Shown one piece after another: positions 1 through 64,000 of a stretch of 64,000 nucleotides of DNA. Numbering within the stretch: position 1 is the stretch's first letter; every line of letters begins with the position of its first letter. The notes beneath the pieces were generated by a model. That model was not told the origin of the DNA. It ran no database searches and worked only from the letters and a program-made list of their open reading frames with translations. The position numbers were made by a program, and so were the translations under genes. This DNA is from an uncultured Candidatus Saccharibacteria bacterium (lineage in GTDB: Bacteria > Patescibacteriota > Minisyncoccia > Phycocordibacterales > UBA9973): positions 10,015 to 74,014 of the forward strand of contig CAZBZO010000005.1 in NCBI GenBank assembly GCA_964496425.1, in the 5' to 3' direction.

Positions 1-294
1 CCAGACGACAATATAGATAAGCGCTAAAATGCCGAAGATAATGAGAGTGGAGAGGGCAAAGGTCGAATGTATTTCCACAATATCTCGTAGGGTCCCAGGA
101 GGAATTCCTTCTTCAGCAATGTTTCCCGTAATAAGAGCAAGAATACTACTTGCTGATCCAACAATAACTAACGTGGCTTTGATATAAAACCAGTACGAGA
201 GCGCTATAAGTTTTTTGAAGCGCAAAAGCTCGAGGATGGCGTATATCGTAAGGAGCGCGATCGGAAAATGAACAAAAATTGGGTGAAGATTCAT
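1..294 (-). CDS. Partial membrane protein (DUF2231-like N-terminus MNLHPIFVHFPIALL); the rest lies outside the window
   Basis: Manual reverse-strand translation gives M-N-L-H-P-I-F-V-H-F-P-I-A-L-L followed by hydrophobic helices. The ATG (reverse complement) is at 292-294 and the ORF runs off the window edge. Confidence 0.45.
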   Translation of the reverse strand, partial: MNLHPIFVHFPIALLTIYAILELLRFKKLIALSYWFYIKATLVIVGSASSILALITGNIAEEGIPPGTLRDIVEIHSTFALSTLIIFGILALIYIVVW

Positions 295-444
295 GTAAAA
301 AGTATAACACATTTGTCACGAGAGGTTGGGATGTCCGTCATACTAATCAAAGGTCGTTTAGCAGAGCTATCTTTTATATATTATATGTGCGAAAAATAAA
401 AAATCTTCCTGCCTATCGGAGGATTTTTTATTTTTCGCCTTGCC

Positions 445-473
445 TTGATCACCTTTATCGAATCATGTATAAT
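445..473 (+). promoter_or_regulatory. Sigma70-type promoter: -35 TTGATC (445-450), 17-nt spacer, extended -10 TGtTATAAT (468-473), immediately upstream of the guaB ATG
   Basis: Near-consensus hexamers with ideal 17-bp spacing. The -10 ends 5 nt before the ATG at 479, which implies a leaderless or near-leaderless transcript. Confidence 0.55.
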
Positions 474-478
474 AGTGT

Positions 479-1942
479 ATGGCAAAAGTAGTCACTACTC
501 TCGAAGAAGCATTGACGTTTGACGACGTCCTCCTCGTGCCGGCGGCAAGCGATGTATTGCCTCGTGAAGTTTCTATTAAAACCCGTCTTTCAAGGCGGAT
601 TTCTTTAAATGTACCTCTTGTATCTGCTGCTATGGATACAGTTACCGATGCTCGCATGGCCATAGAGATGGCACGTTTGGGTGGCATTGGATTTCTCCAC
701 AAAAATATGTCGATTGCTGACCAAGCGCGTGAAGTACGTAAGGTCAAGCGAAGTGAAAATGGTCTCATTACTGATCCGATCACACTTTCCGACACTGCGA
801 TCGTTGGTGATGCAGTGATCATCATGCGGGAATTTCAGATCAAGGGTATCCCGATTGTCGATGACAACAAAAAACTTGTTGGTATTGTGACTCATCGCGA
901 TCTTCGCGAAAAACAACCGCTCGACAAACCAATCCGCGATATCATGACGACCCAGCTCGTTACTGCGCCCGAAGGTACTTCGCTCTCCGCTGCTCAAGAT
1001 ATTCTCCAAAAACATAAAATCGAAAAACTTCCTATCGTCAATAAAAAGAATGAACTTGTTGGCCTCATTACCTATCGTGATATTTTGAAAGTCCAAACAT
1101 ATCCACATGCAGCAAAAGATACAAAAGGAAGACTCTTGTGTGCAGCCGCAGTGGGTGTGACGTCCGACATGATTGACCGCATAGGTGCACTTGTAAAAGA
1201 AGGTGTCGATGTGGTGTGTATCGACACAGCCCACGGACACTCGAAAGGTGTCCTCAATGCTGTTCGCCAGGCTAAAAAAGCATTTAAAACTATTGATATT
1301 ATCGGCGGGAACGTGGCGACCGAAGAAGGCGCGAAAGCTCTTATCGACGCAGGCGTTGATGCCGTCAAAGTTGGCGTGGGTCCGGGCTCGATCTGTACGA
1401 CGCGGGTGGTGGCGGGTATTGGCGTGCCGCAGCTCTCGGCTATTATGGGTGCGGCACGTGCCTGTAAAAAAGCTGGTGTACCGCTCATCGGCGACGGCGG
1501 TATTCGTTATTCGGGAGATATTGTCAAAGCGCTGGCATCTGGAGCTGATACGGTGATGGCAGGAAGCATATTTGCTGGAGTTGAAGAATCTCCGGGTGAG
1601 ACAATTATTTTTGAAGGACGAAAATTTAAAACTTATCGTGGCATGGGATCCGTAGAAGCTATGAAACAAGGATCAAAAGATCGCTACTTCCAAGACGCTG
1701 AAGATGATTTGAAAAAACTCGTGCCGGAAGGTATTGTTGGTCGCGTCCCGTACAAAGGTACTCTTGCTGAAGAAATGACTCAAATGGTAGGAGGTTTGCG
1801 TGCCGGTATGGGCTACTGCGGAGCAAAGGATATCATGACACTTAAAAAAGCTAAATTTGTAAAAATCACTCAAGCCGGCAAAGCTGAAAGTCACCCCCAT
1901 GATGTGACTATCACGAAAGAAGCGCCAAACTATAGTAGCTAA
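479..1942 (+). CDS. guaB: Inosine-5'-monophosphate dehydrogenase
   Basis: 487 aa. N-terminus [10 protein letters not shown], two CBS domains, catalytic loop [11 protein letters not shown], and [14 protein letters not shown]. Confidence 0.95.
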
Positions 1943-2207
1943 AGGCTCGCTTGGCTCTGCTTTTTGGAAAACACATAAATTTCTGCAGAAATTTCGTTCC
2001 CTGCCTACCGGCAGGCAGGCTGCTCAGCTCGCCAGCTTCCGCAAGTTTCCAAAAAGCAGGCCTGCGTTCGCTATTTATTTCGAGCGCGCTATACTAGGAG
2101 TATCTCTTCCTGGGCGTCACGGATGTCTCTATCCGCTCGTCTATATGAGATGTAAGACGCAATGTCTTACCTTATAAATAATGAGGAATAAATAGGAAAG
2201 AAAAAAT

Positions 2208-2633
2208 ATGAAAAACAAGATTATTGTTGGACTTCTCGCTCTCGCATTTTTGGTTGGTGGTTCTCAGGCTCATGCTCAGACTCCAGCGGCTACACGAACT
2301 CCAGGAGAAATTATTAGTCGCATGGATGATATCTACGCACGGGTAGGTGATTTTCTAAATAGATTGAGTGCTATTTCGGACAAACTCGAAGCAAATGGCC
2401 GTGATGTTTCAGAAATCGATACTGCAATAAGTGTTGCTGGAAATCTCCGAAGTAAAGCTCAAACAGAAATTAATGAATTTAAAGCTGCGCGTACTGCTGC
2501 AGGTGACGTAATGAATGCTTCTGTCATGAAAGAAGGCCGTGAAGCAAAACAAGCTATTATTGACTTTCTTCAAGCAGTAAAGGCGATCCACACTAAAGCG
2601 CTCGCGACTTTTGGTGATCGCGCTCAGAACTAA
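2208..2633 (+). CDS. Secreted hypothetical protein (signal peptide)
   Basis: N-terminal MKNKIIVGLLALAFLVGGSQAHA signal-peptide-like segment. The remainder is alpha-helical and charged. No family recognised. Confidence 0.5.
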   Translation: MKNKIIVGLLALAFLVGGSQAHAQTPAATRTPGEIISRMDDIYARVGDFLNRLSAISDKLEANGRDVSEIDTAISVAGNLRSKAQTEINEFKAARTAAGDVMNASVMKEGREAKQAIIDFLQAVKAIHTKALATFGDRAQN

Positions 2634-2684
2634 ATTTATTAGTAATATACGTGCTCATCCGAGTACGTATCCTAAATAATTTCT

Positions 2685-2936
2685 ATGGATAATACACAAA
2701 AAAGTAATAATGGTCTCATTTGGGCAGTTGTTATTATCGTCTTGGTGATTGTTGTTGGGGTTTTCGCTATGAAAGGTAAAAACTCTACAATGAATTATGG
2801 TAACAACACAGGTACAGATCAAGTAGGGGGATCGGCTTCGACCGATGCTGAAGTACAAGCTGAGCTCAATTCAATTGGGTCAGGTCTCGGCCAAACAGAG
2901 AGTGAAGCGAACACAGTTGATGGTGGGACTCTCTAA
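2685..2936 (+). CDS. Small membrane-anchored hypothetical protein
   Basis: Single TM helix LIWAVVIIVLVIVVGVFAM, then a Gly/Thr/Ser-rich tail. Confidence 0.4.
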   Translation: MDNTQKSNNGLIWAVVIIVLVIVVGVFAMKGKNSTMNYGNNTGTDQVGGSASTDAEVQAELNSIGSGLGQTESEANTVDGGTL

Positions 2937-3080
2937 ATAACCTACTCTTAAACTGAAATTTGATGCAAAAACCACCATTCTATGGTGGTTTTTGCTTGTG
3001 TGAGTATGAAGAGTTGGGTCGCTTGTGGCTTTCCTTTAAATTTTGGAACAAAATCTACTAGCATGTATACTGTACGTGTT

Positions 3081-4385
3081 ATGAAAAATACTCACACTGT
3101 TGATGTTGTGCTCGGACTCCAATGGGGCGATGAAGGTAAGGGGAAAATCGTCGATGCGCTTGCTCGTGACTACGATCTCGTGGCGCGCTTTCAAGGTGGG
3201 CCGAACGCTGGGCATACGCTCGAATTTGATGGCAAACACATCGTCCTCCACACTATTCCGTCTGGAGTATTTGTTGGTGCGACCAACTTGATTGGTGCCA
3301 ATGTCGTGCTTGATCCAATAAGTTTTGTAGAGGAGCTTGCCCAGGTGGAGCCGCTCGTCAAAAATATTCGCGAGGTTCTCCTCATTGCCCGTGAAGTCAA
3401 CATTATTATTCCGACCCATAAAATTCTCGACAAGGCTGCAGAAGTGGCTAAAGGTGAAGCTAAAATCGGCACAACTTTGCGAGGAATCGGGCCGGCATAT
3501 ATGGATAAAACCGGCCGCAATGGACTTCGCATTGGATACATCAGCGCGCCTGACTTTGCTACTCGATACGAAATGCTTAAAACCAAACACTTGAAACTAC
3601 TCGAAGCTCAAGGGTTTCTTGTGGATGCGGAGCTACTTTCAAAAAACGAAAAGGAATTTTTTGAAGCTATTGAAGTCATTAAAACATTTACACTTGCTAA
3701 CTGCTCCACGTATATGAATACTGCAATTGATGCTGGTAAGAAAATTTTAGGTGAAGGAGCACAGGGAAGCATGCTTGATATCGATCATGGATTTGTCTAT
3801 CCATTTGTGACCTCGTCGAGCACGACGTCGGCTGGCATGTGTACTGGGCTTGGTATTGCACCGCAGAAAATCGGTCGTGTGATCGGCATTACCAAAGCCT
3901 ACTGCACTCGCGTGGGTTCTGGTCCGTTTCCAACAAAGCTCACTGATGAATGGGGAGAAAAATTAAGACAGATTGGCCATGAATTTGGTGCGACGACCGG
4001 CCGACCGCGCGACTGCGGCTGGATCGATCTGCCTGTCCTCAAAAAAGCAATTTTACTCTCTGGTGTGACCGAAATCGCTATTACCAAGCTCGACATTTTA
4101 GATACTTTTGAAGAGATCAAGGTTTGCACGGCCTACTCTATAGATGGAGTGGAAACGACCGAGCTGCCGTTTGACCCAAATCTTTCTGTTATGACGCCAG
4201 TTTATAAAACCTTCCCTGGTTGGCAGACGTCGATTAAAGCGGCGACATCGTATGAGGCATTGCCAGAGAATTTAAAAACATTTGTTTCGTATCTTGAAAC
4301 CGAGCTTGGTGTACGGGCGACGTATCTTTCTACGGGCCCTGAGCGGGAAGCGACCATTATTCGCAATCGTACTGAAGTGGCATGA
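3081..4385 (+). CDS. purA: Adenylosuccinate synthetase
   Basis: GDEGKGK P-loop, GPNAGHT, and the TTGRPR..GW motif. Start chosen at MKNTHTV (3081) for a 434-aa protein; the track ORF starts at 2982. Confidence 0.92.
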   Translation: MKNTHTVDVVLGLQWGDEGKGKIVDALARDYDLVARFQGGPNAGHTLEFDGKHIVLHTIPSGVFVGATNLIGANVVLDPISFVEELAQVEPLVKNIREVLLIAREVNIIIPTHKILDKAAEVAKGEAKIGTTLRGIGPAYMDKTGRNGLRIGYISAPDFATRYEMLKTKHLKLLEAQGFLVDAELLSKNEKEFFEAIEVIKTFTLANCSTYMNTAIDAGKKILGEGAQGSMLDIDHGFVYPFVTSSSTTSAGMCTGLGIAPQKIGRVIGITKAYCTRVGSGPFPTKLTDEWGEKLRQIGHEFGATTGRPRDCGWIDLPVLKKAILLSGVTEIAITKLDILDTFEEIKVCTAYSIDGVETTELPFDPNLSVMTPVYKTFPGWQTSIKAATSYEALPENLKTFVSYLETELGVRATYLSTGPEREATIIRNRTEVA

Positions 4386-7351
4386 TTTCGAGAATTGATA
4401 TTCTAACCATCGGTTCCGACGGACGAGCGCTCGTCAAAGAGAAATTATTTTCCAATGTTGTAGGGCGACCCTTAGCTGTCACTATACTCAACTCATATCT
4501 TATCGAAGCTTCACTTTCTGATTCAGCCCTTTCAAAAGTAGCCATACTACTCACCAACCCAGTCCTTGAAGAGGCATACGTAAATAAAAATCCGCTTAAA
4601 AATAAATTTTCATATGCGATTGAAATCGGATTTTTGCCAGGCGTAACAGATAATGTCGCAGCGACAGTCCGCGAGACGATCGAGGACGCTTTGAAGAGAA
4701 AATTTAAACCAAGTGAAGGAGTGTATACAAGCACAGTTTTTATTATTTCAGGTGTATTTTCGCAAGAGGATGTAGAAAAAATCGCTAGTGCACTCTACAA
4801 TCCACTGATTGAGCGTGCCAGTATTATTCCATATCAAGAATTTTCCAAAACAAAAAAGTTTCCTACTCGCGTGGCAAAAGTGAAGCTTCATGATACTGCG
4901 AGTGCTGACCGTGTCGATCTTGACGTGTCTGATGCTGAGCTTGCTCGTATCGGCAAAGAAGGCGTCGCCAACGCCGACGGGACGCGCCGCGGACCATTGG
5001 CGCTCGGACTTTCTGAAATGAAAGTAATCCAAGAATATTTTCGTGCCGCAAAACGTAAACCGACTGATATCGAACTTGAATCTTTAGCACAGACGTGGAG
5101 CGAGCACTGCAAGCATACGATTTTCGCTTCACCACTGGATGAAATAAAAGACGGACTGTATAAAACATATATCAAAGGTGCGACCAATCAAATCCGAAAG
5201 AAAAAAGGGAAGAGTGATTTCTGTGTCTCAGTATTTTCTGACAATTCAGGCGCCATAGTTTTCGATGAAAAATATTTGATCACGCACAAAGTCGAAACTC
5301 ACAATTCGCCATCAGCGCTCGATCCCTTTGGTGGAGCGATCACGGGTATTGTTGGGGTCAATCGCGATGCTATGGGATTTGGTCTGGGTGCTAAGCCGAT
5401 CGCTAACACGTATGGATTTTGTTTAGCTCTGCCTGCCGATACTCGGCCACTGTATCGCGATAGTGCTCTCACGCAAAAAATGTTGCCACCCGCGCGGATC
5501 ATGGAAGGTGTGATCAAAGGCATCAATGCTGGTGGCAATTGCTCCGGGATTCCGACACCTGACGGATTTGTATTTTTCGATGAACGTTATCGCGGCAAAC
5601 CCCTTGTATTTGCCGGTACCGTCGGACTGATTCCCCGAAAAATTCATGGTAAACGCTCAGATATCAAAAAAGCTAAAGCAGGAGACTTGATTGTAATGGT
5701 CGGGGGACGAGTCGGTGCCGATGGTATTCACGGCGCTACATTTTCTTCGGTGGAAATGGACTCTGGTTCTCCCGCTACCGCAGTCCAGATCGGAGACCCG
5801 ATCACTGAGAAAAAATTCTCCGATGCCTTAGTCAAAGAAGCTCGCGATCAAGAGCTCTACCATAGTATTACCGACAACGGTGCTGGCGGACTTTCTTGTT
5901 CGGTTGCGGAAATGGCAAAAGAATGTGGGGGAGCGATTGTTGATCTTGAAAAAGTACCACTGAAATATCCAGGGCTTGCGCCATGGGAGATTTGGATCTC
6001 CGAATCCCAAGAGCGCATGACGCTTGCGGTGCCGAAAAGTAAATGGAAAGCATTTAAGGCTCTCATGGATCGCCGTGGCGTGGAAGCAACAGCGATTGGC
6101 ACGTTTACTGCTTCCGGTTGTTGTGTTGTTAGCTATCAAAAAAAGAAAATCATGGATATTCCGCTCTCATTTCTGCATGACGGATTGCCTTTAAGGCATC
6201 TCGTGAGTAAAGAAGAGAAGAAGATACACCCTGAGCCGCCAAAGCAAAACAATTCATCACTTACTACTGTGCTTACTCATATGTTGGCGCGACCAAATAT
6301 TGCGAGTCGGGCATTTATAACCACGCAATACGATCATGAAGTTCAATCAGGATCGGTTGTGAAGCCATTGGTCGGAGCTGGTAGCGTCGATAACGACGGA
6401 GCAGTGATAAAGCCAGTACTTTCTTCTCGTCGTGGCGCCGTGCTTTCTCATGGCATAGTGCCGGTGTATTCGGACATCGATACCTATCATATGGGAGCAG
6501 CTGCTATTGATACAGCAGTGCGTAATGCCATCGCTCTTGGTGCGTCACTCGACTACCTCGCCATCCTCGACAATACTTGCTGGTGCAGTTCGGATGACCC
6601 TGTGCGGCTCTACGAGCTTAAACAGGCTATCAAAGCGTGCTATGACTATGCACTCATCTACGGCACGCCATATATCTCCGGCAAAGACAGTATGTTCAAC
6701 GATTTTAAAGGTTACGACGAAAAAGGTAGCCCGATAAAAATTTCTATTCCGCCAACACTTTTGATTTCATCTATCGGCGTGATAAAAGATATTCGAAAAG
6801 CTATTACCCTTGATCCAAAAATGCCGGGTGACTTAGTGTATCTCCTTGGCGAAACACATGACGAACTTGGCGCCTCGGAATACTTTGCGTTTATTTCAGA
6901 TATGGCTAAGAAAAAATATGTTGGCAACAATATTCCGGAAGTTGATGGTGTACGAAACAAAAAACTCTATCAATCATTTGAAAAAGCTGGAGCAAGTGGG
7001 CTAATTGCTTCAGCCATATCCGTCGGTCGGGGAGGGCTCGGTGTAGTGCTTTCAAAAATGGCGATTGCAAGTGGGCTAGGACTTGAAATTAGCCTGAAAG
7101 GTATCCCAGGCAAAGTATCGCAGAACGATTTTGCACTTTTCTCCGAATCCCAAGGTCGCATCGTGGTGACGATTGATCCGAAAAATAAGAAGAAATTTGA
7201 AGCACATTTCAAAGGCCAAGCGATTAAACTCATTGGGAAAGTACGAGCGGATAAAAAAGTGACGATAGCAGGCCTCTCAGGACGAAATACGGTTGATACT
7301 ACGGTTTCCGCACTCGATCAGGCATACAAAAAAACTTTCAAGAATTACTAA
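4382..7351 (+). CDS. purL: Phosphoribosylformylglycinamidine synthase subunit PurL with a ~190-aa N-terminal extension (possibly a fused PurS-like domain)
   Basis: 989 aa. The SEHCKH motif and AIR-synthase-related domains are present. ATGA overlap with the purA stop. No separate purS ORF in the cluster. Confidence 0.9.
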   Translation: MISRIDILTIGSDGRALVKEKLFSNVVGRPLAVTILNSYLIEASLSDSALSKVAILLTNPVLEEAYVNKNPLKNKFSYAIEIGFLPGVTDNVAATVRETIEDALKRKFKPSEGVYTSTVFIISGVFSQEDVEKIASALYNPLIERASIIPYQEFSKTKKFPTRVAKVKLHDTASADRVDLDVSDAELARIGKEGVANADGTRRGPLALGLSEMKVIQEYFRAAKRKPTDIELESLAQTWSEHCKHTIFASPLDEIKDGLYKTYIKGATNQIRKKKGKSDFCVSVFSDNSGAIVFDEKYLITHKVETHNSPSALDPFGGAITGIVGVNRDAMGFGLGAKPIANTYGFCLALPADTRPLYRDSALTQKMLPPARIMEGVIKGINAGGNCSGIPTPDGFVFFDERYRGKPLVFAGTVGLIPRKIHGKRSDIKKAKAGDLIVMVGGRVGADGIHGATFSSVEMDSGSPATAVQIGDPITEKKFSDALVKEARDQELYHSITDNGAGGLSCSVAEMAKECGGAIVDLEKVPLKYPGLAPWEIWISESQERMTLAVPKSKWKAFKALMDRRGVEATAIGTFTASGCCVVSYQKKKIMDIPLSFLHDGLPLRHLVSKEEKKIHPEPPKQNNSSLTTVLTHMLARPNIASRAFITTQYDHEVQSGSVVKPLVGAGSVDNDGAVIKPVLSSRRGAVLSHGIVPVYSDIDTYHMGAAAIDTAVRNAIALGASLDYLAILDNTCWCSSDDPVRLYELKQAIKACYDYALIYGTPYISGKDSMFNDFKGYDEKGSPIKISIPPTLLISSIGVIKDIRKAITLDPKMPGDLVYLLGETHDELGASEYFAFISDMAKKKYVGNNIPEVDGVRNKKLYQSFEKAGASGLIASAISVGRGGLGVVLSKMAIASGLGLEISLKGIPGKVSQNDFALFSESQGRIVVTIDPKNKKKFEAHFKGQAIKLIGKVRADKKVTIAGLSGRNTVDTTVSALDQAYKKTFKNY

Positions 7352-7352
7352 T

Positions 7353-9104
7353 ATGGAAACTCGTACCTGTCAAAACTGCAAATCTGATTTTTCAGTTGAA
7401 TCAGATGATTTTGCATTTTATGAAAAAATCAAAGTTCCTCCGCCGACGTTTTGTCTGCTGTGTAGATATAAGCGACGTATTATTTGGCGCAATGTCCGAC
7501 ATTTATTTCGAGGTATAGATGCAATAACAAAAAAAGAGATATTTACGGGGATTCCTCCCGAAGCCAATCATACTTTATACGAGCAGTCATATTGGAATAG
7601 TGATAATTGGGATCCTTTGGATTATGGAAAGGAATATGATTTTTCTACTCCTTTTTTCCAACAATTGCACGATCTGTATTATTCGGTTCCGTGTCCAGCA
7701 AAATCTATGCAGCGATGTATCAATTCGGATTATTCGAATCAATGCGACGATATGAAGAACACGTATCTTTGTTTTAACGCTACTTTTATGGAAGATAGCG
7801 CATATTGTTGCAATGGAAGTGTTTTGAAAAACTGTTTTGATCTCACAAGTTGTTATAACAGTGAATTTTGTTACGACAATGTCCGGGTGGACAAAAGTTA
7901 CCACACAATAGGATCTATTACGTGCGAGAGTTGTGTTGATGTATGGTTCTCAAAAAATTGCATAGGATGTACTGATTGTTTTGGGTGTGTAAATCAACGA
8001 AATGCGACATATCGAATTTACAACAAACAATATTCCAAAGAAGATTATTTCGAAAAAATTAAATCTTTGAATCTTAATACGTGGTTAGGTTTTTCTGCTG
8101 CGCAAAAACAAGCTGAAGATTTTTGGAATACATTTCCCCTTAAATACATGCTAGGATTTCGGAACCAGGATGTATTAGGTGAAGATATTAAAGATAGTAA
8201 GAATGTAAAATACTCTTATATTGTCCAACGGGGCGAGAATTTAAAATACGTTCAAGATGTCCCATTTGGTGGTGCCAGCAATTCATATGATTATACATCG
8301 TGGGGAGTGAGCGCATCTCAACTCTATGAATGTATGGTTTGTGGTGAACAAGTGGATAAGCTGAAATTTTGTTTTGAATGTTGGCCAGGTTGTCAAGAAC
8401 TTGAATACTGTATCCATGTACGTCGTTCAAAAAATTGTTTTGGCTGCGTCGGGGTGAAAGATAAACAATATTGCATTTTCAATGTTCAGTATTCTAAAGA
8501 AGAATATGAAAAGCTCGTTCTAAAAATAAAAGAGCATATGGATCAAATGCCATATAAAGATAAAAGAGGTAACACATATACATATGGTGAATTTTTCCCG
8601 AGTGAATTTTCTCCTTTTTCCTACAATCAAACACTTCTCAATGATCAATTTCCATCTACTAAGAAGGGTACTGAAGAAGAAGGATTTCTCTGGCGCGATA
8701 CTCTCGGTCGGGAGTATGAAACCACAATGAAAGCAGGAGATCTTCCAGAGAGAATTTTAGACGTAGGAGAGGATATCACCAAAGAACTTATTGCTTGTGT
8801 TTCTTGTAGTAAGGCGTATCGGATTATTGCAAATGAATTTCAATTTCTTAAAAATCTTTCCTTGCCACTTCCACGAATGTGTGTAGACTGTAGGTTCGCA
8901 CGGCGTCAAACGTTTATGGTGCCGCCGGTTTTGCATGAAGAAACATGTCACTGCGGCGGGTCTCGCTCGATAAATCAAGAATACCAAAATACCGAAATAC
9001 ATTTTCATGGCGCCGGCAAATGTCCCAATACTTTCCAAACAGCGTATGATCCAGAGAAAGAGATAATTTATTGCGAAGATTGTTATAAGAAAGAAGTATT
9101 TTAA
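7353..9104 (+). CDS. Cysteine-rich protein, paralogue A (N- and C-terminal CxxC zinc-ribbon-like motifs; internal duplicated CFGCVG..KQYCIFN.QYSKEEYE repeat); function unknown
   Basis: 583 aa from METRTCQNCK, more than 40 Cys in CxxC knuckles. Start 1 nt after the purL stop. Homologous along its length to the 10878-12590 ORF. Confidence 0.8.
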   Translation: METRTCQNCKSDFSVESDDFAFYEKIKVPPPTFCLLCRYKRRIIWRNVRHLFRGIDAITKKEIFTGIPPEANHTLYEQSYWNSDNWDPLDYGKEYDFSTPFFQQLHDLYYSVPCPAKSMQRCINSDYSNQCDDMKNTYLCFNATFMEDSAYCCNGSVLKNCFDLTSCYNSEFCYDNVRVDKSYHTIGSITCESCVDVWFSKNCIGCTDCFGCVNQRNATYRIYNKQYSKEDYFEKIKSLNLNTWLGFSAAQKQAEDFWNTFPLKYMLGFRNQDVLGEDIKDSKNVKYSYIVQRGENLKYVQDVPFGGASNSYDYTSWGVSASQLYECMVCGEQVDKLKFCFECWPGCQELEYCIHVRRSKNCFGCVGVKDKQYCIFNVQYSKEEYEKLVLKIKEHMDQMPYKDKRGNTYTYGEFFPSEFSPFSYNQTLLNDQFPSTKKGTEEEGFLWRDTLGREYETTMKAGDLPERILDVGEDITKELIACVSCSKAYRIIANEFQFLKNLSLPLPRMCVDCRFARRQTFMVPPVLHEETCHCGGSRSINQEYQNTEIHFHGAGKCPNTFQTAYDPEKEIIYCEDCYKKEVF

Positions 9105-9105
9105 T

Positions 9106-10881
9106 ATGGAATCTAAAGTAGAAACAACCAAAACAGAACATTTTTCTTGGCTCGATGTGCCGAAGGCGATTTGGTATTTTCTTGATAAAGATAAAGCGAA
9201 ATTTGGCGTTTTCTTTTTTATTTTACTCGGTATTTTTTTCTACGATCTCGTACCTGTATATATTGTAGGAAAGATCGTTGATTTTTTTACTGCGTATACA
9301 CCAGGGCAATCTCTCAATTTGTTCTACTTCTATTCCTTTTTTGTTGGCTCTACGTGGATACTTGCCGCAATAATTCGCAATTATGCAAAAAATAGAATAA
9401 TGAGAATAGGTCAACATGCTCGATCAAATGCACGGATATGGGGGTTTGAGCGTCTTACAGAATTTTCACTTGAATGGCACAACAAGGAAAATACTGGCAA
9501 TAAACTTCAGCGAATTTTCACGGGCTCAGATGCGATTTACGAATTGATGAAAATAATACGAAGCAGATTGTTAAAAATTGCTTCAAGTATCGTGGGGGTA
9601 TTGGCGGTTTTCGTTTTTACAGATATAAAATTTGTCGTGCTAGTTTTTATATATAGTGCTGTATATTTATATGCTGAGTTTATTATCAGTAAGAGAATTT
9701 TTAGATTGAGTAATGAATTTAATACTCTAAATCAGTCAGCAAGTGGAACATACATGGAAAGTGCAGGCAACATACTCTCAGTGAAAGCGCTCGGTGGAGA
9801 GAGCGGTATCGTCAATCGTGTAATGAATAGAGAAATTCTTTCGAGGAACATTTCTATAAAAAAACTCAATGCGAACAGTTTTAAATGGCGAGTCTTAAAC
9901 GTTATTAGCGGCGCTGCGATCGGAGTATTCTTATTAATGACAGGATTTTCTGTACTTTCATCAGCGTTGACTTTAGGAATGGTTCTTGTGTTTTACACTT
10001 ATTTCTCAAAACTCGGTGAATCATTGGCAGATATGAGCGATTTACATTCTGACATGCTAGACGTGCGGTCAAATTTGGCACATATGATGCCGATATTTCG
10101 TGAGACGGAATTTATTAAAACCGGTAATGAAAGTTTCCCAGAATATTGGAATGCGATCAAGATAAATAACATTTCGATGGATTATGGATCAGGCCAGCAT
10201 GGACTCAAGGATTTTAGTTTAGAAATCGCACGTAATTCTAAAGTGGGCATTGCTGGGACCTCCGGCTCGGGTAAGTCGACGCTTGCGAAAATTATTTTGG
10301 GACTCTATAAAATCAAATCGGGTGGAATTCATGTAGGTGAGAGGGATTATTATGATATTTCCCACAACGACATGCTCGATCATATTACTGTTGTCCTCCA
10401 AGAAACCGAGCTTTTTAATCTTTCACTTCGCGAAAACATTACTATGATGCGGACCGAAAATAGCGAGCTTTTAAATCGTGCTGTAGAAATCTCCGAGCTC
10501 GGCGCGGTGATCGACCGTTTGCCTGAAGGTCTCGATGCCAAAATCGGGGAGAAGGGCTACATGCTCTCCGGCGGCGAACGCCAACGCCTCGGTATTGCTC
10601 GAGCGATTTATAAAAATGCCCCGATTATTCTCCTTGACGAAGCCACCTCAGCGCTTGATAGTGAGACTGAAGGCAAGATCATGGCAAAGCTTTTGGGTGA
10701 GTATGGCAAGGATAAGACATTTGTTATTATTGCTCACAGGCTAGGTACATTACGCTACACGGACCGCATTGCCGTGGTAGCCGATGGCAGCGTGGTGGAA
10801 GAGGGGAATTACACCGAACTCATGAGTAAACCGAAGTCATATTTTTCTCGGATGAATCAAGAGAAAAGTCAGAATATATGA
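9106..10881 (+). CDS. ABC transporter, fused permease/ATPase (type-I exporter half-transporter)
   Basis: N-terminal 6-TM domain, Walker A GTSGSGKST, signature LSGGERQRLGIARA, Walker B ILLDEATSALD. No C39 peptidase domain. Confidence 0.9.
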   Translation: MESKVETTKTEHFSWLDVPKAIWYFLDKDKAKFGVFFFILLGIFFYDLVPVYIVGKIVDFFTAYTPGQSLNLFYFYSFFVGSTWILAAIIRNYAKNRIMRIGQHARSNARIWGFERLTEFSLEWHNKENTGNKLQRIFTGSDAIYELMKIIRSRLLKIASSIVGVLAVFVFTDIKFVVLVFIYSAVYLYAEFIISKRIFRLSNEFNTLNQSASGTYMESAGNILSVKALGGESGIVNRVMNREILSRNISIKKLNANSFKWRVLNVISGAAIGVFLLMTGFSVLSSALTLGMVLVFYTYFSKLGESLADMSDLHSDMLDVRSNLAHMMPIFRETEFIKTGNESFPEYWNAIKINNISMDYGSGQHGLKDFSLEIARNSKVGIAGTSGSGKSTLAKIILGLYKIKSGGIHVGERDYYDISHNDMLDHITVVLQETELFNLSLRENITMMRTENSELLNRAVEISELGAVIDRLPEGLDAKIGEKGYMLSGGERQRLGIARAIYKNAPIILLDEATSALDSETEGKIMAKLLGEYGKDKTFVIIAHRLGTLRYTDRIAVVADGSVVEEGNYTELMSKPKSYFSRMNQEKSQNI

Positions 10882-12590
10882 AGAAAGAAACGAAACAATG
10901 TAAGAATTGCGCAAAAGATTTCACTATAGAGTCGGATGACTTTGATTTTTATGAAAAGGTAAAGGTTCCGCCGCCAACGTTTTGTCCGGAGTGTCGCATG
11001 ATCCGCAGATTTCAGCTTCGCAACGAACGCACCTGGCATCGTCGTGTCTGTGATGCGACTGGCAAACCTCTGCTTTCTATGTTTGCATCTGATGTGCCAT
11101 ACAAAGTCTATGAGCTCAATTATTGGAAGAGTGATGCCTGGGATCCGATGGAATATGGGCACGTCTATGACTCGTCGCGCTCCTTTTTTGCCCAATTCGA
11201 CGAGCTCATGCGTGCGGTGCCGCATGCCAACTTGATTCAGAAAAACAACGCCAATAGTGACTATTCAAATGCGACGCTCAATGCCAAGAATTGTTACTAT
11301 TGTTCAAGTCTTGATACGGGGGAGGATTGCAGTTATTGCTTTACTGGCAACATTCGTATAAAAAATTGCCTTGACCTGCATCAATCTATCGATGACGAAT
11401 TCTCGTATGAGCTTGTGGATTGCCTCAAATGCAACCGGCTTTTATTTGGACAAAATTGCGAAGGATGCGTAGATTCGATGTTTTTGTATGATTGTCGCAA
11501 CTGCACCAATTGTTTCGGTTGTGTGGGACTTCGCAATAAACAGTACTGTATATGGAATGAGCAGCATTCGCGTGAGGACTATCTTGAGCAAATGAAACAG
11601 CTGCGAGCGGGAAGCTATCAGACTCTACTCGCGGCTAAAGAAAAATTTGAAGAACTGAAGCTCCGGGTGCCGCGAAAATTTGCTGTCATTCAAAAAGCTG
11701 AGAATGTTTCCGGTGACGATATTTTAAATGCTCGCAACTGCCACCAATGCTTCGTCGTGCGAAATAGCGTAGAGAACTTAAAGTACTGCTATCGTGTCTG
11801 GGAAAACTCTAAAGATATTTGGGATGGGTTTGTGGCCTGGCGTGGATCAGAAATGATGTACGAAGTAGTGAGCTGTACTGGTCAGCGTATTTATTTCTCC
11901 GCCTATATTTGGGGCGGCAATGACATTTTTTATTCGTACAATTGTTTCGATTGCAACAATATCTTTGGCTGTGTCGGTCTCCGAAGCAAATCGTACTGCA
12001 TTTTTAATACCCAATACTCGAAAGAAGAGTATGAAGTATTGATAGCGCAAATCATTGAAAAAATGAAAATAGATGGTGAGTACGGAGAATTTTTCCCTGC
12101 AAGCATTTCGCCCTTCGCGTACAATGAAACAGTAGCACAGGATTATTTTCCCAAAATCAAAGATGATGCACAGGCGAGTGGGTATCGATGGCGAGACGCG
12201 GAAGAAAAAAACTACAATGTTACGATGAAAAGCGAGGCGATCCCAGACGGTATCGCCGAAGCAAGCGACGATATTTTAAAAGAAGTGATCGAATGCGCAC
12301 ACCAAGGAGTATGTAGCGAACAATGCGCGACGGCGTTTCGTCTTACCTCTGACGAGCTCGTTTTTTACCGTACCATGAAACTTCCACTCCCACGACTCTG
12401 TCCGTCATGTCGCCACTATGGTCGGGTCAAGCTCAAAAATCCGCTTCGGCTTTGGAATCGCACCTGTACGTGCGAGCGGGATACTCATACTCACTCGGGA
12501 CCTTGTTCCAATACATTTCAAACGCCGTATTCACCGGAGCGCTCGGAGATGATATATTGCGAAGAATGTTACAATGCGGAAATAGTTTAA
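10878..12590 (+). CDS. Cysteine-rich protein, paralogue B (same architecture as 7353-9104)
   Basis: 570 aa. MKKETKQCKNCAKDFTIESDDFDFYEKVKVPPPTFCPEC matches the paralogue A N-terminus. 4-nt overlap with the ABC gene stop. Confidence 0.8.
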   Translation: MKKETKQCKNCAKDFTIESDDFDFYEKVKVPPPTFCPECRMIRRFQLRNERTWHRRVCDATGKPLLSMFASDVPYKVYELNYWKSDAWDPMEYGHVYDSSRSFFAQFDELMRAVPHANLIQKNNANSDYSNATLNAKNCYYCSSLDTGEDCSYCFTGNIRIKNCLDLHQSIDDEFSYELVDCLKCNRLLFGQNCEGCVDSMFLYDCRNCTNCFGCVGLRNKQYCIWNEQHSREDYLEQMKQLRAGSYQTLLAAKEKFEELKLRVPRKFAVIQKAENVSGDDILNARNCHQCFVVRNSVENLKYCYRVWENSKDIWDGFVAWRGSEMMYEVVSCTGQRIYFSAYIWGGNDIFYSYNCFDCNNIFGCVGLRSKSYCIFNTQYSKEEYEVLIAQIIEKMKIDGEYGEFFPASISPFAYNETVAQDYFPKIKDDAQASGYRWRDAEEKNYNVTMKSEAIPDGIAEASDDILKEVIECAHQGVCSEQCATAFRLTSDELVFYRTMKLPLPRLCPSCRHYGRVKLKNPLRLWNRTCTCERDTHTHSGPCSNTFQTPYSPERSEMIYCEECYNAEIV

Positions 12591-12605
12591 ATAGTAAGTA
12601 GAAAA

Positions 12606-13403
12606 ATGCAAACAAAAGGCAAAAAGCAACGAATAAAACCAAAAGTCATCGTCATGTCTGGCTACGGGCTCAACTGCGAAGAAGAGACCAAGTACGCTTT
12701 CGAATGGGCTGGCGCGGTGGCTGACATCGTCCATATCAATGACCTGATCGACGGACGCAAAAAGCTCAAGGGCTATCAGATCTTAGCGGTACCAGGTGGA
12801 TTTTCGTACGGTGACGACACAGGGTCTGGCAAAGCCTATGCCAATAAAATGAAAAATCACCTCATGGATGATCTAGAGAATTTTATTGCTCGCGATACGC
12901 TCATGATCGGTATATGCAATGGCTTTCAAGTGCTCACCTCAGCTGGCTTTCTACCTGGCGCGCTGACCTACAATGAAAGTGCGCGATATATCGACCGTTG
13001 GGTAGATCTCAAAATCGAAAATCAAAGAAGTCCCTGGCTCTCTGGCATTACCACGCTTTCCGTACCTATTGCTCATGGTGAAGGTAAATATATTTTTGAT
13101 GCAAAGATAAAAAAAGAACTTGAGCGTGATAATAGTATCGCACTTCGCTATACCAAAGGCGACATGTGTAAGTATCAAAATTTACAAGCCAATCCAAATG
13201 GTGCTATGGAAGACATAGCAGGCGTGACGGCAAAAAATGGTAGAATACTCGGCATGATGCCGCACCCAGAACGAGCCATGTTTTCTCATCAATTGCCAAA
13301 CTTTTCGCTTGAAAAAGAAAAAGCCAAGCGTGCCGGAAAAGAAATTCCCGAAGAAGGACCAGGACTCCAGATTTTTAGAAACGCTATAAAATATTTTCAA
13401 TAA
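12606..13403 (+). CDS. purQ: Phosphoribosylformylglycinamidine synthase glutaminase subunit
   Basis: Class-I glutamine amidotransferase features: GICNGFQ nucleophile elbow and a PHPER-containing C-terminus. Confidence 0.88.
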   Translation: MQTKGKKQRIKPKVIVMSGYGLNCEEETKYAFEWAGAVADIVHINDLIDGRKKLKGYQILAVPGGFSYGDDTGSGKAYANKMKNHLMDDLENFIARDTLMIGICNGFQVLTSAGFLPGALTYNESARYIDRWVDLKIENQRSPWLSGITTLSVPIAHGEGKYIFDAKIKKELERDNSIALRYTKGDMCKYQNLQANPNGAMEDIAGVTAKNGRILGMMPHPERAMFSHQLPNFSLEKEKAKRAGKEIPEEGPGLQIFRNAIKYFQ

Positions 13404-13406
13404 TAT

Positions 13407-14846
13407 ATGCACGACCTTACAGAAAAATGCGGTATTTTCGGCATCTATGGTCGCGACATGGATGTGTCACGCTTGGCCTTCTTCGGCCTCTTTGCGCTCC
13501 AGCATCGCGGACAAGAAAGTTCGGGTATGTCGGTCGGCGATGGCGAAAAAATAATTTCCTATCGTGGTGCAGGACTTGTGTCAGCAGTGTATAACGAGCA
13601 AAACCTAAAACGCCTGCAAGGGCATATTGCCATCGGCCACAATCGTTACTCGACCTCTGGTGCATCGGTCCTCTGTCATTCTCAGCCGATCGCGATCGGA
13701 GAAACATTTGATTTTCAAAATGAGATGCGTGAGGGAAGTATCGGCGGCTTAGTCGCTTTTGCTCACAATGGCAACTTGCCATCAGTCACGGCGCTTACAG
13801 AGTTTTTGAAAGACAAAGGTGTTTTGCTTGATGAACGTTCGGACTCTGAACTTATGGCCGAAGCGATTTTGTATTATGTAAAAAATGGCAAAAGCCTGCC
13901 GGAAGCTATGCGCGAAGCCTATCCGCTTTTTACCGGAGCATTTTCGCTGGTGGTAGCAACCAAAGATACTTTAGTCGCTGTGCGTGATAGCTGTGGTATT
14001 CGTCCGCTTTCGCTTGGGAAACTCAACGGCGGTCATATCGTAGCATCGGAGACCTGCGCATTTAAAACGATTGGTGCGGAGTTTGTACGTGATATTTTGC
14101 CAGGTGAAATGGTAGTGATTGACGATACAGGCGTACAGTCGATCCAGATCGTTCCGCCAAACCCTAAGCTTGATATTTTTGAATTTGTCTATTTCGCCCG
14201 AGCGGACAGTACAATTGACGGACAGTTGGTCTATGAAGTCCGTAAGCGCTGTGGGGAAGAGTTGGCACGAGAATATCATATTGAGGCTGATATCGTGATC
14301 CCAATCCCAGAGACGGCTATACCGGTCGCTATCGGCTACGCCAATGTCTCCAAAATCCCGATTGAAATGGCACTGGTGAAAAACCGTTACGTGCATCGAA
14401 CCTTTATCGAGCCGGAACAACACTCACGCGATCTCGGCGTGAAGCTCAAACTCGTGCCCTTGCCTGAAATGATCACTGACAAGCGTGTGGTGGTCATGGA
14501 CGACTCTATTGTGCGTGGTACAACTTCACGACAGATCGTGGCAATGCTCTTTGAAGCTGGAGCCAAAGAAGTACATTTTCTGATCAGCTCGCCGCCGGTC
14601 CGCTTCCCAGACTTTTATGGTATCAATACGCCTGATCAAAAAGATCTGATCGCTTCGCAAAAAACCGTGGAAGAAATCCGCGAATACCTCGGCGCCACCT
14701 CGCTTGGCTATTTGTCACTCGACGGCCTCGTGAAATCCACGGGTCTCCCGAAAGATCACTTTTCAATGTCGTGCTTTACCGGTGAGTATCCGATCGATCT
14801 CCACGAGCGCGCACACGATTTCTCGCACGATGTGCCAAAAAATTAA
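13407..14846 (+). CDS. purF: Amidophosphoribosyltransferase
   Basis: Ntn nucleophile at MHDLTEKCGIFGI. C-terminal phosphoribosyltransferase motif VVMDDSIVRGTT. Confidence 0.93.
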   Translation: MHDLTEKCGIFGIYGRDMDVSRLAFFGLFALQHRGQESSGMSVGDGEKIISYRGAGLVSAVYNEQNLKRLQGHIAIGHNRYSTSGASVLCHSQPIAIGETFDFQNEMREGSIGGLVAFAHNGNLPSVTALTEFLKDKGVLLDERSDSELMAEAILYYVKNGKSLPEAMREAYPLFTGAFSLVVATKDTLVAVRDSCGIRPLSLGKLNGGHIVASETCAFKTIGAEFVRDILPGEMVVIDDTGVQSIQIVPPNPKLDIFEFVYFARADSTIDGQLVYEVRKRCGEELAREYHIEADIVIPIPETAIPVAIGYANVSKIPIEMALVKNRYVHRTFIEPEQHSRDLGVKLKLVPLPEMITDKRVVVMDDSIVRGTTSRQIVAMLFEAGAKEVHFLISSPPVRFPDFYGINTPDQKDLIASQKTVEEIREYLGATSLGYLSLDGLVKSTGLPKDHFSMSCFTGEYPIDLHERAHDFSHDVPKN

Positions 14847-14861
14847 TTTTACATAAAAAAA

Positions 14862-14897
14862 GGGCGGTCTGATAATTCAGACCGCCCTTTCAATTTT
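14862..14897. terminator. Rho-independent terminator (GGGCGGTCTGA-TAAT-TCAGACCGCCC then T-run)
   Basis: Perfect 11-bp GC-rich stem followed by TTTCAATTTTTAATT. Lies between the convergent purF (+) and the downstream minus-strand genes. Confidence 0.8.
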
Positions 14898-14906
14898 TAA
14901 TTAGAT

Positions 14907-15266
14907 TCAGAATTTAATCTGATCTAAGCCGATTAAACCTGCAACTGTACCACCATTTTTGAGAAAGTAGTATCCCATCATTACCAATGCCAACAAAACT
15001 CCAGAAAGCCATCCGTCAAGGAATTCTTTCGTTTGCATAAATTTTGGGATTATTCTTTCGGAGAAACGTTCCAGTTTATTTCTGAAAATAATAAATAGAA
15101 TTGCTAACCCAATGATTCCCCAAAGCCAATACCAAAGTATTCCAATTTGAAACATTTTGTAATAGAGGGGAATGATTGCCAAAGTAGTTACTCCCATGAA
15201 TACTGGTGTTAATAATCCGGTTGACCATCCCAGAAAACGATTGCGGAATTGAATTGCAGTGATCAT
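14907..15266 (-). CDS. Small integral membrane protein, hypothetical
   Basis: 119 aa with 3-4 predicted TM helices. No recognisable family. Confidence 0.5.
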   Translation of the reverse strand: MITAIQFRNRFLGWSTGLLTPVFMGVTTLAIIPLYYKMFQIGILWYWLWGIIGLAILFIIFRNKLERFSERIIPKFMQTKEFLDGWLSGVLLALVMMGYYFLKNGGTVAGLIGLDQIKF

Positions 15267-15447
15267 GATTGTTGATTTTTGAGTTTAGAAATTAGTTTGT
15301 GAAAAGCTCTGTTTACCACAGGGGATAGACAAGGCTTTTCACAAACCGACTCAAAACTAATTTTTGTCAGAGAACAGTTATTAATAGTAATTATAGCAAA
15401 AATATCCTTATTTGTCAAGGATAAAAAACCTTGTATTTAAATGGTTT

Positions 15448-16158
15448 TTAATGCTCGTGGGGAATAAGTATCAAAATTGCCGAGAGAAGAATAGCTCCAA
15501 CGACAAATCCCCAAATGGTATTTTGGGTCCATTTCGTATGGCGAATGTCGGTACTCACTTTCCAAGAAATGATTCCGGCTGAAAGCGCAATGAGAATACT
15601 TTCAAGTGCCGCTCCATTTTTCAGGAAAAGTGCTAAGAGTACGCTTAAAGAAACAAAAAATGAAATGAAAAGTGCACGCTTTGGCTTGATACCGCTATCC
15701 ACCAGGAGTACTTGCTGTCCGCTTTGTTGGACCATTTGATGACCGATGATGCCGGCAAGGGAGGTCAGTCCCACTCCGATACTAAAACCAAATCCCGAAA
15801 TGATAGCGATACCGTCGACGATATTGTGGAGGAAATCAGAAAGAAGGATCCGCCAGGTACTGGCTTTGGTGTGATGATGTTTTCCCTCGGCACTTTCGTG
15901 GTGGTGGTGGAATTCTTTGAAATACACGCCGATCAAAATACTTATGATGAGCCCGGCAAGCGCCCAGAGGGAAGCAGGAAGTACGCCACGTTGCTCAATG
16001 GCTTCCCGGAGAAGTAAAATAACGAGCGTCGCATAGACACCGAGACCAAAGCCGCGGACTGCGCTTTTTTGGAAAAATTCTCGATTGCGAGGCAAAAGCA
16101 ACACCAAAGCCATTGGTACCAGTGCCGCAGCAAGTAAATATAAAATAATATGTGTCAC
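15448..16158 (-). CDS. zupT: ZIP-family metal (zinc) transporter
   Basis: Eight-TM topology, His-rich loop HHHHESAEGKHHH, and conserved HNIVDGIAI and GHQ motifs of the ZIP family. Confidence 0.8.
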   Translation of the reverse strand: MTHIILYLLAAALVPMALVLLLPRNREFFQKSAVRGFGLGVYATLVILLLREAIEQRGVLPASLWALAGLIISILIGVYFKEFHHHHESAEGKHHHTKASTWRILLSDFLHNIVDGIAIISGFGFSIGVGLTSLAGIIGHQMVQQSGQQVLLVDSGIKPKRALFISFFVSLSVLLALFLKNGAALESILIALSAGIISWKVSTDIRHTKWTQNTIWGFVVGAILLSAILILIPHEH

Positions 16159-16307
16159 CAGATTAGTATAAACATTATTGGAGAAGTCACAAGTATGGGG
16201 TATAAATAGGGAGTTTGGAATTACAAATTAGTAATTACTAATTACAAATTGAAATAATAACTACTAGGACGAGTATTCATTTGTAATTTTTAATTCAGCA
16301 TTATTTT

Positions 16308-17027
16308 ATGCGCATTGCATTACTTATATCTGGTAGTGGAACAACAGCCGAAGCGATCATCAAAGCTTGCACGAGCGGGCGGCTTTCGGGTGTCGAGCCA
16401 GCTCTTGTGATCGCCAGCCGTGCCGACAGTGGCGGTATTGTCCGAGCCAAAGAAGCCGGCATAAAAGAGGAAGATATCGTAGTCATTGATCCAAAAACAT
16501 TTGCGGGCAGTGAAGAGTTCGGTCAGGCGATTATTGTTGAATGCAAAAAAAGAAATGTGGATTTTGTCGGCCAGTACGGCTGGATGATAAAAACACCAGA
16601 AAATGTGATTCGTGAATATGAAGGCATGATGACCAACCAACATCCGGGACCGCTTGATCCTGGCCGTGCAGACTTCGGCGGAGTAGGAATGTACGGTATG
16701 CGAGTACATCAGGCACGACTGTGCTTTGTGAAGAAAACTGATAGGGAATATTGGAGTGAAGCCACGGCCCAACGAGTGGCAGTGCATTTCGATGAAGGTG
16801 CTGTGGTTCACAGCAAGCGTGTAGAGATACTTCCTGACGATACTGCCGAAACACTTGCCGCTCGCATGCTTCCGATCGAACATGAAGTGCAGATTGAAAC
16901 CTTACAAATGTTTGCAAATAAAGCCGTAAAGGAAATTATTCGCGATACACCATTCGTCTTCCCTGGGGAGGAAGGAATTCTTAAAGTATGTAAAAAAGAA
17001 GCTGTTCAGTTATATCCAAATGGGTAG
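16308..17027 (+). CDS. purN: Phosphoribosylglycinamide formyltransferase-like (PurN-type formyltransferase)
   Basis: N-terminus MRIALLISGSGTTAEAIIKA resembles the PurN start. N-x-H (NQHPGPL) and a downstream Asp are present. Divergent, 239 aa. Confidence 0.55.
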   Translation: MRIALLISGSGTTAEAIIKACTSGRLSGVEPALVIASRADSGGIVRAKEAGIKEEDIVVIDPKTFAGSEEFGQAIIVECKKRNVDFVGQYGWMIKTPENVIREYEGMMTNQHPGPLDPGRADFGGVGMYGMRVHQARLCFVKKTDREYWSEATAQRVAVHFDEGAVVHSKRVEILPDDTAETLAARMLPIEHEVQIETLQMFANKAVKEIIRDTPFVFPGEEGILKVCKKEAVQLYPNG

Positions 17028-17029
17028 AA

Positions 17030-17070
17030 TTTTATAAAAAAAGCGACCTTAAGTTGATAAGGTCGCTGAT
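17030..17070. terminator. Bidirectional terminator hairpin (GCGACCTTA-AGTTGA-TAAGGTCGC) with flanking A/T runs
   Basis: Perfect 9-bp stem. The reverse-complement side is followed by TTTTTTTT. Confidence 0.7.
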
Positions 17071-17088
17071 TGTGACTAATTTTAGTCT

Positions 17089-17502
17089 TTATTTTTGAGA
17101 AACTACTACCAGGAGTTTATTTTGTGTACGGTTTTTTTTCTTTGCTTCATGACCATCTTGAGTCAGAAATTCTATGCTTTCTTCAAGCATTTCTTTCATT
17201 TGTGGCCCCGCGAAAGCTATCATGTAGGAATGCGCAGGAAGCTCTATAAATTTACCAGTACTTTTACCATTTTTTATACCTAAATCTTCGGTACCTATAC
17301 CAAATACATTCCCCAAAAATTCTGGATTTGTTTTCTCGTATCCTTCAGTCTGAGCCTTTTCAGAATTCTCCATTACAGCTTGACGGATATTTGTTTCATT
17401 TACGCCATAGTGATTTAGTTTGATTAATAAATAGCCCGTAAGCCATTTTTTCTCGTTCCGGTCATGTTTTTCGGAGAGTGAACCAAGATTTATAGTTTTC
17501 AT
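17089..17502 (-). CDS. Hypothetical protein
   Basis: 137-aa ORF. No motif recognised. Confidence 0.45.
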   Translation of the reverse strand: MKTINLGSLSEKHDRNEKKWLTGYLLIKLNHYGVNETNIRQAVMENSEKAQTEGYEKTNPEFLGNVFGIGTEDLGIKNGKSTGKFIELPAHSYMIAFAGPQMKEMLEESIEFLTQDGHEAKKKNRTQNKLLVVVSQK

Positions 17503-17592
17503 TTTTTTAAATTATTTTTTCGATATTAACACTAAATTTTAAATAAGTCAAATTTTCTACTATTTTAAATTTAGTTGTGTTACTATTCCGGC

Positions 17593-18879
17593 ATGAATGA
17601 AAAGCTTACGGTTTTGCTCGTAGGAGGGGGAGGTAGGGAGCATGCGCTCGCCAAAAAAATCTCCGAATCCCCACGACTCGGTAAGCTCTATATTGCTCCT
17701 GGGAACCCTGGCACTGCCACCCTAGGCGAAAATATTCCTATCAAGGCCACAGCTCTCAATGAGCTTGGCGACTTTGCAGAACAAAATCATGTTGATCTCA
17801 CTATTGTCGGCCCCGACGATCCGCTTGCGGAAGGTATCGTCGATCTCTTTAAAGCTCGCGGACTTCGAATATTTGGCCCAGAAAAAAGTGCAGCAAAACT
17901 TGAAAGTTCAAAAGCTTTTGCTAAAGACTTCATGAATGCCCATGCCATACCGACAGCATCGTTTGAAGTGTTCAATGAATACGATAAAGCTCGTGCCTAT
18001 ATCGAAACGCAGATTTTCCCGCTGGTGGTGAAAGCCAGTGGTTTGGCACTTGGCAAAGGCGTCTTCATTTGCAAAACACTCGAGGTGGCTGAAGAGGCAC
18101 TCAAAAAAATAATGATTGACCAGGCATTTGGAGAAGCTGGAAGTCAGGTAGTGATCGAAGAATATTTGGACGGTATGGAAATTTCTACGCATGCATTTTG
18201 TGACGGTAAAACATTTCGCATGTTTCCAACCTCGCAAGATCATAAGCGAGTACTGGACGGTGATCAAGGTGAAAATACTGGTGGTATGGGTACGATCGCA
18301 CCGCTTCCGTTTGTAAGTGACGCTGAAATCGAAATTATCGCTGAAAGTGTTGTTCGACCTACTCTCGCAGGTATGAAAGAAGTAGGGGCGCTGTATACCG
18401 GTGTGCTGTATCCTGGGCTGATGATGACTACCCGTGGCCCGCGCGTACTTGAATTCAACGCTCGCTTCGGTGATCCAGAAACACAAGTCTATATGCGGCT
18501 TTTGAAGACTGATATTTTAGATATTGTCGATGCGTGTATAGATGGTACGCTTTCTGAGGTTGCTATTGAATGGTATCCAGGTTTTGCTGCCTGTCTGGTC
18601 CTTGCATCAGGCGGCTATCCAGGAGTGTATGCAAAAGGAAAAAAAATTACCGGTATTTCGAAAGCGGAAGCATTACCGGAAGTGGTGGTGTTTCATGCTG
18701 GGACGAGTATGGAAAAAGGCAAACTTGTTACTTCAGGCGGTCGCGTGCTTGGAGTCACCGCTGTAGCTGATACACTAGAAGAAGCCTTGGCGCGAGCGTA
18801 TCAAGCAGCAGCGCTCATACATTTTGACGACATGCAGTACCGGAGAGATATAGGGAAACGGGCTTTGGACAGTAAGTAG
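17593..18879 (+). CDS. purD: Phosphoribosylamine--glycine ligase
   Basis: LTVLLVGGGGREHALAKK N-terminus and ATP-grasp domain. Start chosen at MNEKL (17593). Confidence 0.92.
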   Translation: MNEKLTVLLVGGGGREHALAKKISESPRLGKLYIAPGNPGTATLGENIPIKATALNELGDFAEQNHVDLTIVGPDDPLAEGIVDLFKARGLRIFGPEKSAAKLESSKAFAKDFMNAHAIPTASFEVFNEYDKARAYIETQIFPLVVKASGLALGKGVFICKTLEVAEEALKKIMIDQAFGEAGSQVVIEEYLDGMEISTHAFCDGKTFRMFPTSQDHKRVLDGDQGENTGGMGTIAPLPFVSDAEIEIIAESVVRPTLAGMKEVGALYTGVLYPGLMMTTRGPRVLEFNARFGDPETQVYMRLLKTDILDIVDACIDGTLSEVAIEWYPGFAACLVLASGGYPGVYAKGKKITGISKAEALPEVVVFHAGTSMEKGKLVTSGGRVLGVTAVADTLEEALARAYQAAALIHFDDMQYRRDIGKRALDSK

Positions 18880-18934
18880 TGAGTAGTAAATAGTAAGTAG
18901 GGGCGCAAATTTCTAATAGTAAACTTAGAAAAGA

Positions 18935-20173
18935 ATGAAAATAATTTTTTACGAAACAAAAAAAGTACAAAATCTCTGGCCGATCGTAGCTACTCGGCCG
19001 GCTTCAGAAATATTTTGCGGTGGCGCGACGCTTTGCGATCTAGTCGGCCGGCAATTTCCTAAAATTTCACCCTCGTTTATCGTTCGTCCATATCTTGAGT
19101 CTCTTGCGTACGAACGCCATCCACGCTCGGCTCGAATAGGTAAAATTGACGATGATGTATTATTTTTAAATACAGCCATGGTGCCTGATATCAGCCTATT
19201 TGTAGAGCTTGCTCGTTCTTTCAAGGGGAAAAGTGTACGGTTTGTAAATGGCTCTCAAGTGATCGGTGCTTACCTCACAAAAAAAGATGCATTGGCAGTG
19301 TCGGAGAAGCTGGAGAAGCTTACGTTTGGCACAGTTGAACGCACTATCAAAAGTCTAGACCTACTCGAACGCAAAACTGACGCCCGTCTTTTTGAGTTTG
19401 GGTATCAAGTCGTGTCAGAAAATCAGCAGATACTTTCTTCCAATATTTCAATTCTCAAAAAAGGTCTTCGTGAATCTCGCCGCGGAGTGTATGTCGGCAA
19501 AAATGTCCGCGTCGCACAAAACGTATTCTTTGATACAAAGCATGGGCAGATTATTCTTGAAGAAAATGTTGTAGTAAAACCATTTGCGTATTTGAAAGGC
19601 CCGATCTATGTCGGACGTGATTCAGTCATCAATGAATTTTCAAGTATCAAAGAATATACGGCACTTGGGCCGGTATGTAAAGTTGGTGGTGAAATCGAAG
19701 CCTCTGTGATTCAAGGCTATTCCAACAAACAACACTACGGCGGACTTTTTCATAGCTATGTCGGCCGCTGGGTCAATATGGGTGCTGGTACTAATACGTC
19801 GAATTTAAAAAATACCTATGGCACGGTGCGGGTCCTCGGTGAGGATACCGGGGAACAATTCTTCGGCGCCATCATCGCTGACTATGTGAAGACAGCTATT
19901 AACACTGCTATTTATACAGGGAAAGTGATTGGCCCCTCTGCGCACATCTATGGAGCAGTGACGTCTGATGTTCCGGGTTTTGCAAGCTATGTGTCGGTCG
20001 GCTCGCAGTACGAGCTACCACTGCCGCTTGCAGAGAAGATTCAGAAAGCTATGGCGAAACGAAGAGACATCCCATATAATCAAACAGATGAAAAGTTACT
20101 TCTTCATCTGTTTAATGAAACAGCAACGGATCGTAAAAATGCTAAAGTCAAAAAAGGGAAGTTGCAATTCTGA
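18935..20173 (+). CDS. Putative sugar nucleotidyltransferase with C-terminal left-handed beta-helix (GlmU-like alternative family)
   Basis: N-terminus MKIIFYE..LWPIVATRPASEI and long hexapeptide-repeat region (VGKNVRV..VVVKPFAYLKGPIYVGRDSVI..). Confidence 0.5.
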   Translation: MKIIFYETKKVQNLWPIVATRPASEIFCGGATLCDLVGRQFPKISPSFIVRPYLESLAYERHPRSARIGKIDDDVLFLNTAMVPDISLFVELARSFKGKSVRFVNGSQVIGAYLTKKDALAVSEKLEKLTFGTVERTIKSLDLLERKTDARLFEFGYQVVSENQQILSSNISILKKGLRESRRGVYVGKNVRVAQNVFFDTKHGQIILEENVVVKPFAYLKGPIYVGRDSVINEFSSIKEYTALGPVCKVGGEIEASVIQGYSNKQHYGGLFHSYVGRWVNMGAGTNTSNLKNTYGTVRVLGEDTGEQFFGAIIADYVKTAINTAIYTGKVIGPSAHIYGAVTSDVPGFASYVSVGSQYELPLPLAEKIQKAMAKRRDIPYNQTDEKLLLHLFNETATDRKNAKVKKGKLQF

Positions 20174-20214
20174 TAAACTCTAAAAACTAAACTCTAAGCT
20201 CTAAATAAGTTCAA

Positions 20215-20577
20215 ATGATAGAAGATCAAAACACGCAAAAGAAATACGATCTTGATGAGCGAACTTTTATTTTTGCGAAAGATGTGAGAGAGTTTGCTAG
20301 AACATTACCAAGAGATATATATGTTATAGATGACATAAAACAGTTTATTCGATCCTCAGGATCAGTCGGGGCAAATTATATTGAAGCAAGCGAAGCATTC
20401 AGTAAGAAAGATTTTTTAATGAGAATAAAAATTTGTCGAAAAGAAGCAAAAGAAACTTGTTATTGGCTGAAACTCCTAGAGATCACAGATGCTTCACTTT
20501 CGAATAATCGTGATAGATTATTACAAGAAGCAACTGAGCTTATGAAAATTTTTGGTTCAATCGTTTCAAAAAGTTGA
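20215..20577 (+). CDS. Four-helix-bundle protein of the 23S rRNA intervening-sequence protein family
   Basis: 120 aa. Characteristic SGSVGANYIEA..SKKDFLMRIKICRKEAKETCYWLKLL pattern. Confidence 0.75.
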   Translation: MIEDQNTQKKYDLDERTFIFAKDVREFARTLPRDIYVIDDIKQFIRSSGSVGANYIEASEAFSKKDFLMRIKICRKEAKETCYWLKLLEITDASLSNNRDRLLQEATELMKIFGSIVSKS

Positions 20578-20635
20578 GTTTTGAATTTAGTATTTATTAG
20601 GGTGTAGAGTTTAGTATTTAGAGCTTATAAAATTT

Positions 20636-21580
20636 ATGTCAAAAATTCTTATTATGGGCGCGTGCGGACAAATCGGAGTCGAGCTCACACTTGCACTTCG
20701 AAAAATTCACGGCGGTGAAAATGTGTTAGCTATCGATATTCGCGAAGAGCATCCGCTCTTGGTAGGCACTGGACCGTATGGCAAACTCGATGCCATGGAT
20801 GCCGAAGCGACACGTGCGCTCGTAAAAAAAGAAGGCATTACCGAAATATATCTCCTCGCTGCGCTGCTTTCTGCGACAGGGGAGAAAGACCCGAAGCTTG
20901 CGTGGGATCTCAATATGGGAAGTTTGCGACAAATCCTTGAGCTCGGGGTGGAAGAAAAATTGAAAATATTCTGGCCAAGTTCCATCGCTATTTTTGGTCC
21001 CACAACGCCGCGCGACAATACTCCACAGAAAACTATTATTGAACCATCGACCATGTACGGTATCACTAAGTACGCTGGTGAGCTTTTGTGTCAGTATTAC
21101 AATCGGCGTTGGGGACTTGATGTGCGAAGCGTGCGATACCCAGGGCTTATCAGCTGGAAAACTCCACCAGGCGGCGGCACGACCGACTATGCTGTGGAAA
21201 TATTTTACGAAGCCATCCAAAATGGAAAATACAGTTGTTTCCTTTCAGAAAATACCTATCTACCGATGATGTATATGGATGATGCCATCCGGGCGACGAT
21301 CGAGCTTATGCAAGCACCGGCGGAAAAGATACACACACATATGTCCTACAATCTCTCTGCGATTAGCTTTTCACCGAAAGAGGTAGCTCTGGAAATAAAA
21401 AAAGATATTCCAAATTTTGAAATATCGTATGCGCCCGACCATCGCCAAGCTATTGCCGACTCTTGGCCTGCGTCAATCGATGACAGTGTGGCGCGCGCCG
21501 AATGGGGCTGGAAGCCGGAGTACGATCTTCCAAAAATGACCGCGGATATGCTCGCGCATTTGAAAGAAAAATTAAGATAA
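20636..21580 (+). CDS. tdh: NAD-dependent epimerase/dehydratase-fold L-threonine 3-dehydrogenase (GalE-like TDH)
   Basis: ILIMGACGQIGVELTLALR Rossmann start and YGITKYAGE catalytic YxxxK. Lies in the same insert as a kbl homologue (about 1.9 kb downstream, opposite-strand genes in between). Confidence 0.65.
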   Translation: MSKILIMGACGQIGVELTLALRKIHGGENVLAIDIREEHPLLVGTGPYGKLDAMDAEATRALVKKEGITEIYLLAALLSATGEKDPKLAWDLNMGSLRQILELGVEEKLKIFWPSSIAIFGPTTPRDNTPQKTIIEPSTMYGITKYAGELLCQYYNRRWGLDVRSVRYPGLISWKTPPGGGTTDYAVEIFYEAIQNGKYSCFLSENTYLPMMYMDDAIRATIELMQAPAEKIHTHMSYNLSAISFSPKEVALEIKKDIPNFEISYAPDHRQAIADSWPASIDDSVARAEWGWKPEYDLPKMTADMLAHLKEKLR

Positions 21581-21595
21581 CTATTTTAATTGAAA

Positions 21596-21630
21596 AAGAG
21601 CAATCGATTTTGTTGATTGCTCTTTTTATT
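21596..21630. terminator. Hairpin terminator AGAGCAATC..GATTGCTCT followed by TTTTTATT
   Basis: 9-bp stem then U-run, after the tdh stop. Convergent with the minus-strand gene. Confidence 0.6.
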
Positions 21631-21645
21631 ACTTTTGCTTTTTAT

Positions 21646-22035
21646 TCATACTCCGGATAAATGCCCTTCCATAAAATCATGTTGGATCTCTTCTGCGAAA
21701 CTTATTTTTCCAAAACCGGATCGGCTGCTTAAGCTTGCATAAAAATACAGAGGTTCATTAAGCACTATTATTTGTTCTCTGAAAATAATTTCTTTGCACT
21801 TCCCAGTAAAAATCATTGTGAAGTGCTCCTTCTTCGACCAAGTCGAATTTTGTGTAAAAATTTTTAAAGTGATTTCCTGGGAGAGGGTAAGATCAAAAAT
21901 TTGATCACCGCCCACATACTGGAAACCACGTTGGAGTTCCTGTAGGCTTTCACGAGTGTTGGTGTGTGCGAAATCCATGATAATTGTTTTTACAGCAGCT
22001 CCGAGAGCCTGATGAATGCTGAGTAAGTCTTTCAT
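21646..22035 (-). CDS. Hypothetical protein
   Basis: 129-aa ORF. No family recognised. Confidence 0.4.
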   Translation of the reverse strand: MKDLLSIHQALGAAVKTIIMDFAHTNTRESLQELQRGFQYVGGDQIFDLTLSQEITLKIFTQNSTWSKKEHFTMIFTGKCKEIIFREQIIVLNEPLYFYASLSSRSGFGKISFAEEIQHDFMEGHLSGV

Positions 22036-22115
22036 AGTGGAGTAGTTTTTAAATTGTTTATATTATAATAACACTAAAATTTATTATAGTCAAATTTGAT
22101 ATAAAAAAATATGCC

Positions 22116-22141
22116 CACCGGTTGATTCCAGTGGGCGGTTG
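22116..22141 (-). terminator. Hairpin GCCCACCGG-TTGATT-CCAGTGGGC followed by a T-run on the minus strand
   Basis: 8-bp stem including a G-U pair. The minus-strand RNA is followed by AUAUUUUUUUAUAUC. Downstream of the 22156-22749 gene. Confidence 0.55.
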
Positions 22142-22155
22142 CAAAATAAGATTTA

Positions 22156-22749
22156 TCATGCGGTATTTTTGATTGCTGAAAGATTTTTTTTCTTGTCTGG
22201 AAAGAATGATTCCTTACTGAAAACCTTGCTGGCATTTGTGCCTGGTTTTGTGACAGTAATTTCTTTTCCCCCATCACTGATTTTGTTACTGATTTTGCAA
22301 GAATAACCAAGTTTCTTGAGTCCTTCTTCAAAAGCCGTAAGAGCGTTTTCATTGCCAATACATTTTTTTTCCAGCTCATTAATTGTAGTCCAAAAATCTT
22401 TTTGTGGTGTAACAGAATCTGGTTTCGTAATCGGTGGATCAATATTTACAGGCAGTGCTTGCTCAAGAGATGGTTGAGCTAATGCGGTAACTTTCTTCAG
22501 CTCGGAAAATCGTTTTACGACTTCTTCCACGACGGTATCCAGACGAGTACCCAGTTGCTCCCAATCTTTTGGGTTTTTTATCTTAAAACAATAAAGGTAA
22601 ATTGCCCCGGCAACTATAAATATGAGGCCCATTCCCATAAAGTCCATGTAATGGAGAAATAAGCCGGTGAATGAAGCTATTAGACCAATAATCATTATGA
22701 CTACGGGTACTACGGTAAAGATGAGCAAATCAAGTTTGTTTTTCTTCAT
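22156..22749 (-). CDS. Membrane protein, hypothetical (N-terminal 2 TM helices plus soluble domain)
   Basis: 197 aa. Hydrophobic N-terminus, charged C-terminal domain. Confidence 0.5.
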   Translation of the reverse strand: MKKNKLDLLIFTVVPVVIMIIGLIASFTGLFLHYMDFMGMGLIFIVAGAIYLYCFKIKNPKDWEQLGTRLDTVVEEVVKRFSELKKVTALAQPSLEQALPVNIDPPITKPDSVTPQKDFWTTINELEKKCIGNENALTAFEEGLKKLGYSCKISNKISDGGKEITVTKPGTNASKVFSKESFFPDKKKNLSAIKNTA

Positions 22750-22870
22750 ATGTTCGGATTTTGAAAGGTTTAGAATTTTGCTTACAATACCAACAATTTA
22801 CGTTATAGTCAAATTTTTTTTGAGATTGCAAGTACCTATTAAAAAGAAAGGTGAGTTTAAAAAAAATTAG

Positions 22871-22898
22871 CCCGACGGTTGATCCGACGGGCTTTTTC
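22871..22898. terminator. Bidirectional hairpin GCCCGACGG-TTGATC-CGACGGGC flanked by A-run and T-run
   Basis: Stem-loop with T-run on plus and, via upstream AAAAAAAA, on minus. Downstream of the minus gene 22922-23413. Confidence 0.55.
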
Positions 22899-22921
22899 AT
22901 ATAAATACCTTTTGATTTACT

Positions 22922-23413
22922 TTACTGAAGATTTGCAAAGACCTCTTTTGCCCGGGTAAAATAAGATTCGGGTAGTGTTTTACTTTTACCCCAAATATCT
23001 TTTCCGTATGACCAATATAAGCCAGTGAACCTGTCTTCATCAACGGTTATCAACTTTCCGGTCTGGTCAACGATGTATGTACAGATCTTTTCATTTCTGT
23101 CATTGTATTCGTGAATAAATAATAACTTGTGCTTTCGGAAGCCTTTTGTATATTTCTCTACATACATCTGAAAAGCAACATGACAATCCTCACTGATCTG
23201 GATATAGTTGACCTTTATACGGAAGCGTTTGTCACCATAGATTTTCGTTACATACTGCACTTTTTGGCCTGATCCGCAGTTGCAGATATTATTGTTCTGG
23301 AATTGCTTTATTATTTTGCAGACCTGGTCTGCTGTGGTGATTTGGAAGCTTTCCTGTGCAACAACTACGTGAGAGACGAGGGTCGCAAAAAAGACTATAA
23401 ATAACTTTTTCAT
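22922..23413 (-). CDS. Secreted Cys-containing hypothetical protein (signal peptide)
   Basis: MKKLFIVFFATLVSHVVVAQ signal peptide. Track ORF extends to 23437. Confidence 0.5.
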   Translation of the reverse strand: MKKLFIVFFATLVSHVVVAQESFQITTADQVCKIIKQFQNNNICNCGSGQKVQYVTKIYGDKRFRIKVNYIQISEDCHVAFQMYVEKYTKGFRKHKLLFIHEYNDRNEKICTYIVDQTGKLITVDEDRFTGLYWSYGKDIWGKSKTLPESYFTRAKEVFANLQ

Positions 23414-23516
23414 TTTCAAGGAGGGCATTTGAGACACCTCGGGAGAATTTAATCATAAAATTTGTTTACTGTCAAGGCATTTCGATTTAAACTTTATTCT
23501 GTTAAAGTTAGCACAT

Positions 23517-24740
23517 ATGTATTCGTCTGAATTTATTAAGAATATTGAAAAAGAGCTTGAAGCTTTGAAGCAAGCAGGGAAGCTCAAGGTAGAGAGGGAG
23601 CTTGCAAGTGCGCAGGGGCCGGAGGTGGAGCTTGCTGGAAAACCTGTGCTTATGTTTGCTTCAAATAATTATCTTGGTTTGGGAAACCATCCAGAAATCC
23701 TTGCGGCAGCTGAAAAGGGAATGAAAGAATATGGCTACGGTTTAAGCTCGGTGCGCTTTCTTTCTGGCACCCAGACGATTCACCGACAGCTTGAGCAAAA
23801 GCTCGCCGCGTTTCTCGGTACCGAAGATGTGATACTCTACTCGACCAATTTCATGGCCAACCTCGGCTTCTTTGCGAGCATCGTAAATGAAGGAATGGGA
23901 AGCACAGAGTGGAAAGATGTGATCTACAGTGACGAGCTCAATCATGCGTCCATCATCGATGCCTTCAAACTTTGTAAAAAAGAAAATCTTGAGAAACGGA
24001 TTTACAAACACGGAAATCTCGAGGAACTTGAGAATTTTTTGAAAGCAGATGAAGCTAGTAATTATAGAAATAAAATTATTGTGACTGATGGTATTTTTAG
24101 TATGGAGGGAAGTATGGCTGATCTGCCAAAGCTTGTAGAGCTCGCGGAAAAATATCAAGCACTTCTATTTGTCGACGACGCACACGCTGTCGGCGTGCTC
24201 GGAGCAACCGGTGCTGGTACTCCCGAGCGTCTCGGAGTGAAGGGAAAAATTGATGTGTATTCGGGTACCTTCGGCAAAGCGCTCGGTGGGGCAGTCGGTG
24301 GCTATATTGCCGGGAAAAAATCTCTCACTGAATTTCTCCGCCAAAAATCCCGCACCTATATGTTTTCAAATACCGTGCCGCCATCTGTTGTCATTGCTTC
24401 TATGAAAGCGCTCGACATGCTCCGCGAAAAACCAGAATTACTCAAGAATCTGAAAGATAACAGTGCGTATTTTCGAGAAAAAGTTGCAGCGCTCGGATTT
24501 ACTCTGATCCCAGGCGAGCATGCCATTGTGCCTATCATGCTCGGTGATGCCAAAGTGGCACAGGATATGAGCCGAGCATTACTTGCCGAGGGACTCTATG
24601 TGGTGGGACTATGGTTTCCGGTGGTCCCAGAAGGATCGGCACGCCTTCGCTTCCAAATATCTGCTGCGCATACCAAAGAGCATCTTGATCGTGCGATCTC
24701 TATACTTGGAAAAATCGGAAAGGAAATGAAAATTATTTAG
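23517..24740 (+). CDS. kbl: 2-amino-3-ketobutyrate CoA ligase (glycine C-acetyltransferase), class-II PLP aminotransferase
   Basis: 407 aa. SNNYLGL, DELNHASIIDA, DDAHAVGVLG, and the PLP-lysine region TFGKALGG. Confidence 0.85.
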   Translation: MYSSEFIKNIEKELEALKQAGKLKVERELASAQGPEVELAGKPVLMFASNNYLGLGNHPEILAAAEKGMKEYGYGLSSVRFLSGTQTIHRQLEQKLAAFLGTEDVILYSTNFMANLGFFASIVNEGMGSTEWKDVIYSDELNHASIIDAFKLCKKENLEKRIYKHGNLEELENFLKADEASNYRNKIIVTDGIFSMEGSMADLPKLVELAEKYQALLFVDDAHAVGVLGATGAGTPERLGVKGKIDVYSGTFGKALGGAVGGYIAGKKSLTEFLRQKSRTYMFSNTVPPSVVIASMKALDMLREKPELLKNLKDNSAYFREKVAALGFTLIPGEHAIVPIMLGDAKVAQDMSRALLAEGLYVVGLWFPVVPEGSARLRFQISAAHTKEHLDRAISILGKIGKEMKII

Positions 24741-24776
24741 CATTCTCTATTTACTATTTACTACTAACTATTTACT

Positions 24777-25901
24777 ATGCAAAAAATCGGCATTGTCGGC
24801 GGAGGACAACTTGGGCGTATGCTTGTTGAAGCTGCAGATCAGCTTCACTTTGAGACGATTGTCCTTGATCCGACACCACGCGCTCCTGCTGGGCAGGTTG
24901 CAACCGAGCAGATCATAAAAAGTTTCAAAGATCCTGAAGCGATTCGTGAGCTCGCCGATCGCGTGGATTTTCTGACCTTTGAAATTGAGCAAGTGCATGC
25001 CGAAGTGCTGGAAGAGATTGCAAATGATGGCAAGCCGGTCAATCCATCGCCTTCCACATTGAAAATAATCAAAGACAAATTTGAACAGAAAGCGTTTTTG
25101 CAAAACGCTGATATTCCGGTGACAGATTTTGCATTGATCGAAACCAAGCACGATGTCTGGGAGCAAGCCAAAATCTTCGGCTACCCATTTCTTTTGAAAG
25201 CTCGTTTTGATGCCTACGATGGTCGCGGCAATGCGCTCATCAAAAGCGAAGACCAAATCGATTTTGCGTACGAGCATCTTTCCAAAAGCCCACTCTATGT
25301 TGAGCGGTTTGTACCGTTTGTCAAAGAGCTCTCGGCGGTGGTGGTGCGCGGAATGGACGGCGATATAAGATCATATCCGATCGTTGAGACGATTCATCGC
25401 AACAACATTTGCCATGAAGTCTTTGCGCCTGCACCTGTGGCAGAAGATGTGCGTGAGCGTGCTGAAGCACTTGGTCGCCAAACTCTGGAGCATTTGGGTG
25501 GAGTAGGAGTGTATGCGATAGAAATGTTTCTCACAGAAAATGGAAAAATCTTGGTCAATGAAATCGCGCCGCGCGTCCACAACTCGGGCCATCATACGAT
25601 TGAAGCCTGCGCCACGAGCCAATTTGAAAATCATATCCGTGCTATCACAAGCATGCCGCTTGGGAGTACTGATATGATAGTACCGAGGGCGGTGATGGTG
25701 AATATTTTGGGGGATCGGAGTGGGGAAGTAAAGCCTGAAGGTATAGAAGAGGCCGAAGCTTTGGGTGGAGTGGCAGTGCACATGTATGGTAAGATGGAAA
25801 CGCGACCGGAGCGGAAAATGGGGCATATTACAGCTATTGGGAGTACTCTCGAAGAAGTTCAAGCCAAGGCGCGGAAGGCGAGGAGTTTGATTACAATTTA
25901 G
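24777..25901 (+). CDS. purK: N5-carboxyaminoimidazole ribonucleotide synthase
   Basis: MQKIGIVGGGQLGRM ATP-grasp N-terminus. 374 aa. Confidence 0.9.
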   Translation: MQKIGIVGGGQLGRMLVEAADQLHFETIVLDPTPRAPAGQVATEQIIKSFKDPEAIRELADRVDFLTFEIEQVHAEVLEEIANDGKPVNPSPSTLKIIKDKFEQKAFLQNADIPVTDFALIETKHDVWEQAKIFGYPFLLKARFDAYDGRGNALIKSEDQIDFAYEHLSKSPLYVERFVPFVKELSAVVVRGMDGDIRSYPIVETIHRNNICHEVFAPAPVAEDVRERAEALGRQTLEHLGGVGVYAIEMFLTENGKILVNEIAPRVHNSGHHTIEACATSQFENHIRAITSMPLGSTDMIVPRAVMVNILGDRSGEVKPEGIEEAEALGGVAVHMYGKMETRPERKMGHITAIGSTLEEVQAKARKARSLITI

Positions 25902-26053
25902 TTTATTTTTTGGTACTTATCTTTGTGAGTCGCATAAATTTCTGCTGAAATTTTGCTCCCTCTCGACTCGTCGGGCCTATCGGTATTGATAGGCACCTGT
26001 AGACGGCCTGCAAGAGACTCCCAAAGACAAGTACCCAGAGTGTAAAGATTCAA

Positions 26054-26578
26054 ATGCAAAAAAAACCAATTGTGGGAATAATTATGGGTTCGGATTCGGA
26101 TTTACCGGTCATGCAGGAAGCAGCGGACATGCTCGAGAGTTTTGGTGTGCCGTATGAGATCACGGTGGTCTCCGCACACAGAACGCCAGATCGTTTGTTT
26201 GCATACGCAGTGAGCGCGAGCAAGCGCGGGATGAAAATTATTATTGCTGGTGCGGGTGGTGCTGCGCATTTGGCCGGTATGACCGCGAGTATGACGACGC
26301 TGCCAGTCATCGGTGTGCCCGTCAAAACCAAAACCATGGACGGGCTTGATTCGCTTCTTTCTATCGCTCAAATGCCGCCAGGGATACCTGTGGCGACTGT
26401 GGCGATTAATGGTGCCAAAAATGCTGGACTCCTTGCTGTGGAGATCTTGGCACTCGTGGATGTAAAACTTTCTACGAAACTTAGTAGTTATCGCGACCGC
26501 ATGAATGAAGAAGTAAAAGCAAAGGCTGAGAAATTAAAAAAGATAGGTGGCAAGAAATATTTGCAATCGAAAAAGTAA
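26054..26578 (+). CDS. purE: N5-carboxyaminoimidazole ribonucleotide mutase
   Basis: [32 protein letters not shown]. Classic PurE. Confidence 0.95.
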
Positions 26579-27693
26579 TGAACGAATACGCCAAAGCTGG
26601 AGTGGACTATAGTGTACTTGAGCCGTTTAAAGAACGGATGATTGCTGCGGGTAAGAAGACAACGACATTTCCAAATAAGCGCGACGTCTATATCAACCAA
26701 GACGTCATGCATTCGCACGGCGCTATTTTCGAATACCGCGGCACCGCGTCGCATATCTGGTGCAACACCCAAGAAGGCTTGGGCAATAAAAACTGGATCG
26801 CCGAGTGGATGTACATGCATGACGGCACTGGCCGGACGCACTACGATACGATGGCGATCGATACCGCACTCATGGCCGTGAACGATGTTATCGCTCAAGG
26901 CGCCATGCCTGTGGTCTTTACAGATGAAGTGGCAGTCGGAGATAGTGCGTGGTTTGCAGACACAAAGCGCGCGGAGGATCTCGCGCGCGGATTTCTCTCA
27001 ATATGCCAAGAAGTTGGTATGGCGCTTCCGGCCGGTGAGACACCAGCACTTAAGTATTTACTCAAGTCCGAAGCACCGATCGCGGCTGCGCCATCACTCT
27101 CTGGTTGTGTGACTGGAATCATTGCGCCAAAAGATCGCCTCATCACAGGTCGCGATCTTTCTGTCGGCGATCATATCATCGGTGTGGCTTCAAGCGGACT
27201 TCATGCTAATGGCGTGTCGCTTGTCATCAAGAAAGCACTTGAGCTTCCCGATAAATTTTTGACCAAACTCCCCGGAGGCACCACACTCGGCGATGAAGCG
27301 TTGATCCCGACACGTTCATACGTAGCGCTTATTGAAGCGCTCCTTGAAGCACAAGTAAAAATCAGCGCGCTTTTGCCAGGCACCGGAAGCGGTGTGGCAA
27401 AAATCGCGTTTGATAAACGACCAATGTCATACCGTATTCATTCATGGCTTTCAGTGCCCCCACTTTTTCAATATTTTAGAAATGGAATCGGCCTTGATCT
27501 TGAAACCTGTCTTCGGACATTTAACTGGGGTGTGGGCTACTATATTTTTGCACCAGCATCGGAAGTGGACCGTATAATAAAAATCGGCGAACAGTGTGGA
27601 TACACGCTCGCCGATATTGGTGTGGTTGAGGCCGGAGATCGAAAAGTGATCTTCGAGCCGGAAAATATTACACTGGCACCACCTGGAGAATAG
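26578..27693 (+). CDS. purM: Phosphoribosylformylglycinamidine cyclo-ligase (AIR synthase), divergent
   Basis: AIR-synthase-related N and C domains with the SSGLHANGVSLV motif. Position between purE and purC. Confidence 0.75.
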   Translation: MNEYAKAGVDYSVLEPFKERMIAAGKKTTTFPNKRDVYINQDVMHSHGAIFEYRGTASHIWCNTQEGLGNKNWIAEWMYMHDGTGRTHYDTMAIDTALMAVNDVIAQGAMPVVFTDEVAVGDSAWFADTKRAEDLARGFLSICQEVGMALPAGETPALKYLLKSEAPIAAAPSLSGCVTGIIAPKDRLITGRDLSVGDHIIGVASSGLHANGVSLVIKKALELPDKFLTKLPGGTTLGDEALIPTRSYVALIEALLEAQVKISALLPGTGSGVAKIAFDKRPMSYRIHSWLSVPPLFQYFRNGIGLDLETCLRTFNWGVGYYIFAPASEVDRIIKIGEQCGYTLADIGVVEAGDRKVIFEPENITLAPPGE

Positions 27694-27707
27694 TGTATTA
27701 TTGACCT

Positions 27708-28679
27708 ATGATCCCAAAAGAAACACTCGAGGCTCATGTGGATTACACGCTCGCGGAGACTCATTTTGACGGCTTAGGTGAGCGACGGCAGGGGAAAGTA
27801 CGGGATATCTATACCGAGCCAGATAAGCTCATTTTGGTCGCTACTGACCGCTATAGTGCCTTTGACCGCAACCTTGCTCTTGTGCCTTTTAAAGGTGCTA
27901 TGCTTACCGCTATTAGCCATTTTTGGTTTGAACAAACTGAAGATATCATTTCCAACCATCTCATGGCCTATCCCGATCCCAACGTTGTGGTTGCCAAAAA
28001 GTGCTCGGTGGTGCCGATCGAAGTGGTAGTGCGCGGCTATATTACTGGTGTGACCGGGACGGCACTTTGGACTTTGTATCAAAAAGGCGAGCGCGACTTT
28101 GGCGGCTTTGTATTGCCAGAAGGTATGAAGAAAAATCAAAAGCTCGAAACACCATTACTCACACCGACCACCAAGTCCGACGAACATGACCGACCGATCA
28201 CTGAACGTGAGATCGTGGAAGAAGGCATCGTGCGTGAAGATTTGTGGAAAGAGATACGCACCACAGCGCTTGCACTGTTTGCTCGCGGGCAGGAAATTGC
28301 TGCGGAAAAAGGATTGATACTTGTTGATACGAAATATGAATTCGGTATCGATGAGCGTGGCAAGCTCGTTTTGATTGACGAGATCCACACACCGGACTCG
28401 TCGCGATATTGGAAAAGTGGTAGCTATGAAGAACGTTTCGCAAATGGCGAGGAGCCTGAGTATTTTGATAAAGAATTTTTGCGTCTCTGGTTTAAGGCCA
28501 ACTCTGATCCCTACAACGACGTCGTCTTGCCAGAAGCGCCAAAAGAAATGGTAGCTGAACTTTCTCGGCGATATATTGAAATATATGAAATGATTACTGG
28601 GAAAATATTTGAAGCGGATTTTAATGAAAATATACAAGAACGTATTTTAAAAAATATCAAACCATATGCAATCAATTGA
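27708..28679 (+). CDS. purC: Phosphoribosylaminoimidazole-succinocarboxamide synthase (long form)
   Basis: GKVRDIY..LVATDRYSAFD motifs. 323 aa. Confidence 0.9.
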   Translation: MIPKETLEAHVDYTLAETHFDGLGERRQGKVRDIYTEPDKLILVATDRYSAFDRNLALVPFKGAMLTAISHFWFEQTEDIISNHLMAYPDPNVVVAKKCSVVPIEVVVRGYITGVTGTALWTLYQKGERDFGGFVLPEGMKKNQKLETPLLTPTTKSDEHDRPITEREIVEEGIVREDLWKEIRTTALALFARGQEIAAEKGLILVDTKYEFGIDERGKLVLIDEIHTPDSSRYWKSGSYEERFANGEEPEYFDKEFLRLWFKANSDPYNDVVLPEAPKEMVAELSRRYIEIYEMITGKIFEADFNENIQERILKNIKPYAIN

Positions 28680-30030
28680 TGCCATCAGTCCGATCGATGG
28701 ACGATATAGTGAAAAAACCAAAGAACTTACGCAATTTTTTAGCGAAGCGGCCCTTATGCGCTATCGCGTGATCGTGGAAGGTGAGTACTTGATTGCGCTT
28801 TCACTTTCCGGCAAAACGCATGTTCGCAAATTCTCAGCTCTCGAGCAGGATAAGATTCGAAGTTTGTATGATCTCTCTTCTGCTGATGTGCTCGCGATCA
28901 AAAAATACGAAGCTACTACAAACCATGACGTGAAGGCGGTGGAATATTTTTTGAAAGATAAACTCGGCAAGACATCACTTAAAGACAGCATTGAATGGAT
29001 CCATTTTGCCCTGACTTCCGAAGATACCAACAATAGTGCTTACGCCCTAATGCTTTCGCATGGACTTGGCAAAGTAATACTTCCGAGCCTAGAGGAACTG
29101 CAGAAAACCTTTGATGGATTTGCCAAACAATACGCCAAGCTCCCCATGCTTGCTCGCACACATGGCCAGTCTGCTTCCCCAACAACGCTTGGCCATGAGT
29201 TCGGCGTCTTTGCATTTCGATTGAAGCGGCAGATTGGGCAATTGAAATCACACTCAATGCTGGTGAAGCTCTCCGGCGCTACCGGCAACTATAATGCTCA
29301 CATGGTTGCCTATCCAAACGTGGATTGGAAAGCATTCACAAAAAATTTTGTTGCGGATCTTTCAAAACGTGAAGGTGCGCGGCTCGAAGCCAACTTCATG
29401 ACGACTCAAATCGAATCCCATGATACCTACGCCGAACTCTTCGATATCATGCGCCGAGCCAATACTATACTCATTGGTTTTGATCAGGATATGTGGCGAT
29501 ATATTTCAGACAGCTGGCTCACACAAAAGCCTAAAGCAGGGGAAGTTGGTTCGTCCACTATGCCGCACAAAATCAATCCGATTGATTTTGAAAACAGCGA
29601 AGGTAATTTGGGTATTGCTAATGCTTTATTTACTCATTTTTCTACCAAGCTTCCGATCTCTCGTCTTCAGCGTGATCTTTCAGACTCAACAGTCGAGCGC
29701 AATTTCGGCGTAGCGTTTGCCCACTCACTTCTCGCGTATCAATCGACGCTGAAAGGTTTATCAAAAATCGCCGTCAATGAAACTAAAATCCTTGAAGTAC
29801 TCGACGATCATCCAGAAGTCATCGCTGAGGCGATCCAGACTGTTCTCCGCCGAGAAGGTGTGGCTGTGCCCTATGAAAAACTCAAAGAGCTTACCCGCGG
29901 CAAAAAAGTCACCTTAGCTGATTTTCATACATTTATTGATGGTCTTTCAGTATCTGCGAAAGTCAAAACTGAACTCAAAAAATTCACTCCAAGAAACTAT
30001 ATTGGACTGGCAGGTAAATTTTACAAATAA
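28666..30030 (+). CDS. purB: Adenylosuccinate lyase
   Basis: SPIDGRYS N-terminus and the fumarate-lyase signature GSSTMPHKINP. Confidence 0.92.
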   Translation: MQSIDAISPIDGRYSEKTKELTQFFSEAALMRYRVIVEGEYLIALSLSGKTHVRKFSALEQDKIRSLYDLSSADVLAIKKYEATTNHDVKAVEYFLKDKLGKTSLKDSIEWIHFALTSEDTNNSAYALMLSHGLGKVILPSLEELQKTFDGFAKQYAKLPMLARTHGQSASPTTLGHEFGVFAFRLKRQIGQLKSHSMLVKLSGATGNYNAHMVAYPNVDWKAFTKNFVADLSKREGARLEANFMTTQIESHDTYAELFDIMRRANTILIGFDQDMWRYISDSWLTQKPKAGEVGSSTMPHKINPIDFENSEGNLGIANALFTHFSTKLPISRLQRDLSDSTVERNFGVAFAHSLLAYQSTLKGLSKIAVNETKILEVLDDHPEVIAEAIQTVLRREGVAVPYEKLKELTRGKKVTLADFHTFIDGLSVSAKVKTELKKFTPRNYIGLAGKFYK

Positions 30031-30032
30031 AA

Positions 30033-30072
30033 ATGTCCGATCAGAAGTTACTCTGACCGGACATTTGTTTGG
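30033..30072. terminator. Hairpin ATGTCCGATCAG..CTGACCGGACAT between convergent purB and a minus-strand gene
   Basis: 11/12-bp stem. A-run upstream and T-rich downstream. Confidence 0.55.
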
Positions 30073-30076
30073 CTTA

Positions 30077-31111
30077 CTATGAAAGTCCGAAGATTTGCTT
30101 CGGGTAATCAACAATCATTTTTACCATTGCCTCAATTTCTTCTTTACTGTCCCCAATCCTGCAATTCTCGAGGACTGTTACAAACCCTTTTTTTAAGGAA
30201 GCTGCCGTATGAGGACAGAATGTATCGGTGACATTGGCAAGACCTGTTGGTGTTACCAATACTCCGTGATTATACATTTCCATAATATTCGGCAGGCTGT
30301 TTCGCATGTTAATTGGGGGCATTATTTCTTCACCAAACTTCTCACGCCAGGCCATGTAGTCTATGTCTTTCCACTCTTTCCACTTGGTAGTGATCTGAGC
30401 TTTTGGGCAAACAATTAACCCGGTTTTATGGTCTACCATTCTTTGGTAAACATCAAACCTTTTTTGCTCCGAATACGCGCCGATTGAAGTACCGTATATG
30501 AAATGTACTTTACCATCAAAATCTTTTCCTGCAGTATCCATGAAATCAAGGACAGCGATGGTTTCTTCCTCGCGGAAATCATTGGCTTGATCAACCTGGA
30601 AAAATAATTTTTTGCCGGTTTTCGCACTCAAATTGAAAAAGAATTCCAGGCTCTGCTGCAGATTATCCGCTTCAATTTCGCGAAACAATGCCGGACTGAA
30701 AGCATCAAGTAACGGTGCAATTTCAAGGTAAAGAGCGCGGAGTGCGGGATTTTGTACCGATTCGAGATGATGGCCCAGTAGGATAACTTTTATAAGCGGG
30801 TGTCTTGACTTAAGATTATCCAGTGCGTTGATAGTTTTTTTTCCGATTGTTGTGTGGATGTCAACAGCGAATGCCATTGTGTTGCAGTTGCGGTCGATAA
30901 GGTCAATGGCCAAATTATTTGCATTAAAGTATATGCTTTCTTCGCTCAATCCCTGAAGAATACTCAATGCTGTTGGACGTTTATCCGGCATAGATGTATT
31001 GCTGGGAGTATATGCCATGTCGGCAGTATATGCCCGGCAAGCATACGTAAAGGTACACATTAAGCTGCCTTGTGACTTAACTTTTTCCATGATTTGTTGA
31101 ATCGCGTACAT
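30077..31111 (-). CDS. Amidohydrolase-superfamily paralogue with degenerate metal-binding motifs (putative pseudo-enzyme)
   Basis: Aligns with the 32842-33828 protein (GLIVCPKAQ vs GIAVVCCPTAA; FFQVDQ vs HVHIDQ), but HxH and Asp ligands are replaced. Confidence 0.5.
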   Translation of the reverse strand: MYAIQQIMEKVKSQGSLMCTFTYACRAYTADMAYTPSNTSMPDKRPTALSILQGLSEESIYFNANNLAIDLIDRNCNTMAFAVDIHTTIGKKTINALDNLKSRHPLIKVILLGHHLESVQNPALRALYLEIAPLLDAFSPALFREIEADNLQQSLEFFFNLSAKTGKKLFFQVDQANDFREEETIAVLDFMDTAGKDFDGKVHFIYGTSIGAYSEQKRFDVYQRMVDHKTGLIVCPKAQITTKWKEWKDIDYMAWREKFGEEIMPPINMRNSLPNIMEMYNHGVLVTPTGLANVTDTFCPHTAASLKKGFVTVLENCRIGDSKEEIEAMVKMIVDYPKQIFGLS

Positions 31112-31289
31112 AATTTTCTTTAGTTTTAAATCGTTAACAATTTTGATCTATTTCTATAACATTTTTCTATTTTTGTCAATAAGGAAATATTTCTTATTTT
31201 GCTTTGTTTTTTAGAATATGCGTAAGATTTCCACAGACTTGTACGGTGGATTCTTGCAAACCCAATTTCCCGTTATAAAATTTAAATAT

Positions 31290-32774
31290 ATGAAGAAACT
31301 ACTCATTATTGCCTTGTTTAGTTTGTCTTTTTTCTTATCCATAAATCGTGCTTTTGCCGCAGTTTCTATTAGTGAAATTATGTACGATCCAGACGGATCT
31401 GACACCAACCGTGAGTGGGTAGAGCTCTACAACGATGGTTCTGGAAGTGTCGATCTCTCCGGCTGGAAATTTGTTGAAGCTGATACAAACCATGGCTTGA
31501 CCAGCTATTCCGGCGGCGCTTCAATCTCTGCTGGGGGCTATGCCATCATTGCTCTTGATCCTGCAACATTTTCTAGTGAATGGAGCGCAGGATCGGTGCC
31601 ACTTTTTGATGCGAGCTTTTCACTCGGCAATGCGACGGGGGAATCACTTTCTCTAAAAAATAGTGCTGGCGAAATTGTTTTTACAGTGACCTATGATCCG
31701 ACACTTGGTGCATCTGATGATGCGAACAGCTTGCAGAAATATAGCGGCTCATGGGTGGCGGCTGATCCGACGCCTGGGAAAACTAATAGCAATAAAGATG
31801 CAGAAGGATCAAACGATGATACTGGCGGCGGGAACACTGATGATGACGATGATGGCAATTCAAATGATGATTCAAATACCAGCGAAAGCGCAGCGCAGGA
31901 AGTGACAGATGAGAAAGTAGAAATCCATGATGAGTGGCAGCTTGCACTCACTGCAGAGTCGTATGGCGTAGTCGGTAGCCCTTCGACGTTTACTACAGAA
32001 GTAGAAAATCTTTTTGGGAACACTGTTCGGCCGGGGCGCTATGTCTGGAATATGGGTGATGGCATAATCTATGACGGTACTCAATATCAAAATGTCACTC
32101 ACACATACGAATATCCAGGTGAGTATGTCATCGTGCTTGATTACTGGCGTACGGGAGCATTTGAAAAAGAAGTCTCAGTTAGGCACACGTTTAGCGTAAA
32201 ATCTTCAACAATGACTATCGCCGCGAAAGCGACTCCCGAAGGTATGCTCGACGTTACGCTCACCAACACTACTGCCAATGAAATCGATCTCACTGGCTGG
32301 CAACTTCTCACTGCAACACATTTTTATAATATCCCACCTTCAACAATTATTCTCGCTAACAAATCGCTCACGCTCACTGCACGCAGTACAGGGTTTGTGG
32401 CAGCAGAAGAATCATCACTGCGGCTTGTAGATCCAAGTAGCAACACCATTGCTTCAGTAATTACAGTATTGCCACCAGTGGTTGCTGTAGCAAAAGTTTC
32501 TAGTATAACTCTTCCACCAGTTGCGATAGCTGTTCCATTGAAACTAGCGCCAACTTCAAATGCTAATTTCGCAGATATTAAAATACCAAATGAAACTTTG
32601 GTAGCTCAAGCAGTCAAGATCCCTGAAACGTCAAAGTCATATCTTTCATGGTTCTTGCTTGCTGCGCTTATCATCCTAGGAGCAAGCAGTATTATTTTCT
32701 TGAGACGCGCACGAACAACTGAGGACGAGTCTCCATCACTTACCGAAGCTGACAAGATCCAAATAATAGAATGA
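31290..32774 (+). CDS. Secreted lamin-tail-domain (LTD) protein with acidic low-complexity linker and C-terminal TM anchor
   Basis: Signal peptide MKKLLIIALFSLSFF. LTD signature ISEIMYDPDGSDTNREWVELYN..GWKF. D/N/G-rich stretch. C-terminal hydrophobic helix. Track ORF starts at 31218. Confidence 0.7.
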   Translation: MKKLLIIALFSLSFFLSINRAFAAVSISEIMYDPDGSDTNREWVELYNDGSGSVDLSGWKFVEADTNHGLTSYSGGASISAGGYAIIALDPATFSSEWSAGSVPLFDASFSLGNATGESLSLKNSAGEIVFTVTYDPTLGASDDANSLQKYSGSWVAADPTPGKTNSNKDAEGSNDDTGGGNTDDDDDGNSNDDSNTSESAAQEVTDEKVEIHDEWQLALTAESYGVVGSPSTFTTEVENLFGNTVRPGRYVWNMGDGIIYDGTQYQNVTHTYEYPGEYVIVLDYWRTGAFEKEVSVRHTFSVKSSTMTIAAKATPEGMLDVTLTNTTANEIDLTGWQLLTATHFYNIPPSTIILANKSLTLTARSTGFVAAEESSLRLVDPSSNTIASVITVLPPVVAVAKVSSITLPPVAIAVPLKLAPTSNANFADIKIPNETLVAQAVKIPETSKSYLSWFLLAALIILGASSIIFLRRARTTEDESPSLTEADKIQIIE

Positions 32775-32841
32775 TAAGAATTTTTTGAGGTAATGGATCC
32801 ACACTGTCTCCACTCGACTTTTTTTATTGCCATGCTAGGAT

Positions 32842-33828
32842 ATGACCAGTATGGAAACTAACCCTTGGGACCTCAAATCTCGCATGCTCGCCGCAATAGC
32901 GGAAAAAGGCGGCTTTGCCAACTGCCACGCTCACTTCGATAAGGCATATTACATTACCAAAGACGGTCTTGATAAGGCTATGGTCGACATGGAACAGAAA
33001 TGGCTCATGTCGGACGATATTAAAAGGAATTCCTCCCAAGTAGAGATCGAAGAACGGATTCGCCGCGGGCTGGATATGTTGGTCGCCCAAGGCTGTACTT
33101 ATACCTGCACATTTGTGGATGCTTATGACGCTGTGGACCACCGAGCGATCGACGCTGGACTCAAAGTAAAAGAAGAATACAAAGATAAAATAAAAGTGAA
33201 GCTTATTACTCAGCCACTCGGCGGCCTGCTCGACGAAAAAGCACGAGCACTCTACGAAGCGATCACCGCCAAAGCTGACATTGCTGGCGGCTTGCCGAGC
33301 AAAGACCGTCCACGTGATGACGAGAACTACGATGTACTCTTTGGTATTGCCAAAAATCTCAATAAGCCGCTTCATGTCCATATCGATCAAGAAAACAATC
33401 CTGACGAACGTGATAGCGAGAAACTTATCGCGGCAGTGAAGCGTCATGGATACGAAGGCCGCACGGTGGCGATCCATGCGATATCTGTTTCTGCCCAACC
33501 AAAAGCTTACCGCGCGGATATTTACAAAAAATTCGCTGACCTTGGTATAGCTGTGGTTTGTTGTCCAACAGCAGCGCTTTCAATGCGCCAGCTCGACGAT
33601 AAAACTGGACCAATACACAACTCGATCGCAAACGTACCAGAAATGCTGGAAGCGGGAGTGACCGTCGGCCTTGGAGTAGATAATGTCCTCGACTTTTACG
33701 AACCGTTTGTGGATGGGGATATGTGGACTGAACTTCGATTTTTGCAGGAAGCCTGCAGATTTTATGTATTCGATCCGCTTGTTGATATTGCATCTACAAA
33801 CGGCAAGAAGATTTTGGATTATATGTAA
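32842..33828 (+). CDS. Metal-dependent amidohydrolase (cytosine-deaminase-like TIM-barrel hydrolase)
   Basis: NCHAHFD (HxH), HVHIDQ, AIHAIS, GVDNV(L)D. The canonical amidohydrolase metal-ligand set. Confidence 0.7.
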   Translation: MTSMETNPWDLKSRMLAAIAEKGGFANCHAHFDKAYYITKDGLDKAMVDMEQKWLMSDDIKRNSSQVEIEERIRRGLDMLVAQGCTYTCTFVDAYDAVDHRAIDAGLKVKEEYKDKIKVKLITQPLGGLLDEKARALYEAITAKADIAGGLPSKDRPRDDENYDVLFGIAKNLNKPLHVHIDQENNPDERDSEKLIAAVKRHGYEGRTVAIHAISVSAQPKAYRADIYKKFADLGIAVVCCPTAALSMRQLDDKTGPIHNSIANVPEMLEAGVTVGLGVDNVLDFYEPFVDGDMWTELRFLQEACRFYVFDPLVDIASTNGKKILDYM

Positions 33829-33858
33829 ACACGAAACATGCGTTTCGTGTTTTTTATT
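33829..33858 (+). terminator. Rho-independent terminator ACACGAAAC-ATGC-GTTTCGTGT followed by TTTTTTATTATT
   Basis: Perfect 9-bp stem with a 4-nt loop and a U-run, directly after the stop of the amidohydrolase gene. Confidence 0.8.
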
Positions 33859-33881
33859 ATTACTTAAATAACTAATTTTTT

Positions 33882-35168
33882 ATGGCAAAACTTTGGCAAG
33901 CAAAAGGCACCGCACTTCATCCACTCGTGGAAAAATATACTGTCGGCAATGATTATGAGCTCGATAAGCGTCTCTTGCCGTATGACATCGAAGCGTCGAT
34001 TGCTCACGGGCAAGCGCTGGTAAAACTGAAAATCCTCACAAGGGCAGAATTCACAAAACTCAAAGGTGGCTTGCTGGAAATCCTCAAGCTCCACAAAGCG
34101 GGGAAGTTTGAAATAAAACAATCAGACGAGGATTGCCACACCGCAATCGAGAACTATTTGGTAGCAAAGTTAGGAGGACTTGGAAAGAAAATCCACACCT
34201 GTCGTTCACGAAACGATCAAGTGCTTGTCGCTACGCGTCTCTATACGCGCCACAAGCTAAAGCAAATCAGTATCGAACTCATCAAGACACAAAAAGTATT
34301 TTTGGCGATGGCTAAAAAATATGAATTTCTACCAATGCCCGGCTATACTCACACTCGCCGTGCCATGCCAAGCTCGGTTGGTCACTGGGCCGCTGCGTAT
34401 GTGGAAGAACTCATCAATGATCACATGCTTTTGGAATCTGCCTACAAACTAAACGATCAAAACCCAATGGGTGCAGCGGCTGGATTTGGTATCAATTTGC
34501 CTTTGGATCGAGAGTATACCAGTAAGCTGTTAGGCTTTGGGCGCACTCAGGTCAATTCGCTCTACGCCGTGAATAGTCGTGGGCCAACAGAGAGTTATAT
34601 TCTTTCAGTTCTTACGAAAGTCGTGATGACACTCGGCCGCCTTTCAAACGAAATGATTTGGTTTACGACGCCGGAGTTTCAATTTTTCTTTTTGCCAAAT
34701 GAATTTACGACTGGCTCGTCTATCATGCCGCAGAAGAAAAATCCTGATGTTTTCGAAATACTTCGCTCCAACGTCAACGTCATCGTGGCACTTCAGACGC
34801 AAGTCAAAGATATTTCCAAAAATCTTATCTCTGGCTACAACCGCGATACGCAGCTCACCAAAGAGCCACTGATCAAAGGTATGGGCATTGCTCGTCGTTC
34901 ACTTGAAATCGCATCTTTAGTGATGGCTAAGGTGAAGCCAAACAAAGAAAAACTCATGAAGTCCCTCGAACCGGAATTCTTTGCAGTGCATGAAGCCAAT
35001 AGACTTGTAAAAGAGGGTATGCCGTTTCGCGATGCCTATACGCATGTCAAAGAACATCTCCATGAGCTCAAAGTAGGGGATCCAGTGAAAGCCATCAAGG
35101 AAGTAGTATCCTTGGGCGGCCCCGGCAATCTCCAGCTCGATAAATACAAAATCTCAAAGCCCTTGTAA
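33882..35168 (+). CDS. argH: Argininosuccinate-lyase-family protein
   Basis: HTCRSRNDQV and GSSIMPQKKNPD signatures. N-terminus parallels ArgH. 428 aa. Confidence 0.75.
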   Translation: MAKLWQAKGTALHPLVEKYTVGNDYELDKRLLPYDIEASIAHGQALVKLKILTRAEFTKLKGGLLEILKLHKAGKFEIKQSDEDCHTAIENYLVAKLGGLGKKIHTCRSRNDQVLVATRLYTRHKLKQISIELIKTQKVFLAMAKKYEFLPMPGYTHTRRAMPSSVGHWAAAYVEELINDHMLLESAYKLNDQNPMGAAAGFGINLPLDREYTSKLLGFGRTQVNSLYAVNSRGPTESYILSVLTKVVMTLGRLSNEMIWFTTPEFQFFFLPNEFTTGSSIMPQKKNPDVFEILRSNVNVIVALQTQVKDISKNLISGYNRDTQLTKEPLIKGMGIARRSLEIASLVMAKVKPNKEKLMKSLEPEFFAVHEANRLVKEGMPFRDAYTHVKEHLHELKVGDPVKAIKEVVSLGGPGNLQLDKYKISKPL

Positions 35169-35260
35169 AACGGTGTTTGACGTAAGATTATTGACATACT
35201 AATAAAAAGTATGTTATTTTGTATTGGACAAAAACCTACATTTACAAAAAATAGAAAAAA

Positions 35261-35764
35261 ATGAGAAAACAACTGATTACAGACCCCAAGGTATCTGAAG
35301 TCCTTGTGGAAGCTACCAGCGAATTAGTTTCAAGACTGGTAATGATTGCAGAAAGCAGGAAAGGCGAATTAGCCCCAAAGAATTTTAGGAAAATTAATTA
35401 TGTTTTAATCTGGATTCCGAAGTTGCTAAAAGAGTTTCAATGGGACCTCGAAAATGACTGGCAAAAACCATTCCACCATTTTTTTCAATGTGTTGTTATC
35501 AACCTTCAAATGTTGTGCAAGATTTATGAAGATGATGAATGTTCCAAGCTTCATTCTGTTGTAAAACTTCACTTCAAGGAAAAATTTGAAGAATATTATC
35601 GTGCACAGGAAAAAGGACGACGCGTCTCATTAAGGGAAATCGAAGCCCAATATCTCGGAGATGGTTTTATGCATGGAGGTGAATTTAGGAAGATTACCAC
35701 CCAGATTGAAAATTCCATTTATTCTGATACAGAGTGGTATAAAACAAAAGGTTGGCAGGCGTAA
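35261..35764 (+). CDS. Hypothetical protein
   Basis: 167-aa ORF. No family recognised. Confidence 0.4.
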   Translation: MRKQLITDPKVSEVLVEATSELVSRLVMIAESRKGELAPKNFRKINYVLIWIPKLLKEFQWDLENDWQKPFHHFFQCVVINLQMLCKIYEDDECSKLHSVVKLHFKEKFEEYYRAQEKGRRVSLREIEAQYLGDGFMHGGEFRKITTQIENSIYSDTEWYKTKGWQA

Positions 35765-35810
35765 CGCAAGGAGTTTTCTTTTGGGGCTACAAAATATTTG
35801 TAGCCCTTTT

Positions 35811-37424
35811 CTAATGCCCAAAAAAGCCGCGGGCGAGGGGGTCGGGGATGAGGTAGAGAGGAACATTGTTTTTCTGGCAGACTTCAATGGATTTTGGATC
35901 GTTGACTGAACCGGATTCAGAAAATATTGCTTTTACTCCGGCGGTGATCAATGTCTCCGGTGCATCAGGAAACGGGAAGAAGCTGTCGCTATAAGCTACA
36001 GCACCATTGATATCATGTCCGGCATCAGTGGCACGAGAGAGTGCAAGCTTAGCAGCTCCCACGCGGTCTTGTTGGCCGACGCCATTGCCGATGAGCATAC
36101 CGTCTTTTACAAGTGAGATAGTATTTGAGTTCGATGTTGAGCCGATGGCCCAGGCCAAAAGTATATCTTTTTCTTGTTCCAGACTTGCTGTTCCATGTTT
36201 CTCAAGTTCCACTTGTTTAAAATCAAGCACAAAAGTGTAGTTGGGTTGGATGAGGAATCCGCCGCGGACATAGCGGAAGCGATGGTCAGTATCGAGTGAA
36301 TCTTTTGATAGTGTTGAAAGGGCAGGGTTGGCAAGGAAACGACACCTGTCGCCTTTGCGGCGAAGCGTAGTGATCGCCGAGTCAGAAAATGATGGAGCAA
36401 TAATACCGTCGAGAATCCTGCGGCCACTTTCCATACCATAGGAGAGAAGTATTTCTGCAAGTGTTTCGTCTATTTCAAAATTGGTCATCACTAAACCACC
36501 AAAGATCGCTCGCTTGTCACCATCTACCATTTTTTTAAGCACCTCTTCTTTGGAGTCTCCAAAGGCTGCTCCACAGGCATTGCCATGTTTGACGGCGATA
36601 GCCACAAACGGCACGGAGCCATAATTGATATCAAAGCCAGCGGCGATATGGGTGATAGTGATGAGGAGGCGATCAATGTCAGCGTAGTTGTTAAATGATG
36701 GCGGTGTACCCTCGATCAGTTTGAAATTTTCTAATGCTAAGGGATCAGCAGTATTTTTTTTATATAAAAAAGCCGGCTTTTGATATCCATTTTCACCATA
36801 TTTACACTCGGCGATTTGTTCGCCGACAAAGCCCTCATATTTATTTTTTCCATGATACCGAGCCGATGTGAGAACGTATGAAGCGACAATATGTTCAGCT
36901 TTGGCGGCAAGTGCGCCAAGGAAGATTTCTTTCTCAGGCTCACCCGCTGAAAGCCATTCAATGACTTTACTACGATCACTTGGATCACAAATTACGATTC
37001 GTCCAGCCTTCGCTGCGCCGCGGATCATTGTCGGTCCGCCAATATCAGTTTGCTCGATTACAGACTCTTTTGTGCTTTCAGGTTTAGCAATTTCTGCCGC
37101 CAAGGGATACATATCACAGCAGACCAGATCAATGAAGCGAATACTTCTATCGGCGAGCTCTTTTCGATCCTCAGATGTGTCTTTGGCTAAAATACCCGCG
37201 TGAATTTCACGTGAAAGAGTGACAACACGATGCCCGAGTATGGGCTCACCGACAATACTGCCGACGTCTGTGACCACAATATTATTCTCAGTGAGGATTT
37301 TAGCTGTACCACCAGACGCAAGAATTTCCCAGGAATAATTTTTGTCAGCTAAAAGTGCCTGGGCAAAGTCTACAATGCCAGTTTTGTCGTATACGGAAAT
37401 AAGTGCAACACGTGATGGTTTCAT
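35811..37424 (-). CDS. purH: Bifunctional AICAR transformylase / IMP cyclohydrolase
   Basis: MGS-like N-terminus ALISVYDKTGIVDFA..LASGGTAKIL..GHRVVTLSREIHAGIL plus the AICARFT domain. 537 aa. Confidence 0.9.
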   Translation of the reverse strand: MKPSRVALISVYDKTGIVDFAQALLADKNYSWEILASGGTAKILTENNIVVTDVGSIVGEPILGHRVVTLSREIHAGILAKDTSEDRKELADRSIRFIDLVCCDMYPLAAEIAKPESTKESVIEQTDIGGPTMIRGAAKAGRIVICDPSDRSKVIEWLSAGEPEKEIFLGALAAKAEHIVASYVLTSARYHGKNKYEGFVGEQIAECKYGENGYQKPAFLYKKNTADPLALENFKLIEGTPPSFNNYADIDRLLITITHIAAGFDINYGSVPFVAIAVKHGNACGAAFGDSKEEVLKKMVDGDKRAIFGGLVMTNFEIDETLAEILLSYGMESGRRILDGIIAPSFSDSAITTLRRKGDRCRFLANPALSTLSKDSLDTDHRFRYVRGGFLIQPNYTFVLDFKQVELEKHGTASLEQEKDILLAWAIGSTSNSNTISLVKDGMLIGNGVGQQDRVGAAKLALSRATDAGHDINGAVAYSDSFFPFPDAPETLITAGVKAIFSESGSVNDPKSIEVCQKNNVPLYLIPDPLARGFFGH

Positions 37425-37430
37425 AGTTTT

Positions 37431-37790
37431 TTAAGCAGCTTCTCTCATAGAATTGGTAATGTCCCTGATGTCTTTTTTGGGGACATCATTCGGTTGGAGT
37501 TTCTTAATGACCGTTTTTATATCATCTATCTGCATCCAGGTAAGCAGGGTATCTATTGTTTGTTGTTTGCTTGCTTCACTAGAAATAGATGCAAACTGCT
37601 GTTTGAGTTGAGAGAAAAATTCTAAAATATCGCTCTGATCTTCATGTGAAAGAAATTCTGAAATAATTTTCTTATTGTCAGTCGATATCGTATCTCCAAA
37701 AGTATCCTTTAGATCGGCAGCAATTTTTAGTTCAATTTCTCCTACTTTACCTCTTATTTTTTCCCCCTCATACCAAGCTTCTTTTGACAT
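37431..37790 (-). CDS. Hypothetical protein
   Basis: 119 aa, acidic and helical. Operonic with purH. Confidence 0.4.
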   Translation of the reverse strand: MSKEAWYEGEKIRGKVGEIELKIAADLKDTFGDTISTDNKKIISEFLSHEDQSDILEFFSQLKQQFASISSEASKQQTIDTLLTWMQIDDIKTVIKKLQPNDVPKKDIRDITNSMREAA

Positions 37791-37817
37791 AGTCCTTATA
37801 CTAGCACAGGGAATATC

Positions 37818-38447
37818 TTAATGGGAACCTTTGTTCCAGGAGACTAATTTCCCGGCTTTTATTTCCACTTGATCTGCTTTTCGGAGTCCTGTAACCATCT
37901 TTTTTGTTAAGATCTGCTCATGTGGTGATTCATCAAGTGCCTCGATGATGTAATAGAGATCATGTTCGCTCGTTATCCAGTTTTTCTTGTTATATTTTGC
38001 CAGGTTGAATGGTCGCGAGAAACTGCGAAGCGTTTTTGTACCATCGTTGAGGAAATATTCATGGAAGTATGACATGGCAAGCTCTCGAGGTGTTTTATAT
38101 ACAGGCTCTCGATAGCGAAGGACGGCGTGGTTGGTTTTGGAAATGGCGCCCCAATGCCCATGGCGCTTGAAGAGTGTAACGACATGATCGAAGTCTTTGA
38201 GATTGCTGGGCGAGACTTTGAGATCCATGAGGAGCGCCGGCTCGCCATGGAAGCTAAGAATGGCCGCCGCCAAGAGCGCTCCTTCCGCACAATGGGCTTT
38301 CTTTTTTTGAAGTACCGTACGCGGCGATCTGCATGTTTCACCATCTTCTTCAAAATTGATCGGTAACGTTTCCAGAAAATCTTGAATTTTCTTCGGAGTA
38401 TTGAGCTTCTTGAACAAAGCTTTTTCTTGTTTGGTTAGATCAAGCAT
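37818..38447 (-). CDS. Hypothetical protein with possible Cys/His/Asp hydrolase (transglutaminase- or papain-like) core
   Basis: KKAHCAEGALLAAAIL..H..D pattern. Weak evidence. Confidence 0.35.
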   Translation of the reverse strand: MLDLTKQEKALFKKLNTPKKIQDFLETLPINFEEDGETCRSPRTVLQKKKAHCAEGALLAAAILSFHGEPALLMDLKVSPSNLKDFDHVVTLFKRHGHWGAISKTNHAVLRYREPVYKTPRELAMSYFHEYFLNDGTKTLRSFSRPFNLAKYNKKNWITSEHDLYYIIEALDESPHEQILTKKMVTGLRKADQVEIKAGKLVSWNKGSH

Positions 38448-39217
38448 CAGTAGATAAATATAAAAAAGAAAATAATTGAAATCACAATTCGGTACCAGCC
38501 AAAAGCTGTGAATGAATGACTGCGGACGTATCTTAAGAGCCAGGTAATAGCGAGAAGGGCAACGAGGAAAGAAACAATAAACCCAATGAGAAGGAGTGGA
38601 ATGTTATTTTTTGTGAATGTATCGATATTTTTTATGAGGTCGAGTCCAGTCGCGGCGATCATGGTTGGGACAGCGAGGAGAAATGAAAATCGCACAATCG
38701 TTTCGCGCGAGAGCCCAAGCGAAAGTCCGCCGACAATGGTGGCTGCAGAGCGTGACACTCCAGGGATAATGGCGATAGATTGGAAAAGGCCGATAATGAA
38801 AGCGTTTTTATACGTGATTTCCTCGCTGGCTTCTGCTGCCATATTTTTCTTTTTGTAGAGCATTTCAAATATGATAAGCGCAATGCCGCCGCCGACGAGC
38901 GCGCCTAAAACAACGAAAACATTGCCGATAAGGTATGTTTTGATAAATCGATAGAGTAAAAAACCGACAAGAGCTGTAGGAATGAACGCGACGAGAAGTT
39001 TTTTAATCATACTCACATTCCAGAGTGATTTGAAGTAGAGGACAATAACAGCCAAGATTGCGCCGAGCTGAATAATGACCTCAAAACTTTTAAGGAAGTT
39101 GGTCTGCGGAAGTTGTAAGACATGGCTTACGAGTATGAGATGTCCGGTTGAAGAAATCGGCAAAAATTCACTGATACCTTCCACGACGCCGAGAAGTAAT
39201 GCATGAAATACAGTCAT
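38447..39217 (-). CDS. uppP: Undecaprenyl-diphosphatase
   Basis: GISEFLPISSTGHL and PGVSRSAATI motifs. 8 TM helices. Confidence 0.9.
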   Translation of the reverse strand: MTVFHALLLGVVEGISEFLPISSTGHLILVSHVLQLPQTNFLKSFEVIIQLGAILAVIVLYFKSLWNVSMIKKLLVAFIPTALVGFLLYRFIKTYLIGNVFVVLGALVGGGIALIIFEMLYKKKNMAAEASEEITYKNAFIIGLFQSIAIIPGVSRSAATIVGGLSLGLSRETIVRFSFLLAVPTMIAATGLDLIKNIDTFTKNNIPLLLIGFIVSFLVALLAITWLLRYVRSHSFTAFGWYRIVISIIFFFIFIY

Positions 39218-39218
39218 T

Positions 39219-39836
39219 TCATTTGGAAAGGTTTTTAGTTTTTATATTAAAGAGCCAGCGGTTGAGAAACTGCAAGAGAGAAATCAAAAGTATAATTCCC
39301 ATAGCGATCAATATGAGATTGTGCGCTTTTCCGACGCCACTTACGATGTCTTCCACTCGATTTCTAAAATATGCTCCAAGCCAAACCAAGAGCGGTACAT
39401 AAATAACAATTGCAGCGAGTTCGTACATGAGAAATTTTTTAAATGGAACCTTGAGGTGACCAGCCATAAAAGGGCCAAGAAACCGCAGTTGCATGAGAAA
39501 GCGCGAAAAGAAAATGACTTTATAAATATGTGTCTCTATCCACGCTTGTTTGGTTTTGAGGCGTTTGGCAAAAAATTTATTGTAGAAAAAAGTAATGATA
39601 CGGTTGCCTCTGCGCGCCAGCACATACATGGCGATGTCACTTACCAGAAGTCCGGCCATAATGAGAGGAACCAAGATAAATACGTTTAGTTTTCCAGTGC
39701 CAGCAAGGTAGCCAAACGCCAGAAGAACCACTTCCTCGGGTACAGGAATAACAACGTTTGAAAGCATAGCCACGACGAATATCCCAACATACGAAAGAGT
39801 GCCTAGATGGCCGAGTAAAACTTGAGTTTCTGACAT
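39219..39836 (-). CDS. DedA/SNARE-associated family membrane protein
   Basis: 205 aa, multi-TM, DedA-like core. Confidence 0.7.
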   Translation of the reverse strand: MSETQVLLGHLGTLSYVGIFVVAMLSNVVIPVPEEVVLLAFGYLAGTGKLNVFILVPLIMAGLLVSDIAMYVLARRGNRIITFFYNKFFAKRLKTKQAWIETHIYKVIFFSRFLMQLRFLGPFMAGHLKVPFKKFLMYELAAIVIYVPLLVWLGAYFRNRVEDIVSGVGKAHNLILIAMGIILLISLLQFLNRWLFNIKTKNLSK

Positions 39837-39948
39837 AAAATATCGAAATTGTTCTTAAACGCTTACAGTATAACACGTTTTCACCGTTCTTGCGCAGTTT
39901 TTTGAGGAATTATTAGCGAATAAATAACCGCTCCAGTATACTAATGCT

Positions 39949-41790
39949 ATGACATTTCTAATTATTTCATTTATTGCTGGCATACTAACCGTGCTTGCGC
40001 CGTGTATTTTGCCGCTTCTGCCGGTGATTGTCGGCGGCTCGATCGTCGAAGGTGAAAACAAACATAAGTCCTTTGTTATTATCGGAGCACTTATGCTCTC
40101 TATTATTATTTTTACTCTCATCCTTAAGTGGAGTACAACTTTTATCAACGTGCCACAGTATGTCTGGACACTTATTTCCGGTTCCATTTTGATTCTTTTT
40201 GCAATCTCCATGATTTTTCCCGGACTCTGGGAACGACTTCCGTTCACAAGCGTCCTTTCATTGAAAAGTAACAAATTACTCGGTACGGGGTATCAGAAAA
40301 AGAGTCTCTGGGGCGATATTATTATGGGTGCGGCGCTCGGGCCAGTCTTCTCATCATGTAGCCCGACTTATTTTGTCATTCTCGCTACAGTCTTGCCACA
40401 GAGTTTTAGTAAAGGATTGCTCTATCTCCTCGCGTATGCTCTGGGGCTTGGACTTTCACTTTTGATAATTGTATTTGTCGGACAGAAAATTATTGGGCGC
40501 ATCGGTGCAGTGTCGGATCCACGAAGTATTTTTAAGCGTTCGATCGGAATCTTATTTCTTTTAGTTGGTATCGCAATTCTTACAGGCTATGACAAAAAAA
40601 TAGAAGAGAAGCTTTTGAATGGAACATTTGATATTACCAAAATTGAAACTAAGCTTTTGCAACAAGCCGATAAAACCACATCACTACTTTCGGACCCTTT
40701 GCCTCCTACAACACAGAGTGTCTCAGAAGATATGCCAGATATACTTGCAGAGGCTTTACCCACTGCCTCAGGTATGCCAACTGCGAAGCAATTTATGACC
40801 CTCATCGACAAAGCAAAAAAATATCCACAGTATACAGAAATTACCAATCCATCTGGATTTGTAAATACAGACGGTTTACCGATTACGATTGCGGAGCATG
40901 TCGGTCGCGAAGTTATTATGATTGATTTTATGACGTATAGCTGTATTAATTGTAAGCGAACATTTCCATACTTAAATACGTGGTATGAAAAGTATCAGGA
41001 TGACGGTTTTCTGATTATCGGCATTCATACACCAGAATTCGCTTTTGAAAAGAACATTGGCAATGTAACTGACGCTATGGCTGACGCAGGGATTATGTTT
41101 CCGATCGTGCTTGATAATGACTACGGCACATGGAATGCGTATAAAAATAGTTACTGGCCACGCAAATATCTCATTGATATTGATGGCTATGTGGTCTACG
41201 ATCATATTGGTGAAGGGGAGTATGAAAAGACTGAAGCAAAAATTGTAGAATTATTAGCTGAGCGAGCAGTGCGGCTCGGTATGACGGCTCCTCAAAATGA
41301 AAACGGCAGCGATACGATCACTCCTGTATCAATTCTCACGAGTAGTCCCGAAACCTATCTCGGAAGTGCGAGGCAGGGTAATTTTGTAAATGAAAATACT
41401 GCTAGTGGTTGCAAAGCTGGTGCATGCATATACACCCTTCCCGCAACTATTCCCCAAAACAGTTTTGCGTTAGGCGGCACATGGAGTGCGTCGGACGAAT
41501 TTATGACATTAACAAGTCCAAGCGGAAGCATCCAATATCACTTCATTGCTTCAAAAGTATACCTAGTGGCTTCCAATAGTAGTGGGCCTGTTGATGCTGA
41601 TATATTAATTGATGGGCGTCCAATAGCCGAAGGTGAAAAAGGAAGCGATGTGGATGCACAAGGCCATATACGTATCGATGGGGCCAATCTATACAACATT
41701 GCTGATTTTGGAGGAACGATGGCTGAACATACGATTGAAATCCGCGCTAATAATGCGGGGCTTGAAGCCTACACTTTTACATTTGGTTAG
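39949..41790 (+). CDS. DipZ-like fusion: CcdA/DsbD transmembrane domain + thioredoxin-fold (CxxC) domain + C-terminal beta-rich domain
   Basis: LAPCILP CcdA motif, TM array, thioredoxin-like YSCINCKRTFP, extra C-terminal domain. Confidence 0.75.
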   Translation: MTFLIISFIAGILTVLAPCILPLLPVIVGGSIVEGENKHKSFVIIGALMLSIIIFTLILKWSTTFINVPQYVWTLISGSILILFAISMIFPGLWERLPFTSVLSLKSNKLLGTGYQKKSLWGDIIMGAALGPVFSSCSPTYFVILATVLPQSFSKGLLYLLAYALGLGLSLLIIVFVGQKIIGRIGAVSDPRSIFKRSIGILFLLVGIAILTGYDKKIEEKLLNGTFDITKIETKLLQQADKTTSLLSDPLPPTTQSVSEDMPDILAEALPTASGMPTAKQFMTLIDKAKKYPQYTEITNPSGFVNTDGLPITIAEHVGREVIMIDFMTYSCINCKRTFPYLNTWYEKYQDDGFLIIGIHTPEFAFEKNIGNVTDAMADAGIMFPIVLDNDYGTWNAYKNSYWPRKYLIDIDGYVVYDHIGEGEYEKTEAKIVELLAERAVRLGMTAPQNENGSDTITPVSILTSSPETYLGSARQGNFVNENTASGCKAGACIYTLPATIPQNSFALGGTWSASDEFMTLTSPSGSIQYHFIASKVYLVASNSSGPVDADILIDGRPIAEGEKGSDVDAQGHIRIDGANLYNIADFGGTMAEHTIEIRANNAGLEAYTFTFG

Positions 41791-42394
41791 TATTTCTCCA
41801 TGGTCCCCAAAGATTGATATGGAAATATATCGCACCCAGGCGTAGTGCGTACGCTGCTAGTAGAATTCCATACAATACGAAAGGATTTTTAAGATACGAC
41901 GAAAAAATGACATACAGTAGTCCTAAAAATATTGCAGGTGAGGCATAAAAATCTTTATAAAAAATCTGGGGAGTTTCGGCAATTGCAATGTCACGTAAAA
42001 GACCTCCACCAACTGCGCTTACTGTTGCGAGGAATATTATCGCAATTGATCCAAGGCCCGCAACATGAGCTGCTGATGCACCAATAAGGGCAAATGTTAC
42101 TAAACCGAGCGCATCTATAGCGAGCGCAAAACGATTGATTTTAGAAAATACTGGATACAAAATAATCGCTAAAAAGGTGCCACATAATATAGCAATGCAG
42201 TACGACATATCATAAAAATACTGCGGTGTGTGGCCGAGCAATATTTCTCGGATGGTCCCGCCGCCTACAGCGGTGAGGAATGCAACGATAAAAATACCAA
42301 AGATATCAAATTTTCTTTGAATGCCAATATAGGCGCCATAGAAAGCGAACGTAATCGTGCCGAGGAGGTCGAGAAGATAAATTTCAAAACCCAT
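41777..42394 (-). CDS. UPF0126/TRIC-like membrane protein (duplicated GGGxxRD motif)
   Basis: AVGGGTIREILLG and AVGGGLLRDIAIA repeats in a 7-TM protein. Confidence 0.7.
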   Translation of the reverse strand: MGFEIYLLDLLGTITFAFYGAYIGIQRKFDIFGIFIVAFLTAVGGGTIREILLGHTPQYFYDMSYCIAILCGTFLAIILYPVFSKINRFALAIDALGLVTFALIGASAAHVAGLGSIAIIFLATVSAVGGGLLRDIAIAETPQIFYKDFYASPAIFLGLLYVIFSSYLKNPFVLYGILLAAYALRLGAIYFHINLWGPWRNTNQM

Positions 42395-42434
42395 GTCTGT
42401 ATCCTAGCATAGGAGACCGTATCGTTACAGCTTT

Positions 42435-43355
42435 TTAGTCAAAAATCGCTGCGAGGTAGGCGTCGATATCACGCTGGTCCATGTCGTAAAAATTCTTTAG
42501 ATCTTTGTGGAGTTTGCCGGCAAGCGCGACTCCGACAAATCTCCAGTGCCATGGTTCATACGTATAGTAAGTGTTGTTTTTTGGATATGAAAGTACAAAA
42601 CCGTATTTATTGGCATTACCAACGAGCCAGGAATAGGCGATGGTCGAATCAAATCCTGAAAATGGCGTAGCTTCATCGCTTGTGAAATCAATCGCAGTCC
42701 CCAGCTGATGTTCTGAATATCCTTGATCGGCAGAAAATTGATTGGCAGTGCCAGCTCCGTAGATCACTGTGTAGTTTGATTTGAGCGCGGCTTGTTCACC
42801 GAACGATCGATAGGCTGATACAACAGAGAGATCTACCCCGTCTGTTTTCGCATGCGCGAACATGTCTTCAAGAAACGGTAAAACACTGACATGTATTTCT
42901 TGAGGATTGGACGTGTCGTAGAGATCATCCTCGTCGATGTCTGCTAACCCTGATGGTGTATAATTTTCGTTCAGAAAATATATTTTAGAATATTTCTGCA
43001 AAAGTTCAGGATCTGTGTTTTCAAGTTTTTGAAGTGTGCCGACGGTACCGGTGACCTGTTCAATACTTGCTCCAAAATTTTCTATTTGGTTTTGAAATGC
43101 ACTTGCTTGATTACGCAATGAGTCTGTAATACTGGTGTTTTGGTCCTGGGTAACCGAAATATTGTGTTCAAGCTCGCCGAGCTTGGTCGCATACTCAGAT
43201 TGAGTTTTCGTGGTCATAGCTACCTGGTCTTTCATGCTATTGGCAACGACATGAACACGGTAGAGGCTATAGATACTTATACCCAGAACGACTAACACAA
43301 TGGCACCAAGAATTATAAGAGCTTTTTGAGATACGATCATAGAATCATTTTTCAT
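42435..43355 (-). CDS. VanY-like M15 D-alanyl-D-alanine carboxypeptidase with N-terminal TM anchor
   Basis: SAYRSFGEQAAL..SEHQLGTAIDF..EPWHWRF metal-binding motifs. Confidence 0.8.
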   Translation of the reverse strand: MKNDSMIVSQKALIILGAIVLVVLGISIYSLYRVHVVANSMKDQVAMTTKTQSEYATKLGELEHNISVTQDQNTSITDSLRNQASAFQNQIENFGASIEQVTGTVGTLQKLENTDPELLQKYSKIYFLNENYTPSGLADIDEDDLYDTSNPQEIHVSVLPFLEDMFAHAKTDGVDLSVVSAYRSFGEQAALKSNYTVIYGAGTANQFSADQGYSEHQLGTAIDFTSDEATPFSGFDSTIAYSWLVGNANKYGFVLSYPKNNTYYTYEPWHWRFVGVALAGKLHKDLKNFYDMDQRDIDAYLAAIFD

Positions 43356-43456
43356 GTCTGGATTCTACCATATTCGATAAAATCTCAAAACGATACCAAG
43401 AGACGACTGGTTTCTCAAGACAAAAATACAAAATCGTATGCTATAGTATAAAAACT

Positions 43457-44410
43457 ATGCCAGAAGCAATCATTACAATAAAGAACCTCACGAAATCATT
43501 TAAAAATGTTGAAGTTTTGAAAGGTATCAATCTCGAAGTGGAAAAGGGGACTATGCTTGCACTTTTGGGACCAAATGGTGCCGGTAAAACGACGACGGTG
43601 CGTATTTTAAGCACGCTTTTATCACCAGACGGTGGTGAAGTGCGAGTACGTGGTCTCGATATTGTACGTGATGCTGATCACGTCCGCGCTTCGATCGGGC
43701 TCACCGGTCAGTATGCCGCAGTGGACGAATATTTAACGGGCGAAGAAAATCTCATCATGATGGGGCGGCTCTACCATTTGAAAAAAGATGCAGCTAAAAT
43801 ACGTGCAAAAGAATTGCTCGAAGAATTTGATTTAACAGAAGCAAAAGATCGCATCGCCAAAACATATTCGGGTGGCATGCGTCGAAGACTGGATCTCGCC
43901 CTTTCGCTCATTGCGACACCACCTATTTTGTTTCTTGACGAACCGACCACTGGTCTCGATCCGCGGAGCCGCATTAAGATTTGGGAAATTATAAAAAAAC
44001 TTTTAGCGAGCGGTACCACAATTCTTCTCACCACTCAGTATCTTGAAGAAGCAGATAAGCTCGCTGACAAAATAGCTGTGCTCGACCACGGGGTGATTAT
44101 TGCGTACGGCACAGCCAACGAACTCAAAGAACGAGCAGGTAAAGAGCGCCTAGAGATTCGTATTGATAAAGAAAATAATTTTGCTGATGCAGTGGCCGCA
44201 ATCCTAGGCAGCAATAAACAAGTAGACGAATACGAGCGTCGTATCAGTATTGAAACTGATGGTAGCGTGGCAAGTGTTAAAGGTGTACTTGATGCTCTAG
44301 CGCACGCCCGCATCGAAGTCGAAACTTTGTCTCTTCATAAACCTACCCTCGACGATGTGTTTTTAACACTCACCGGTCACGCTGCTGAAACAGTAAAAAC
44401 TGAACAATAA
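43457..44410 (+). CDS. ABC transporter ATP-binding protein (DrrA-like)
   Basis: GPNGAGKTT, LSGGMRRRLDLA, LFLDEPTTGLD. Confidence 0.9.
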   Translation: MPEAIITIKNLTKSFKNVEVLKGINLEVEKGTMLALLGPNGAGKTTTVRILSTLLSPDGGEVRVRGLDIVRDADHVRASIGLTGQYAAVDEYLTGEENLIMMGRLYHLKKDAAKIRAKELLEEFDLTEAKDRIAKTYSGGMRRRLDLALSLIATPPILFLDEPTTGLDPRSRIKIWEIIKKLLASGTTILLTTQYLEEADKLADKIAVLDHGVIIAYGTANELKERAGKERLEIRIDKENNFADAVAAILGSNKQVDEYERRISIETDGSVASVKGVLDALAHARIEVETLSLHKPTLDDVFLTLTGHAAETVKTEQ

Positions 44411-44412
44411 TT

Positions 44413-45222
44413 ATGGAACCACACATTCAACAATCTAAAAAGTTTGATTCGCCAATCTCGTGGGCCGTTTCTGATACCTTGGTATTAGTTGAGCGCAGTT
44501 TGCGGCATATTTTTAAAAATCTCGATCAACTTTTGTCGATTATTATTTCTCCGGTCATGTTTATGCTGTTGTTTCGCTATGTCTTCGGCGGGGCGATTGC
44601 AACCGAGGGTACCACATACGTCAATTATCTCGTGGCGGGTATTTTAGTGCAGACTGCTGCTTTTGGGGCGCTCACCACATCGCTCTCTGTGGCCAATGAT
44701 TTAAAACAGGGGATCATCGAGCGATTAAAAACGCTCCCGATCGTAAGCTCGGGAGTGCTTATGGGTCACGTGGTAGCGGATTTGGTACGAAATATTCTCT
44801 CATCGATTGTGATGATCGGTATTGCACTTCTGGTTGGCTTTCGGCCGAATGCGACGATTATCGAATGGATTCAAATACTTGGTATACTTTTGCTTTTTAC
44901 TTTTGCGATCTCATGGCTCTCAGCGATTATGGGTCTCCTTGCAAAGTCTGTGGAAGCAGTGCAATGGCTTGGCTTTGTGGCGATTTTTCCGCTTACCTTT
45001 GCTTCAAGTGCATTTGTACCAACAGATGGTATGCCACGAGCACTTAAATTTTTCGCTGAAAATCAACCAATCACGCATGTGATCGAATCAATCCGCTCAC
45101 TCATGATCGGCACCCCGATCGGCAACCATGCCACCATGGCAGTACTCTGGTGTGTAGGATTTATTGTGATTGCTATTCCTCTTGCCTCATATCTTTTCCG
45201 AAAACACAAAGGTAATCGATAA
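44413..45222 (+). CDS. ABC-2 type transporter permease
   Basis: 6-TM ABC-2 permease downstream of the ATPase. Confidence 0.8.
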   Translation: MEPHIQQSKKFDSPISWAVSDTLVLVERSLRHIFKNLDQLLSIIISPVMFMLLFRYVFGGAIATEGTTYVNYLVAGILVQTAAFGALTTSLSVANDLKQGIIERLKTLPIVSSGVLMGHVVADLVRNILSSIVMIGIALLVGFRPNATIIEWIQILGILLLFTFAISWLSAIMGLLAKSVEAVQWLGFVAIFPLTFASSAFVPTDGMPRALKFFAENQPITHVIESIRSLMIGTPIGNHATMAVLWCVGFIVIAIPLASYLFRKHKGNR

Positions 45223-45242
45223 TTTTCCCTTAACTCTCGTTT

Positions 45243-46064
45243 TTAAAACGTATTACATGCGGACACAAGGCCCGTATCGTATCCACGAGTAAACCAAAAT
45301 ACCCTCTCTTCAGAGGACCCATGAGTAAACGTCTCAGGTCGAATGCTTCCGGTCGTTGTTGCTTGGATATTATCGTCGCCAACTGCAGCAGCAGCATCGA
45401 GTGCTTCCTTGATTTCTCCTGGCAAAAACACGTCTTGGTCTTTTATTGAATTTGCCCAAAGTCCACCATAGCAATCGGCTTGAAGCTCGAGCTTAACCGA
45501 AAGTTCGTTTTCATTTTTGTTTGTGATTTGGCTATCTACAGCTTCCATTGTTCCCTGTAAATTTTGAACATGATGGCCGACTTCATGGGCGATCACGTAT
45601 GCTTCTGCTACGTCGCCTCCTTCGGCACCGAAGCGACTTTGGAGTTCATCGAAAAATGTTTCATCGAGATATATTGTTTGGTCAATCGGGCAATAATGAG
45701 GACCTATGTCAGATGTGGCAACTCCGCAGCCGGACTCTGTGGCGTTTCGAAAGAGTACTAAAGTCGGAGGAATATAGGATTCATTATCTTTTGCAAATGT
45801 CGCAGCCCACAGGTCGTTGTTTGAGCCGAGAACAGTAGAGGCGAATACCTCATACGAGTCCATGCCTTCAAAGTCTGCGCTGTTTTCACTTGGTACCTCG
45901 ACTTGGCTGAGGATAGGAAGTAAGTCAGAAACATTGCCACCACTGAGAAGTGTAAATACTACGACGATAGCAACGCCGCCAAGACCCAAACCACCAAACC
46001 CCACCGAGCTAGCTCGGCGGTCTACTACATTTCCACGACTCAGTATTTTGTTCCAACGCGCCAT
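45243..46064 (-). CDS. YpfJ-family putative neutral zinc metallopeptidase (membrane-anchored)
   Basis: GPHYCP..IYLD..AYVIAHEVGHHVQ..ELQADCYGG motifs. Confidence 0.75.
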   Translation of the reverse strand: MARWNKILSRGNVVDRRASSVGFGGLGLGGVAIVVVFTLLSGGNVSDLLPILSQVEVPSENSADFEGMDSYEVFASTVLGSNNDLWAATFAKDNESYIPPTLVLFRNATESGCGVATSDIGPHYCPIDQTIYLDETFFDELQSRFGAEGGDVAEAYVIAHEVGHHVQNLQGTMEAVDSQITNKNENELSVKLELQADCYGGLWANSIKDQDVFLPGEIKEALDAAAAVGDDNIQATTTGSIRPETFTHGSSEERVFWFTRGYDTGLVSACNTF

Positions 46065-46151
46065 ACACAAGTAGACGATTGATGAGAGTTATTGTAACGA
46101 TGTATATGTTTACAATCGCACGTAGTCCAGCGTACGTTTTACAGTTGATAA

Positions 46152-47087
46152 TTATCCTTGGCTCATATTGTATCGTCCTTGATCTAAAATAAGAGTACTT
46201 CGGATCGCGTCAAATTCTAAAAGTAAAGCATCCTTATCAAAAGCAGGAGTAGTTCCGGGGTCATAATTTTCAATAACAGTATAATGAACAACATACCGAA
46301 TGGCTATGCATGGATTGGTGCCCGGTATGGCGTATATTGTCTCCTCGTAGCGGCTGCCGAGACCGGCGTTGGAAGATGTTGCGACTGAGTATGTCACGTC
46401 ATTTTGTGTTTTCTCTGTTGCTGGGTGGATGCCATCCAAAAATATATTGGCAGTGCATGAGTCTGTTTGTGGAATGCTCTCGATGCTAATGTACGTGTCA
46501 CTAGAAAGATTGGGGCCTTCGGTTGGTGGGGGAGGAATAGTAAAAGCAACTCCAGCGATTTTTTTCCCTGGCGCGAGCTGGTATGCATGCGAGGTATTTA
46601 CGCTGTATCCTTCTGGATAACGGATTGAAAATCCTTCTGTGCCGTTTACATATATTTCTGTGAGATTTGATTCTTCTGGTACATCTGCTACTCTCACGCA
46701 GCCAATAAAAGTTTTTTCCTCATTATTTTCGAGTACCAATGCGCCGTTGCCCTTGCTCCAGAATATAAAAGATTCATCTTCTGTCGCATAGCGTGTACCG
46801 TCCGCAGAAATTGTTTGGGGAATAGCAACAAAACGACCACCACTTAATTTGAGGCTTACGCTGCCACCAGGAGTAGGTGGTAAGTTGGGACTTGTCGCAG
46901 GTTTTGATTCTCCTTTAAAAAAGGTTGCCGTGATTTTCTTATTGTTGTTGCATGCGTACGTAATAGTTTGCGGCGCTTTATTTCCGTCTAAGCCCAGCAT
47001 TTCAATACTCTCTGGATGCGACACGAAAAACCAGCCAGCCAGAACGAGGATTACAATTACAGCAAAAATCACCAAGAATTTCTTCAT
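46152..47087 (-). CDS. Secreted/anchored hypothetical protein
   Basis: N-terminal TM/signal MKKFLVIFAVIVILVLAGWFF. 311 aa. Confidence 0.5.
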   Translation of the reverse strand: MKKFLVIFAVIVILVLAGWFFVSHPESIEMLGLDGNKAPQTITYACNNNKKITATFFKGESKPATSPNLPPTPGGSVSLKLSGGRFVAIPQTISADGTRYATEDESFIFWSKGNGALVLENNEEKTFIGCVRVADVPEESNLTEIYVNGTEGFSIRYPEGYSVNTSHAYQLAPGKKIAGVAFTIPPPPTEGPNLSSDTYISIESIPQTDSCTANIFLDGIHPATEKTQNDVTYSVATSSNAGLGSRYEETIYAIPGTNPCIAIRYVVHYTVIENYDPGTTPAFDKDALLLEFDAIRSTLILDQGRYNMSQG

Positions 47088-47154
47088 ATTCTTATTATAG
47101 TCTAGGAATTCTAAAAACGAAATTTTCTATCTTTTTCAGGAGGATATTCTATTT

Positions 47155-47922
47155 TTATTGATACCAATTAAGTAACACAACATCAATGCTTGGATTACTA
47201 GCATTCACAAGCTCTTTGAAATGATTGATGTCACTTAAGCCATTTTCTCCACGATAATGGTAGGGGTAGATATGAGCAGGTGCAAAATCAAGTACGGCAT
47301 CTGCTGCTTCTTCGACGCTCATGGTGAAAGGAAGATTCATTGGAATAAGTGCGATATCGATGTCTCTAAGGGCACGCATTTCGGGTATACCAGAAGTATC
47401 TCCTGCTACGTATACATGGAATCCATCTCGCTCGATCACATAGCCATTGCCACGGCCTTTTGTGTGTCGACTCTCGGGTGTCTCGGGAAGATTGTACATT
47501 GGTATGGCTGTGATTTGGAAACCTTGCTCCGTTATAGTTTCTCCATTTGCAAGGACAATAGCGCGCGGCAGGAGATCTTCCGGTAGCAAATCTTTGACAG
47601 CTTGTGGAACAATAATATTGGCATCTCCAATTACGGCTTGAAGCGTCTCCGCATTAAAATGGTCACCATGAATATCAGTGACAAGAATAATATTAGCAGG
47701 GGACTGGTTTGTAAATGCTGCTACCCCGCCGGTTGGATCAGTGTAAAGCGTCATACCAGCCCAACTAAGCACGGCAGTGGCATGGGAGATTGGAGTGATC
47801 GTTACCGGTGCGGTATTTGCCACCTCCATTGAAGTCGGAGAAGTATTTTCTTTTTTATTGAATATAAAAAATAAAACTCCAAGACCGATAATAGCGATAA
47901 TAATCCAAAGAATTGTTTTCAT
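47155..47922 (-). CDS. Secreted MBL-fold metallo-hydrolase
   Basis: Signal/TM N-terminus. ILVTDIHGDH metallo-beta-lactamase-type motif. Confidence 0.65.
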   Translation of the reverse strand: MKTILWIIIAIIGLGVLFFIFNKKENTSPTSMEVANTAPVTITPISHATAVLSWAGMTLYTDPTGGVAAFTNQSPANIILVTDIHGDHFNAETLQAVIGDANIIVPQAVKDLLPEDLLPRAIVLANGETITEQGFQITAIPMYNLPETPESRHTKGRGNGYVIERDGFHVYVAGDTSGIPEMRALRDIDIALIPMNLPFTMSVEEAADAVLDFAPAHIYPYHYRGENGLSDINHFKELVNASNPSIDVVLLNWYQ

Positions 47923-47937
47923 AATATTGTTTTTTAT

Positions 47938-48375
47938 TTAATCTGGTAAAAATAAACAAGTACTATTTGAATCAACTATCAAATTTTCTTGATCCTGACT
48001 AATACCCTTAAAATTTCCCAACGAATCAACGCAAATATATTCCTGTCCACTCCATTTTTCTAAAAGTTTTGTAGACGAGACCCAACTATTTTCATCACTG
48101 AAGCATTTAACTACAGCATTTTCTGCGTTTCTTTCGTCTATCAAAGCAATATTTTCTTGCGTAACAGTATCTGTGCAGAAGTTTGCGTACGATGTATTTT
48201 CCTGGTAAAAAACTGGTGCTTGGCGACGAAAATCAGAAAGAAGAGATAGTGTTGCTGCATCAGGATTTTTCGGATGTCCATCTGGGATGATAAATGAATA
48301 TACGATAAAAGCCACTACAAATACGATAATAACAATGGCGAGTGGTATAAAAATCCATTTTAATATTTTTTTCAT
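47938..48375 (-). CDS. Membrane-anchored hypothetical protein
   Basis: TM helix IFIPLAIVIIVFVVAFIVYSFII. Start trimmed to MKKILKW to avoid overlap. Confidence 0.4.
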   Translation of the reverse strand: MKKILKWIFIPLAIVIIVFVVAFIVYSFIIPDGHPKNPDAATLSLLSDFRRQAPVFYQENTSYANFCTDTVTQENIALIDERNAENAVVKCFSDENSWVSSTKLLEKWSGQEYICVDSLGNFKGISQDQENLIVDSNSTCLFLPD

Positions 48376-48376
48376 A

Positions 48377-48880
48377 TTATCCTTTATACGCTTCCTCAAG
48401 TTTGGCAATATCTATCTTTTTCATTTGCATCATGGCGTGCATTGCCCGGGCGTTGCCTTCCTTGTCTGAACCATTTAAGTATTGCTCCATTGGTGGTGCG
48501 ATCTGCCAAGAAAATCCCCACTTGTCTTTGCACCAGCCACACTGGCTCTCTGCACCCTCCTTGGTAAATGTATTCCAAAAGTGATCGATTTCTTCTTGGG
48601 TTTTGCATTCAATCATAAATGATACTGATTCATTGGGTTTAAAGAGTGGGCCACCGTCAAGACACATAAATTTTTCTCCAGCCAGGCTAAAGACTCCCGT
48701 GAGGACCTTGCCCTCCATGCCTTTCAAGTGCTCTTCGTTTGAACCCTCAGGGTAATACTTAATAGTTATTACTTTTGATTCAACGCTTTGACCCGGTGCG
48801 GTATTAAATGTTTCAACATAAAAATTCATTGCGTCCTTGGCATCTTTGTCGAACCATAAAAACGGGGTGATTTTTTGCAT
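48377..48880 (-). CDS. VOC/PhnB-like (3-demethylubiquinone-9 3-methyltransferase domain) protein
   Basis: MQKITPFLWFDKDAKDAMNFY N-terminus typical of this family. Confidence 0.7.
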   Translation of the reverse strand: MQKITPFLWFDKDAKDAMNFYVETFNTAPGQSVESKVITIKYYPEGSNEEHLKGMEGKVLTGVFSLAGEKFMCLDGGPLFKPNESVSFMIECKTQEEIDHFWNTFTKEGAESQCGWCKDKWGFSWQIAPPMEQYLNGSDKEGNARAMHAMMQMKKIDIAKLEEAYKG

Positions 48881-48987
48881 AAAATAAATTTTAAAATTTG
48901 GGTATTAACCAGTAATATAAAAAGTATAGCACGGTCTACTTTGTATAAAGTAAACGCATGAGTTTGCTTTTTCATGCGAAGAATTTG

Positions 48988-49476
48988 TTAGGAATGAAGG
49001 TAATACACTTTTGTCACCCAATGGGTTGGGTGTGTGTCAGACATACTGTCGACAACATATTCCTCAACAGCGAGTACTGATGATCCGCCTTTGTCATAAT
49101 TCTTTTCTTTGGCGTACGCCATAAGTGAACGATGAATATCGCCGAGTCCACTATATGGACCGTGGAGTGAGTCAGTAAACGCTTTACAGGGGGCAATATC
49201 AACTAGCTCTAGTTCCGGATCACCAACATTTCCTATTCCCTCTACGGGAAATGAGATACCAAGCTCAGCCTGACCTGCCGCTTGATCCCATTTAAAATAA
49301 AGTACTGTCCACGGACCAGCCGGGTTGATGTTATGTGTTTTTAAATATCCGCCGAGTTTCTTTCCCGCTTCGTCGTACAGGGCATGGTCACTGACCTGAC
49401 TAATGGCGATTGATTTTCTCAATGTGAGGTATCGTTTTGGCCCAAATGTTGTTTCTTGAATTGACATATTATTCAT
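48988..49476 (-). CDS. GyrI-like small-molecule-binding domain protein
   Basis: Size and pattern consistent with AraC effector-binding/GyrI-like fold. Moderate confidence. Confidence 0.45.
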   Translation of the reverse strand: MNNMSIQETTFGPKRYLTLRKSIAISQVSDHALYDEAGKKLGGYLKTHNINPAGPWTVLYFKWDQAAGQAELGISFPVEGIGNVGDPELELVDIAPCKAFTDSLHGPYSGLGDIHRSLMAYAKEKNYDKGGSSVLAVEEYVVDSMSDTHPTHWVTKVYYLHS

Positions 49477-49733
49477 TTCTGTTTTATGTTGGTAATTTTG
49501 ACCACGTTGCCCATTGCATCATACGTAATCCAATCGGCGATTTGCTTACCGTTTTTAAAATGACCCGAACGCATTTTACTCCCATCTTTCCTAAACCATT
49601 CCCAATAGCCTTCGCATACACCATCTACCATTTTCCCTTTGGCCCACACGCTTCCGTCTTTGTGGTAGATGGTATGTTGTTTTGCTGGTGTTTTCTTAAG
49701 CATGTAAATGTATTTTAGCGCATTTGTATTCAT
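49473..49733 (-). CDS. MORN-repeat (YwqK-like) small protein
   Basis: YHKDGSVWAKGKMVDGVCEGYWEWFRKDGSKMRSGHFKNGKQ repeat units. Confidence 0.5.
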   Translation of the reverse strand: MNTNALKYIYMLKKTPAKQHTIYHKDGSVWAKGKMVDGVCEGYWEWFRKDGSKMRSGHFKNGKQIADWITYDAMGNVVKITNIKQK

Positions 49734-49774
49734 CGGTATAGATCTTTACAGTAATAGTTGTATACTGAAGATAT

Positions 49775-50212
49775 ATGAAACACATTACTTTTTTATTACT
49801 ACGTTTTGGTATGGCCTTCATCTTTTTGTGGGCATTTTTTGATAAAACGTTTGGGCTTGGTTTTGCGACGACAGCCGATAAAGCGTGGATCAATGGCGGG
49901 TCGCCGACAACAGGGTTTCTTATGCATGGAACACATGGGCCTTTGGCCGTGGTATTTCAGTCGCTTGCAGGACTTCAAATTGTAGACTGGCTCTTTATGC
50001 TCGGTCTCCTCTTTGTCGGCCTAACACTCTTAACCAATAAATTTGTAAAATGGGGGAGTATCGCTGGTTCAGCCATGCTCTTTTTAATGTATCTTGCGGT
50101 CCTGCCGCCAGAAAACAACCCTCTGATTGATGATCATATTATATATATATTGGTCTTATGTTTACTCGCTGTAAAATCTTCACCCGAGAACAATGAGCAA
50201 AGCATATCTTGA
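49775..50212 (+). CDS. DoxX-family membrane protein
   Basis: LLRFGMAFIFLWAFFDK start and 4 TM helices. Confidence 0.65.
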   Translation: MKHITFLLLRFGMAFIFLWAFFDKTFGLGFATTADKAWINGGSPTTGFLMHGTHGPLAVVFQSLAGLQIVDWLFMLGLLFVGLTLLTNKFVKWGSIAGSAMLFLMYLAVLPPENNPLIDDHIIYILVLCLLAVKSSPENNEQSIS

Positions 50213-50570
50213 GGTACTAGGTACGATCCTCTTCGTCACATTTGCAACTATTGCGGCGTATAGCCAACTAGCGGAAGTTGCATTCTTTTGGAATGAACAA
50301 CTTGCATGGAGCATCGCGCTTATTTTATGCTGGGCAGTTGTTTCGGCTGGGTATTTTCATCAAGGACTCATCATTCGCAAAGCGCGAAGTGCAACACATG
50401 TCTCAATCATTCTTCCGATCGCAGTATTCATCGTGCAGTGCATCTTGTTTGTGAAAGGCATCTACTACAAAGATTTCTCATTGATACTTGGCGCCGTCAT
50501 GGTGAATTGCGGTGTGACATTCAATCTCTATCAAATTTTTAAATTTAAAAGTAGAAGTTCCTCGTCATAA
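50193..50570 (+). CDS. Membrane protein, hypothetical
   Basis: 125 aa, 3-4 TM helices. Overlaps the upstream gene by 20 nt. Confidence 0.45.
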   Translation: MSKAYLEVLGTILFVTFATIAAYSQLAEVAFFWNEQLAWSIALILCWAVVSAGYFHQGLIIRKARSATHVSIILPIAVFIVQCILFVKGIYYKDFSLILGAVMVNCGVTFNLYQIFKFKSRSSSS

Positions 50571-50644
50571 ACACCCTTACACCTATTGGGTAAGCCGTTA
50601 TATTTATATCCCACATCTTCTACCTACGAACGTTGTAGGATTCT

Positions 50645-51061
50645 CTATTGTGTTTCTGTGTACGTTTTGAAATTGTCTAGTATGGATTGCCAACCAGCGC
50701 GCTGCACTTCGATCGGGTTTTCATTCTCGGGATCAAATGTTTCGATAATCTTTATACCCTCTGGTGTATTCATGAATTCTATTTTGACATGCCGCTGGTC
50801 TGCATCCATATCATATTCAATGAGTGCATGTTCTATGACATCGGTATATGTTCCCGTAAAATCAAATCCGGCCGATCCATCTTTAGCTTCCATGCGGGTC
50901 ATAAATTTTCCACCGACCCGTACATCGTTTTCGGCGCGCGGTGCATGCCAAAGAGGGGAGGCGTTACACCACTTGGCGATATGCTCTGGGTTTATCCAAT
51001 ACCGCCAAATCTTTTCAATTGGTGCATTGACTGAGGTTTCTACTGTGATTTTTTCTGCCAT
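50645..51061 (-). CDS. SRPBCC-superfamily (Aha1-domain) protein
   Basis: ITVETSVNAPIEKIWRYWINPEHIAKW pattern. Confidence 0.7.
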   Translation of the reverse strand: MAEKITVETSVNAPIEKIWRYWINPEHIAKWCNASPLWHAPRAENDVRVGGKFMTRMEAKDGSAGFDFTGTYTDVIEHALIEYDMDADQRHVKIEFMNTPEGIKIIETFDPENENPIEVQRAGWQSILDNFKTYTETQ

Positions 51062-51063
51062 AG

Positions 51064-51453
51064 CTATGCTTTCGGGACATCACTTACAAACACAGGATGA
51101 AGCTTGTGATATGAAGTGTAGGAGAGGACAAGGATGACCAGGGCGACGACCGGCAAAGCCAGTGCGCCGGAGAAGCCGCCAACTACCCAAATACTTATAA
51201 ACGCACAGATAAAATCGAAACCAAATCCAGCATATGCCCATTCTTTTACGCGTGGAGGTACCTGAGGAATAATGAGGGCAAGGGAACCAAGCACTTTAAA
51301 TGCGACAATAATTGTTACAAAGTAGAGGGGATAGCCGAGACCGGTAATACCCGCAACCGACATTTCACTGTGTCCAGTAAGCGCTGACATCACACCTTCG
51401 AGTAAAAAAATGAGCCCTGTAAACACCCAAAAAATTATTTTGTATTTTTTCAT
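51064..51453 (-). CDS. DoxX-like membrane protein
   Basis: 4-TM small membrane protein. Confidence 0.5.
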   Translation of the reverse strand: MKKYKIIFWVFTGLIFLLEGVMSALTGHSEMSVAGITGLGYPLYFVTIIVAFKVLGSLALIIPQVPPRVKEWAYAGFGFDFICAFISIWVVGGFSGALALPVVALVILVLSYTSYHKLHPVFVSDVPKA

Positions 51454-51522
51454 ATGTCGAAATAATACCCTGGGTTAGGATTTTTTACAAGGCGGAAACT
51501 ATAATATAGAAAGAAGTCGGGG

Positions 51523-51732
51523 CTATAATTTGCCGTTGAGGTACTTACTGGCGACGCTAAGAGCAAATGACGGTAGGATGATAAATACAGTGGCAAAGAG
51601 AAGGCGAATCAGCATTTCGCTTATAGGTGTATCTGGCGTGTCCGGCCCTCCTGCTGTCAAAACAATCAAGATCCCAACGATTCCAAAGGCAATGGATGAG
51701 TAAATAAAAACTTTTGTGGCTATTTTTTGCAT
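51523..51732 (-). CDS. Small two-TM membrane protein
   Basis: 69-aa hydrophobic ORF. Confidence 0.35.
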   Translation of the reverse strand: MQKIATKVFIYSSIAFGIVGILIVLTAGGPDTPDTPISEMLIRLLFATVFIILPSFALSVASKYLNGKL

Positions 51733-51769
51733 AATTCTATAGATATCAATTAATACTATTATTCACTCA

Positions 51770-52159
51770 TTAGGCTTCGACGATCGATTGAAATCCTCCA
51801 ACTGCGAATCGCTTCATATCAAATGGCATAGGCATGTTTTCATATTTCTTTTTATTTTCAGGACTATCCATTTCTTTCATGACTTTTTTATTGACTTCGT
51901 CGCGGTGTTTGCGGGATTTATACACGATCCATGAAAAGGCTACGGTCTCTCCAGGTTTGAGCTTAGCAAGCTTGCCGAACCCTTGCCCCATTCCTTTTTG
52001 CACTTTCAAATCGTCCCCGATGGATTCATAGTATTCAAGCGCGCCGTATTTCATCCATGTCTTTGCTCCCCACTCTGCCATTTTCTTGTATGCAGCGACA
52101 TCTTTCTTTTTAAGTGGTATCACAAACCCATCTACGTATTTTTTACTATTTGTTTTCAT
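51770..52159 (-). CDS. DUF1428-like hypothetical protein
   Basis: YVDGFVIPLKKKDVAAYKKMA N-terminus resembles the DUF1428 family. Confidence 0.45.
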   Translation of the reverse strand: MKTNSKKYVDGFVIPLKKKDVAAYKKMAEWGAKTWMKYGALEYYESIGDDLKVQKGMGQGFGKLAKLKPGETVAFSWIVYKSRKHRDEVNKKVMKEMDSPENKKKYENMPMPFDMKRFAVGGFQSIVEA

Positions 52160-52221
52160 ATATAGTTTGAATAAATGATTAACTTTTTAATATATGACTT
52201 ATTTTATCATTAAATTATATT

Positions 52222-52566
52222 TTGTATATTGCCAGAGTTATACTCCAAAAGATTTGGTACAATGAGTATATGGTCAATACGCCACACAAGATGCCGGAGG
52301 ATTTGCGAAGGGCTATTGCTTCTTCCCCAAAGGCGACTGTAGTGTGGCAAGATATCACACCCCTTGCTCGCAATGAATGGATCTGCTGGGTGATTTCCGG
52401 TATGAAAGCAGAGACGCGAAGTATTCGCATCAAGAAAGCTCTCTCAAAACTTAGTAGCGGCATGCGTCGCCCGTGTTGTTGGATAGGATGTGTGCATCGG
52501 ACGGATAAGCCAATCAGCTCATCGCAAAAGTACATACTCGGTAAACTCTCCAAAAAGAGACCGTAA
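52222..52566 (+). CDS. YdeI/OmpD-associated family-like protein
   Basis: Basic 114-aa ORF. Weak family resemblance. Start may be an internal Met (52267). Confidence 0.35.
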   Translation: MYIARVILQKIWYNEYMVNTPHKMPEDLRRAIASSPKATVVWQDITPLARNEWICWVISGMKAETRSIRIKKALSKLSSGMRRPCCWIGCVHRTDKPISSSQKYILGKLSKKRP

Positions 52567-52592
52567 ACAGTAACTTCGTTACTTTACGGATT

Positions 52593-52892
52593 TTACCAAA
52601 CTTTATAGATTTCTCTCGAACCGGATACATACATATCATTCATATCCTTAAACTTATCCATCATCGCTTTTTCTTCAGCGCTTTGGTTTTCCATCATGTT
52701 CTTTATATCCTCTTCATACGCAGCGAGAGAAGCGTGATTGGTGGCAATGATGACTCTATGGAATTGCCCCGTCATGTCAGTCATGACATAGGTATTCTTT
52801 TCAGGCTTAATATCTGCCCATTCCTTAAAAAGCTTCGCCATCTTTGAAGCATTACCTGGCTTACAAACAAAAATATCGTGTACGATTATCAT
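52593..52892 (-). CDS. Hypothetical small protein
   Basis: 99-aa ORF. Confidence 0.4.
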   Translation of the reverse strand: MIIVHDIFVCKPGNASKMAKLFKEWADIKPEKNTYVMTDMTGQFHRVIIATNHASLAAYEEDIKNMMENQSAEEKAMMDKFKDMNDMYVSGSREIYKVW

Positions 52893-53011
52893 AGATTTTT
52901 ACTCTAATTATCTTAGCTTTTAATCTCCTGGATTCATTATAGCTGTTTTAAAACTGTTAGCCTATCTTGTGATAGTGCTCTAAACGCCAAGCAGGGAGAT
53001 AACTTTTGATT

Positions 53012-53386
53012 TTATTTCTTACTGCGCTTCAAGTAGTCGATGATCCCCCATATTTCAAGACAAAGAGCAATACTCCCTACAATGACCGGAATATACCAAT
53101 ACATGGTGCCATGCCAGGCATAGACATAGAGTTGGGCGAGGAAAAAACCGGCGTAGTCGACAATGACGTCACTCACACGGTTGGCAGCTTGTTCATGAAT
53201 TTCGGCAAAATACTCAAAAATTTCCCAAGTAGTAAACATTCCAACCGCGATGGCGCAGGCGAGGTATGGAGTGAGATGAAAATATAGAAATGCGCCACCG
53301 ATGGCGAAGCATGCAAAAAAGTGCACAAGTGACCAAAGGTCAATAAATTCTCTTTCTTTCCAAGGACCTGTTGTGGTTTCTGACAT
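53012..53386 (-). CDS. Membrane protein, hypothetical
   Basis: 124 aa, 3-4 TM helices. Confidence 0.45.
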   Translation of the reverse strand: MSETTTGPWKEREFIDLWSLVHFFACFAIGGAFLYFHLTPYLACAIAVGMFTTWEIFEYFAEIHEQAANRVSDVIVDYAGFFLAQLYVYAWHGTMYWYIPVIVGSIALCLEIWGIIDYLKRSKK

Positions 53387-53436
53387 AATTTTATTGTATA
53401 ACTTTTTACCTCGAATTTGGGAAAATATTAGTATGG

Positions 53437-53838
53437 TTATACTTTCTTGATAATATAATTATTTCCGTCTGAATAACCCTCGATCACTTTCACTTCTTCT
53501 TCGTCAAAATATTCTATGGCATTAGAAGCTATGGCTTTTTCAAATAGTATCTTTGAGTAGAGCGGGGGAGCATTATCTGCTCGAGATAGAGTGATGTGAG
53601 GGTATGTATTCTTTGATTTCGAGTTCTCGACAAGTAGGTCATCTCCCCATTCATCATACGCACGTCCGATTATTTTTATACTATATTCTTTTCCTATTTC
53701 TATTCCATCTAAACTATGTGGTTCAAATTCGATTGTCGAATGATGTCCAAAAATTTTCTCGTGTTTAGGAGGGAATCTTTTCAATAAATCCTCTCTGTCT
53801 TTTACAAAGAGAGCGGTAAATTTTATTCCTTTCTCCAT
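53437..53838 (-). CDS. Putative 2H-phosphoesterase (LigT-like) family protein
   Basis: Two HxTx motifs (HSTI and HITL) about 60 aa apart in a 133-aa protein. Confidence 0.4.
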   Translation of the reverse strand: MEKGIKFTALFVKDREDLLKRFPPKHEKIFGHHSTIEFEPHSLDGIEIGKEYSIKIIGRAYDEWGDDLLVENSKSKNTYPHITLSRADNAPPLYSKILFEKAIASNAIEYFDEEEVKVIEGYSDGNNYIIKKV

Positions 53839-54386
53839 ATTTTATATTATACACAAAAATAATTTAGGTTCGAACTTCCTAAGGAGGCAAGTTTAGAATT
53901 CATAAAAGAAAAAATCCACCTAGTAGTAGATTTTTTTCTACCACGAAGTGGATTAGTTTTTATTGATTCATCCAGTAGGAAATTTTTCCCCACCAGGTCA
54001 ATTCTGATCTATGTTTTTTCCAAAGGAAATCCAGTAGCCCCAGAATTGAATTGACTTTCGTTTCGGGCATTACTTTTTCGCCCGTTGACAAGGTTAAATT
54101 CATTAACTCACCTGTCTGTTTCGACCAGGTGGCTTGTGATTTGTAGTCAGCAAACATGTTCATTTTTGGTTATTTTATTGTGAGTAAAAATTATTTATTA
54201 AGTTCTCTCAATCTCCATAAAGAAACTGGGAGAACCTAATAAAAACTAACAATAAAATCCAAATATCAAAGAACTACACAACTCTTTACATTATAGCATA
54301 ATAGGACCTATTTGTCAAATGTTGCTCCGAACTTGGGATGATGCTCGAAAGAGTATTCTAGAGATAAAATAAGATCAATAAAGTAT

Positions 54387-54815
54387 TTATTTTCCGGGAG
54401 AAAATTCGATTATCCACTCAATACCGTATTTATCTCTAAACATCCCCGCATAGGTACCCCACGGACTATCGCCCATAGGTCCTTCCATTTCTCCTCCAGC
54501 CGAAAGACCATTGAATAACCTATCAGCTTCTTCTTTGCTTTCTGTGCTTATCACAATTTTACTTCGGTTTTCATTCTCATTTACTTTCCCCATAAACTCA
54601 GGCACGTCGTTGGCTATCAGTATATTATCTTTACTAATAGGCAAAGCAATATGCATTATTTTATTTTCTTCCTTCTCTGCCACTGGGAATTCAGTGCTCG
54701 CCAGATCTTTGAAACGTATAATTTTTGTAAACTCACCGCCAAAAACTGATTTGTAAAAGGTGAGTGCTTCTTCGGCATTACCGTTGAAGTTAATCCAAGG
54801 ATTTATTGTTGTCAT
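54387..54815 (-). CDS. VOC (glyoxalase/bleomycin-resistance) family protein
   Basis: PhnB-like pattern INPWINFNGNAEEALTFYKSVFGG. Confidence 0.65.
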   Translation of the reverse strand: MTTINPWINFNGNAEEALTFYKSVFGGEFTKIIRFKDLASTEFPVAEKEENKIMHIALPISKDNILIANDVPEFMGKVNENENRSKIVISTESKEEADRLFNGLSAGGEMEGPMGDSPWGTYAGMFRDKYGIEWIIEFSPGK

Positions 54816-54972
54816 AATTTAAGGGTAGCAAATTAAAGGAGTTTGATAAAGCGGTTGATTTGGCTCCGAACTTGGGATGAAGTTCGAAATGCAATTTTGA
54901 ATAATTAAACAAAAGAAAATCCGCAGTCTTGATAACTACGGATTTATTCTAGAGAATTAATTCTTCTGTCTT

Positions 54973-55473
54973 TTAATCAAAATACGCTATACGATAGAAT
55001 AAGTGATTTTCTTTAAAGATGTGAATGAGCTGAGATGCTACTACCTGCCATTGTTTTGTATCGGCTTTCCAATGAAAGCTAAATTGTAAAACATAACCAG
55101 GATCATTAGGAGCTTCCATGTTCCCGATGATATGCGTTCCAGTTTCAAGAGATACTTTGCCAGGTTGTCCATCCATTTGATTCTCTAACAATTGTAGAAT
55201 TCTTTCCACAATTGTGTTTGCTGAATCTAAATATTCGCAACACAATAACGCAGAAATCCCTTTATGATCTGTACCATCTACAACCAAATCCTCAACAAGG
55301 ATTTCGTTATCAGTTTTTTCATCGGTAATCAGTTGTTCAATTTCCCAGACACGTGTTAGAAGGAATCTTTCATCACTTAATGCTTTTCTACGATTCTCAC
55401 GTGCTAGCCCCTTAATGAAGTATGTGTTGAGAAGCTGGCAGCCCGTATGTCTTTTTTGATTTAAGTTTTGCAT
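54973..55473 (-). CDS. Hypothetical protein
   Basis: 166-aa ORF. Confidence 0.4.
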   Translation of the reverse strand: MQNLNQKRHTGCQLLNTYFIKGLARENRRKALSDERFLLTRVWEIEQLITDEKTDNEILVEDLVVDGTDHKGISALLCCEYLDSANTIVERILQLLENQMDGQPGKVSLETGTHIIGNMEAPNDPGYVLQFSFHWKADTKQWQVVASQLIHIFKENHLFYRIAYFD

Positions 55474-55953
55474 GGTTTTTTATTTAAAATGAGATTATTG
55501 AGTTGTCTCTAATCCCAAGCAGGGAACAGGGAAAACCCAACAAATCAACAATAAATAACCAAATATTTCAAAGGACTATTACTGAGAAAATAATAGCATA
55601 AAATATACAAAAAGTCAAATGCTCCGCGGATAGGAATTTCTCGGCTTACTGCCGCAGGTACTTTTCAATCTCGCAAGCTCGATAATGAAAAGTCTTTCGA
55701 ATCCTAACGCGAGTGAAGTAGTTCACTCGCTCCCGCAGGAGAGGTCATCAAAACAAAAACACCCGCAAGGGTGCTTTGTTTTGTGATGCTCCGAACCTGG
55801 GATGATGTTCGGAAGGCTATTCTTGAAAGTGGAAGGCAGTTTTGAGCTTGGAAATAAGGTCTTTAGGAGAAGGATACTCAATAGACCCGCTAACTTTTCA
55901 TATTTATTTTATTGAGTCAAAACCTATGCGCGAATGAGTGGGAAATGTTATAG

Positions 55954-56466
55954 TTAGTCTTTTAAAACCCCTAAATCTTTTAGGATAAAATTTGCCATTT
56001 GTTCAATACTCAATACCCCCGAATCAAAGGTAGTATTACTTTGATGTATATTCTTGTTATATGTCTCTGAGAACTTATCTAGGGTTTCTTGCGATGGTAT
56101 CGGCTTATTCTCCTTGTAAGCCCTTTTCGTAATTCTTTCCTTCCGAATATCTTCATGAATTTCCACCCTATATAAGAAAAAATCTACACAATACTTTTCT
56201 GCAATTTCTTTATATTTATCCACTTCTTCATTGGTCATATTTTTATCTACAATAACAGAAATATTATTTTTAAAATATTCTTTGGTCATAGCGTAAGTAA
56301 CATTTACACTTGTTTGTTTGTGTGAATACACTTCTTTGAATTGAGAAACAAAGCTCTTAATATTATCGTAAGCCACATGAGCTGTGTTAGCTAATTGATT
56401 TTTCAAAAACTCAGCAAGGGTGGTCTTGCCCGCCCCTGAGGTACCTATTATAACAACCATAAACAT
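55954..56466 (-). CDS. P-loop NTPase / small-molecule kinase-like (AAA_33-type)
   Basis: Walker A GTSGAGKTT near the N-terminus. Start chosen at MFMVVIIG. Confidence 0.6.
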   Translation of the reverse strand: MFMVVIIGTSGAGKTTLAEFLKNQLANTAHVAYDNIKSFVSQFKEVYSHKQTSVNVTYAMTKEYFKNNISVIVDKNMTNEEVDKYKEIAEKYCVDFFLYRVEIHEDIRKERITKRAYKENKPIPSQETLDKFSETYNKNIHQSNTTFDSGVLSIEQMANFILKDLGVLKD

Positions 56467-56557
56467 CTTGTCTCTTCTATACATAGCGAAAGTATACTTC
56501 ATGAGAAATGAAAATACCATCCAGCATTTGGATGTATCAGAGGCGTCTGTTCCTTCT

Positions 56558-56632
56558 TGGCTCCGCGGGTAGGATTCGAACCTACGACCAATCGCTTAAC
56601 AGGCGACCGCTCTACCACTGAGCTACCGCGGA
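56558..56632 (-). tRNA. tRNA-Asn (anticodon GUU) with encoded CCA
   Basis: The reverse complement folds as a cloverleaf. 7-bp acceptor stem UCCGCGG/CCGCGGA, D-arm GCUCAGUGGUAGAGC, anticodon loop CUGUUAA, T-arm GGUUCGAAUCC, discriminator G plus CCA. Confidence 0.9.
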
Positions 56633-56871
56633 ATAATATTATTCTGTTTGATAAATCTTCTCCCAGCTGCGCTCTTCAGGTATCTTTCCCTTTTGCGCGC
56701 TGTTTGAAGGTTTTCAAACTCTTCTGTGTATACCACAACCCATGGAATGTACCGTCTCGTAAAAGTATTCTTGCCACTGTTATGTTCTTGAAGTCGACGA
56801 TTGATATCAGTTGTACTGCCAACATATGTTATCAACCTTGATTCACTTTTCAGAATATACACAGTTGCCAT
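56623..56871 (-). CDS. GIY-YIG nuclease-domain small protein (YhbQ-like)
   Basis: VYILKSESRLITYVGSTTDINRRLQEHNSG..PWVVVYTEEF GIY-YIG motif. Its 3' end overlaps the tRNA by 10 nt. Confidence 0.65.
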   Translation of the reverse strand: MATVYILKSESRLITYVGSTTDINRRLQEHNSGKNTFTRRYIPWVVVYTEEFENLQTARKRERYLKSAAGRRFIKQNNIIPR

Positions 56872-57034
56872 AACGAGCTACCTGCCTCGACTTGCTGGCG
56901 CAAGCCCAGACAAGGCGGGCCGCGGAATACTATTCTTTCACTTGCAGAACCCACGAATCGTAACAAAAATAGCCTTAAAATGCAATTTGTGCTATTTCCG
57001 ATGACTTACCGTAATTTGCTATACTAGGGGCACT

Positions 57035-57862
57035 ATGAAGAAAATCTTCCAACTCGCTAAACTTTCTGTCCGACATTGGATGAAGCAAAATCCCACGAGC
57101 TCTGGTGCTGCTATTTCCTATTACACTATCTTTTCCCTTGCTCCACTCATATACCTCCTCATACTCCTCGCGGGCCTCATTTTAGGCCATACTATCGTGG
57201 AAGATCAGGTCTTAGCTTCGGTCGGCAATATGCTCGGAGAGGGAAGCCAAGAATTCTTGGGTGGGATATTGGGTAGCCAAGGCCAAGGTGCGACGGTCAC
57301 TGCAGCGTTGCTTTCGGGCGTAGGACTCATCCTTGGATCAATGGGTATATTTAATGAGCTCAATAATGCAGTCGATAAGATCTGGAGAGAGCATGATGCT
57401 CCGAAAAAAGTTGAGCGCGGTTGGAAAAAAATCAAAAGTATAATAAAAGAAAAAATGCTGGTCTTTTCTCTTGTCCCTTTCTTGGCTCTTTTGGTAGTAG
57501 TGGCTATCAGCGTCAATGTCATCATCAAAGCCTTACCATTTCCAGGTGCACTCGCCCTCGTCGCTCCTCTCGTTTCACTCTTTTTCCTCTGTGCTTTTTT
57601 TGCACTGATCTACAAAGTACTCTCACCGTCAAGACTGCGTTTCTCCACACTTCTTTTGGGAGCATTTGTTACCGCCATCCTTTTTCTTCTCGGTCAGCAG
57701 ATTTTGGGAATATTTTTAGTACGCGCCGCGCATCTTTCAGACTACGGGGCTAGTAGTGCGATCGTCGCTATCATGCTGTGGGTCTATTATTCCGCTCAAA
57801 TGTTTCTCTTAGGTGCTTCAACGACCTATATTCATTCTCGTCGGCGTGAATTACTCCTGTAA
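57035..57862 (+). CDS. YihY/BrkB-family membrane protein
   Basis: Conserved N-terminal region (SGAAISYYTIFSLAPL) and 6 TM helices. Confidence 0.75.
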   Translation: MKKIFQLAKLSVRHWMKQNPTSSGAAISYYTIFSLAPLIYLLILLAGLILGHTIVEDQVLASVGNMLGEGSQEFLGGILGSQGQGATVTAALLSGVGLILGSMGIFNELNNAVDKIWREHDAPKKVERGWKKIKSIIKEKMLVFSLVPFLALLVVVAISVNVIIKALPFPGALALVAPLVSLFFLCAFFALIYKVLSPSRLRFSTLLLGAFVTAILFLLGQQILGIFLVRAAHLSDYGASSAIVAIMLWVYYSAQMFLLGASTTYIHSRRRELLL

Positions 57863-57927
57863 ATTAAGCATCACCGCTGGCACTCTGTACAGTTGGCCGA
57901 TCATCCTTACGGATGTATACTCTATAT

Positions 57928-58302
57928 ATGCATATCAATTTAAAAGCCACCAATATTGAACTTACCGATACGATCCGTGAATACACCGAAAATGAAGTAA
58001 ATAGCCTCGATAAATTTATCCATGCCGATCCGGCAACGGTGATGGCCAACGTCGAAGTTGGCAAGACCACCCAGCATCATAAGAGCGGGGAAGTCTATCG
58101 TGCTGAAATCAACCTTACGATCGGATCACGAAAGCTTCGCACGGTATCAGAAAAGACTGATCTTCGCACGGCAGTCGATGATGCCAAAGCACAAATGGCT
58201 CGTGTGATCACGACTTCTAAAGATAAGCAGCGTTCGCTCTATAAACGTGGCGCCGCACAAGTCAAAGCACTCTTGAAGCGTATTCCTGGTTTTCGAGATT
58301 AA
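57928..58302 (+). CDS. hpf: Ribosome hibernation-promoting factor / ribosome-associated inhibitor
   Basis: MHINLKATNIELTDTIREY..KFIHAD pattern of RaiA/HPF. Start at the internal Met. Confidence 0.8.
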   Translation: MHINLKATNIELTDTIREYTENEVNSLDKFIHADPATVMANVEVGKTTQHHKSGEVYRAEINLTIGSRKLRTVSEKTDLRTAVDDAKAQMARVITTSKDKQRSLYKRGAAQVKALLKRIPGFRD

Positions 58303-58310
58303 AAATAAAA

Positions 58311-59168
58311 CTAAAGACCGCGTTCGAAGTCTTCATAGCTCATTTCTTTTTTACCTTCCGGTATGATACGGGTTATTTCGAGTTTTCCATCAGTGATCTG
58401 GGCATCTTTGATGATCACCCGGATCCGTTTGCCTTTGCGCTCGGTGAAAAAATATGTGCCTGGCCAGCCATCAAATGCTTTGATTTTTAGAAGATTTTGA
58501 TACGGGTCGCCTGCAAGATCTATCTCTCCGTCCTCTTTTTTAATTTTTTTACTGAAGGTAGCTTTTGTGTGATCTTGGGGGGTGGCTTTGATCTCGCTAC
58601 TAAGTAAGCGTGGCAAAGTCTCTGCAAGTAGGATACCTCCTTCGCGCGCCAGAAGCTCGTCGAGGATATGCCCTTCTGGTGGCCAGGAATCAACCGCCAC
58701 TTTTCTTTGAGCAAGGATTTCGCCCGTGTCCATGCCGCTATCGAGGAGCATGATAGTGACGCCGGTTTCTTTTTCGTCCTCTAAAATCGCTGAGCGGATT
58801 GGAGAAGAGCCGCGTAATCGTGGCAAGAGCGATGGATGAACATTTAAAACTCCAAGGCGTGGTATATCAAGCAATGCTTTTGGCAAGATTTTCCCATAGG
58901 ATGCCACAATAAAAATATCCCAAGGTGTTTTTGAGAGGTCAGCTGTGAATGCTTCACCTATCTTTTCAGGTTGAAGGACTGGTATACTTCGTGCGAGCGC
59001 CCAGATTTTCTCAACAGGTGAGACTAAGAGATCTTTGCGAGTATCTTTTTTGTCAGGTGCCGCCACAATGAGCGAAGGTATATATCCAGCGGACTCTAAG
59101 CTCGATAGAACATTTCCTGCTAATGGCTCAGTTCCAAAAAAAACAAATTTAATCTTATGCTCTTCCAT
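58311..59168 (-). CDS. fmt: Methionyl-tRNA formyltransferase
   Basis: KIKFVFFGT..LNVHPSLLPRLRG formyltransferase motifs. Downstream of def. Confidence 0.85.
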   Translation of the reverse strand: MEEHKIKFVFFGTEPLAGNVLSSLESAGYIPSLIVAAPDKKDTRKDLLVSPVEKIWALARSIPVLQPEKIGEAFTADLSKTPWDIFIVASYGKILPKALLDIPRLGVLNVHPSLLPRLRGSSPIRSAILEDEKETGVTIMLLDSGMDTGEILAQRKVAVDSWPPEGHILDELLAREGGILLAETLPRLLSSEIKATPQDHTKATFSKKIKKEDGEIDLAGDPYQNLLKIKAFDGWPGTYFFTERKGKRIRVIIKDAQITDGKLEITRIIPEGKKEMSYEDFERGL

Positions 59169-59174
59169 TATTTT

Positions 59175-59723
59175 TTATTTTTTGCCAGTGAAATCTTCTC
59201 CGACTGGCCCATCATGGATGTTTCTCGCTTTTTCAATAAATAAAATGCCGTCCAAGTGATCGGTCTCATGCTGGAAAATGTGAGCCAAAAGACCGCTCGC
59301 GCTTCGGGCAAACTTCTTACCCTTTTCATCGTAGGCGACTACCGCGGCTCGAGTGGAGCGTTCGACTTCTCCCCACAGCGGGCGCACTGATAGACAGCCT
59401 TCAAGCATCCATTTTTTTGTTTTGGATATTTTAGTGATGATGGGATTGATGAAGACCAGGTCTTCTTTTTTACTCTCTCTGCCATCTGGCAAGCCTTCGC
59501 CGCGAGTAAAATCATCCTCAAATATTTTTCCGGATACGACAAATATCCGAAGTGACACCCCGATCTGTGGAGCAGCAATAGCCACACCGTCGGCCTGGGT
59601 GCCAAGCGCTTGTTTCATTTCGCGCAATATTTTTTGTATCTCTGGCGACACGATATCTGCGAGTGCCACAGGCGCTGCGACAGTATGCAGAACTTTTTTT
59701 TCTTTTTGGAGGATAGTAACCAT
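59175..59723 (-). CDS. def: Peptide deformylase
   Basis: GVAIAAPQIG, EGCLS, HETDHLDG metal-binding motifs. Confidence 0.92.
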   Translation of the reverse strand: MVTILQKEKKVLHTVAAPVALADIVSPEIQKILREMKQALGTQADGVAIAAPQIGVSLRIFVVSGKIFEDDFTRGEGLPDGRESKKEDLVFINPIITKISKTKKWMLEGCLSVRPLWGEVERSTRAAVVAYDEKGKKFARSASGLLAHIFQHETDHLDGILFIEKARNIHDGPVGEDFTGKK

Positions 59724-59789
59724 GATTGTAGATTACGAATTATCAATTACGAATTGAGCAGAATCGCCCAATGTGCAACCATACTGTTC

Positions 59790-61088
59790 TTATTTCAAAT
59801 CCTTGAGGTATTCAGGTAGCTTTTTGAGAGAGACGGTTTCTTGCGAGCGATTGTTCATGCTTCGAACGATCACAGACTCTTCGAGGGCTTCTTTTTGGCC
59901 AAAGATAATAGTATAGGGTACATTGGCTTTTTCTGCTGCGGCGAGCTGGACAGAGAGGCTATCTTTCGATATTGATTGCATGATTGGGATATGGGCGCGG
60001 CGAAGGATCTCGATCACGTTTAAGCTCTTCAATCGTGCTTCAAAGCCAAGCTGGATGAAATATATTTTTGGCTTTTTCATGATGCGAGGGTTCAACTTCT
60101 TGTACCATGGAGAAACAATAATGCGATCTACGCCAATACCAACACCGATAGCTGGGACGTCTTTTTTGCTACCAATATGTCGTGCTAAATAATCATAGCG
60201 TCCGCCACCAGCGATGGTGAGCGGCGAGCCGTCTTCGGACCCGGTCGTATCAATGATTTCAAATACCGTGCGCGTATAGTAGGAAAGTCCGCGGACGAGA
60301 TTTTTATTTATCGTGTAGCTAATACCCATTTCTTCTAAGTATTCAAGCACTTCCTTGAAATGTTTTTTACAGTTCTGGCAGAGATAGGATACTGCGTCTG
60401 GCGCGCCTTCATTGATTTCTTTGGTTTTAGGATCCTTGGAATCAAGGATGCGTAGGGGATTGATTTTCAGCCGAGTGCGATCGATGCTTGAGAGCGAATT
60501 GACGTGTTTGCGGTAGTAGTTGACGAGCTCTTTGATGTAGGTGCCACGACATTCTTTGTCGCCGATCGAATTGATCTCGACTGAGAGATTGTTTGCTCCG
60601 GCTTCTTCAAGGATCATGAGAGTTGTTTTGATCACGAGGGCATCGACAATGCTTTTGTCAGAGCCGAGTGATTCGAGGCCAAACTGCCAAAACTGGCGAT
60701 AGCGCCCGCGCTGAGGATTGTCATGACGAAATATTGGTCCGTAAAAATAGAGCATGACGGGCTGCGGAAGATTTTGCATGCCGTGTTCGATATAGGCGCG
60801 CATAATACCGGCTGTTGGCTCGGGACGGAGCGCGAGTTTGTCTCCGCCTTTGGTGCGAAGCGTGTACATTTCTTTGTCGATAATATCGGTACCGATTCCC
60901 ACGCTCGAAGTAAAGACTTCTTCTTGTTCCATAATAGGCACTTCTATCGGCTTGAAGCCGTAGTACATGGCTACCTCTTGAGCTTTTTCAAAAAACCCCT
61001 GAAAGAGATAATATTCGTCGCCAATAATATCGCGCATGCCTTTTGGTGCCGTTGGAGCCTCTTTCTTTACTTTTTTTTCTTTTGACAT
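59790..61088 (-). CDS. hisS: Histidine--tRNA ligase
   Basis: PKGMRD motif and class-II aaRS core. 432 aa. Confidence 0.9.
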   Translation of the reverse strand: MSKEKKVKKEAPTAPKGMRDIIGDEYYLFQGFFEKAQEVAMYYGFKPIEVPIMEQEEVFTSSVGIGTDIIDKEMYTLRTKGGDKLALRPEPTAGIMRAYIEHGMQNLPQPVMLYFYGPIFRHDNPQRGRYRQFWQFGLESLGSDKSIVDALVIKTTLMILEEAGANNLSVEINSIGDKECRGTYIKELVNYYRKHVNSLSSIDRTRLKINPLRILDSKDPKTKEINEGAPDAVSYLCQNCKKHFKEVLEYLEEMGISYTINKNLVRGLSYYTRTVFEIIDTTGSEDGSPLTIAGGGRYDYLARHIGSKKDVPAIGVGIGVDRIIVSPWYKKLNPRIMKKPKIYFIQLGFEARLKSLNVIEILRRAHIPIMQSISKDSLSVQLAAAEKANVPYTIIFGQKEALEESVIVRSMNNRSQETVSLKKLPEYLKDLK

Positions 61089-61167
61089 CCTCTTTTAGGT
61101 ACGGTTATAAACCGCTCTTTACTTACTAATTAGTAATCTTTTAATTTTCTTTCTAGGCACTTTTATA

Positions 61168-61773
61168 TTACTCGGCTTGACTGTATTCTCCAGGTAAAAT
61201 TCCAAGTGTCTTAAGTGGTACGAGTCGCAAGAAAGCGCGGCCAACAATATTTTTTTCAGGCACGGGACCCCATTTGCGGGAATCATAACTAGCGGTGCGG
61301 TTGTCGCCAAGCGCAAAGTATTCTTTGTCGCCCAAAGTGACCGTCTGAGGAGTCCCATTACCGATATTTACGATATAGGGCTCGTCGAGAGTAAAACCCT
61401 GGGGATGGGAACTGTTAGTGATAGATATTTGTGTACTCGAAACGGTGACTGTTTCTCCTGGAAGTCCAATGACTCGCTTGATATAAAACTTTGTTGGATC
61501 AATCGGTGGTCGGAAAATGATCACATCGCCGCGCGCTGGTGTACCGAGGCGGTAGGAGAGCTCATCGACGATAAGGTACTGCCCATTTTGAAATGTCGGC
61601 ACCATAGAAGATCCAGACACGATAAAGGGCTGTGCGATAAAAAATCTGATCGGCAACACGATGAGCGCGGCAATAATCGCAAAACGCACAAGGTCCCACA
61701 GAGAATCCTTCTTCTCAATTTTTCGTTTCAAAGGTGCATTTGCTTGGGGTTGTTGTAGGTGTGTTTCTTCCAT
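61168..61773 (-). CDS. lepB: Signal peptidase I
   Basis: GSSMVPTF (Ser) and KRVIGLPGE (Lys) catalytic boxes, GDNR box. Confidence 0.9.
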   Translation of the reverse strand: MEETHLQQPQANAPLKRKIEKKDSLWDLVRFAIIAALIVLPIRFFIAQPFIVSGSSMVPTFQNGQYLIVDELSYRLGTPARGDVIIFRPPIDPTKFYIKRVIGLPGETVTVSSTQISITNSSHPQGFTLDEPYIVNIGNGTPQTVTLGDKEYFALGDNRTASYDSRKWGPVPEKNIVGRAFLRLVPLKTLGILPGEYSQAE

Positions 61774-61931
61774 GAACGTGCAGTCGTCTTAAGTGCTGCT
61801 ATTGTAGTATGGATATGCCCTTGACGGGAAGGGCCATGATGTGTTCTTTGGCGAGTATCGATATTTCCGATAGAAGATTTTTACCGAGAACTCCTATTTA
61901 CTATTTACCTCTTTCCACTTACTATAGGGAC

Positions 61932-62519
61932 ATGTTTACAATCGTAGGCCTCGGTAACCCTGGAGACGAATACACGCATACGCGCCACAATACCGGCCGG
62001 ATGATTTTGGAGCAGCTGGCGCTGAAGCTTGATTTTTCTCTGTGGAAAGAAGATATGAAAACAAAAGCGCTCGTGGCAAACGGCAAGATAGGAAAAGCCA
62101 AAGTTGTTTTCATGTTGCCAAACAATTTCATGAACAATTCTGGCAAAAGCGTGGCGCCCCTCATCAAGTCAAAAAAAGATTTAAGCCAGTTGGTCGTGGT
62201 ATATGACGATCTTGATTTGCCGATTGGCCGCATTAAAATATCCTTCAATCGAAGCGCTGGTGGTCACAACGGTGTTGGCTCAATCATTAAGGCTTTAAAA
62301 TCAGAAGAGTTTGTCCGCATCAGGGTAGGCATCTCGCCTCACACGCCAGGCGGCAAAACCAAGAAGCCAGCGGGGGAGAAAGCGGTACTAGATTTTCTGC
62401 TGAAAAATTTCCGTGAGCCGGAACTCGCGGAAATCAAAAAGCTTTCCAAGAAAATCATCGCCATACTCGAGACATTTACAAGCGAGGGATTGAATAAAAC
62501 GATGAGCATCCACAATTAA
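61932..62519 (+). CDS. pth: Peptidyl-tRNA hydrolase
   Basis: VGLGNPG..YTHTRHNTG N-terminus. Start chosen at MFTIVGLGNPG. Confidence 0.9.
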   Translation: MFTIVGLGNPGDEYTHTRHNTGRMILEQLALKLDFSLWKEDMKTKALVANGKIGKAKVVFMLPNNFMNNSGKSVAPLIKSKKDLSQLVVVYDDLDLPIGRIKISFNRSAGGHNGVGSIIKALKSEEFVRIRVGISPHTPGGKTKKPAGEKAVLDFLLKNFREPELAEIKKLSKKIIAILETFTSEGLNKTMSIHN

Positions 62520-62540
62520 TTGCGAGCACTCAATAATACT

Positions 62541-63290
62541 ATGATTAAAAGCAAAAAAGATTCACTCATTATTTTCGGTAAACATGCGGTGCGAGAAATG
62601 CTCGAGCGCGATCCGGGACATATTATAAAAATTTCTCTTCGCTCAGGTCTTGATGCGGAGCTCACACTTTCGATTAAAAATCTGGCTGCTGCTTCGCGTA
62701 TCGCCGTAGAAATGGTAAGCGCGCATACGCTCGATCATATGACTGACGGCGCAGTGCATCAAGGCGTTGCAGCCCGCGTGAGTCGCACGGAGTTTATGGA
62801 GCTCAAAGAATGGCTTGCCTCCGTGGAGAGCATTCAAAACCCATGCGTACTGATACTCGACGAGCTTGAAGATCCTCACAATGTCGGTGCGATTATTCGC
62901 ACGGCGACAGCACTTGGTGCACATGGCGTGATACTCGGTAAGTACAATCAGGCACAAGTGACAGGCACGGTATATAAAACGTCGGCCGGTACGATTGGCC
63001 GGATCCCGCTTATGCGTGTAGCAAACATCAATGACACTATTAAGAAACTCCAAGAAGCTCACTTTTGGGTCATTGGACTTGATGCTCGCGCTCCGAAGAA
63101 ACTTTGGCAAGAAAAATTTGATACAGCGACCTGTTTTGTGATCGGCGCCGAAGGCAAGGGGATACGAGATAAGACTGCAACGAATTGTGATTATACTGTT
63201 TCAATCCCGATGGACAACGACGTTGAATCCTTAAATGCGTCGGTCTCAGCCGCACTCGTGCTCTATGAATGGAAACGTAGTCGGAAATAA
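62541..63290 (+). CDS. rlmB: SpoU/TrmH-family rRNA 2'-O-methyltransferase (RlmB-like)
   Basis: LDELEDPHNVGAIIRTA, VIGAEGKGIR and SLNASVSAAL SpoU motifs. Confidence 0.8.
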   Translation: MIKSKKDSLIIFGKHAVREMLERDPGHIIKISLRSGLDAELTLSIKNLAAASRIAVEMVSAHTLDHMTDGAVHQGVAARVSRTEFMELKEWLASVESIQNPCVLILDELEDPHNVGAIIRTATALGAHGVILGKYNQAQVTGTVYKTSAGTIGRIPLMRVANINDTIKKLQEAHFWVIGLDARAPKKLWQEKFDTATCFVIGAEGKGIRDKTATNCDYTVSIPMDNDVESLNASVSAALVLYEWKRSRK

Positions 63291-63349
63291 GTTGCATTCT
63301 TAAAAAATAGGATCATACTTTAGATATTAAAAACTAATATCGCTATTTT

Positions 63350-64000
63350 ATGTTTAAAAGCCAAGAATTTAATTCACTTAAAATTGTTCTTATTATCATC
63401 ATCGTTGCTCTTGTGGGATATTTTGTATATACAAGCATTAGCAATAGAAATCTTTCCCAGGCAGGGCAGGTGGCAGGCATGGGTGATGAATCATTACTCT
63501 GTAATGGTCCGCTTCACAAAATAAAAGTGCTTTCGCCAAACGGCTTGGAGGTCTATAAAGCAGGCACGCAGATTCCTATAAAATGGAAGACATGCAATAT
63601 TCCTTCTAATACGACCGTAAATATTTCTATCGTCGATGAAGTGGGCACGGTGCTTTTGGCTCCTATTACTACTCCAAACGATTCTCAACAAATGATAATT
63701 GCACCCGCAACTTTCTCGAGTGCGAGTATCTATATGGTAAAAATGTGCGAAGTTGCCAATGGCTCGATTTGTGATTCTTCAAATCTTTCTTTTACTATTA
63801 GCCAAGCACCATATCACGCAGGTTGTACTTCATATGCTGGGTATAGTAATACGACCGGAGTATCTTGTAGTCCGCTTGAGGCTGGATGTTCGTCGTATAA
63901 ATATTACAGTACAACGACTGGCATGGAGTGTAATACTTCAGGGTCGCTCGATTCCGTGTGTGTAGCTGGCGGAGGATATAGCGGTACGACTGGTGCTGTG
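63350..64000 (+). CDS. Partial secreted/membrane-anchored Cys- and Ser/Thr-rich protein; continues beyond the window
   Basis: ATG at 63350. TM helix IVLIIIIVALVGYFVY. Open frame to the window end. Confidence 0.45.
   Translation, partial: MFKSQEFNSLKIVLIIIIVALVGYFVYTSISNRNLSQAGQVAGMGDESLLCNGPLHKIKVLSPNGLEVYKAGTQIPIKWKTCNIPSNTTVNISIVDEVGTVLLAPITTPNDSQQMIIAPATFSSASIYMVKMCEVANGSICDSSNLSFTISQAPYHAGCTSYAGYSNTTGVSCSPLEAGCSSYKYYSTTTGMECNTSGSLDSVCVAGGGYSGTTGAV

What the first reader, a model, noticed from the sequence alone, without database searches (positions are those of the whole stretch)
7353..12590. Three-gene module (Cys-rich protein A, ABC exporter, Cys-rich protein B) spliced between purL and purQ
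The genes for FGAM synthase (purL, and purQ downstream) are interrupted by a translationally coupled cassette. The junctions are tight: 1 nt after the purL stop, a 1-nt gap into the ABC gene, and a 4-nt overlap into paralogue B. The cassette holds two paralogous ~575-aa proteins with more than 40 cysteines each in CxxC knuckles. Both have N- and C-terminal zinc-ribbon-like motifs (CxxC..PPPTFCxxC at the start, LPLPRxCxxCR and IYCE[DE]CY at the end). They flank a 591-aa type-I ABC exporter that has no peptidase domain. I cannot assign the Cys-rich proteins to any family. They lack signal peptides, so they are more likely intracellular zinc or iron binding partners of the exporter than exported peptides. 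The duplicated A-B-A' arrangement and the fixed association with an exporter suggest a functional system such as metal or cofactor handling or quality control. I regard its function as undescribed.
Basis: partly seen in the sequence, partly recalled or inferred. Interest (0 to 1): 0.85.

Follow-up and report, generated by a model that had tools for sequence, protein, structure and literature searches.

The report
Cys-rich solenoid proteins bracketing ABC exporter
Two diverged copies of a very large, unnamed family of zinc-finger-capped, cysteine-laddered beta-solenoid proteins flank a dedicated ABC exporter that was inserted between purL and purQ of a Patescibacteria genome; elsewhere the same exporter and family sit with two 'orphan' VirD4-like ATPases inside the dnaK-dnaJ operon, which points to an undescribed multi-part machine.

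Summary
purL (4382-7351), CysA (7353-9104), an ABC exporter (9106-10881), CysB (10878-12590) and purQ (12606-13403) run head to tail with the stated junctions. Each Cys protein has 37 cysteines, not more than 40.

CysA and CysB are 39% identical and match no Pfam, NCBIfam, PADLOC or PDB family. They belong to a Patescibacteria-restricted family of at least 5,000 clusters at 50% identity, often found in tandem arrays of up to 9 genes.

AlphaFold models (pLDDT about 88) show zinc-ribbon or treble-clef modules at both ends and two beta-solenoids in the middle.

The link to the exporter is asymmetric:
- 17 of 18 orthologous exporters have a family member within 5 kb, often overlapping the exporter's stop codon.
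- 0 of 80 family-centred loci carry the exporter.
- 29 of those 80 loci carry soluble VirD4-like ATPases.

The canonical locus is dnaK, VirD4-long, [CYS], ABC, CYS, VirD4-short, dnaJ. The window holds a displaced fragment of it, and more distant relatives have purL abutting purQ.

Function is untested. My best guess is that the family supplies the cargo or cargo adaptors of an ATP-driven translocation machine. I found no description of it in the libraries and papers searched.

The parts
4382..7351 (+). purL (FGAM synthase large subunit, 989 aa). It forms the upstream border of the insertion.
   Evidence: It matches TIGR01736 at E = 1.4e-154 and the AIRS, AIRS_C and FGAR-AT_linker Pfam domains. 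In relatives L150 and L151 this gene abuts purQ directly.
7353..9104 (+). CysA: 583 aa, 37 Cys, a member of the unnamed Patescibacteria CYS family.
   Evidence: It is 39% identical to CysB and scores 701 bits against the family HMM. It matches no Pfam or NCBIfam family. The AlphaFold2 model has pLDDT 88.2 and pTM 0.88. Its GC3 of 0.295 is atypical for the window.
7353..7487 (+). CysA N-terminal zinc-ribbon module (C6, C9, C34, C37) followed by an Arg-rich helix.
   Evidence: The four cysteines are invariant across the family. The model shows a beta-hairpin pair followed by helices. The module is homologous to the protein's own C-terminal module (second HSP).
7701..8486 (+). CysA central region: two beta-solenoid modules, each ending in an NCFGCVG..K.Y.I.N.QYSKE[DE]Y cap, joined by a helical linker.
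8784..9104 (+). CysA C-terminal zinc modules: a second copy of the N-terminal ribbon (LPLPRMCVDCR) plus a terminal treble-clef-like finger (IYCEDCY).
   Evidence: The cysteine quartets appear or disappear together across 255 family members. Family members give weak zf_Tbcl and zf_Tbcl_2 hits.
9106..10881 (+). ABC exporter half-transporter: 591 aa, no Cys. The transmembrane domain spans 9106-10110 and the nucleotide-binding domain spans 10111-10881.
   Evidence: It carries ABC_membrane and ABC_tran Pfam domains and no C39 peptidase domain. All NCBIfam hits fall below their cut-offs. Walker A is at nt 10255, the signature motif at 10564, Walker B at 10624 and the H-loop at 10729. It belongs to a tight orthologue group, 59-68% identical, in Patescibacteria.
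10878..12590 (+). CysB: 570 aa, 37 Cys, CYS family. Its start codon overlaps the ABC stop codon by 4 nt.
   Evidence: It scores 938 bits against the family HMM. The AlphaFold2 model has pLDDT 87.5 and pTM 0.88. The homologue search returned more than 7,349 hits. dN/dS is 0.048 against the orthologue in L149.
10878..11018 (+). CysB N-terminal zinc-ribbon module (C8, C11, C36, C39).
   Evidence: The four cysteines are invariant in alignment A1 and present in 97-99% of 255 family members.
11232..12011 (+). CysB central region: two beta-solenoid modules with Cys/Ser interior ladders. This is the most variable part of the family.
12288..12590 (+). CysB C-terminal zinc modules: C473, C483, C508 and C511, then C530, C543, C561 and C564.
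   Evidence: Cysteine presence at 483, 508 and 511 co-varies at r = 0.90-0.95, and C473 is present in 98% of members. The cysteines at 530, 543, 561 and 564 are present in 97-98% of members. The zf_Tbcl_2/TIGR04272 hit at residues 543-567 is below threshold.
12606..13403 (+). purQ (FGAM synthase glutaminase subunit). It forms the downstream border of the insertion.
   Evidence: It matches GATase_5 at E = 3.7e-75 and TIGR01737 above its cut-off.
14858..14891 (.). Strong bidirectional terminator-like hairpin after purF. It is the only strong (14-15-pair) terminator-like hairpin on the + strand downstream of the cassette.
   Evidence: The hairpin has 14-15 pairs, 8 of them G-C. Only two short 6-pair terminator-like matches lie on the + strand between 4382 and 14846. 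The cassette is therefore probably co-transcribed with the pur genes, which is an inference.

Best explanation
The segment is a lineage-specific insertion, kept under purifying selection, in the purL-purQ junction of a Patescibacteria (Paceibacteria/'Parcubacteria'-type) genome.

It carries a dedicated ABC half-transporter. The exporter is bracketed by two diverged members of a very large, unnamed, Patescibacteria-restricted family, here called 'CYS'. CYS proteins are about 570 aa and cytoplasmically made. Conserved Zn(Cys)4 ribbon or treble-clef modules sit at both ends, and two variable beta-solenoids lined with Cys/Ser sit in the middle.

The trio is a displaced piece of a conserved cluster: dnaK, VirD4-like ATPase (long, with a treble-clef finger), [CYS], ABC, CYS (1-4 copies), VirD4-like ATPase (short), dnaJ.

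Working model (inferred, not shown): CYS proteins are the clients of an ATP-driven translocation apparatus. That apparatus is built from the ABC exporter and the soluble VirD4-type coupling ATPases. The clients would be either the cargo itself or interchangeable cargo-presenting adaptors. The conserved zinc-finger termini would act as docking handles and the variable solenoid as the specificity surface. DnaK and DnaJ would keep the clients competent for translocation.

Shown here: the gene content, the paralogy, the fold class, the family size, the synteny statistics, the insertion and the purifying selection.

Inferred: physical interaction between the parts, what is transported and in which direction, and metal binding.
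For: 1. The ABC gene and the CYS family are linked across many genomes. Of 18 orthologous exporters with both flanks available, 17 have a CYS gene within 5 kb and 13 have one immediately adjacent. The ABC stop and the CYS start overlap by 4-17 nt in 8 loci, as they do in the window.
2. The link survives rearrangement. It holds in the window (pur operon) and in L105, L121 and L130, although the flanking CYS genes belong to different subfamilies.
3. VirD4/TraG-like ATPases are the most recurrent neighbours of CYS arrays. They occur in 29-30 of 80 family-centred loci and in 21 of 26 exporter-centred loci. They match TrwB_AAD_bind, T4SS-DNA_transf and TraG-D_C.
4. Both partner types, ABC exporters and type IV coupling proteins, are by established knowledge substrate-recognising translocation ATPases. 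CYS is the only candidate client encoded alongside them (inference).
5. The conservation pattern fits 'constant handle, variable surface'. The ends have 1.3-1.6 bits of column entropy and the solenoids have 2.3-2.9. The long VirD4-like protein carries the same type of treble-clef finger, zf_Tbcl_2 at E = 1e-14.
6. VirD4-short is more conserved (median 87% identity) than DnaK (79%) across the same genome pairs. This is what one expects of a hub that must recognise many partners.
7. CysB is under purifying selection, with dN/dS of 0.048.
8. The literature records 5,713 VirD4-type homologues in Patescibacteria, of which only 148 lie near virB4. Their role is unexplained (PMC12102498).
Against: - No experiment and no interaction prediction supports physical contact between the parts.
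- The window's 64 kb contains no VirD4-like gene, dnaK or dnaJ.
- Most CYS genes are not near the exporter: 0 of 80 family-centred loci have it.
- Several exporter loci show no CYS gene on the flank that is available: L091, L093, L099, L100, L107 and L129.
- Zn-ribbon proteins that fold in the cytoplasm are unusual export cargo.
- The exporter has no C39 or C39-like domain. No recurrent neighbour family other than CYS, VD4, DnaK, DnaJ, PaaX-like, CysS, AI-2E and small unknowns emerged, and HlyD-type membrane-fusion genes were not searched for specifically.
- The VirD4-like proteins lack the N-terminal membrane anchor of true coupling proteins.
- The very high conservation of the ATPases and their position in the dnaK operon would fit an intracellular housekeeping role equally well.
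Confidence: 0.4

Rival explanations
1. Intracellular metal, thiol or redox quality-control module. CYS proteins would be cytosolic Zn/Fe-binding buffers or redox-switch holdases, Hsp33-like in logic. They would cooperate with DnaK and DnaJ. The ABC exporter would expel metal, thiol or peptide by-products.
For: - The cysteine quartets at the termini are gained or lost as whole sets, as expected for Zn(Cys)4 sites.
- The canonical cluster sits inside the dnaK-dnaJ operon.
- Metal-related genes lie nearby: a ZIP zinc transporter at 15448-16158 in the window, CutA1 next to a CYS array in L003, and cysS conserved beside the canonical cluster.
- CYS proteins have no export signal.
Against: - Roughly 20 solenoid cysteines per protein vary one at a time and swap with Ser, Val and Leu, so they behave as packing residues and not as ligands.
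- Dozens of diverged 570-aa paralogues are an expensive way to buffer metal in a genome of about 1 Mb.
- There is no homology to metallothionein, Hsp33 or Fe-S scaffold proteins.
- The exporter fits no CydDC subfamily model; Atm1- and HMT-type exporters were not tested specifically.
Confidence: 0.2
2. No shared function. The exporter would be an ordinary housekeeping lipid or drug exporter. Its adjacency to CYS genes would reflect the abundance of CYS genes, inherited synteny within one bacterial class, and the very compact, co-directional genomes of Patescibacteria.
For: - CYS genes are very abundant, making up 210 of 1,219 genes in the family-centred loci.
- They also sit tightly inside unrelated operons: after murG, in a mur-ligase cluster and next to nrd genes.
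- The best NCBIfam hit of the exporter is MsbA.
- 0 of 80 CYS-centred loci have the exporter.
Against: - Having a CYS gene within 5 kb in 17 of 18 exporter loci is far above any background. The window itself has 2 CYS genes in 64 kb.
- Adjacency is retained after independent rearrangements and involves different CYS subfamilies.
- Stop-start overlaps recur.
- More distant ABC homologues (score below 640) lack CYS neighbours in 4 of 5 loci.
Confidence: 0.15
3. Conflict or defence system. The variable solenoids would act as sensors for invader molecules. The HerA/VirD4-like ATPases and the exporter would act as effector or abortive components.
For: - The family forms tandem, diversifying paralogue arrays with constant ends.
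- The VirD4-like proteins hit the HerA and mad8 models of PADLOC weakly.
Against: - CYS proteins hit nothing in PADLOC or PHROGs.
- The cluster occupies a fixed position in a housekeeping operon.
- Its ATPases are more conserved than DnaK, the opposite of typical defence-island behaviour.
- No nuclease or toxin domain was found.
Confidence: 0.1
4. Selfish or mobile gene family that inserts at junctions inside operons and relies on host transcription.
For: - Insertions occur at exact junctions between genes of conserved operons: purL|purQ here, and after murG or murC elsewhere.
- CysA and the transmembrane half of the ABC gene have atypically low GC3, 0.30-0.34.
Against: - No terminal inverted or direct repeats flank the cassette.
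- No transposase, recombinase or nuclease domain is present.
- Paralogues are old, at 35-65% identity, and not recent copies.
- The inserted CysB evolves under dN/dS of 0.05 and is shared with a sister species.
Confidence: 0.05

Closest known systems
Type IV coupling protein plus tandem effector arrays (for example the Bartonella virD4-bep locus; the comparison is from my own knowledge)
   Same: Genes of VirD4-family ATPases lie next to tandem arrays of paralogous, Sec-signal-less proteins that keep a conserved terminal module and vary elsewhere.
   Different: - The ATPases here have no membrane anchor.
- They come as a long/short pair that is more conserved than DnaK.
- In Patescibacteria such homologues are almost never near virB4 (PMC12102498).
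- An ABC exporter sits between them.
- The window itself has no VirD4-like gene.
Type I secretion and bacteriocin ABC exporters (HlyB, PCAT family)
   Same: It is a half-transporter with a transmembrane domain and a nucleotide-binding domain. It is encoded next to, and overlapping, a candidate client that lacks a signal peptide.
   Different: - There is no C39 peptidase or C39-like domain.
- No membrane-fusion or outer-membrane partner was seen among the recurrent neighbour families, though none was searched for specifically.
- Scores are far below the family cut-offs: TIGR01846 at 227 bits against 726, and TIGR01193 at 223 bits against 524.
- The candidate client is Cys-rich and zinc-finger-capped, with no RTX repeats or GG leader.
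Treble-clef / CxxC-x17-CxxC zinc fingers (Pfam zf_Tbcl PF13451, zf_Tbcl_2 PF23477; TIGR04272)
   Same: The terminal CxxC...CxxC modules of CYS resemble these fingers. The long VirD4-like neighbour has a bona fide zf_Tbcl_2 domain.
   Different: All CYS hits are below threshold, with a best score of 15.8 bits against a cut-off of 27. These models cover about 35 of 570 residues.
Cys-laddered or compact beta-solenoids (curli-like CsgA 8c50; insect antifreeze proteins 1m8n, 1ezg; left-handed beta-helix acyltransferases)
   Different: - Sequence identity is 7-13%, so there is no detectable sequence relationship.
- Those proteins are extracellular or enzymatic.
- The CYS cysteines are not obligate disulfide pairs.
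- Foldseek finds nothing significant for the whole protein.

Membership tests
Type I secretion / peptide-cleavage ABC exporters (HlyB, PCAT) | N-terminal C39 peptidase or C39-like domain ahead of the transmembrane domain | tested here: not met
   Pfam finds only ABC_membrane (residues 36-302) and ABC_tran (residues 367-515). The protein begins about 30 residues before the first transmembrane helix.
Type I secretion / peptide-cleavage ABC exporters (HlyB, PCAT) | Score above the curated family cut-off | tested here: not met
   TIGR01846 scores 227 bits against a cut-off of 726. TIGR01193 scores 223 against 524. TIGR03796 scores 233 against 853.
Type I secretion / peptide-cleavage ABC exporters (HlyB, PCAT) | Adjacent membrane-fusion (HlyD-type) partner gene | tested here: inconclusive
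   In the window the neighbours are CysA and purL on one side and CysB and purQ on the other. Clustering of 26 exporter loci gave no recurrent family other than CYS, VD4, DnaK, DnaJ, PaaX-like, CysS, AI-2E and small unknowns. No HlyD-type model was run against the non-recurrent neighbours.
MsbA lipid A flippase | Score above the equivalog cut-off | tested here: not met
   TIGR02203 scores 271 bits against a cut-off of 602. NF008381 scores 223 against 867.
Type IV coupling proteins (VirD4/TraG/TrwB), tested on the neighbours found in related loci | P-loop ATPase domain with the all-alpha substrate-binding domain (TrwB_AAD_bind, T4SS-DNA_transf, TraG-D_C) | tested here: met
   All four proteins tested pass the Pfam cut-offs of TrwB_AAD_bind and T4SS-DNA_transf. 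TraG-D_C is passed by three of the four.
Type IV coupling proteins (VirD4/TraG/TrwB) | N-terminal transmembrane anchor | tested here: not met
   No hydrophobic segment is present in four representatives.
Type IV coupling proteins (VirD4/TraG/TrwB) | Genomic or functional association with a VirB4-containing type IV secretion system | not tested
   This was not searched for here. The literature reports only 148 of 5,713 Patescibacteria homologues near virB4 (PMC12102498).
zf_Tbcl_2 / TIGR04272 CxxC-x17-CxxC treble-clef finger (C-terminus of CYS proteins) | Score above the gathering cut-off | tested here: not met
   CysB scores 15.8 bits against a cut-off of 27 for PF23477, and 16.5 against 36 for TIGR04272. 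Of 69 family members scanned, 15 match zf_Tbcl_2 and 22 match zf_Tbcl at E < 0.1.
Zinc-binding Cys4 sites in CYS proteins | Four cysteines conserved or lost as a set | tested here: met
   C8, C11, C36 and C39 are present in 97-99% of members. C61, C79 and C82 co-occur at r = 0.98-1.0. C483, C508 and C511 co-occur at r = 0.90-0.95.
Zinc-binding Cys4 sites in CYS proteins | Measured metal content | not testable with these tools
   This needs ICP-MS or a PAR assay on purified protein.
Known anti-phage defence systems (PADLOC) | Match to any defence-protein model | tested here: not met
   CysA and CysB give no hits. The ABC exporter and the VirD4-like proteins give only generic P-loop matches to mad3, mad8 and HerA.

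The most novel reading that the evidence does not exclude
The CYS family is the missing client set of the 'orphan' VirD4-type coupling ATPases of Patescibacteria. Together with a dedicated ABC exporter, and under the dnaK operon, they would form a previously unrecognised ATP-driven protein-delivery system. This system would export or inject zinc-finger-capped beta-solenoid proteins, with variable surfaces, to the cell surface or into host cells. On this reading it is a core part of the episymbiotic lifestyle of this large radiation.
Probability: 0.2. Interest if true: 0.85.

Novelty: categorically new. Interest (0 to 1): 0.68.

Why it matters
Patescibacteria (the Candidate Phyla Radiation) make up a large share of bacterial diversity. 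They have genomes of about 1 Mb and depend on hosts in ways that are mostly unknown.

Here a single unnamed protein family accounts for 210 of 1,219 genes in the regions sampled. It spans at least 5,000 clusters at 50% identity and can occupy 15-17 kb in one tandem array.

The family is tied by gene order to two ATPases that are more conserved than DnaK. A recent survey could not explain the role of such ATPases in this phylum.

Linking the family, the orphan VirD4-like pair and a dedicated ABC exporter gives a concrete, testable candidate. It could be a lineage-specific export or host-interaction machine, or alternatively an essential intracellular machine. It also provides a handle on thousands of 'hypothetical protein' annotations.

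Tried and rejected
Searches for a known family or fold that found nothing useful:
- Pfam, NCBIfam, PADLOC and PHROGs scans of CysA and CysB gave only sub-threshold treble-clef hits.
- Single-sequence and profile searches of PDB sequences gave nothing.
- The afdb50 library was not available.
- Four literature searches for a description of the family found none. Only the paper on orphan coupling proteins was relevant.

Ideas tested and dropped:
- Mobile element. There are no flanking repeats beyond the homology between the paralogues and no internal terminators.
- Chimeric exporter, as an explanation for the GC3 step. Comparing the N- and C-terminal halves with 119 homologues gave no clear donor signal.
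- Relationship of a second Cys-rich neighbour, a 676-aa protein in L002 and L027. It is an unrelated secreted repeat protein.
- Domain fusions that might hint at function. None occur among the top 150 representatives, which are all 430-610 aa.
- Disulfide-ladder reading of the solenoid cysteines. This was rejected because the cysteines are gained and lost singly. Alignment register in the variable solenoid could blur such a signal.

Full report
**1. Observation**

ORF listing and direct reading confirm five co-directional genes:
- purL, 4382-7351
- CysA, 7353-9104 (583 aa)
- an ABC exporter, 9106-10881 (591 aa)
- CysB, 10878-12590 (570 aa)
- purQ, 12606-13403

The junctions are a 1-nt gap, a 1-nt gap, a 4-nt ATGA overlap and a 15-nt gap.

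PurL and PurQ are identified by NCBIfam and Pfam. The surrounding window is a purine-biosynthesis cluster containing guaB, purA, purF, purN, purD and purK.

CysA and CysB are 39% identical over their full length, E = 2e-136.

The exporter has ABC_membrane and ABC_tran domains only, no cysteine, and intact Walker A, Q-loop, signature, Walker B and H-loop motifs. Neither Cys protein has a hydrophobic segment.

On the + strand between purL and the strong hairpin at 14858-14891 after purF there are only two short, 6-pair terminator-like matches. No repeats flank the cassette.

**2. It is an insertion, and it is maintained**

Two relatives with about 70% PurQ identity have purL and purQ 1-3 nt apart with nothing between them (L150 and L151).

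The closest relative found (PurQ 87% identical) has a CysB orthologue, 85-87% identical at the amino-acid level, directly upstream of purQ (L149).

dN/dS against that orthologue is 0.048 for CysB, against 0.098 for purQ and 0.025 for purF. The inserted gene is therefore functional.

CysA and the transmembrane half of the exporter have low GC3 (0.295 and 0.337). The exporter's nucleotide-binding domain has 0.467, CysB has 0.469, and the neighbouring genes have 0.40-0.50. I could not trace a donor for the low-GC part.

**3. What the Cys-rich proteins are**

They match no Pfam, NCBIfam, PADLOC or PHROGs family. The only signals are sub-threshold treble-clef hits at the extreme C-terminus. Neither a single-sequence nor a profile search finds any sequence relative in the PDB.

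They belong to a very large family:
- More than 7,349 hits in the word-indexed search, all unnamed or 'hypothetical'. Every named source is Patescibacteria: Paceibacterota, Liptonbacteria, Staskawiczbacteria, Nomurabacteria and others.
- 5,015 representatives of 50%-identity clusters at E <= 1e-3, and 2,231 at E <= 1e-30. Lengths are uniform at about 430-610 aa and no fusions appear in the top 150.

AlphaFold2 models are confident: CysB has pLDDT 87.5 and CysA 88.2, both with pTM 0.88. They show:
- an N-terminal zinc-ribbon hairpin pair followed by helices
- a beta-solenoid
- a helical linker
- a second, more variable solenoid
- a helical and loop domain
- a second copy of the N-terminal ribbon (second HSP)
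- a terminal treble-clef-like finger

Across 255 distinct family members the median cysteine count is 34.
- The terminal cysteines are conserved or lost as quartets, at r = 0.90-1.0. This is the signature of Zn(Cys)4 sites.
- The solenoid cysteines are gained and lost singly and swap with Ser, Val, Leu, Ile and Thr. They are interior ladder residues, not obligate disulfide partners or ligands.
- Column entropy is lowest at the termini and at the two NCFGCVG...YCI.N.QYSKEEY caps, and highest in the solenoids.

**4. Genomic behaviour of the family**

In 80 loci from species-representative genomes, 52 carry two or more paralogues within 10 kb on either side, and arrays reach 9 tandem genes. In these regions 210 of 1,219 genes are family members.

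Family members also sit singly and tightly inside unrelated housekeeping operons: after murG, in a mur-ligase cluster, and next to nrdAB.

**5. Is the exporter association real?**

From the family's side the answer is no. None of the 80 loci carries the exporter orthologue; they hold only unrelated ABC genes scoring below 180 bits.

From the exporter's side the answer is yes.
- The exporter belongs to a tight orthologue group, 59-68% identical.
- Three look-ups and 57 metagenome loci retrieved with its transmembrane domain show a recurrent order: VirD4-like (long), [CYS], ABC, CYS (1-4 copies), VirD4-like (short).
- Among orthologues scoring at least 700 bits with at least 1.8 kb on both sides, 13 of 18 have a family member immediately adjacent and 17 of 18 have one within 5 kb.
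- The CYS start overlaps the ABC stop by 4-17 nt in 8 loci.
- CYS genes lie on both sides in 5 of 22 loci.
- Weaker ABC homologues lack such neighbours in 4 of 5 loci.

Clustering of all neighbouring genes gives the full canonical locus: CYS, CYS | PaaX-like (-) | dnaK, VD4L, [CYS], ABC, CYS, VD4S, dnaJ, a 192-aa gene | cysS (-), AI-2E (-).

The association survives rearrangements in the window, L105, L121 and L130. It involves different CYS subfamilies:
- CysA's nearest relatives, at 44-51% identity, lie next to VirD4-like genes or between VD4L and the ABC gene.
- CysB's nearest relatives, at 54-64% identity, lie in arrays without an exporter.

**6. The extra partners**

The VirD4-like proteins pass the Pfam cut-offs for TrwB_AAD_bind and T4SS-DNA_transf, and three of the four tested also pass TraG-D_C. 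They have no membrane segment. The long form carries a bona fide zf_Tbcl_2 finger (E = 1e-14) and a long Pro-rich tail.

They are the most recurrent neighbours of CYS arrays, present in 29-30 of 80 loci.

Across the same seven genome pairs, median identities are:

| Protein | Median identity |
|---|---|
| VD4S | 87% |
| DnaK | 79% |
| DnaJ | 76% |
| VD4L | 73% |
| ABC | 67% |

A 2025 survey counted 5,713 VirD4-type homologues in 2,918 Patescibacteria genomes. Only 148 were near virB4, and the authors left open that they are 'exapted for other functions' (PMC12102498).

The window's 64 kb has no VirD4-like gene, dnaK or dnaJ. What it holds is a displaced fragment of the cluster.

**7. Mechanism**

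Shown: the parts, the fold class, the family size, the synteny, the insertion and the purifying selection.

Inferred: ABC exporters and type IV coupling proteins are both substrate-recognising translocation ATPases (established knowledge). The only candidate client encoded with them is the CYS family, which has constant zinc-finger ends and a variable solenoid. I therefore favour CYS proteins as the cargo, or as interchangeable cargo adaptors, of an ATP-driven translocation apparatus. DnaK and DnaJ would act as helpers. My confidence is about 0.4.

Points against this model:
- Zinc-finger proteins are atypical export cargo.
- The exporter has no C39 domain, and no membrane-fusion partner appeared among the recurrent neighbour families, although HlyD-type genes were not searched for specifically.
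- The ATPases lack membrane anchors.
- The extreme conservation of the ATPases would fit an intracellular housekeeping role equally well.

Rival explanations:
- a metal, redox or quality-control module (0.2)
- no functional link (0.15)
- a defence system (0.1)
- a selfish gene family (0.05)

**8. Comparison with known systems, and novelty**

The exporter fails the membership tests for HlyB/PCAT and for MsbA. The neighbouring ATPases meet the domain test for VirD4 but fail the membrane-anchor test. The CYS family belongs to no described family, and its solenoids resemble known solenoids only in fold class.

I found no description of the family or of the cluster in the literature that I could search. 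I rate it as categorically new at the level of the family and its gene-cluster association. Function is entirely inferential.

Noticed in passing
window 15448-16158 (-): A ZIP-family zinc transporter gene sits inside the purine cluster, about 3 kb downstream of the zinc-finger-rich cassette. It is on the opposite strand, with a perfect -35/-10 promoter-like site at 15418-15390.
   Followed up: no
window 7353-10110: CysA (GC3 0.295) and the transmembrane half of the ABC gene (GC3 0.337) are much more AT-rich at third codon positions than the ABC nucleotide-binding domain (0.467), CysB (0.469) and the pur genes (0.40-0.50). This suggests a compositional breakpoint inside the ABC gene. No donor was identified.
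   Followed up: partly
window 7349-7358 and 9102-9111: The purL/CysA junction and the CysA/ABC junction are the same 10-mer, TAATATGGAA: stop codon, one base, then ATG-GAA.
   Followed up: no
L088, L098, L104, L109, L113, L124, L127 (VD4S genes): The short soluble VirD4-like ATPase is more conserved (median 87% identity) than DnaK (79%) across the same genome pairs. That is unusual for a coupling-protein homologue.
   Followed up: partly
L103, L104, L109, L113, L123, L124, L127 and others (downstream of dnaJ, - strand): Cysteinyl-tRNA synthetase (cysS) and an AI-2E family transporter are conserved next to the canonical dnaK-VD4-ABC-CYS-VD4-dnaJ cluster.
   Followed up: no
L097, L098, L111, L113, L114, L121 (immediately after the ABC gene or the following CYS gene): A small gene pair recurs inside the cluster in 6-7 loci: a DUF5674 gene (about 116 aa) and an unannotated gene of about 96 aa.
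   Followed up: no
L002 10107-12137 and L027 12089-14119: A different, secreted Cys-rich repeat protein lies just downstream of a CYS gene. It is 676 aa with 37 Cys, a signal peptide and repeated C-x3-C-x7-C units, and it is unrelated to the CYS family.
   Followed up: partly
L001 928-1347: A VKOR (vitamin K epoxide reductase-type disulfide oxidoreductase) gene lies 7 kb from a CYS pair in a related genome, so extracytoplasmic disulfide formation exists in these bacteria.
   Followed up: no
window 4382-4990 (PurL residues 1-200): PurL is 989 aa, with about 200 residues ahead of the FGAR-AT linker. Relatives have the same length, 980-982 aa. This may be a fused PurS-like region, and I did not look for a separate purS gene.
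   Followed up: no
window ~20215-20577 (+): A gene for a 23S rRNA intervening-sequence protein (PF05635) lies in the same contig annotation, between a sugar nucleotidyltransferase gene and an epimerase gene (locus L084 coordinates plus 877).
   Followed up: no

What the first reader, a model, noticed from the sequence alone, without database searches (positions are those of the whole stretch)
7954..8520. Internal tandem duplication inside each Cys-rich protein
Each paralogue contains two copies of a ~30-aa unit: ..NC.GC..CFGCVG(L/V)(R/K).KQYCI(F/W)N.QYSKE(E/D)Y(E/F).. Paralogue A has them at about 7954-8062 and 8431-8520. Paralogue B has them at about 11492-11590 and 11941-12036. Conservation of the unit within and between paralogues suggests a repeated metal-binding module under selection rather than low complexity.
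Basis: seen in the sequence. Interest (0 to 1): 0.55.

Follow-up and report, generated by a model that had tools for sequence, protein, structure and literature searches.

The report
Duplicated beta-solenoid cap in CPR proteins
The repeated ~30-residue motif is real: it is the closing turn and capping helix of a ~140-residue narrow beta-solenoid module present twice in each protein, and the proteins belong to a very large, unnamed, zinc-finger-bracketed family found only in Patescibacteria (CPR), whose function is unknown.

Summary
All four units are in frame at the stated coordinates. They align formally: profile-profile E 1.6e-23, and single-sequence shuffles give z = 10 for A and z = 29 for B.

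The repeat is larger than reported. The whole ~140-aa module is duplicated (A residues 103-240 and 252-392; E 2.5e-38). The modules still align with the unit removed (E 6e-17). A second duplication joins the N-terminal zinc-finger unit to the C-terminal one (E 1.6e-17).

AlphaFold models are confident (pLDDT 93 and 92, pTM 0.91 and 0.92). Each module is a beta-solenoid that runs in 12-residue coils where it is regular. Every third residue faces inward, and a helix ends each module. Sequence alone supports this: 21 of 22 Cys-prone columns in module 1 share one phase mod 3.

The unit is the last coils plus the cap. Only one Cys (the FGC Cys) is equivalent in both copies, so "repeated metal-binding module" is only partly supported.

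The family has at least 5,241 clusters at 50% identity. Every locus fetched came from Patescibacteria-type bins. It has no Pfam or NCBIfam model and no solved relative.

Elsewhere it forms arrays of 2-9 ancient paralogues, often flanked by soluble VirD4/HerA-like ATPases. Function is inferred only.

The parts
7353..9104 (+). Paralogue A, 583 aa. Soluble, Cys-rich (37 Cys) protein of an unnamed Patescibacteria family.
   Evidence: ORF. The gene call starts at ATG 7353. No Pfam or NCBIfam hit above cut-off. More than 7,000 homologues. AF2 pLDDT 93.1, pTM 0.91. Maximum KD19 hydropathy 0.89, so no membrane segment.
7353..7601 (+). A, N-terminal zinc-finger unit (aa 1-83). It has a CxxC knuckle (C6, C9), a helix, and CxxC (C34, C37) at the start of an Arg-rich helix (R38, R41, R42). 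The second finger is degenerate.
   Evidence: Invariant C6, C9, C34, C37, R38, R41, R42. Secondary structure from DSSP. Homologous to aa 477-580: hhalign E 1.6e-17 over 82 columns. Shuffle test z = 12.3.
7659..8072 (+). A, solenoid module 1 (aa 103-240).
   Evidence: hhalign of module 1 vs module 2: E 2.5e-38 over 136 columns. DSSP period of 12 residues, 'EEEE--E--E--', at aa 183-222, then helix 229-238. 21 of 22 Cys-prone columns share one phase mod 3, and the entropy period is about 11.8.
7950..8072 (+). A, unit 1 (aa 200-240). It holds the last two coils, including C203-x2-C206-x2-C209-x2-C212, then N224 and cap helix 229-238.
8106..8528 (+). A, solenoid module 2 (aa 252-392).
   Evidence: Strands at aa 262-327 and helix 382-398.
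8409..8528 (+). A, unit 2 (aa 353-392). It holds the last coils (C353, C362, C365, C374), N377 and the start of cap helix 382-398.
8529..8777 (+). A, conserved acidic linker region (aa 393-475), with the motifs YGEFFPxExSPFAYNET and GYxWRD.
   Evidence: Invariant M396, Y411, G412, E413, F414, P416, W447. Net charge -7.
8778..9101 (+). A, second zinc-finger unit (aa 476-583). It has C482/C485 and C510/C513 with R514 and R518, then C532-x-C534, C557 and C574/C577 (the C-terminal finger).
   Evidence: Invariant cysteines. hhalign to the N-terminal unit. Sub-threshold treble-clef hits: PF13451 in 13 of 37 members, plus PF23477 and TIGR04272.
9106..10881 (+). MsbA-type ABC exporter half-transporter (591 aa) between the two paralogues. 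Among the 83 loci examined, it is adjacent to a family member only here and in the 71%-identical relative.
   Evidence: Pfam ABC_membrane and ABC_tran. NCBIfam MsbA-like. Orthologue adjacent only in L007.
10878..12590 (+). Paralogue B, 570 aa, 37 Cys.
   Evidence: AF2 pLDDT 92.0, pTM 0.92, same layout as A.
11190..11606 (+). B, solenoid module 1 (aa ~105-243).
   Evidence: Local self-alignment of B aa 106-241 with 256-398, z = 29.2. Cap helix 232-242.
11640..12053 (+). B, solenoid module 2 (aa ~255-392).
   Evidence: Cap helix 382-399.

Best explanation
**What the unit is.** Each ~30-40-residue unit is the C-terminal end of a ~140-residue, very narrow beta-solenoid module. It comprises the last one to two 12-residue coils and the start of the helix that caps the open end. 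The module was duplicated in tandem long ago. It sits between two homologous zinc-finger units in a soluble ~580-aa protein.

**How the coils are built.** Every third residue points into the core. The core is a ladder of small residues (Cys, Ser, Val, Leu, Ala). This is the same in/out pattern as the 12-residue coils of beetle antifreeze protein.

**Why the unit is conserved.** I think it terminates and seals the solenoid. The FGC turn, the Asn at the last corner, and the QYSKEEY helix start with its invariant Tyr would do this. The conserved cysteines would be core residues. In unit 1 the four cysteines of one coil (CxxCxxCxxC) may also hold a metal ion.

**What is shown and what is inferred.** Shown: the duplications, the 3- and 12-residue periodicities, the confident solenoid-plus-helix models, the family's size, its restriction to Patescibacteria-type bins among the loci fetched, and its gene neighbourhoods. 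Inferred: the capping role and any metal in the core.

**Function, inferred weakly (about 0.2-0.3).** The proteins may be rigid scaffolds or adaptors tipped with Arg-rich zinc fingers. Distinct paralogues would act together, and in most lineages with soluble VirD4/HerA-type ATPases, on a nucleic-acid or protein substrate.
For: **Repeat statistics.**

**Models.** pLDDT 93.1 and pTM 0.91 for A. pLDDT 92.0 and pTM 0.92 for B. In A the strand pattern repeats every 12 residues from aa 183 to 222. Helices follow at 229-238 and 382-398 in A, and at 232-242 and 382-399 in B.

**Independent sequence evidence.**
- 97.6% of the cysteine frequency summed over the columns of module 1 lies in one phase mod 3.
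- That phase is C 30%, S 21%, L 11%.
- The next phase is rich in N, D and G, as turns are.
- Column entropy peaks at a period of about 11.8 residues.

**Beetle antifreeze geometry.** TmAFP has 12-residue coils with inward residues at positions 2, 5, 8 and 11 (PMC8038014).

**Conservation of the unit.** It is carried mostly by non-Cys residues.

**Zinc fingers.** The CxxC pairs are invariant. The related CxxC-x17-CxxC domain binds zinc experimentally (PMC12704099).

**Context.**
- Same-strand arrays of 2-9 copies, made of ancient paralogues. Best identity within a locus has a median of 43%. Best identity to another genome has a median of 57%.
- VirD4/TraG/TrwB-type ATPases occur in 32 of 80 loci, and 26 of them are directly adjacent to a family member.
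- 14 of the 43 ATPases carry a CxxC-x17-CxxC finger resembling the family's C-terminal finger.
Against: - No coordinates could be inspected. The capping contacts and the Cys geometry are read from secondary structure and periodicity only.
- Module 2 is less regular than module 1 in the models, with pLDDT 75-89 around aa 310-370.
- The window itself has no VirD4-like gene. Here the pair flanks an ABC exporter inside a purine operon. The ATPase link is therefore not universal.
- The similarity between the ATPase finger and the family finger is individually non-significant (E 0.2-4).
- There are no experimental data on any member.
Confidence: 0.65

Rival explanations
1. Each unit is an autonomous metal-binding (Zn or Fe) module, and it is conserved because four cysteines hold a metal ion.
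For: - Unit 1 has C203-x2-C206-x2-C209-x2-C212, conserved at 79-99%, with all four on the inward lattice of one coil.
- In unit 2, 153 of 230 sequences keep exactly four lattice cysteines.
- Loss of C356 goes with gain of C353 and C362 (Fisher p 1e-16 to 1e-23, not corrected for phylogeny).
- Metal-related neighbours recur: CutA1 in 7 loci, ArsR-like regulators inside arrays, and a ZIP transporter in the window.
Against: - Only one cysteine is equivalent in the two units.
- 54 of 230 sequences have three cysteines in unit 2.
- C191 and C203 are lost independently (9 sequences lack both, p = 0.45).
- Lattice cysteines are replaced by S, L, I, V or M.
- The most conserved positions of the unit are not cysteines.
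- There is no ferredoxin, rubredoxin or metallothionein signature or Pfam hit.
Confidence: 0.25
2. The solenoids are disulfide-stapled, as in beetle antifreeze protein. The proteins would be exported through the adjacent ABC transporter, to act outside the cell as adhesins or surface proteins.
For: - The 12-residue coil and Cys lattice resemble TmAFP, whose core is filled by disulfides between positions i and i+6.
- An ABC exporter lies between A and B, and its stop codon overlaps the start codon of B.
Against: - There is no signal peptide or hydrophobic segment.
- The invariant zinc fingers with Arg-rich helices are typical of intracellular proteins.
- The ABC gene is adjacent only in this lineage and its 71% relative, out of 83 loci.
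- The lattice cysteines are not arranged as conserved i/i+6 pairs.
Confidence: 0.05
3. The clustered cysteines bind Fe-S clusters, and the proteins are redox or electron-transfer components.
For: The proteins carry many cysteines (mean 33 per protein). CPR bacteria are generally regarded as anaerobes (my own knowledge, not tested here). The CxxCxxCxxC motif superficially resembles the ferredoxin motif CxxCxxCxxxCP.
Against: - The spacing differs, and there is no conserved Pro.
- No Fer4 or other Fe-S Pfam hit appears in 37 members.
- By inference, the core of a 12-residue coil is too narrow for a cubane cluster.
- The cysteines vary among subfamilies.
Confidence: 0.05
4. The similarity is due to chance or to compositional bias in Cys-rich sequence.
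For: None, beyond the Cys richness itself.
Against: Shuffle z-scores are 10-29, with 0 of 2000 shuffles reaching the observed score. Profile E-values reach 1e-23 to 1e-38, and control slices are negative.
Confidence: 0.01

Closest known systems
Beetle hyperactive antifreeze protein (Tenebrio molitor TmAFP, PDB 1EZG): beta-helix with 12-residue coils
   Same: Both have 12 residues per coil. Both show the side-chain pattern out-in-out-out-in..., with an inward residue every third position. Both have a core of Cys, Ser and Ala rather than large hydrophobic residues (PMC8038014).
Curli subunit CsgA beta-solenoid (8c50, 8enq)
   Different: Curli is a secreted amyloid with about 19-23 residues per repeat and Gln/Asn ladders. 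Sequence identity is 12%, and it has no Cys lattice. The resemblance is at the level of the solenoid class only.
Left-handed beta-helix (hexapeptide-repeat) acyltransferases and gamma-carbonic anhydrases
   Different: These proteins have 18-residue coils with the hexapeptide motif. No PF00132 hit was found in A, B or 35 relatives. They form trimeric enzymes with active sites between subunits.
CxxC-x17-CxxC / treble-clef zinc fingers (TIGR04272, PF23477 zf_Tbcl_2, PF13451 zf_Tbcl)
   Same: The C-terminal finger (C557...VYC574-x2-C577-Y) and the two CxxC-x24-CxxC units have a knuckle plus helix-start ligand arrangement. Weak hits were found: TIGR04272 E 0.005, PF23477 E 0.012, and PF13451 in 13 of 37 members. 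Methanosarcina proteins with this domain bind zinc (PMC12704099).
   Different: All hits are below the curated cut-offs. Here the fingers are terminal appendages of a 580-aa protein and carry conserved Arg-rich helices.
Orphan VirD4-type coupling-protein homologues of Patescibacteria
   Same: These are the recurrent neighbours of the family. They are P-loop ATPases matching T4SS-DNA_transf, TraG-D_C and TrwB_AAD_bind above the cut-offs. [quoted passage not shown]
   Different: They are partners by gene neighbourhood, not relatives of A or B. Most lack an N-terminal membrane anchor. None is present in this window.

Membership tests
Internal tandem repeat (the claim itself) | The two segments align significantly better than chance in a formal test. 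| tested here: met
   hhalign E 1.6e-23 for the units and 2.5e-38 for the modules. Shuffle z-scores 10-29.
Beta-solenoid repeat proteins | Stacked coils of constant length with a periodic in/out pattern. | tested here: met
TmAFP-type disulfide-bonded antifreeze beta-helix | Conserved Cys pairs at i and i+6 in every 12-residue coil, a TxT ice-binding face, and secretion. | tested here: not met
   Lattice cysteines are irregular. There is no TCT motif and no signal peptide.
Hexapeptide-repeat left-handed beta-helix (PF00132) | The [LIV]-G-x4 hexapeptide motif, 18-residue coils, and a Pfam match. | tested here: not met
   No PF00132 hit in A, B or 35 relatives. The coil period is 12, not 18.
Pentapeptide-repeat proteins (PF00805) | The A(D/N)LXX pentapeptide, 20-residue coils, and a Pfam match. 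| tested here: not met
   No Pfam hit. The coil period is 12.
Zinc ribbon / treble-clef zinc finger | Two conserved CxxC pairs: the first on a beta-knuckle, the second at a helix N-terminus. | tested here: met
   Invariant C6/C9 and C34/C37, and invariant C482/C485 and C510/C513. DSSP shows a hairpin around the first pair and a helix starting at the second.
Zinc ribbon / treble-clef zinc finger | A match to a curated family model above its cut-off. | tested here: inconclusive
   PF13451, PF23477 and TIGR04272 hits are all below their cut-offs.
Zinc ribbon / treble-clef zinc finger | Bound zinc. | not testable with these tools
   This needs ICP-MS or a solved structure.
Ferredoxin-type 4Fe-4S proteins | The CxxCxxCxxxCP motif and a Fer4 Pfam match. 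| tested here: not met
   The motif here is CxxCxxCxxC without Pro. No Fer4 hit.
Known anti-phage defence or phage protein families | A match to PADLOC or PHROG models. | tested here: not met
   PADLOC gave no hit. PHROGs gave only one hit at E 0.008 to a family of unknown function.

The most novel reading that the evidence does not exclude
A and B belong to an undescribed protein superfamily seen here only in Patescibacteria-type genomes. It has a new domain combination: two antifreeze-like 12-residue Cys-lattice beta-solenoids bracketed by Arg-rich treble-clef zinc fingers. Its ancient paralogues would assemble as hetero-oligomers. Together with the orphan soluble VirD4/HerA-type ATPases that flank their arrays, they would form a lineage-specific machine. 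That would explain why Patescibacteria keep thousands of T4CP homologues away from any type IV secretion genes. The solenoid core may also contain a new kind of intra-coil Cys4 metal site.
Probability: 0.25. Interest if true: 0.75.

Novelty: new variant of a known kind. Interest (0 to 1): 0.55.

Why it matters
Patescibacteria genomes are generally reported to be small, about 0.6-1 Mb (my own knowledge; chromosome-scale contigs met here are 0.74-0.84 Mb). Several genomes here carry at least six 1.7-kb copies of this gene. That is on the order of 1% of the genome devoted to a family with no name, no model in Pfam or NCBIfam, and no solved relative.

Showing that the conspicuous Cys-rich repeat is the cap of a duplicated narrow solenoid gives the family a defined architecture. 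It also gives testable residues.

The recurrent flanking by orphan VirD4-like ATPases offers a concrete lead. The function of those ATPases, which are widespread in Patescibacteria, is unknown and has been suggested to be exapted (PMC12102498).

Tried and rejected
- **Family libraries.** Pfam, NCBIfam, PADLOC and PHROGs scans of A and B gave nothing above the cut-offs.
- **Solved structures by sequence.** A profile search against PDB sequences gave nothing (best E 1.3).
- **Solved structures by fold.** Foldseek against the PDB gave no hit at E below 1e-3, with TM at most 0.2.
- **Viral structures.** Foldseek against BFVD gave only generic solenoids and about 40-residue zinc-ribbon matches.
- **AlphaFold database.** The afdb50 library was unavailable.
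- **BLAST self-comparison.** It shows no off-diagonal hit for A or B alone. The duplication needed cross-paralogue, segment-wise or profile comparison.
- **Further copies.** A search for more copies in the window found none.
- **VirD4-like gene in the window.** None was found.
- **Ligand compensation between stacked C191 and C203.** None was found (p = 0.45). The compensation seen in unit 2 follows subfamilies, so it is not independent evidence.
- **Literature.** Searches for this family found no description.
- **ABC exporter as a conserved partner.** Rejected. It is adjacent only here and in one close relative.
- **Recent duplication or gene conversion.** Rejected from the DNA alignment.
- **Recent array amplification.** Rejected. 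No same-locus pair exceeds 58% identity.
Full report
**1. The observation**

The region holds two ORFs on the + strand. A is 7353-9104 (583 aa) and B is 10878-12590 (570 aa). An MsbA-type ABC exporter gene (9106-10881) lies between them.

A and B are 39% identical over their full length (E 2e-136). Each has 37 cysteines.

- A unit 1: NCIGCTDCFGCVNQRNATYRIYNKQYSKEDYFEKI.
- A unit 2: NCFGCVGVKDKQYCIFNVQYSKEEYEKLV.
- B unit 1: CRNCTNCFGCVGLRNKQYCIWNEQHSREDYLE.
- B unit 2: CFDCNNIFGCVGLRSKSYCIFNTQYSKEEYE.

**2. Formal repeat detection**

Plain BLAST self-comparison shows nothing off the diagonal. An off-register hit between A 1-232 and B 134-385 (E 6.5e-7) hinted at a longer duplication.

I split family alignments into column slices and compared them with hhalign.
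- Unit 1 vs unit 2: E 1.6e-23 over 40 columns (37 sequences).
- Whole modules, A 103-240 vs 252-392: E 6.4e-25 with 37 sequences and E 2.5e-38 with 135 sequences.
- The parts upstream of the units, with the units removed: E 1.4e-7 with 37 sequences and E 6e-17 with 135.
- Control slices (finger vs module) gave no hit.

Single-sequence shuffles gave z = 10.4 for the A halves, z = 29.2 for the B halves (a 145-residue alignment) and z = 13.6 for the A units. None of 2000 shuffles reached the observed score. The upstream part of A taken alone is not significant (z = -0.7).

The units are its best-conserved end.

A second, separate duplication links the N-terminal zinc-finger unit (aa 1-83) with aa 477-580 (E 1.6e-17; z = 12.3).

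The DNA of the four units is no more similar than the protein requires. The duplication is therefore old.

**3. What the module is**

AlphaFold2 with family alignments gave confident models. A has pLDDT 93.1 and pTM 0.91. B has pLDDT 92.0 and pTM 0.92.

The layout is:
- a zinc finger (hairpin with CxxC, a helix, then CxxC at the start of an Arg-rich helix);
- beta-rich module 1, ending in a helix (A 229-238);
- module 2, ending in a helix (A 382-398);
- a conserved acidic linker;
- the second finger unit and a C-terminal finger.

In A the strand pattern 'EEEE--E--E--' repeats with a period of exactly 12 residues from aa 183 to 222. The units are thus the last coils plus the start of the terminal helix.

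The sequence alone supports this, using 230 homologues:
- 21 of 22 columns of module 1 with at least 10% Cys fall in the same phase mod 3.
- That phase holds 97.6% of the cysteine frequency summed over the columns of module 1.
- That phase is C 30%, S 21%, L 11%, V 8%.
- The next phase is rich in N, D and G, as turns are.
- The third phase is rich in Y, V, E, F and K.
- Column entropy peaks at a period of about 11.8.

Module 2 shows the same lattice, with phase shifts at two indels.

This is the geometry described for beetle antifreeze protein. That protein has 12-residue coils, an out-in-out-out-in pattern, and inward residues C2, S5, C8 and A11 (PMC8038014).

**4. Metal binding**

The invariant CxxC pairs of the finger units (C6/9/34/37 and C482/485/510/513), plus C557 and C574/577, are classic zinc-finger ligands.

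Sub-threshold hits point to treble-clef and CxxC-x17-CxxC families. Members of the latter bind zinc experimentally (PMC12704099).

Inside the units the picture differs.
- Unit 1 keeps C194 (92%), C206, C209 and C212 (98-99%), and C191 and C203 (77-79%).
- Unit 2 keeps C356 (84%), C365 and C374 (100%), plus one of C353, C359 or C362. Of 230 sequences, 153 have four lattice cysteines and 54 have three.
- Only the FGC cysteine is equivalent in the two units.
- Lattice cysteines are replaced by S, L, I, V or M.
- C191 and C203 are lost independently.
- The strong anti-correlation of C356 with C353 and C362 follows subfamilies.

The CxxCxxCxxC coil of unit 1 places four cysteines on the four inward positions of one coil. 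This could be a Cys4 site, but I could not inspect coordinates.

The reading "repeated metal-binding module" is therefore only partly supported. The conservation shared by the two copies is structural: the FGC turn, the LRxK stretch, YxIFN, and the QYSKEEY helix start.

**5. The family**

Both proteins retrieve more than 7,000 homologues each. All are annotated "hypothetical". None of the homologues listed carries a precomputed Pfam domain, apart from one unrelated PF09606 entry.

A profile search of 1.84 billion representatives finds 5,241 clusters at 50% identity with E at or below 1e-3, and 2,281 with E at or below 1e-30. One member is UniProt A0A0G1W8Y6, "Uncharacterized protein".

In species-representative genomes there are at least 571 loci. 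By record title, nearly all of the 80 loci fetched are from Patescibacteria-type bins. Named groups include Nomura-, Jorgensen-, Staskawicz-, Lipton-, Giovannoni-, Sung- and Niyogibacteria and Paceibacteria. Many records are auto-labelled Saccharibacteria and two Gammaproteobacteria.

A and B have no hydrophobic segment.

**6. Context**

In the window the genes sit inside a purine operon. The order is guaB, purA, purL, A, ABC, B, purQ, purF, ZIP, purN, purD. Stop and start codons abut or overlap.

This context is not conserved. The ABC orthologue is adjacent only in the 71% relative L007.

Across 83 loci of about 14 kb, the family occurs once in 27 loci, twice in 23, three times in 21, four or five times in 14, and six or nine times in 2. 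The copies lie on the same strand with a single exception.

Several assemblies contribute two loci with six or more copies in total.

The arrays are ancient:
- Best identity to a same-locus copy has a median of 43% and a maximum of 58%.
- Best identity to a copy in another genome has a median of 57%.
- 97% of members are closer to a foreign copy than to their own neighbour.

The dominant neighbour is a P-loop ATPase that matches T4SS-DNA_transf, TraG-D_C and TrwB_AAD_bind above their cut-offs.
- It occurs in 32 of 80 loci. 26 of the 43 genes are directly adjacent to a family member, and 42 of the 43 lie on the same strand as the family genes.
- Often a long form (700-930 aa) lies upstream of the array and a short form (about 490-510 aa) lies downstream (L031, L056, L026, L030, L013).
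- Most lack a membrane anchor.
- 14 of 43 carry a CxxC-x17-CxxC finger, C..C.K.T.VPF.P..GRPVYCK.C. It aligns, individually without significance, to the family's C-terminal finger.

[quoted passage not shown] The authors raise exaptation (PMC12102498).

None of these ATPases is in this window.

Less frequent neighbours are CutA1 (7 loci), DnaJ and DnaK (8 loci each), ArsR-like regulators inside arrays, and CYTH.

**7. Mechanism**

Shown:
- two nested ancient duplications;
- a confident solenoid-plus-helix model, supported by independent 3- and 12-residue periodicities;
- conserved finger ligands;
- the family's size and its restriction to Patescibacteria-type bins among the loci fetched;
- arrays of ancient paralogues;
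- enrichment of VirD4/HerA-type ATPases next to those arrays.

Inferred:
- The units seal the solenoid ends, and this is why they are the best-conserved part.
- The lattice cysteines are core residues, with a possible Cys4 site in unit 1.
- The proteins are rigid scaffolds or adaptors whose Arg-rich fingers bind a nucleic acid or a partner.
- Different paralogues act together, usually with the flanking ATPases.

The functional part is weak (about 0.2-0.3).

**8. Verdict**

The finding is real and more extensive than reported. Its metal-binding interpretation is only partly supported.

The fold class (beta-solenoid) and the fingers are known kinds. The combination, the antifreeze-like 12-residue Cys lattice in a cytoplasmic bacterial protein, and the family itself appear undescribed.

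Noticed in passing
window 7353-9104 compared with 4382-7351 and 10878-14846: Gene A has GC 36.7% and GC3 29.5%. Its neighbours have GC 44-49% and GC3 40-50%. The ABC gene is intermediate at 40.0%. A may have been acquired recently from a lower-GC relative.
   Followed up: partly
window 4382-7351: The purL-like ORF is 989 aa (FGAR-AT_linker, AIRS and AIRS_C). That is longer than I recall for small PurL (about 740 aa, my own knowledge). The nature of the extra part was not examined.
   Followed up: no
window 7293-7353, 9104-9106, 10878-10881: The genes are tightly coupled. purL stops at 7351 and A starts at 7353. A stops at 9104 and the ABC gene starts at 9106. The ABC stop overlaps the B start (ATGA). 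The ORF list offers an earlier TTG start at 7293 that overlaps purL, but the gene calls use ATG 7353.
   Followed up: partly
window 15448-16158 (-): A ZIP-family metal transporter gene lies on the opposite strand inside the purine gene cluster.
   Followed up: no
L031 1815-4091 and 9710-11215; L056 3718-5964 and 9893-11407; L026; L030; L013: Soluble VirD4/TraG/HerA-type ATPases flank the family arrays, with a long form upstream and a short form downstream. The three long forms read out in full have a Pro-rich tail ending in a conserved EVPE[DE]VLRK[IV]LE. 14 of the 43 ATPases carry a CxxC-x17-CxxC finger.
   Followed up: partly
L031 7681-7962; L056 7727-7999; L013 9497-9808; L009 2144-2458: Small genes sit inside or beside the arrays. 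By eye, two are ArsR/SmtB-like HTH regulators (not scanned against any library). CutA1 divalent-ion tolerance proteins occur in 7 loci, 5 of them adjacent. This is a possible link to metal homeostasis.
   Followed up: partly
L004 6816-7973; L005 12312-12887: CYTH-domain genes lie directly upstream of family members in two unrelated genomes.
   Followed up: no
window A aa 135-175 vs 283-326 (nt ~7755-7877 and ~8199-8330): Outside the units, both modules share a ladder of conserved polar and aromatic residues. The pairs are KN with KN, E147-D-x-x-Y151 with E295-N-x-x-Y299, D163 with D313, and Y174-E175 with Y325-E326. This could be a conserved functional face.
   Followed up: no

What the first reader, a model, noticed from the sequence alone, without database searches (positions are those of the whole stretch)
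12581..12600. All-frame-stop heptamer repeat TAAATAGTAAGTAG at the cassette/purine-gene boundaries
The 14-mer TAAATAGTAAGTAG (TAA/TAG in all three frames) occurs twice. One copy lies at the 3' boundary of the Cys-rich/ABC cassette, just before purQ (12587-12600). The other lies within a tandem heptamer array (agtaagtag/tgagtag/taaatag/taagtag) directly after the purD stop at 18871-18900. An inverted heptamer array sits at the other end of the downstream insert, abutting the purK ATG (24745-24776). The motif therefore marks three of the four junctions where accessory cassettes meet purine genes. It may be a relic or target of the insertion mechanism, or a translational all-frame stop punctuation element.
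Basis: seen in the sequence. Interest (0 to 1): 0.5.

Follow-up and report, generated by a model that had tools for sequence, protein, structure and literature searches.

The report
Seven-base repeat arrays between genes
The reported motif is real: it is one of several families of short 7-base tandem repeats sitting in the gaps between genes of an uncultivated (Patescibacteria) bacterium, a known but unexplained kind of bacterial repeat, and following it up showed that such repeats in mirror-image pairs regularly cradle a small 'four-helix-bundle' gene in four bacterial phyla.

Summary
TAAATAGTAAGTAG occurs exactly twice, at 12588-12601 and 18887-18900. With up to 2 mismatches there are 7 copies against 0.35 expected, all in spacers. 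It is two units of a degenerate heptamer (TAGTAAR / YTTACTA).

The purD-side (18864-18900) and purK-side (24747-24783) arrays are a 37-nt inverted repeat, 86% complementary, 5.85 kb apart. The window holds other period-7 array families (AATTACN, TAAACTC, AATTCGT). Only period 7 is enriched, and only between genes.

Close relatives show that array-bearing segments are themselves gained or lost. One relative has the same purD|next-gene junction without the array. The arrays are therefore not cassette-insertion scars.

All-frame stops follow arithmetically from 7 mod 3 = 1 plus a TAG/TAA in the unit. The purK-side copy lacks them, and only 9 of 29 arrays in other genomes have them.

Nested between the two arms, a second heptamer inverted repeat cradles a PF05635/TIGR02436 "23S rRNA IVS protein" gene. 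The same cradle surrounds homologues in 60 of 76 metagenome loci and 10 of 14 plasmids.

Best reading: these are arms of IVS-type, heptamer-periodic hairpin elements. This is a new member of a known, poorly understood repeat class, and its function is inferred, not shown.

The parts
12588..12601 (+). Two-unit TAGTAAR array (TAAATAG TAAGTAG). Its first TAA is the stop codon of the 570-aa ORF, and it ends 4 nt before the purQ ATG (12606).
18864..18900 (+). 5' arm of inverted repeat I1. The heptamer array AGTAAGT AGTGAGT AGTAAAT AGTAAGT AG (18871-18900) contains the purD stop TAG at 18877-18879. It has stops in all three frames.
24747..24783 (-). 3' arm of I1. It reads CTATTTA CTATTTA CTACTAA CTATTTA CT on the + strand and runs into the purK ATG (24777). 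It is predicted to be unstructured on its own and has no Shine-Dalgarno sequence.
61894..61908 (-). Two-unit copy (CTATTTA CTATTTA C on the + strand) in the divergent lepB/pth spacer. Its TTTACT lies 17 nt before TACTAT (61920-61925), which lies 6 nt before the likely pth start ATG at 61932.
61119..61132 (.). Weak relative: the 14-bp palindrome TTACTAATTAGTAA in the lepB|hisS spacer (2 mismatches to the 14-mer).
16217..16307 (+). 91-nt segment in the purN leader that is absent from relative L085. It holds the AATTACN array (16219-16250) and a shorter complementary arm (ATTTGTAATTTTTAATT, about 16281-16298). It is predicted to form a hairpin.
20166..20204 (+). 5' arm of inverted repeat I2: TAAACTC-type heptamer array immediately after the NTP-transferase stop codon.
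20215..20577 (+). 120-aa four-helix-bundle '23S rRNA IVS protein' gene (PF05635, TIGR02436) lying in the loop of I2. It is absent from relative L085.
20597..20635 (+). 3' arm of I2 (GAGTTTA-type units), ending at the epimerase ATG (20636).
59732..59755 (-). AATTCGT / AATTGAT heptamer array, ending 8 nt upstream of the def start (59723, - strand).
21593..21627 (+). Terminator-like hairpin after the epimerase gene. It lies between the two I1 arms, which argues that the arms are not on one transcript.

Best explanation
The 14-mer is two units of a degenerate heptamer (TAGTAAR; complement YTTACTA). The heptamer forms short tandem arrays in the spacers of a Patescibacteria genome that hardly uses Shine-Dalgarno sequences. 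It is one of at least four unit families in the window, and all share a period of 7.

These arrays belong to the known class of intergenic heptanucleotide repeats. As in Xanthomonas and in the Nostoc trnL intron, they occur as complementary pairs, that is, as arms of heptamer-periodic hairpins. The purD-side and purK-side arrays are one such pair. A second pair, nested inside it, cradles a four-helix-bundle IVS-protein gene, which is the architecture of classical 23S rRNA intervening sequences.

Shown:
- The arrays are non-random and confined to spacers.
- The arms are mirror copies.
- Array-bearing segments come and go between close relatives, independently of the neighbouring cassettes.
- The purD-side array is better conserved than synonymous sites.
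- The nested pair and the purN-leader pair are predicted to fold into closing stems, while solo arrays are predicted to be single-stranded.

Inferred:
- Arrays grow and shrink by slippage, and they spread as hairpin elements.
- When both arms lie on one RNA, the long duplex is an RNase III substrate that punctuates the transcript, as shown experimentally for the Coxiella IVS.
- The two 5.85-kb-apart arms are probably on different transcripts. Each then acts alone as an unstructured A/U-rich linker. The purine-rich arm ends purD translation in whatever frame it is entered. The pyrimidine-rich arm gives purK an open, SD-less initiation region.

The all-frame stop is a by-product that limits where such arrays can settle. 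It is not their purpose.
For: Non-randomness: 7 matches against 0.35 expected. Only lag 7 gives arrays, all intergenic, and none appear in shuffles.

Inverted pairs: I1 is 37 nt at 86% and I2 is 39 nt at 79%. Juxtaposing the I1 arms artificially folds to -43 kcal/mol, z = -9. The solo arms give z = +0.8 and 0.0. The I2 arms close a stem around the ORF in both the MFE and centroid structures, z = -3.1. The purN-leader hairpin gives z = -2.7.

Comparative evidence:
- L085 lacks the 91-nt array hairpin and lacks the array-IVSp-array unit.
- L085 keeps the purD-side array, with 2 substitutions and the same copy number.
- L083 lacks that array at the same junction.
- Third-codon identity between the window and L085 is 74-82%, while the array is 93% identical (28/30) and the aligned purD-NTPtr stretch about 90%.
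- Where the window and L085 purD arms differ, the purK arm matches one or the other. This implies an ancestral pair of 28/30 Watson-Crick pairs plus 2 G:U.

Generality:
- Period-7 arrays occur in every spacer of an r-protein operon in L009, including CTACTNA arrays abutting start codons and an AAGTATC/ACTTGAT hairpin.
- 46% of IVSp-adjacent spacers carry lag-7 arrays, against 23% of other spacers on those contigs, 3.6% in 80 purD loci, and 1% or less at lags 5, 6, 8 and 9.
- 60 of 76 IVSp loci have flanking inverted repeats. In 34 of 74 the complementarity beats at least 95% of unit-order shuffles.
- 10 of 14 plasmid homologues in cyanobacteria, Bacteroidota and Chloroflexota have clear complementary heptamer cradles, each with its own unit.
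- In 50 kb of the Nostoc plasmid pNPUN02, the only strong heptamer arrays flank that gene.

Literature:
- Coxiella IVS: heptamers next to S23p, with the RNase III cut at the first repeat (PMC4990558).
- TAACTGA repeats abutting start codons, overlapping upstream stop codons, without SD (PMC4679880).
- 70-75 convergent heptamer pairs in Xanthomonas (PMC4692102).
- A heptamer hairpin with indels in Nostoc trnL P6b (PMC3488679).

SD-less context: an SD core lies upstream of only 6 of 71 genes.
Against: - No RNA data exist, so RNase III cleavage and any translational role are inferred.
- The I1 arms are separated by a terminator-like hairpin and three opposite-strand genes, so cis pairing is unlikely.
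- Mismatches in the IVSp cradles show no G:U excess over A:C (92 against 121). There is therefore no sequence signature of selection for sense-strand RNA pairing.
- The TAGTAAR unit was found only in this organism's loci among the 170 loci fetched when searched. It is not the unit that flanks the IVSp gene, so its link to IVS-type elements rests on shared architecture, not homology.
- No strand rule relative to gene ends holds across genomes (A-T skew p = 0.36).
- The conservation argument rests on one relative and 30-70 nt.
Confidence: 0.55

Rival explanations
1. Insertion scar or attachment site. The arrays are terminal inverted repeats or att-like sites left by, or used for, integration of the accessory gene cassettes into the purine operon.
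For: - The arrays lie at boundaries between pur genes and extra genes.
- I1 is a 37-nt inverted repeat bracketing a 5.85-kb block whose inner gene content differs between the window and L085.
- Array-bearing segments are indels.
Against: - L083 has the same purD|NTP-transferase junction without the array.
- L085 keeps the purD arm although its island content differs.
- Copies lie at sites that are not junctions (61894; h570|purQ, which L005 shares).
- No clear target-site duplication is visible.
- No transposase, integrase or recombinase was found in the scanned ORFs.
- Comparable arrays fill the spacers of a conserved r-protein operon in L009.
Confidence: 0.12
2. Selected translational punctuation. 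The arrays exist to stop ribosomes in all three frames at operon junctions.
For: - The sense-strand arrays at 12588, 18871, 20174 and 59732 carry stops in all frames.
- purD uses the array as its stop in two different frames in two lineages.
- The genome has tight, SD-less operons.
Against: - The purK-side and pth-side copies face the other way and lack all-frame stops.
- 9 of 29 arrays in other genomes have the property, about what a random heptamer gives.
- Any heptamer containing a stop triplet has the property, and any array overlapping a stop codon must contain one (PMC4679880).
Confidence: 0.08
3. Neutral microsatellites. The arrays are heptamer simple-sequence repeats produced by polymerase slippage in AT-rich spacers, with no function. 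The inverted pair is a coincidence of shared units.
For: - Heptamers are the most over-represented long SSR class in many bacteria, and slippage has been proposed as the cause (Mrazek 2007, as cited in PMC4679880 and PMC4692102).
- The units are degenerate.
- Different unit families coexist.
Against: - Copy number is the same in all strains seen, and the array is 93% identical to L085 against 74-82% at third codon positions.
- The odd second unit sits in mirrored position in both I1 arms.
- Mirrored unit order occurs in 34 of 74 IVSp cradles.
- There is a tight, cross-phylum association with one gene family.
Confidence: 0.15
4. Protein-binding sites. The repeats are iterated binding sites for an RNA- or DNA-binding protein that regulates translation or transcription of the flanking genes. 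Candidates are S1 or cold-shock-like proteins, as proposed for TAACTGA repeats, or the pentameric four-helix-bundle protein itself.
For: - The arrays abut start codons in an SD-less genome.
- Solo arrays are predicted to be single-stranded.
- The arrays are conserved.
- One copy supplies a -35-like hexamer.
- The PF05635 family includes the nucleic-acid-binding DGR protein Avd (PMC10053308). That it binds nucleic acid is from my own knowledge of Avd.
Against: - No binding data exist.
- The unit sequences differ between arrays in the same genome.
- Orientation relative to start codons is inconsistent (12588 against 24747).
- A 7-bp period does not fit helical phasing on DNA.
Confidence: 0.1

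Closest known systems
Intergenic TAACTGA heptamer direct repeats of Beggiatoaceae, cyanobacteria and Bacteroidetes (MacGregor 2015, PMC4679880)
   Same: - 2-6 tandem heptamers, some with related variant units between them.
- Almost all intergenic, often ending 1 nt before a start codon or overlapping the upstream stop codon.
- All-frame stops in the forward orientation.
- No Shine-Dalgarno sequence.
- Present in ribosomal-protein operons.
- Function unknown.
   Different: - The unit sequence is TAGTAAR, not TAACTGA.
- The host phylum is Patescibacteria.
- Here the arrays occur in both orientations and as long-range inverted pairs, whereas only one inverted case was reported in BOGUAY.
Heptameric long simple-sequence repeats, including GGGAATC arrays of Xanthomonas and GGGGAYT of Nostoc (Rehm 2015, PMC4692102; Mrazek 2007 as cited there) and cyanobacterial STRR heptamers
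   Same: - Period 7, with 5 conserved and 2 variable positions.
- Intergenic, usually about 4 units.
- 70-75 convergent (inverted) pairs in Xanthomonas.
- Conserved position between related species.
   Different: - Those arrays are G-rich and form quadruplexes, whereas these are A/T-rich and cannot form G4 structures.
- No link to PF05635 genes was reported there.
23S rRNA intervening sequences with an S23p ORF (Coxiella, Leptospira; Warrier 2016, PMC4990558)
   Same: - A PF05635 ORF lies in the loop of a long inverted repeat.
- Tandem heptamers lie directly upstream of the ORF, with copy number varying between strains.
- The stem is cut by RNase III.
- The element is regarded as selfish or mobile.
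   Different: - The window's element sits in an mRNA spacer between a nucleotidyltransferase gene and an epimerase gene, not in rRNA helix 25 or 45.
- The reported TAGTAAR arms enclose seven genes, not one ORF.
[quoted passage not shown]
   Same: - Degenerate heptanucleotide repeats on both sides pair into a hairpin.
- Variation arises through copy number and through insertion of non-repeat sequence inside the hairpin.
   Different: It lies inside a group I intron, carries no protein-coding cargo, and is found in cyanobacteria only.
REP/BIME elements and their RAYT genes (from my own knowledge)
   Same: - Short palindromic spacer elements.
- The gene associated with them is itself flanked by inverted copies.
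- ORF-less copies occur elsewhere.
   Different: - RAYT is a recognisable HUH transposase, whereas PF05635 has no known catalytic motif.
- In 50 kb of pNPUN02 the flanking unit was not dispersed.

Membership tests
Intergenic heptanucleotide tandem repeats (long SSRs; TAACTGA-type) | Head-to-tail copies of a 7-nt unit, at least 2 copies, more than chance gives | tested here: met
   TRF finds period 7 with 4.3 and 4.6 copies. Only lag 7 is enriched, with none in shuffles. There are 7 matches against 0.35 expected.
Intergenic heptanucleotide tandem repeats (long SSRs; TAACTGA-type) | Intergenic position, typically abutting a start codon or overlapping the upstream stop codon, without a Shine-Dalgarno sequence | tested here: met
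   All copies lie in spacers. 24747-24778 runs into the purK ATG. 18871 contains the purD stop codon. There is no SD core upstream of any array-preceded gene, and only 6 of 71 genes have one overall.
Intergenic heptanucleotide tandem repeats (long SSRs; TAACTGA-type) | Unit sequence TAACTGA (for the specific MacGregor family) | tested here: not met
   The units are TAGTAAR, AATTACN, TAAACTC and AATTCGT.
Cyanobacterial STRR | Units CCCCAGT, TTGGTCA or CAACAGT in heterocystous cyanobacteria (from my own knowledge of Mazel 1990) | tested here: not met
   The units differ, and the host is Patescibacteria (purD best hits at 60% identity to Paceibacterota/Kaiserbacteria).
rRNA-type intervening sequence (IVS) element | PF05635 / S23p ORF inside the element | tested here: met
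   Met for the nested pair I2: PF05635 E = 7.6e-14, TIGR02436 at 69.5 bits, PDB 2RLD E = 5e-12. Not met for the reported TAGTAAR pair I1, which encloses seven genes.
rRNA-type intervening sequence (IVS) element | Flanking inverted repeat able to form a closing stem | tested here: met
   I2 is 39 nt at 79% and the stem appears in both MFE and centroid structures. I1 is 37 nt at 86%, but its arms are 5.85 kb apart.
rRNA-type intervening sequence (IVS) element | Located in helix 25 or 45 of 23S rRNA | tested here: not met
   The window has no rRNA. The element lies between protein-coding genes.
rRNA-type intervening sequence (IVS) element | Excision by RNase III | not testable with these tools
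   This needs RNA end mapping or in vitro cleavage. It has been shown for Coxiella (PMC4990558).
Transposon or MITE terminal inverted repeats | Terminal inverted repeats with a target-site duplication and a cognate transposase somewhere | tested here: inconclusive
   Inverted repeats are present. No convincing duplication is visible at the 91-nt indel or at the IVSp unit. No transposase was found in the window ORFs scanned. The rest of the genome was not available.
Integron cassette / attC | Tyrosine integrase IntI, an attI site, and imperfect palindromic attC sites at cassette 3' ends | tested here: not met
   No integrase was found in the window. The arms are tandem heptamers, not attC-like R/L boxes. 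The rest of the genome was not searched.

The most novel reading that the evidence does not exclude
Heptamer-periodic repeats and PF05635/TIGR02436 four-helix-bundle ('IVS protein', Avd-like) genes may form one widespread element. The gene sits in a cradle of complementary heptamer arrays in Patescibacteria, cyanobacteria, Bacteroidota and Chloroflexota. It inserts between genes of operons, such as cas, DISARM, R-M and RND operons, and here a sugar-nucleotide gene pair. ORF-less arrays such as the reported TAGTAAR pair would then be its non-autonomous or decayed derivatives, with the pentameric protein binding or maintaining the repeats. If so, the long-noted but unexplained over-representation of heptamer repeats in bacteria (STRR since 1990, long SSRs since 2007) would have a genetic cause that can be tested. 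In the paper library searched, I found this association described only for the single Coxiella IVS.
Probability: 0.2. Interest if true: 0.8.

Novelty: new member of a known kind. Interest (0 to 1): 0.5.

Why it matters
On its own the motif is a further example, in a new phylum, of intergenic heptamer repeats whose function has been open for decades.

It gains value in three ways. First, close relatives show that the arrays are unstable spacer elements that are nonetheless conserved, and that they are not cassette scars. Second, the window shows two nested heptamer inverted repeats inside a biosynthetic operon of an SD-less organism. Third, the follow-up uncovered a strong cross-phylum rule: four-helix-bundle IVS-protein genes are cradled by complementary heptamer arrays.

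That rule connects three separate literatures, on rRNA intervening sequences, on heptamer simple repeats, and on stray 23S_rRNA_IVP genes in defence operons. It also suggests concrete experiments.

Tried and rejected
- **G:U excess in cradle stems.** I looked for more G:U than A:C pairs as a sign of sense-RNA pairing. There was none (92 against 121).
- **Strand rule.** I tested whether A-rich arrays follow stop codons and T-rich arrays precede start codons across genomes. The difference was not significant (p = 0.36).
- **General all-frame stops.** 9 of 29 arrays have them, about the chance rate.
- **Promoter role for the purD- and purK-side arrays.** Only a weak 9/12 match was found. Only the 61894 copy plausibly supplies a -35 element.
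- **Rfam.** No family matches any array, at either the gathering or the E <= 1 threshold.
- **purK-side arm in the L085 lineage.** I wanted it to test for compensatory change. The purK cluster holds only near-identical sequences, and P0125 has no contig on record.
- **Strain variation at 59732, 61119 and 61894.** All contigs found are 99.9-100% identical to the window.
- **IVSp relatives in viral contigs.** None were found.
- **Paralogy of the small minus-strand ORFs h137 and h129.** No protein similarity was found.
- **Apparent arrays upstream of purQ in L004 and L008.** These are Lys-rich N-terminal coding sequence, not spacer arrays.
- **TRAP-like (G/U)AG triplet binding.** Considered and rejected from my own knowledge: TRAP needs 2-3 nt spacers, and these have 4.
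- **REP/RAYT-like dispersal of the flanking unit.** Not seen in 50 kb of pNPUN02.
Full report
**Observation.** The exact 14-mer TAAATAGTAAGTAG lies at 12588-12601 and 18887-18900 on the + strand. Allowing 2 mismatches gives 7 copies, against 0.35 expected from dinucleotide-preserving shuffles, and none of 100 shuffles reaches 7. Tandem Repeats Finder reports period-7 arrays at 18871-18900 (AGTAAGT, 4.3 copies) and 24747-24778 (CTATTTA, 4.6 copies). The first array contains the purD stop codon, TAG at 18877-18879. The second runs into the purK ATG at 24777. These two arrays form the longest inverted repeat in 12000-26500: 18864-18900 against 24747-24783, 37 nt, 86% complementary, 5846 nt apart.

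A two-unit copy lies at 61894-61908 and a palindromic relative at 61119-61132. Period-7 arrays built from other units also occur: AATTACN at 16219-16250, TAAACTC at 20174-20205 with a complementary partner at 20597-20635, and AATTCGT/AATTGAT at 59732-59755. A scan of lags 4 to 12 finds arrays of four units at 80% or better only at lag 7. There are three, all within the 9.7% of the window that is intergenic, and none in 30 local shuffles.

**Organism and gene context.** The purD product is at most 60-61% identical to genome records, and the best hits are Paceibacterota and Kaiserbacteria MAGs. The window therefore comes from a Patescibacteria (CPR) genome with 43% G+C. Pfam gives a nearly complete de novo purine pathway: guaB, purA, purL, purQ, purF, purN, purD, purK, purE, purM, purC, purB and purH. 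Four relatives (L001, L004, L005, L008) carry a compact purL-purQ-purF-purN-purD-purE-purM-purC-purB operon.
- an ABC-transporter pair plus a 570-aa ORF before purQ;
- two minus-strand genes between purF and purN;
- one minus-strand gene between purN and purD;
- seven genes plus purK between purD and purE.

L005, however, also has the 570-aa ORF before purQ, so that junction is not clearly an insertion junction.

**Evidence from close relatives.** The 90% cluster of purD led to three informative contigs. L084 is identical to the window.

L085 has third-codon identity to the window of 74-82%. It differs from the window as follows:
- purN is adjacent to purD.
- The NTP-transferase gene is adjacent to the epimerase gene, with a 26-nt spacer and no IVS-protein gene.
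- Its ZIP|purN spacer lacks exactly the 91 nt (window 16217-16307) that hold the AATTACN array and its complementary arm.

The array-bearing segments are therefore themselves the units of gain or loss. L085 keeps the purD-side array with the same number of units and two substitutions, which is 93% identity. That is higher than at synonymous positions, and the binomial probability for the array alone is about 0.03 (my calculation).

L083 (purD DNA 84% identical) has the same purD|NTP-transferase junction but no array. A different 151-nt segment, with an alternative purD C-terminus and a perfect 22-bp inverted repeat, sits exactly where the window has 18864-18902. This separates the array from the cassette junction.

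Where the window and L085 purD arms differ (positions 11 and 24 of the 30-nt core), the purK arm agrees once with each. The ancestral pair was therefore 28 Watson-Crick pairs plus two G:U on the + strand. The inverted repeat is thus older than the split of these lineages.

**All-frame stops.** Any tandem heptamer whose unit contains a stop triplet has stops in all three frames, because 7 mod 3 = 1. The property is real here. purD ends at the TAG of unit 1 in the window and, one frame over, at the TAG of unit 2 in L085. But the purK-side and pth-side copies face the other way and do not have it. Only 9 of 29 arrays in co-directional spacers of the purD-anchored loci have it, close to the 0.29-0.44 expected for a random heptamer (my calculation). 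MacGregor (PMC4679880) made the same point for TAACTGA repeats: forward repeats generate stops in all frames, so they are necessarily at the ends of ORFs. I conclude that the property constrains where arrays can sit rather than explaining why they exist.

**The wider class.** Period-7 arrays are the commonest TRF class in the purD-anchored loci. They are concentrated in some Patescibacteria, Chloroflexota, Omnitrophota and Zixibacteria contigs. In L009 every spacer of an r-protein operon holds one. These include CTACTNA arrays that abut the start codons of the second and third genes of that operon, and an AAGTATC array followed by its complement ACTTGAT between the last two genes. Purine-rich NNNNTAG arrays whose first TAG is the stop codon of the preceding gene recur in L141 and L145, and related purine-rich arrays follow the orthologous gene in L113 and L131.

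The literature describes the same class:
- Heptamers are the most over-represented long simple repeats in many bacteria (Mrazek 2007, cited in PMC4679880 and PMC4692102).
- TAACTGA repeats end 1 nt before start codons, overlap upstream stop codons, lack SD sequences, and occur in r-protein operons (PMC4679880).
- Xanthomonas has 70-75 convergent pairs of GGGAATC arrays (PMC4692102).
- Geobacter metallireducens has families of four or five tandem heptamers (PMC2700814).
- The P6b stem of the Nostoc trnL intron is a hairpin of degenerate heptamers that varies by copy number and by insertions (PMC3488679).

The window's organism also fits the SD-less context. Only 6 of 71 genes have even a 4-nt SD core upstream, and many first genes have a -10-like hexamer 6-8 nt before the ATG.

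**The nested pair and the four-helix-bundle gene.** The ORF at 20215-20577 is a PF05635 / TIGR02436 "23S rRNA IVS protein", and it is related to PDB 2RLD. Its flanks, 20166-20204 and 20597-20635, are complementary TAAACTC-type arrays. In both the MFE and the centroid structure they close a stem around the ORF (z = -3.1).

I fetched 80 metagenome loci with homologues at 56-70% identity. The results were:
- In 60 of 76 analysable loci, the 80 nt upstream and 110 nt downstream form an inverted repeat built from heptamers such as AAATCCT, AAACTCT or AAATTCG and their complements.
- In 34 of 74 loci, the complementarity beats at least 95% of shuffles of the unit order, so the arms are mirror copies and not merely arrays of one unit.
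- Lag-7 arrays occur in 46% of spacers next to the gene and in 23% of other spacers on the same contigs. The figure is 3.6% in the 80 purD loci and 1% or less at lags 5, 6, 8 and 9.

More distant homologues (36-47% identity) on PLSDB plasmids come almost only from Nostocales, Planktothrix, Pseudanabaena, Cytophagales and Chloroflexota. Ten of the 14 examined have clear complementary heptamer cradles, each with its own unit: AATTCAA, AATCCCC/AATCGTA, AGTGATT, ATGAAGG, GGTCGGA, AGTAAAA, AAGTCGC, GATTGCN and AATTCGC. In 50 kb of Nostoc punctiforme pNPUN02, the only strong heptamer arrays are the two flanking this gene.

These genes sit inside operons: cas2|cas1, drmD|MmeI, helicase|methylase, and RND adaptor|permease. 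That matches the earlier remark that 23S_rRNA_IVP genes occur between cas genes (PMC3936711), and they are also found in CPR rRNA insertions (PMC11270868).

In the Coxiella 23S rRNA IVS, three tandem heptamers precede the S23p ORF. Their number varies between strains, and RNase III cuts at the first repeat (PMC4990558). Apart from that single case, I found no paper in the searchable library that links this protein family with heptamer repeats.

**How the reported arrays most likely work.** Folded alone, the purD-side and purK-side spacers are unstructured (z = +0.8 and 0.0). Placed next to each other, the arms give a 35-bp stem of -43 kcal/mol (z = -9). Between them lie a terminator-like hairpin at 21593-21627 and three minus-strand genes, so pairing within one RNA is unlikely.

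I therefore read the pair as the two arms of an old IVS-type heptamer hairpin, or as two copies of one dispersed array, that now act singly. The purine-rich arm closes purD in any frame. The pyrimidine-rich arm gives purK an open, SD-less initiation region, as proposed for TAACTGA repeats. For the nested pair and for the purN leader, where both arms are on one transcript, a duplex cut by RNase III is the best-supported mechanism by analogy with Coxiella.

These functional steps are inferences. Against them, cradle mismatches show no G:U excess (92 G:U, 121 A:C, 154 transversions), and no strand rule holds across genomes.

**Rivals.**
- The insertion-scar reading is weakened by L083, by copies away from junctions, and by the absence of any recombinase in the scanned ORFs.
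- The selected all-frame stop reading is weakened by orientation and by the chance-level frequency.
- Pure slippage does not explain stable copy number, conservation above synonymous sites, mirrored unit order, or the gene association.
- A protein-binding role remains open.

**Verdict.** The finding is real and is not a cassette scar. The motif is a new member, in Patescibacteria, of the known class of intergenic heptamer repeats that occur as inverted pairs. Its most interesting aspect is what it led to: a cross-phylum association between heptamer-periodic inverted repeats and four-helix-bundle IVS-protein genes.

Noticed in passing
window 20166-20635; loci L086-L165, L171-L185: PF05635/TIGR02436 four-helix-bundle ('23S rRNA IVS protein') genes are cradled by complementary heptamer arrays. 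This holds in 60 of 76 metagenome loci and in 10 of 14 plasmid homologues from cyanobacteria, Bacteroidota and Chloroflexota. Each lineage has its own unit, but the period is always 7. In the library searched this is described only for the Coxiella IVS.
   Followed up: yes
L171, L173, L174, L176, L177, L179 (plasmid records): The four-helix-bundle genes sit between functionally linked genes of operons: cas2|cas1, drmD|MmeI (DISARM), helicase|N6-methylase, and RND adaptor|permease. This resembles NTP-transferase|epimerase in the window and looks like an intrusive operon-spacer element.
   Followed up: partly
whole window, e.g. 479, 39949, 43457, 47087(-), 53838(-), 61932: The genome hardly uses Shine-Dalgarno sequences: an SD core lies upstream of only 6 of 71 genes. 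Many first genes have a -10-like hexamer 6-8 nt before the ATG, which suggests leaderless mRNAs.
   Followed up: partly
window 479-37424: A near-complete de novo purine pathway (guaB, purA, purL, purQ, purF, purN, purD, purK, purE, purM, purC, purB, purH) is clustered in a Patescibacteria genome. To my knowledge this group usually lacks nucleotide biosynthesis.
   Followed up: no
window 17504-17555, 22046-22097, 22782-22816: A conserved promoter-like block of up to 52 nt (TTGACT, 17 nt, TAATAT/TATTAT/TATTGT on the - strand) precedes three small minus-strand ORFs of unknown function (137, 129 and 197 aa) that interrupt the operon. The 137-aa and 129-aa proteins, the only pair compared, are not similar.
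   Followed up: partly
L083 2845-2945: At the 3' end of purD, where the window has the heptamer array, the close relative L083 has a different element. It is a perfect 22-bp inverted repeat, AAAACTACTTTACAAAATTTTC / GAAAATTTTGTAAAGTAGTTTT, with a loop of about 50 nt, plus an alternative purD C-terminus.
   Followed up: partly
window 21646-23437 versus L085 6991-8117: The minus-strand genes between the epimerase and aminotransferase genes differ between close relatives. The window has ORFs of 129, 197 and 171 aa, while L085 has ORFs of 187 and 128 aa. This is a small variable island of unknown function.
   Followed up: no
L009 2158-2306 and 3812-3972: Two spacers of an r-protein operon carry the same ORF-less element. 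It has AAATCCG/AATATCG arrays, a centre of about 70 nt, then TTCGTGC/CGAATTT arrays. The units are the same as those flanking IVS-protein genes on other contigs.
   Followed up: partly
window 10878-12590: A 570-aa ORF with no Pfam match and a weak C-terminal CxxC-x17-CxxC hit lies between the ABC-transporter genes and purQ. It has a 44%-identical counterpart at the same place in L005.
   Followed up: no
window 56623-56871 (-): A small GIY-YIG-domain ORF (82 aa) lies next to tRNA-Asn (56558-56632).
   Followed up: no
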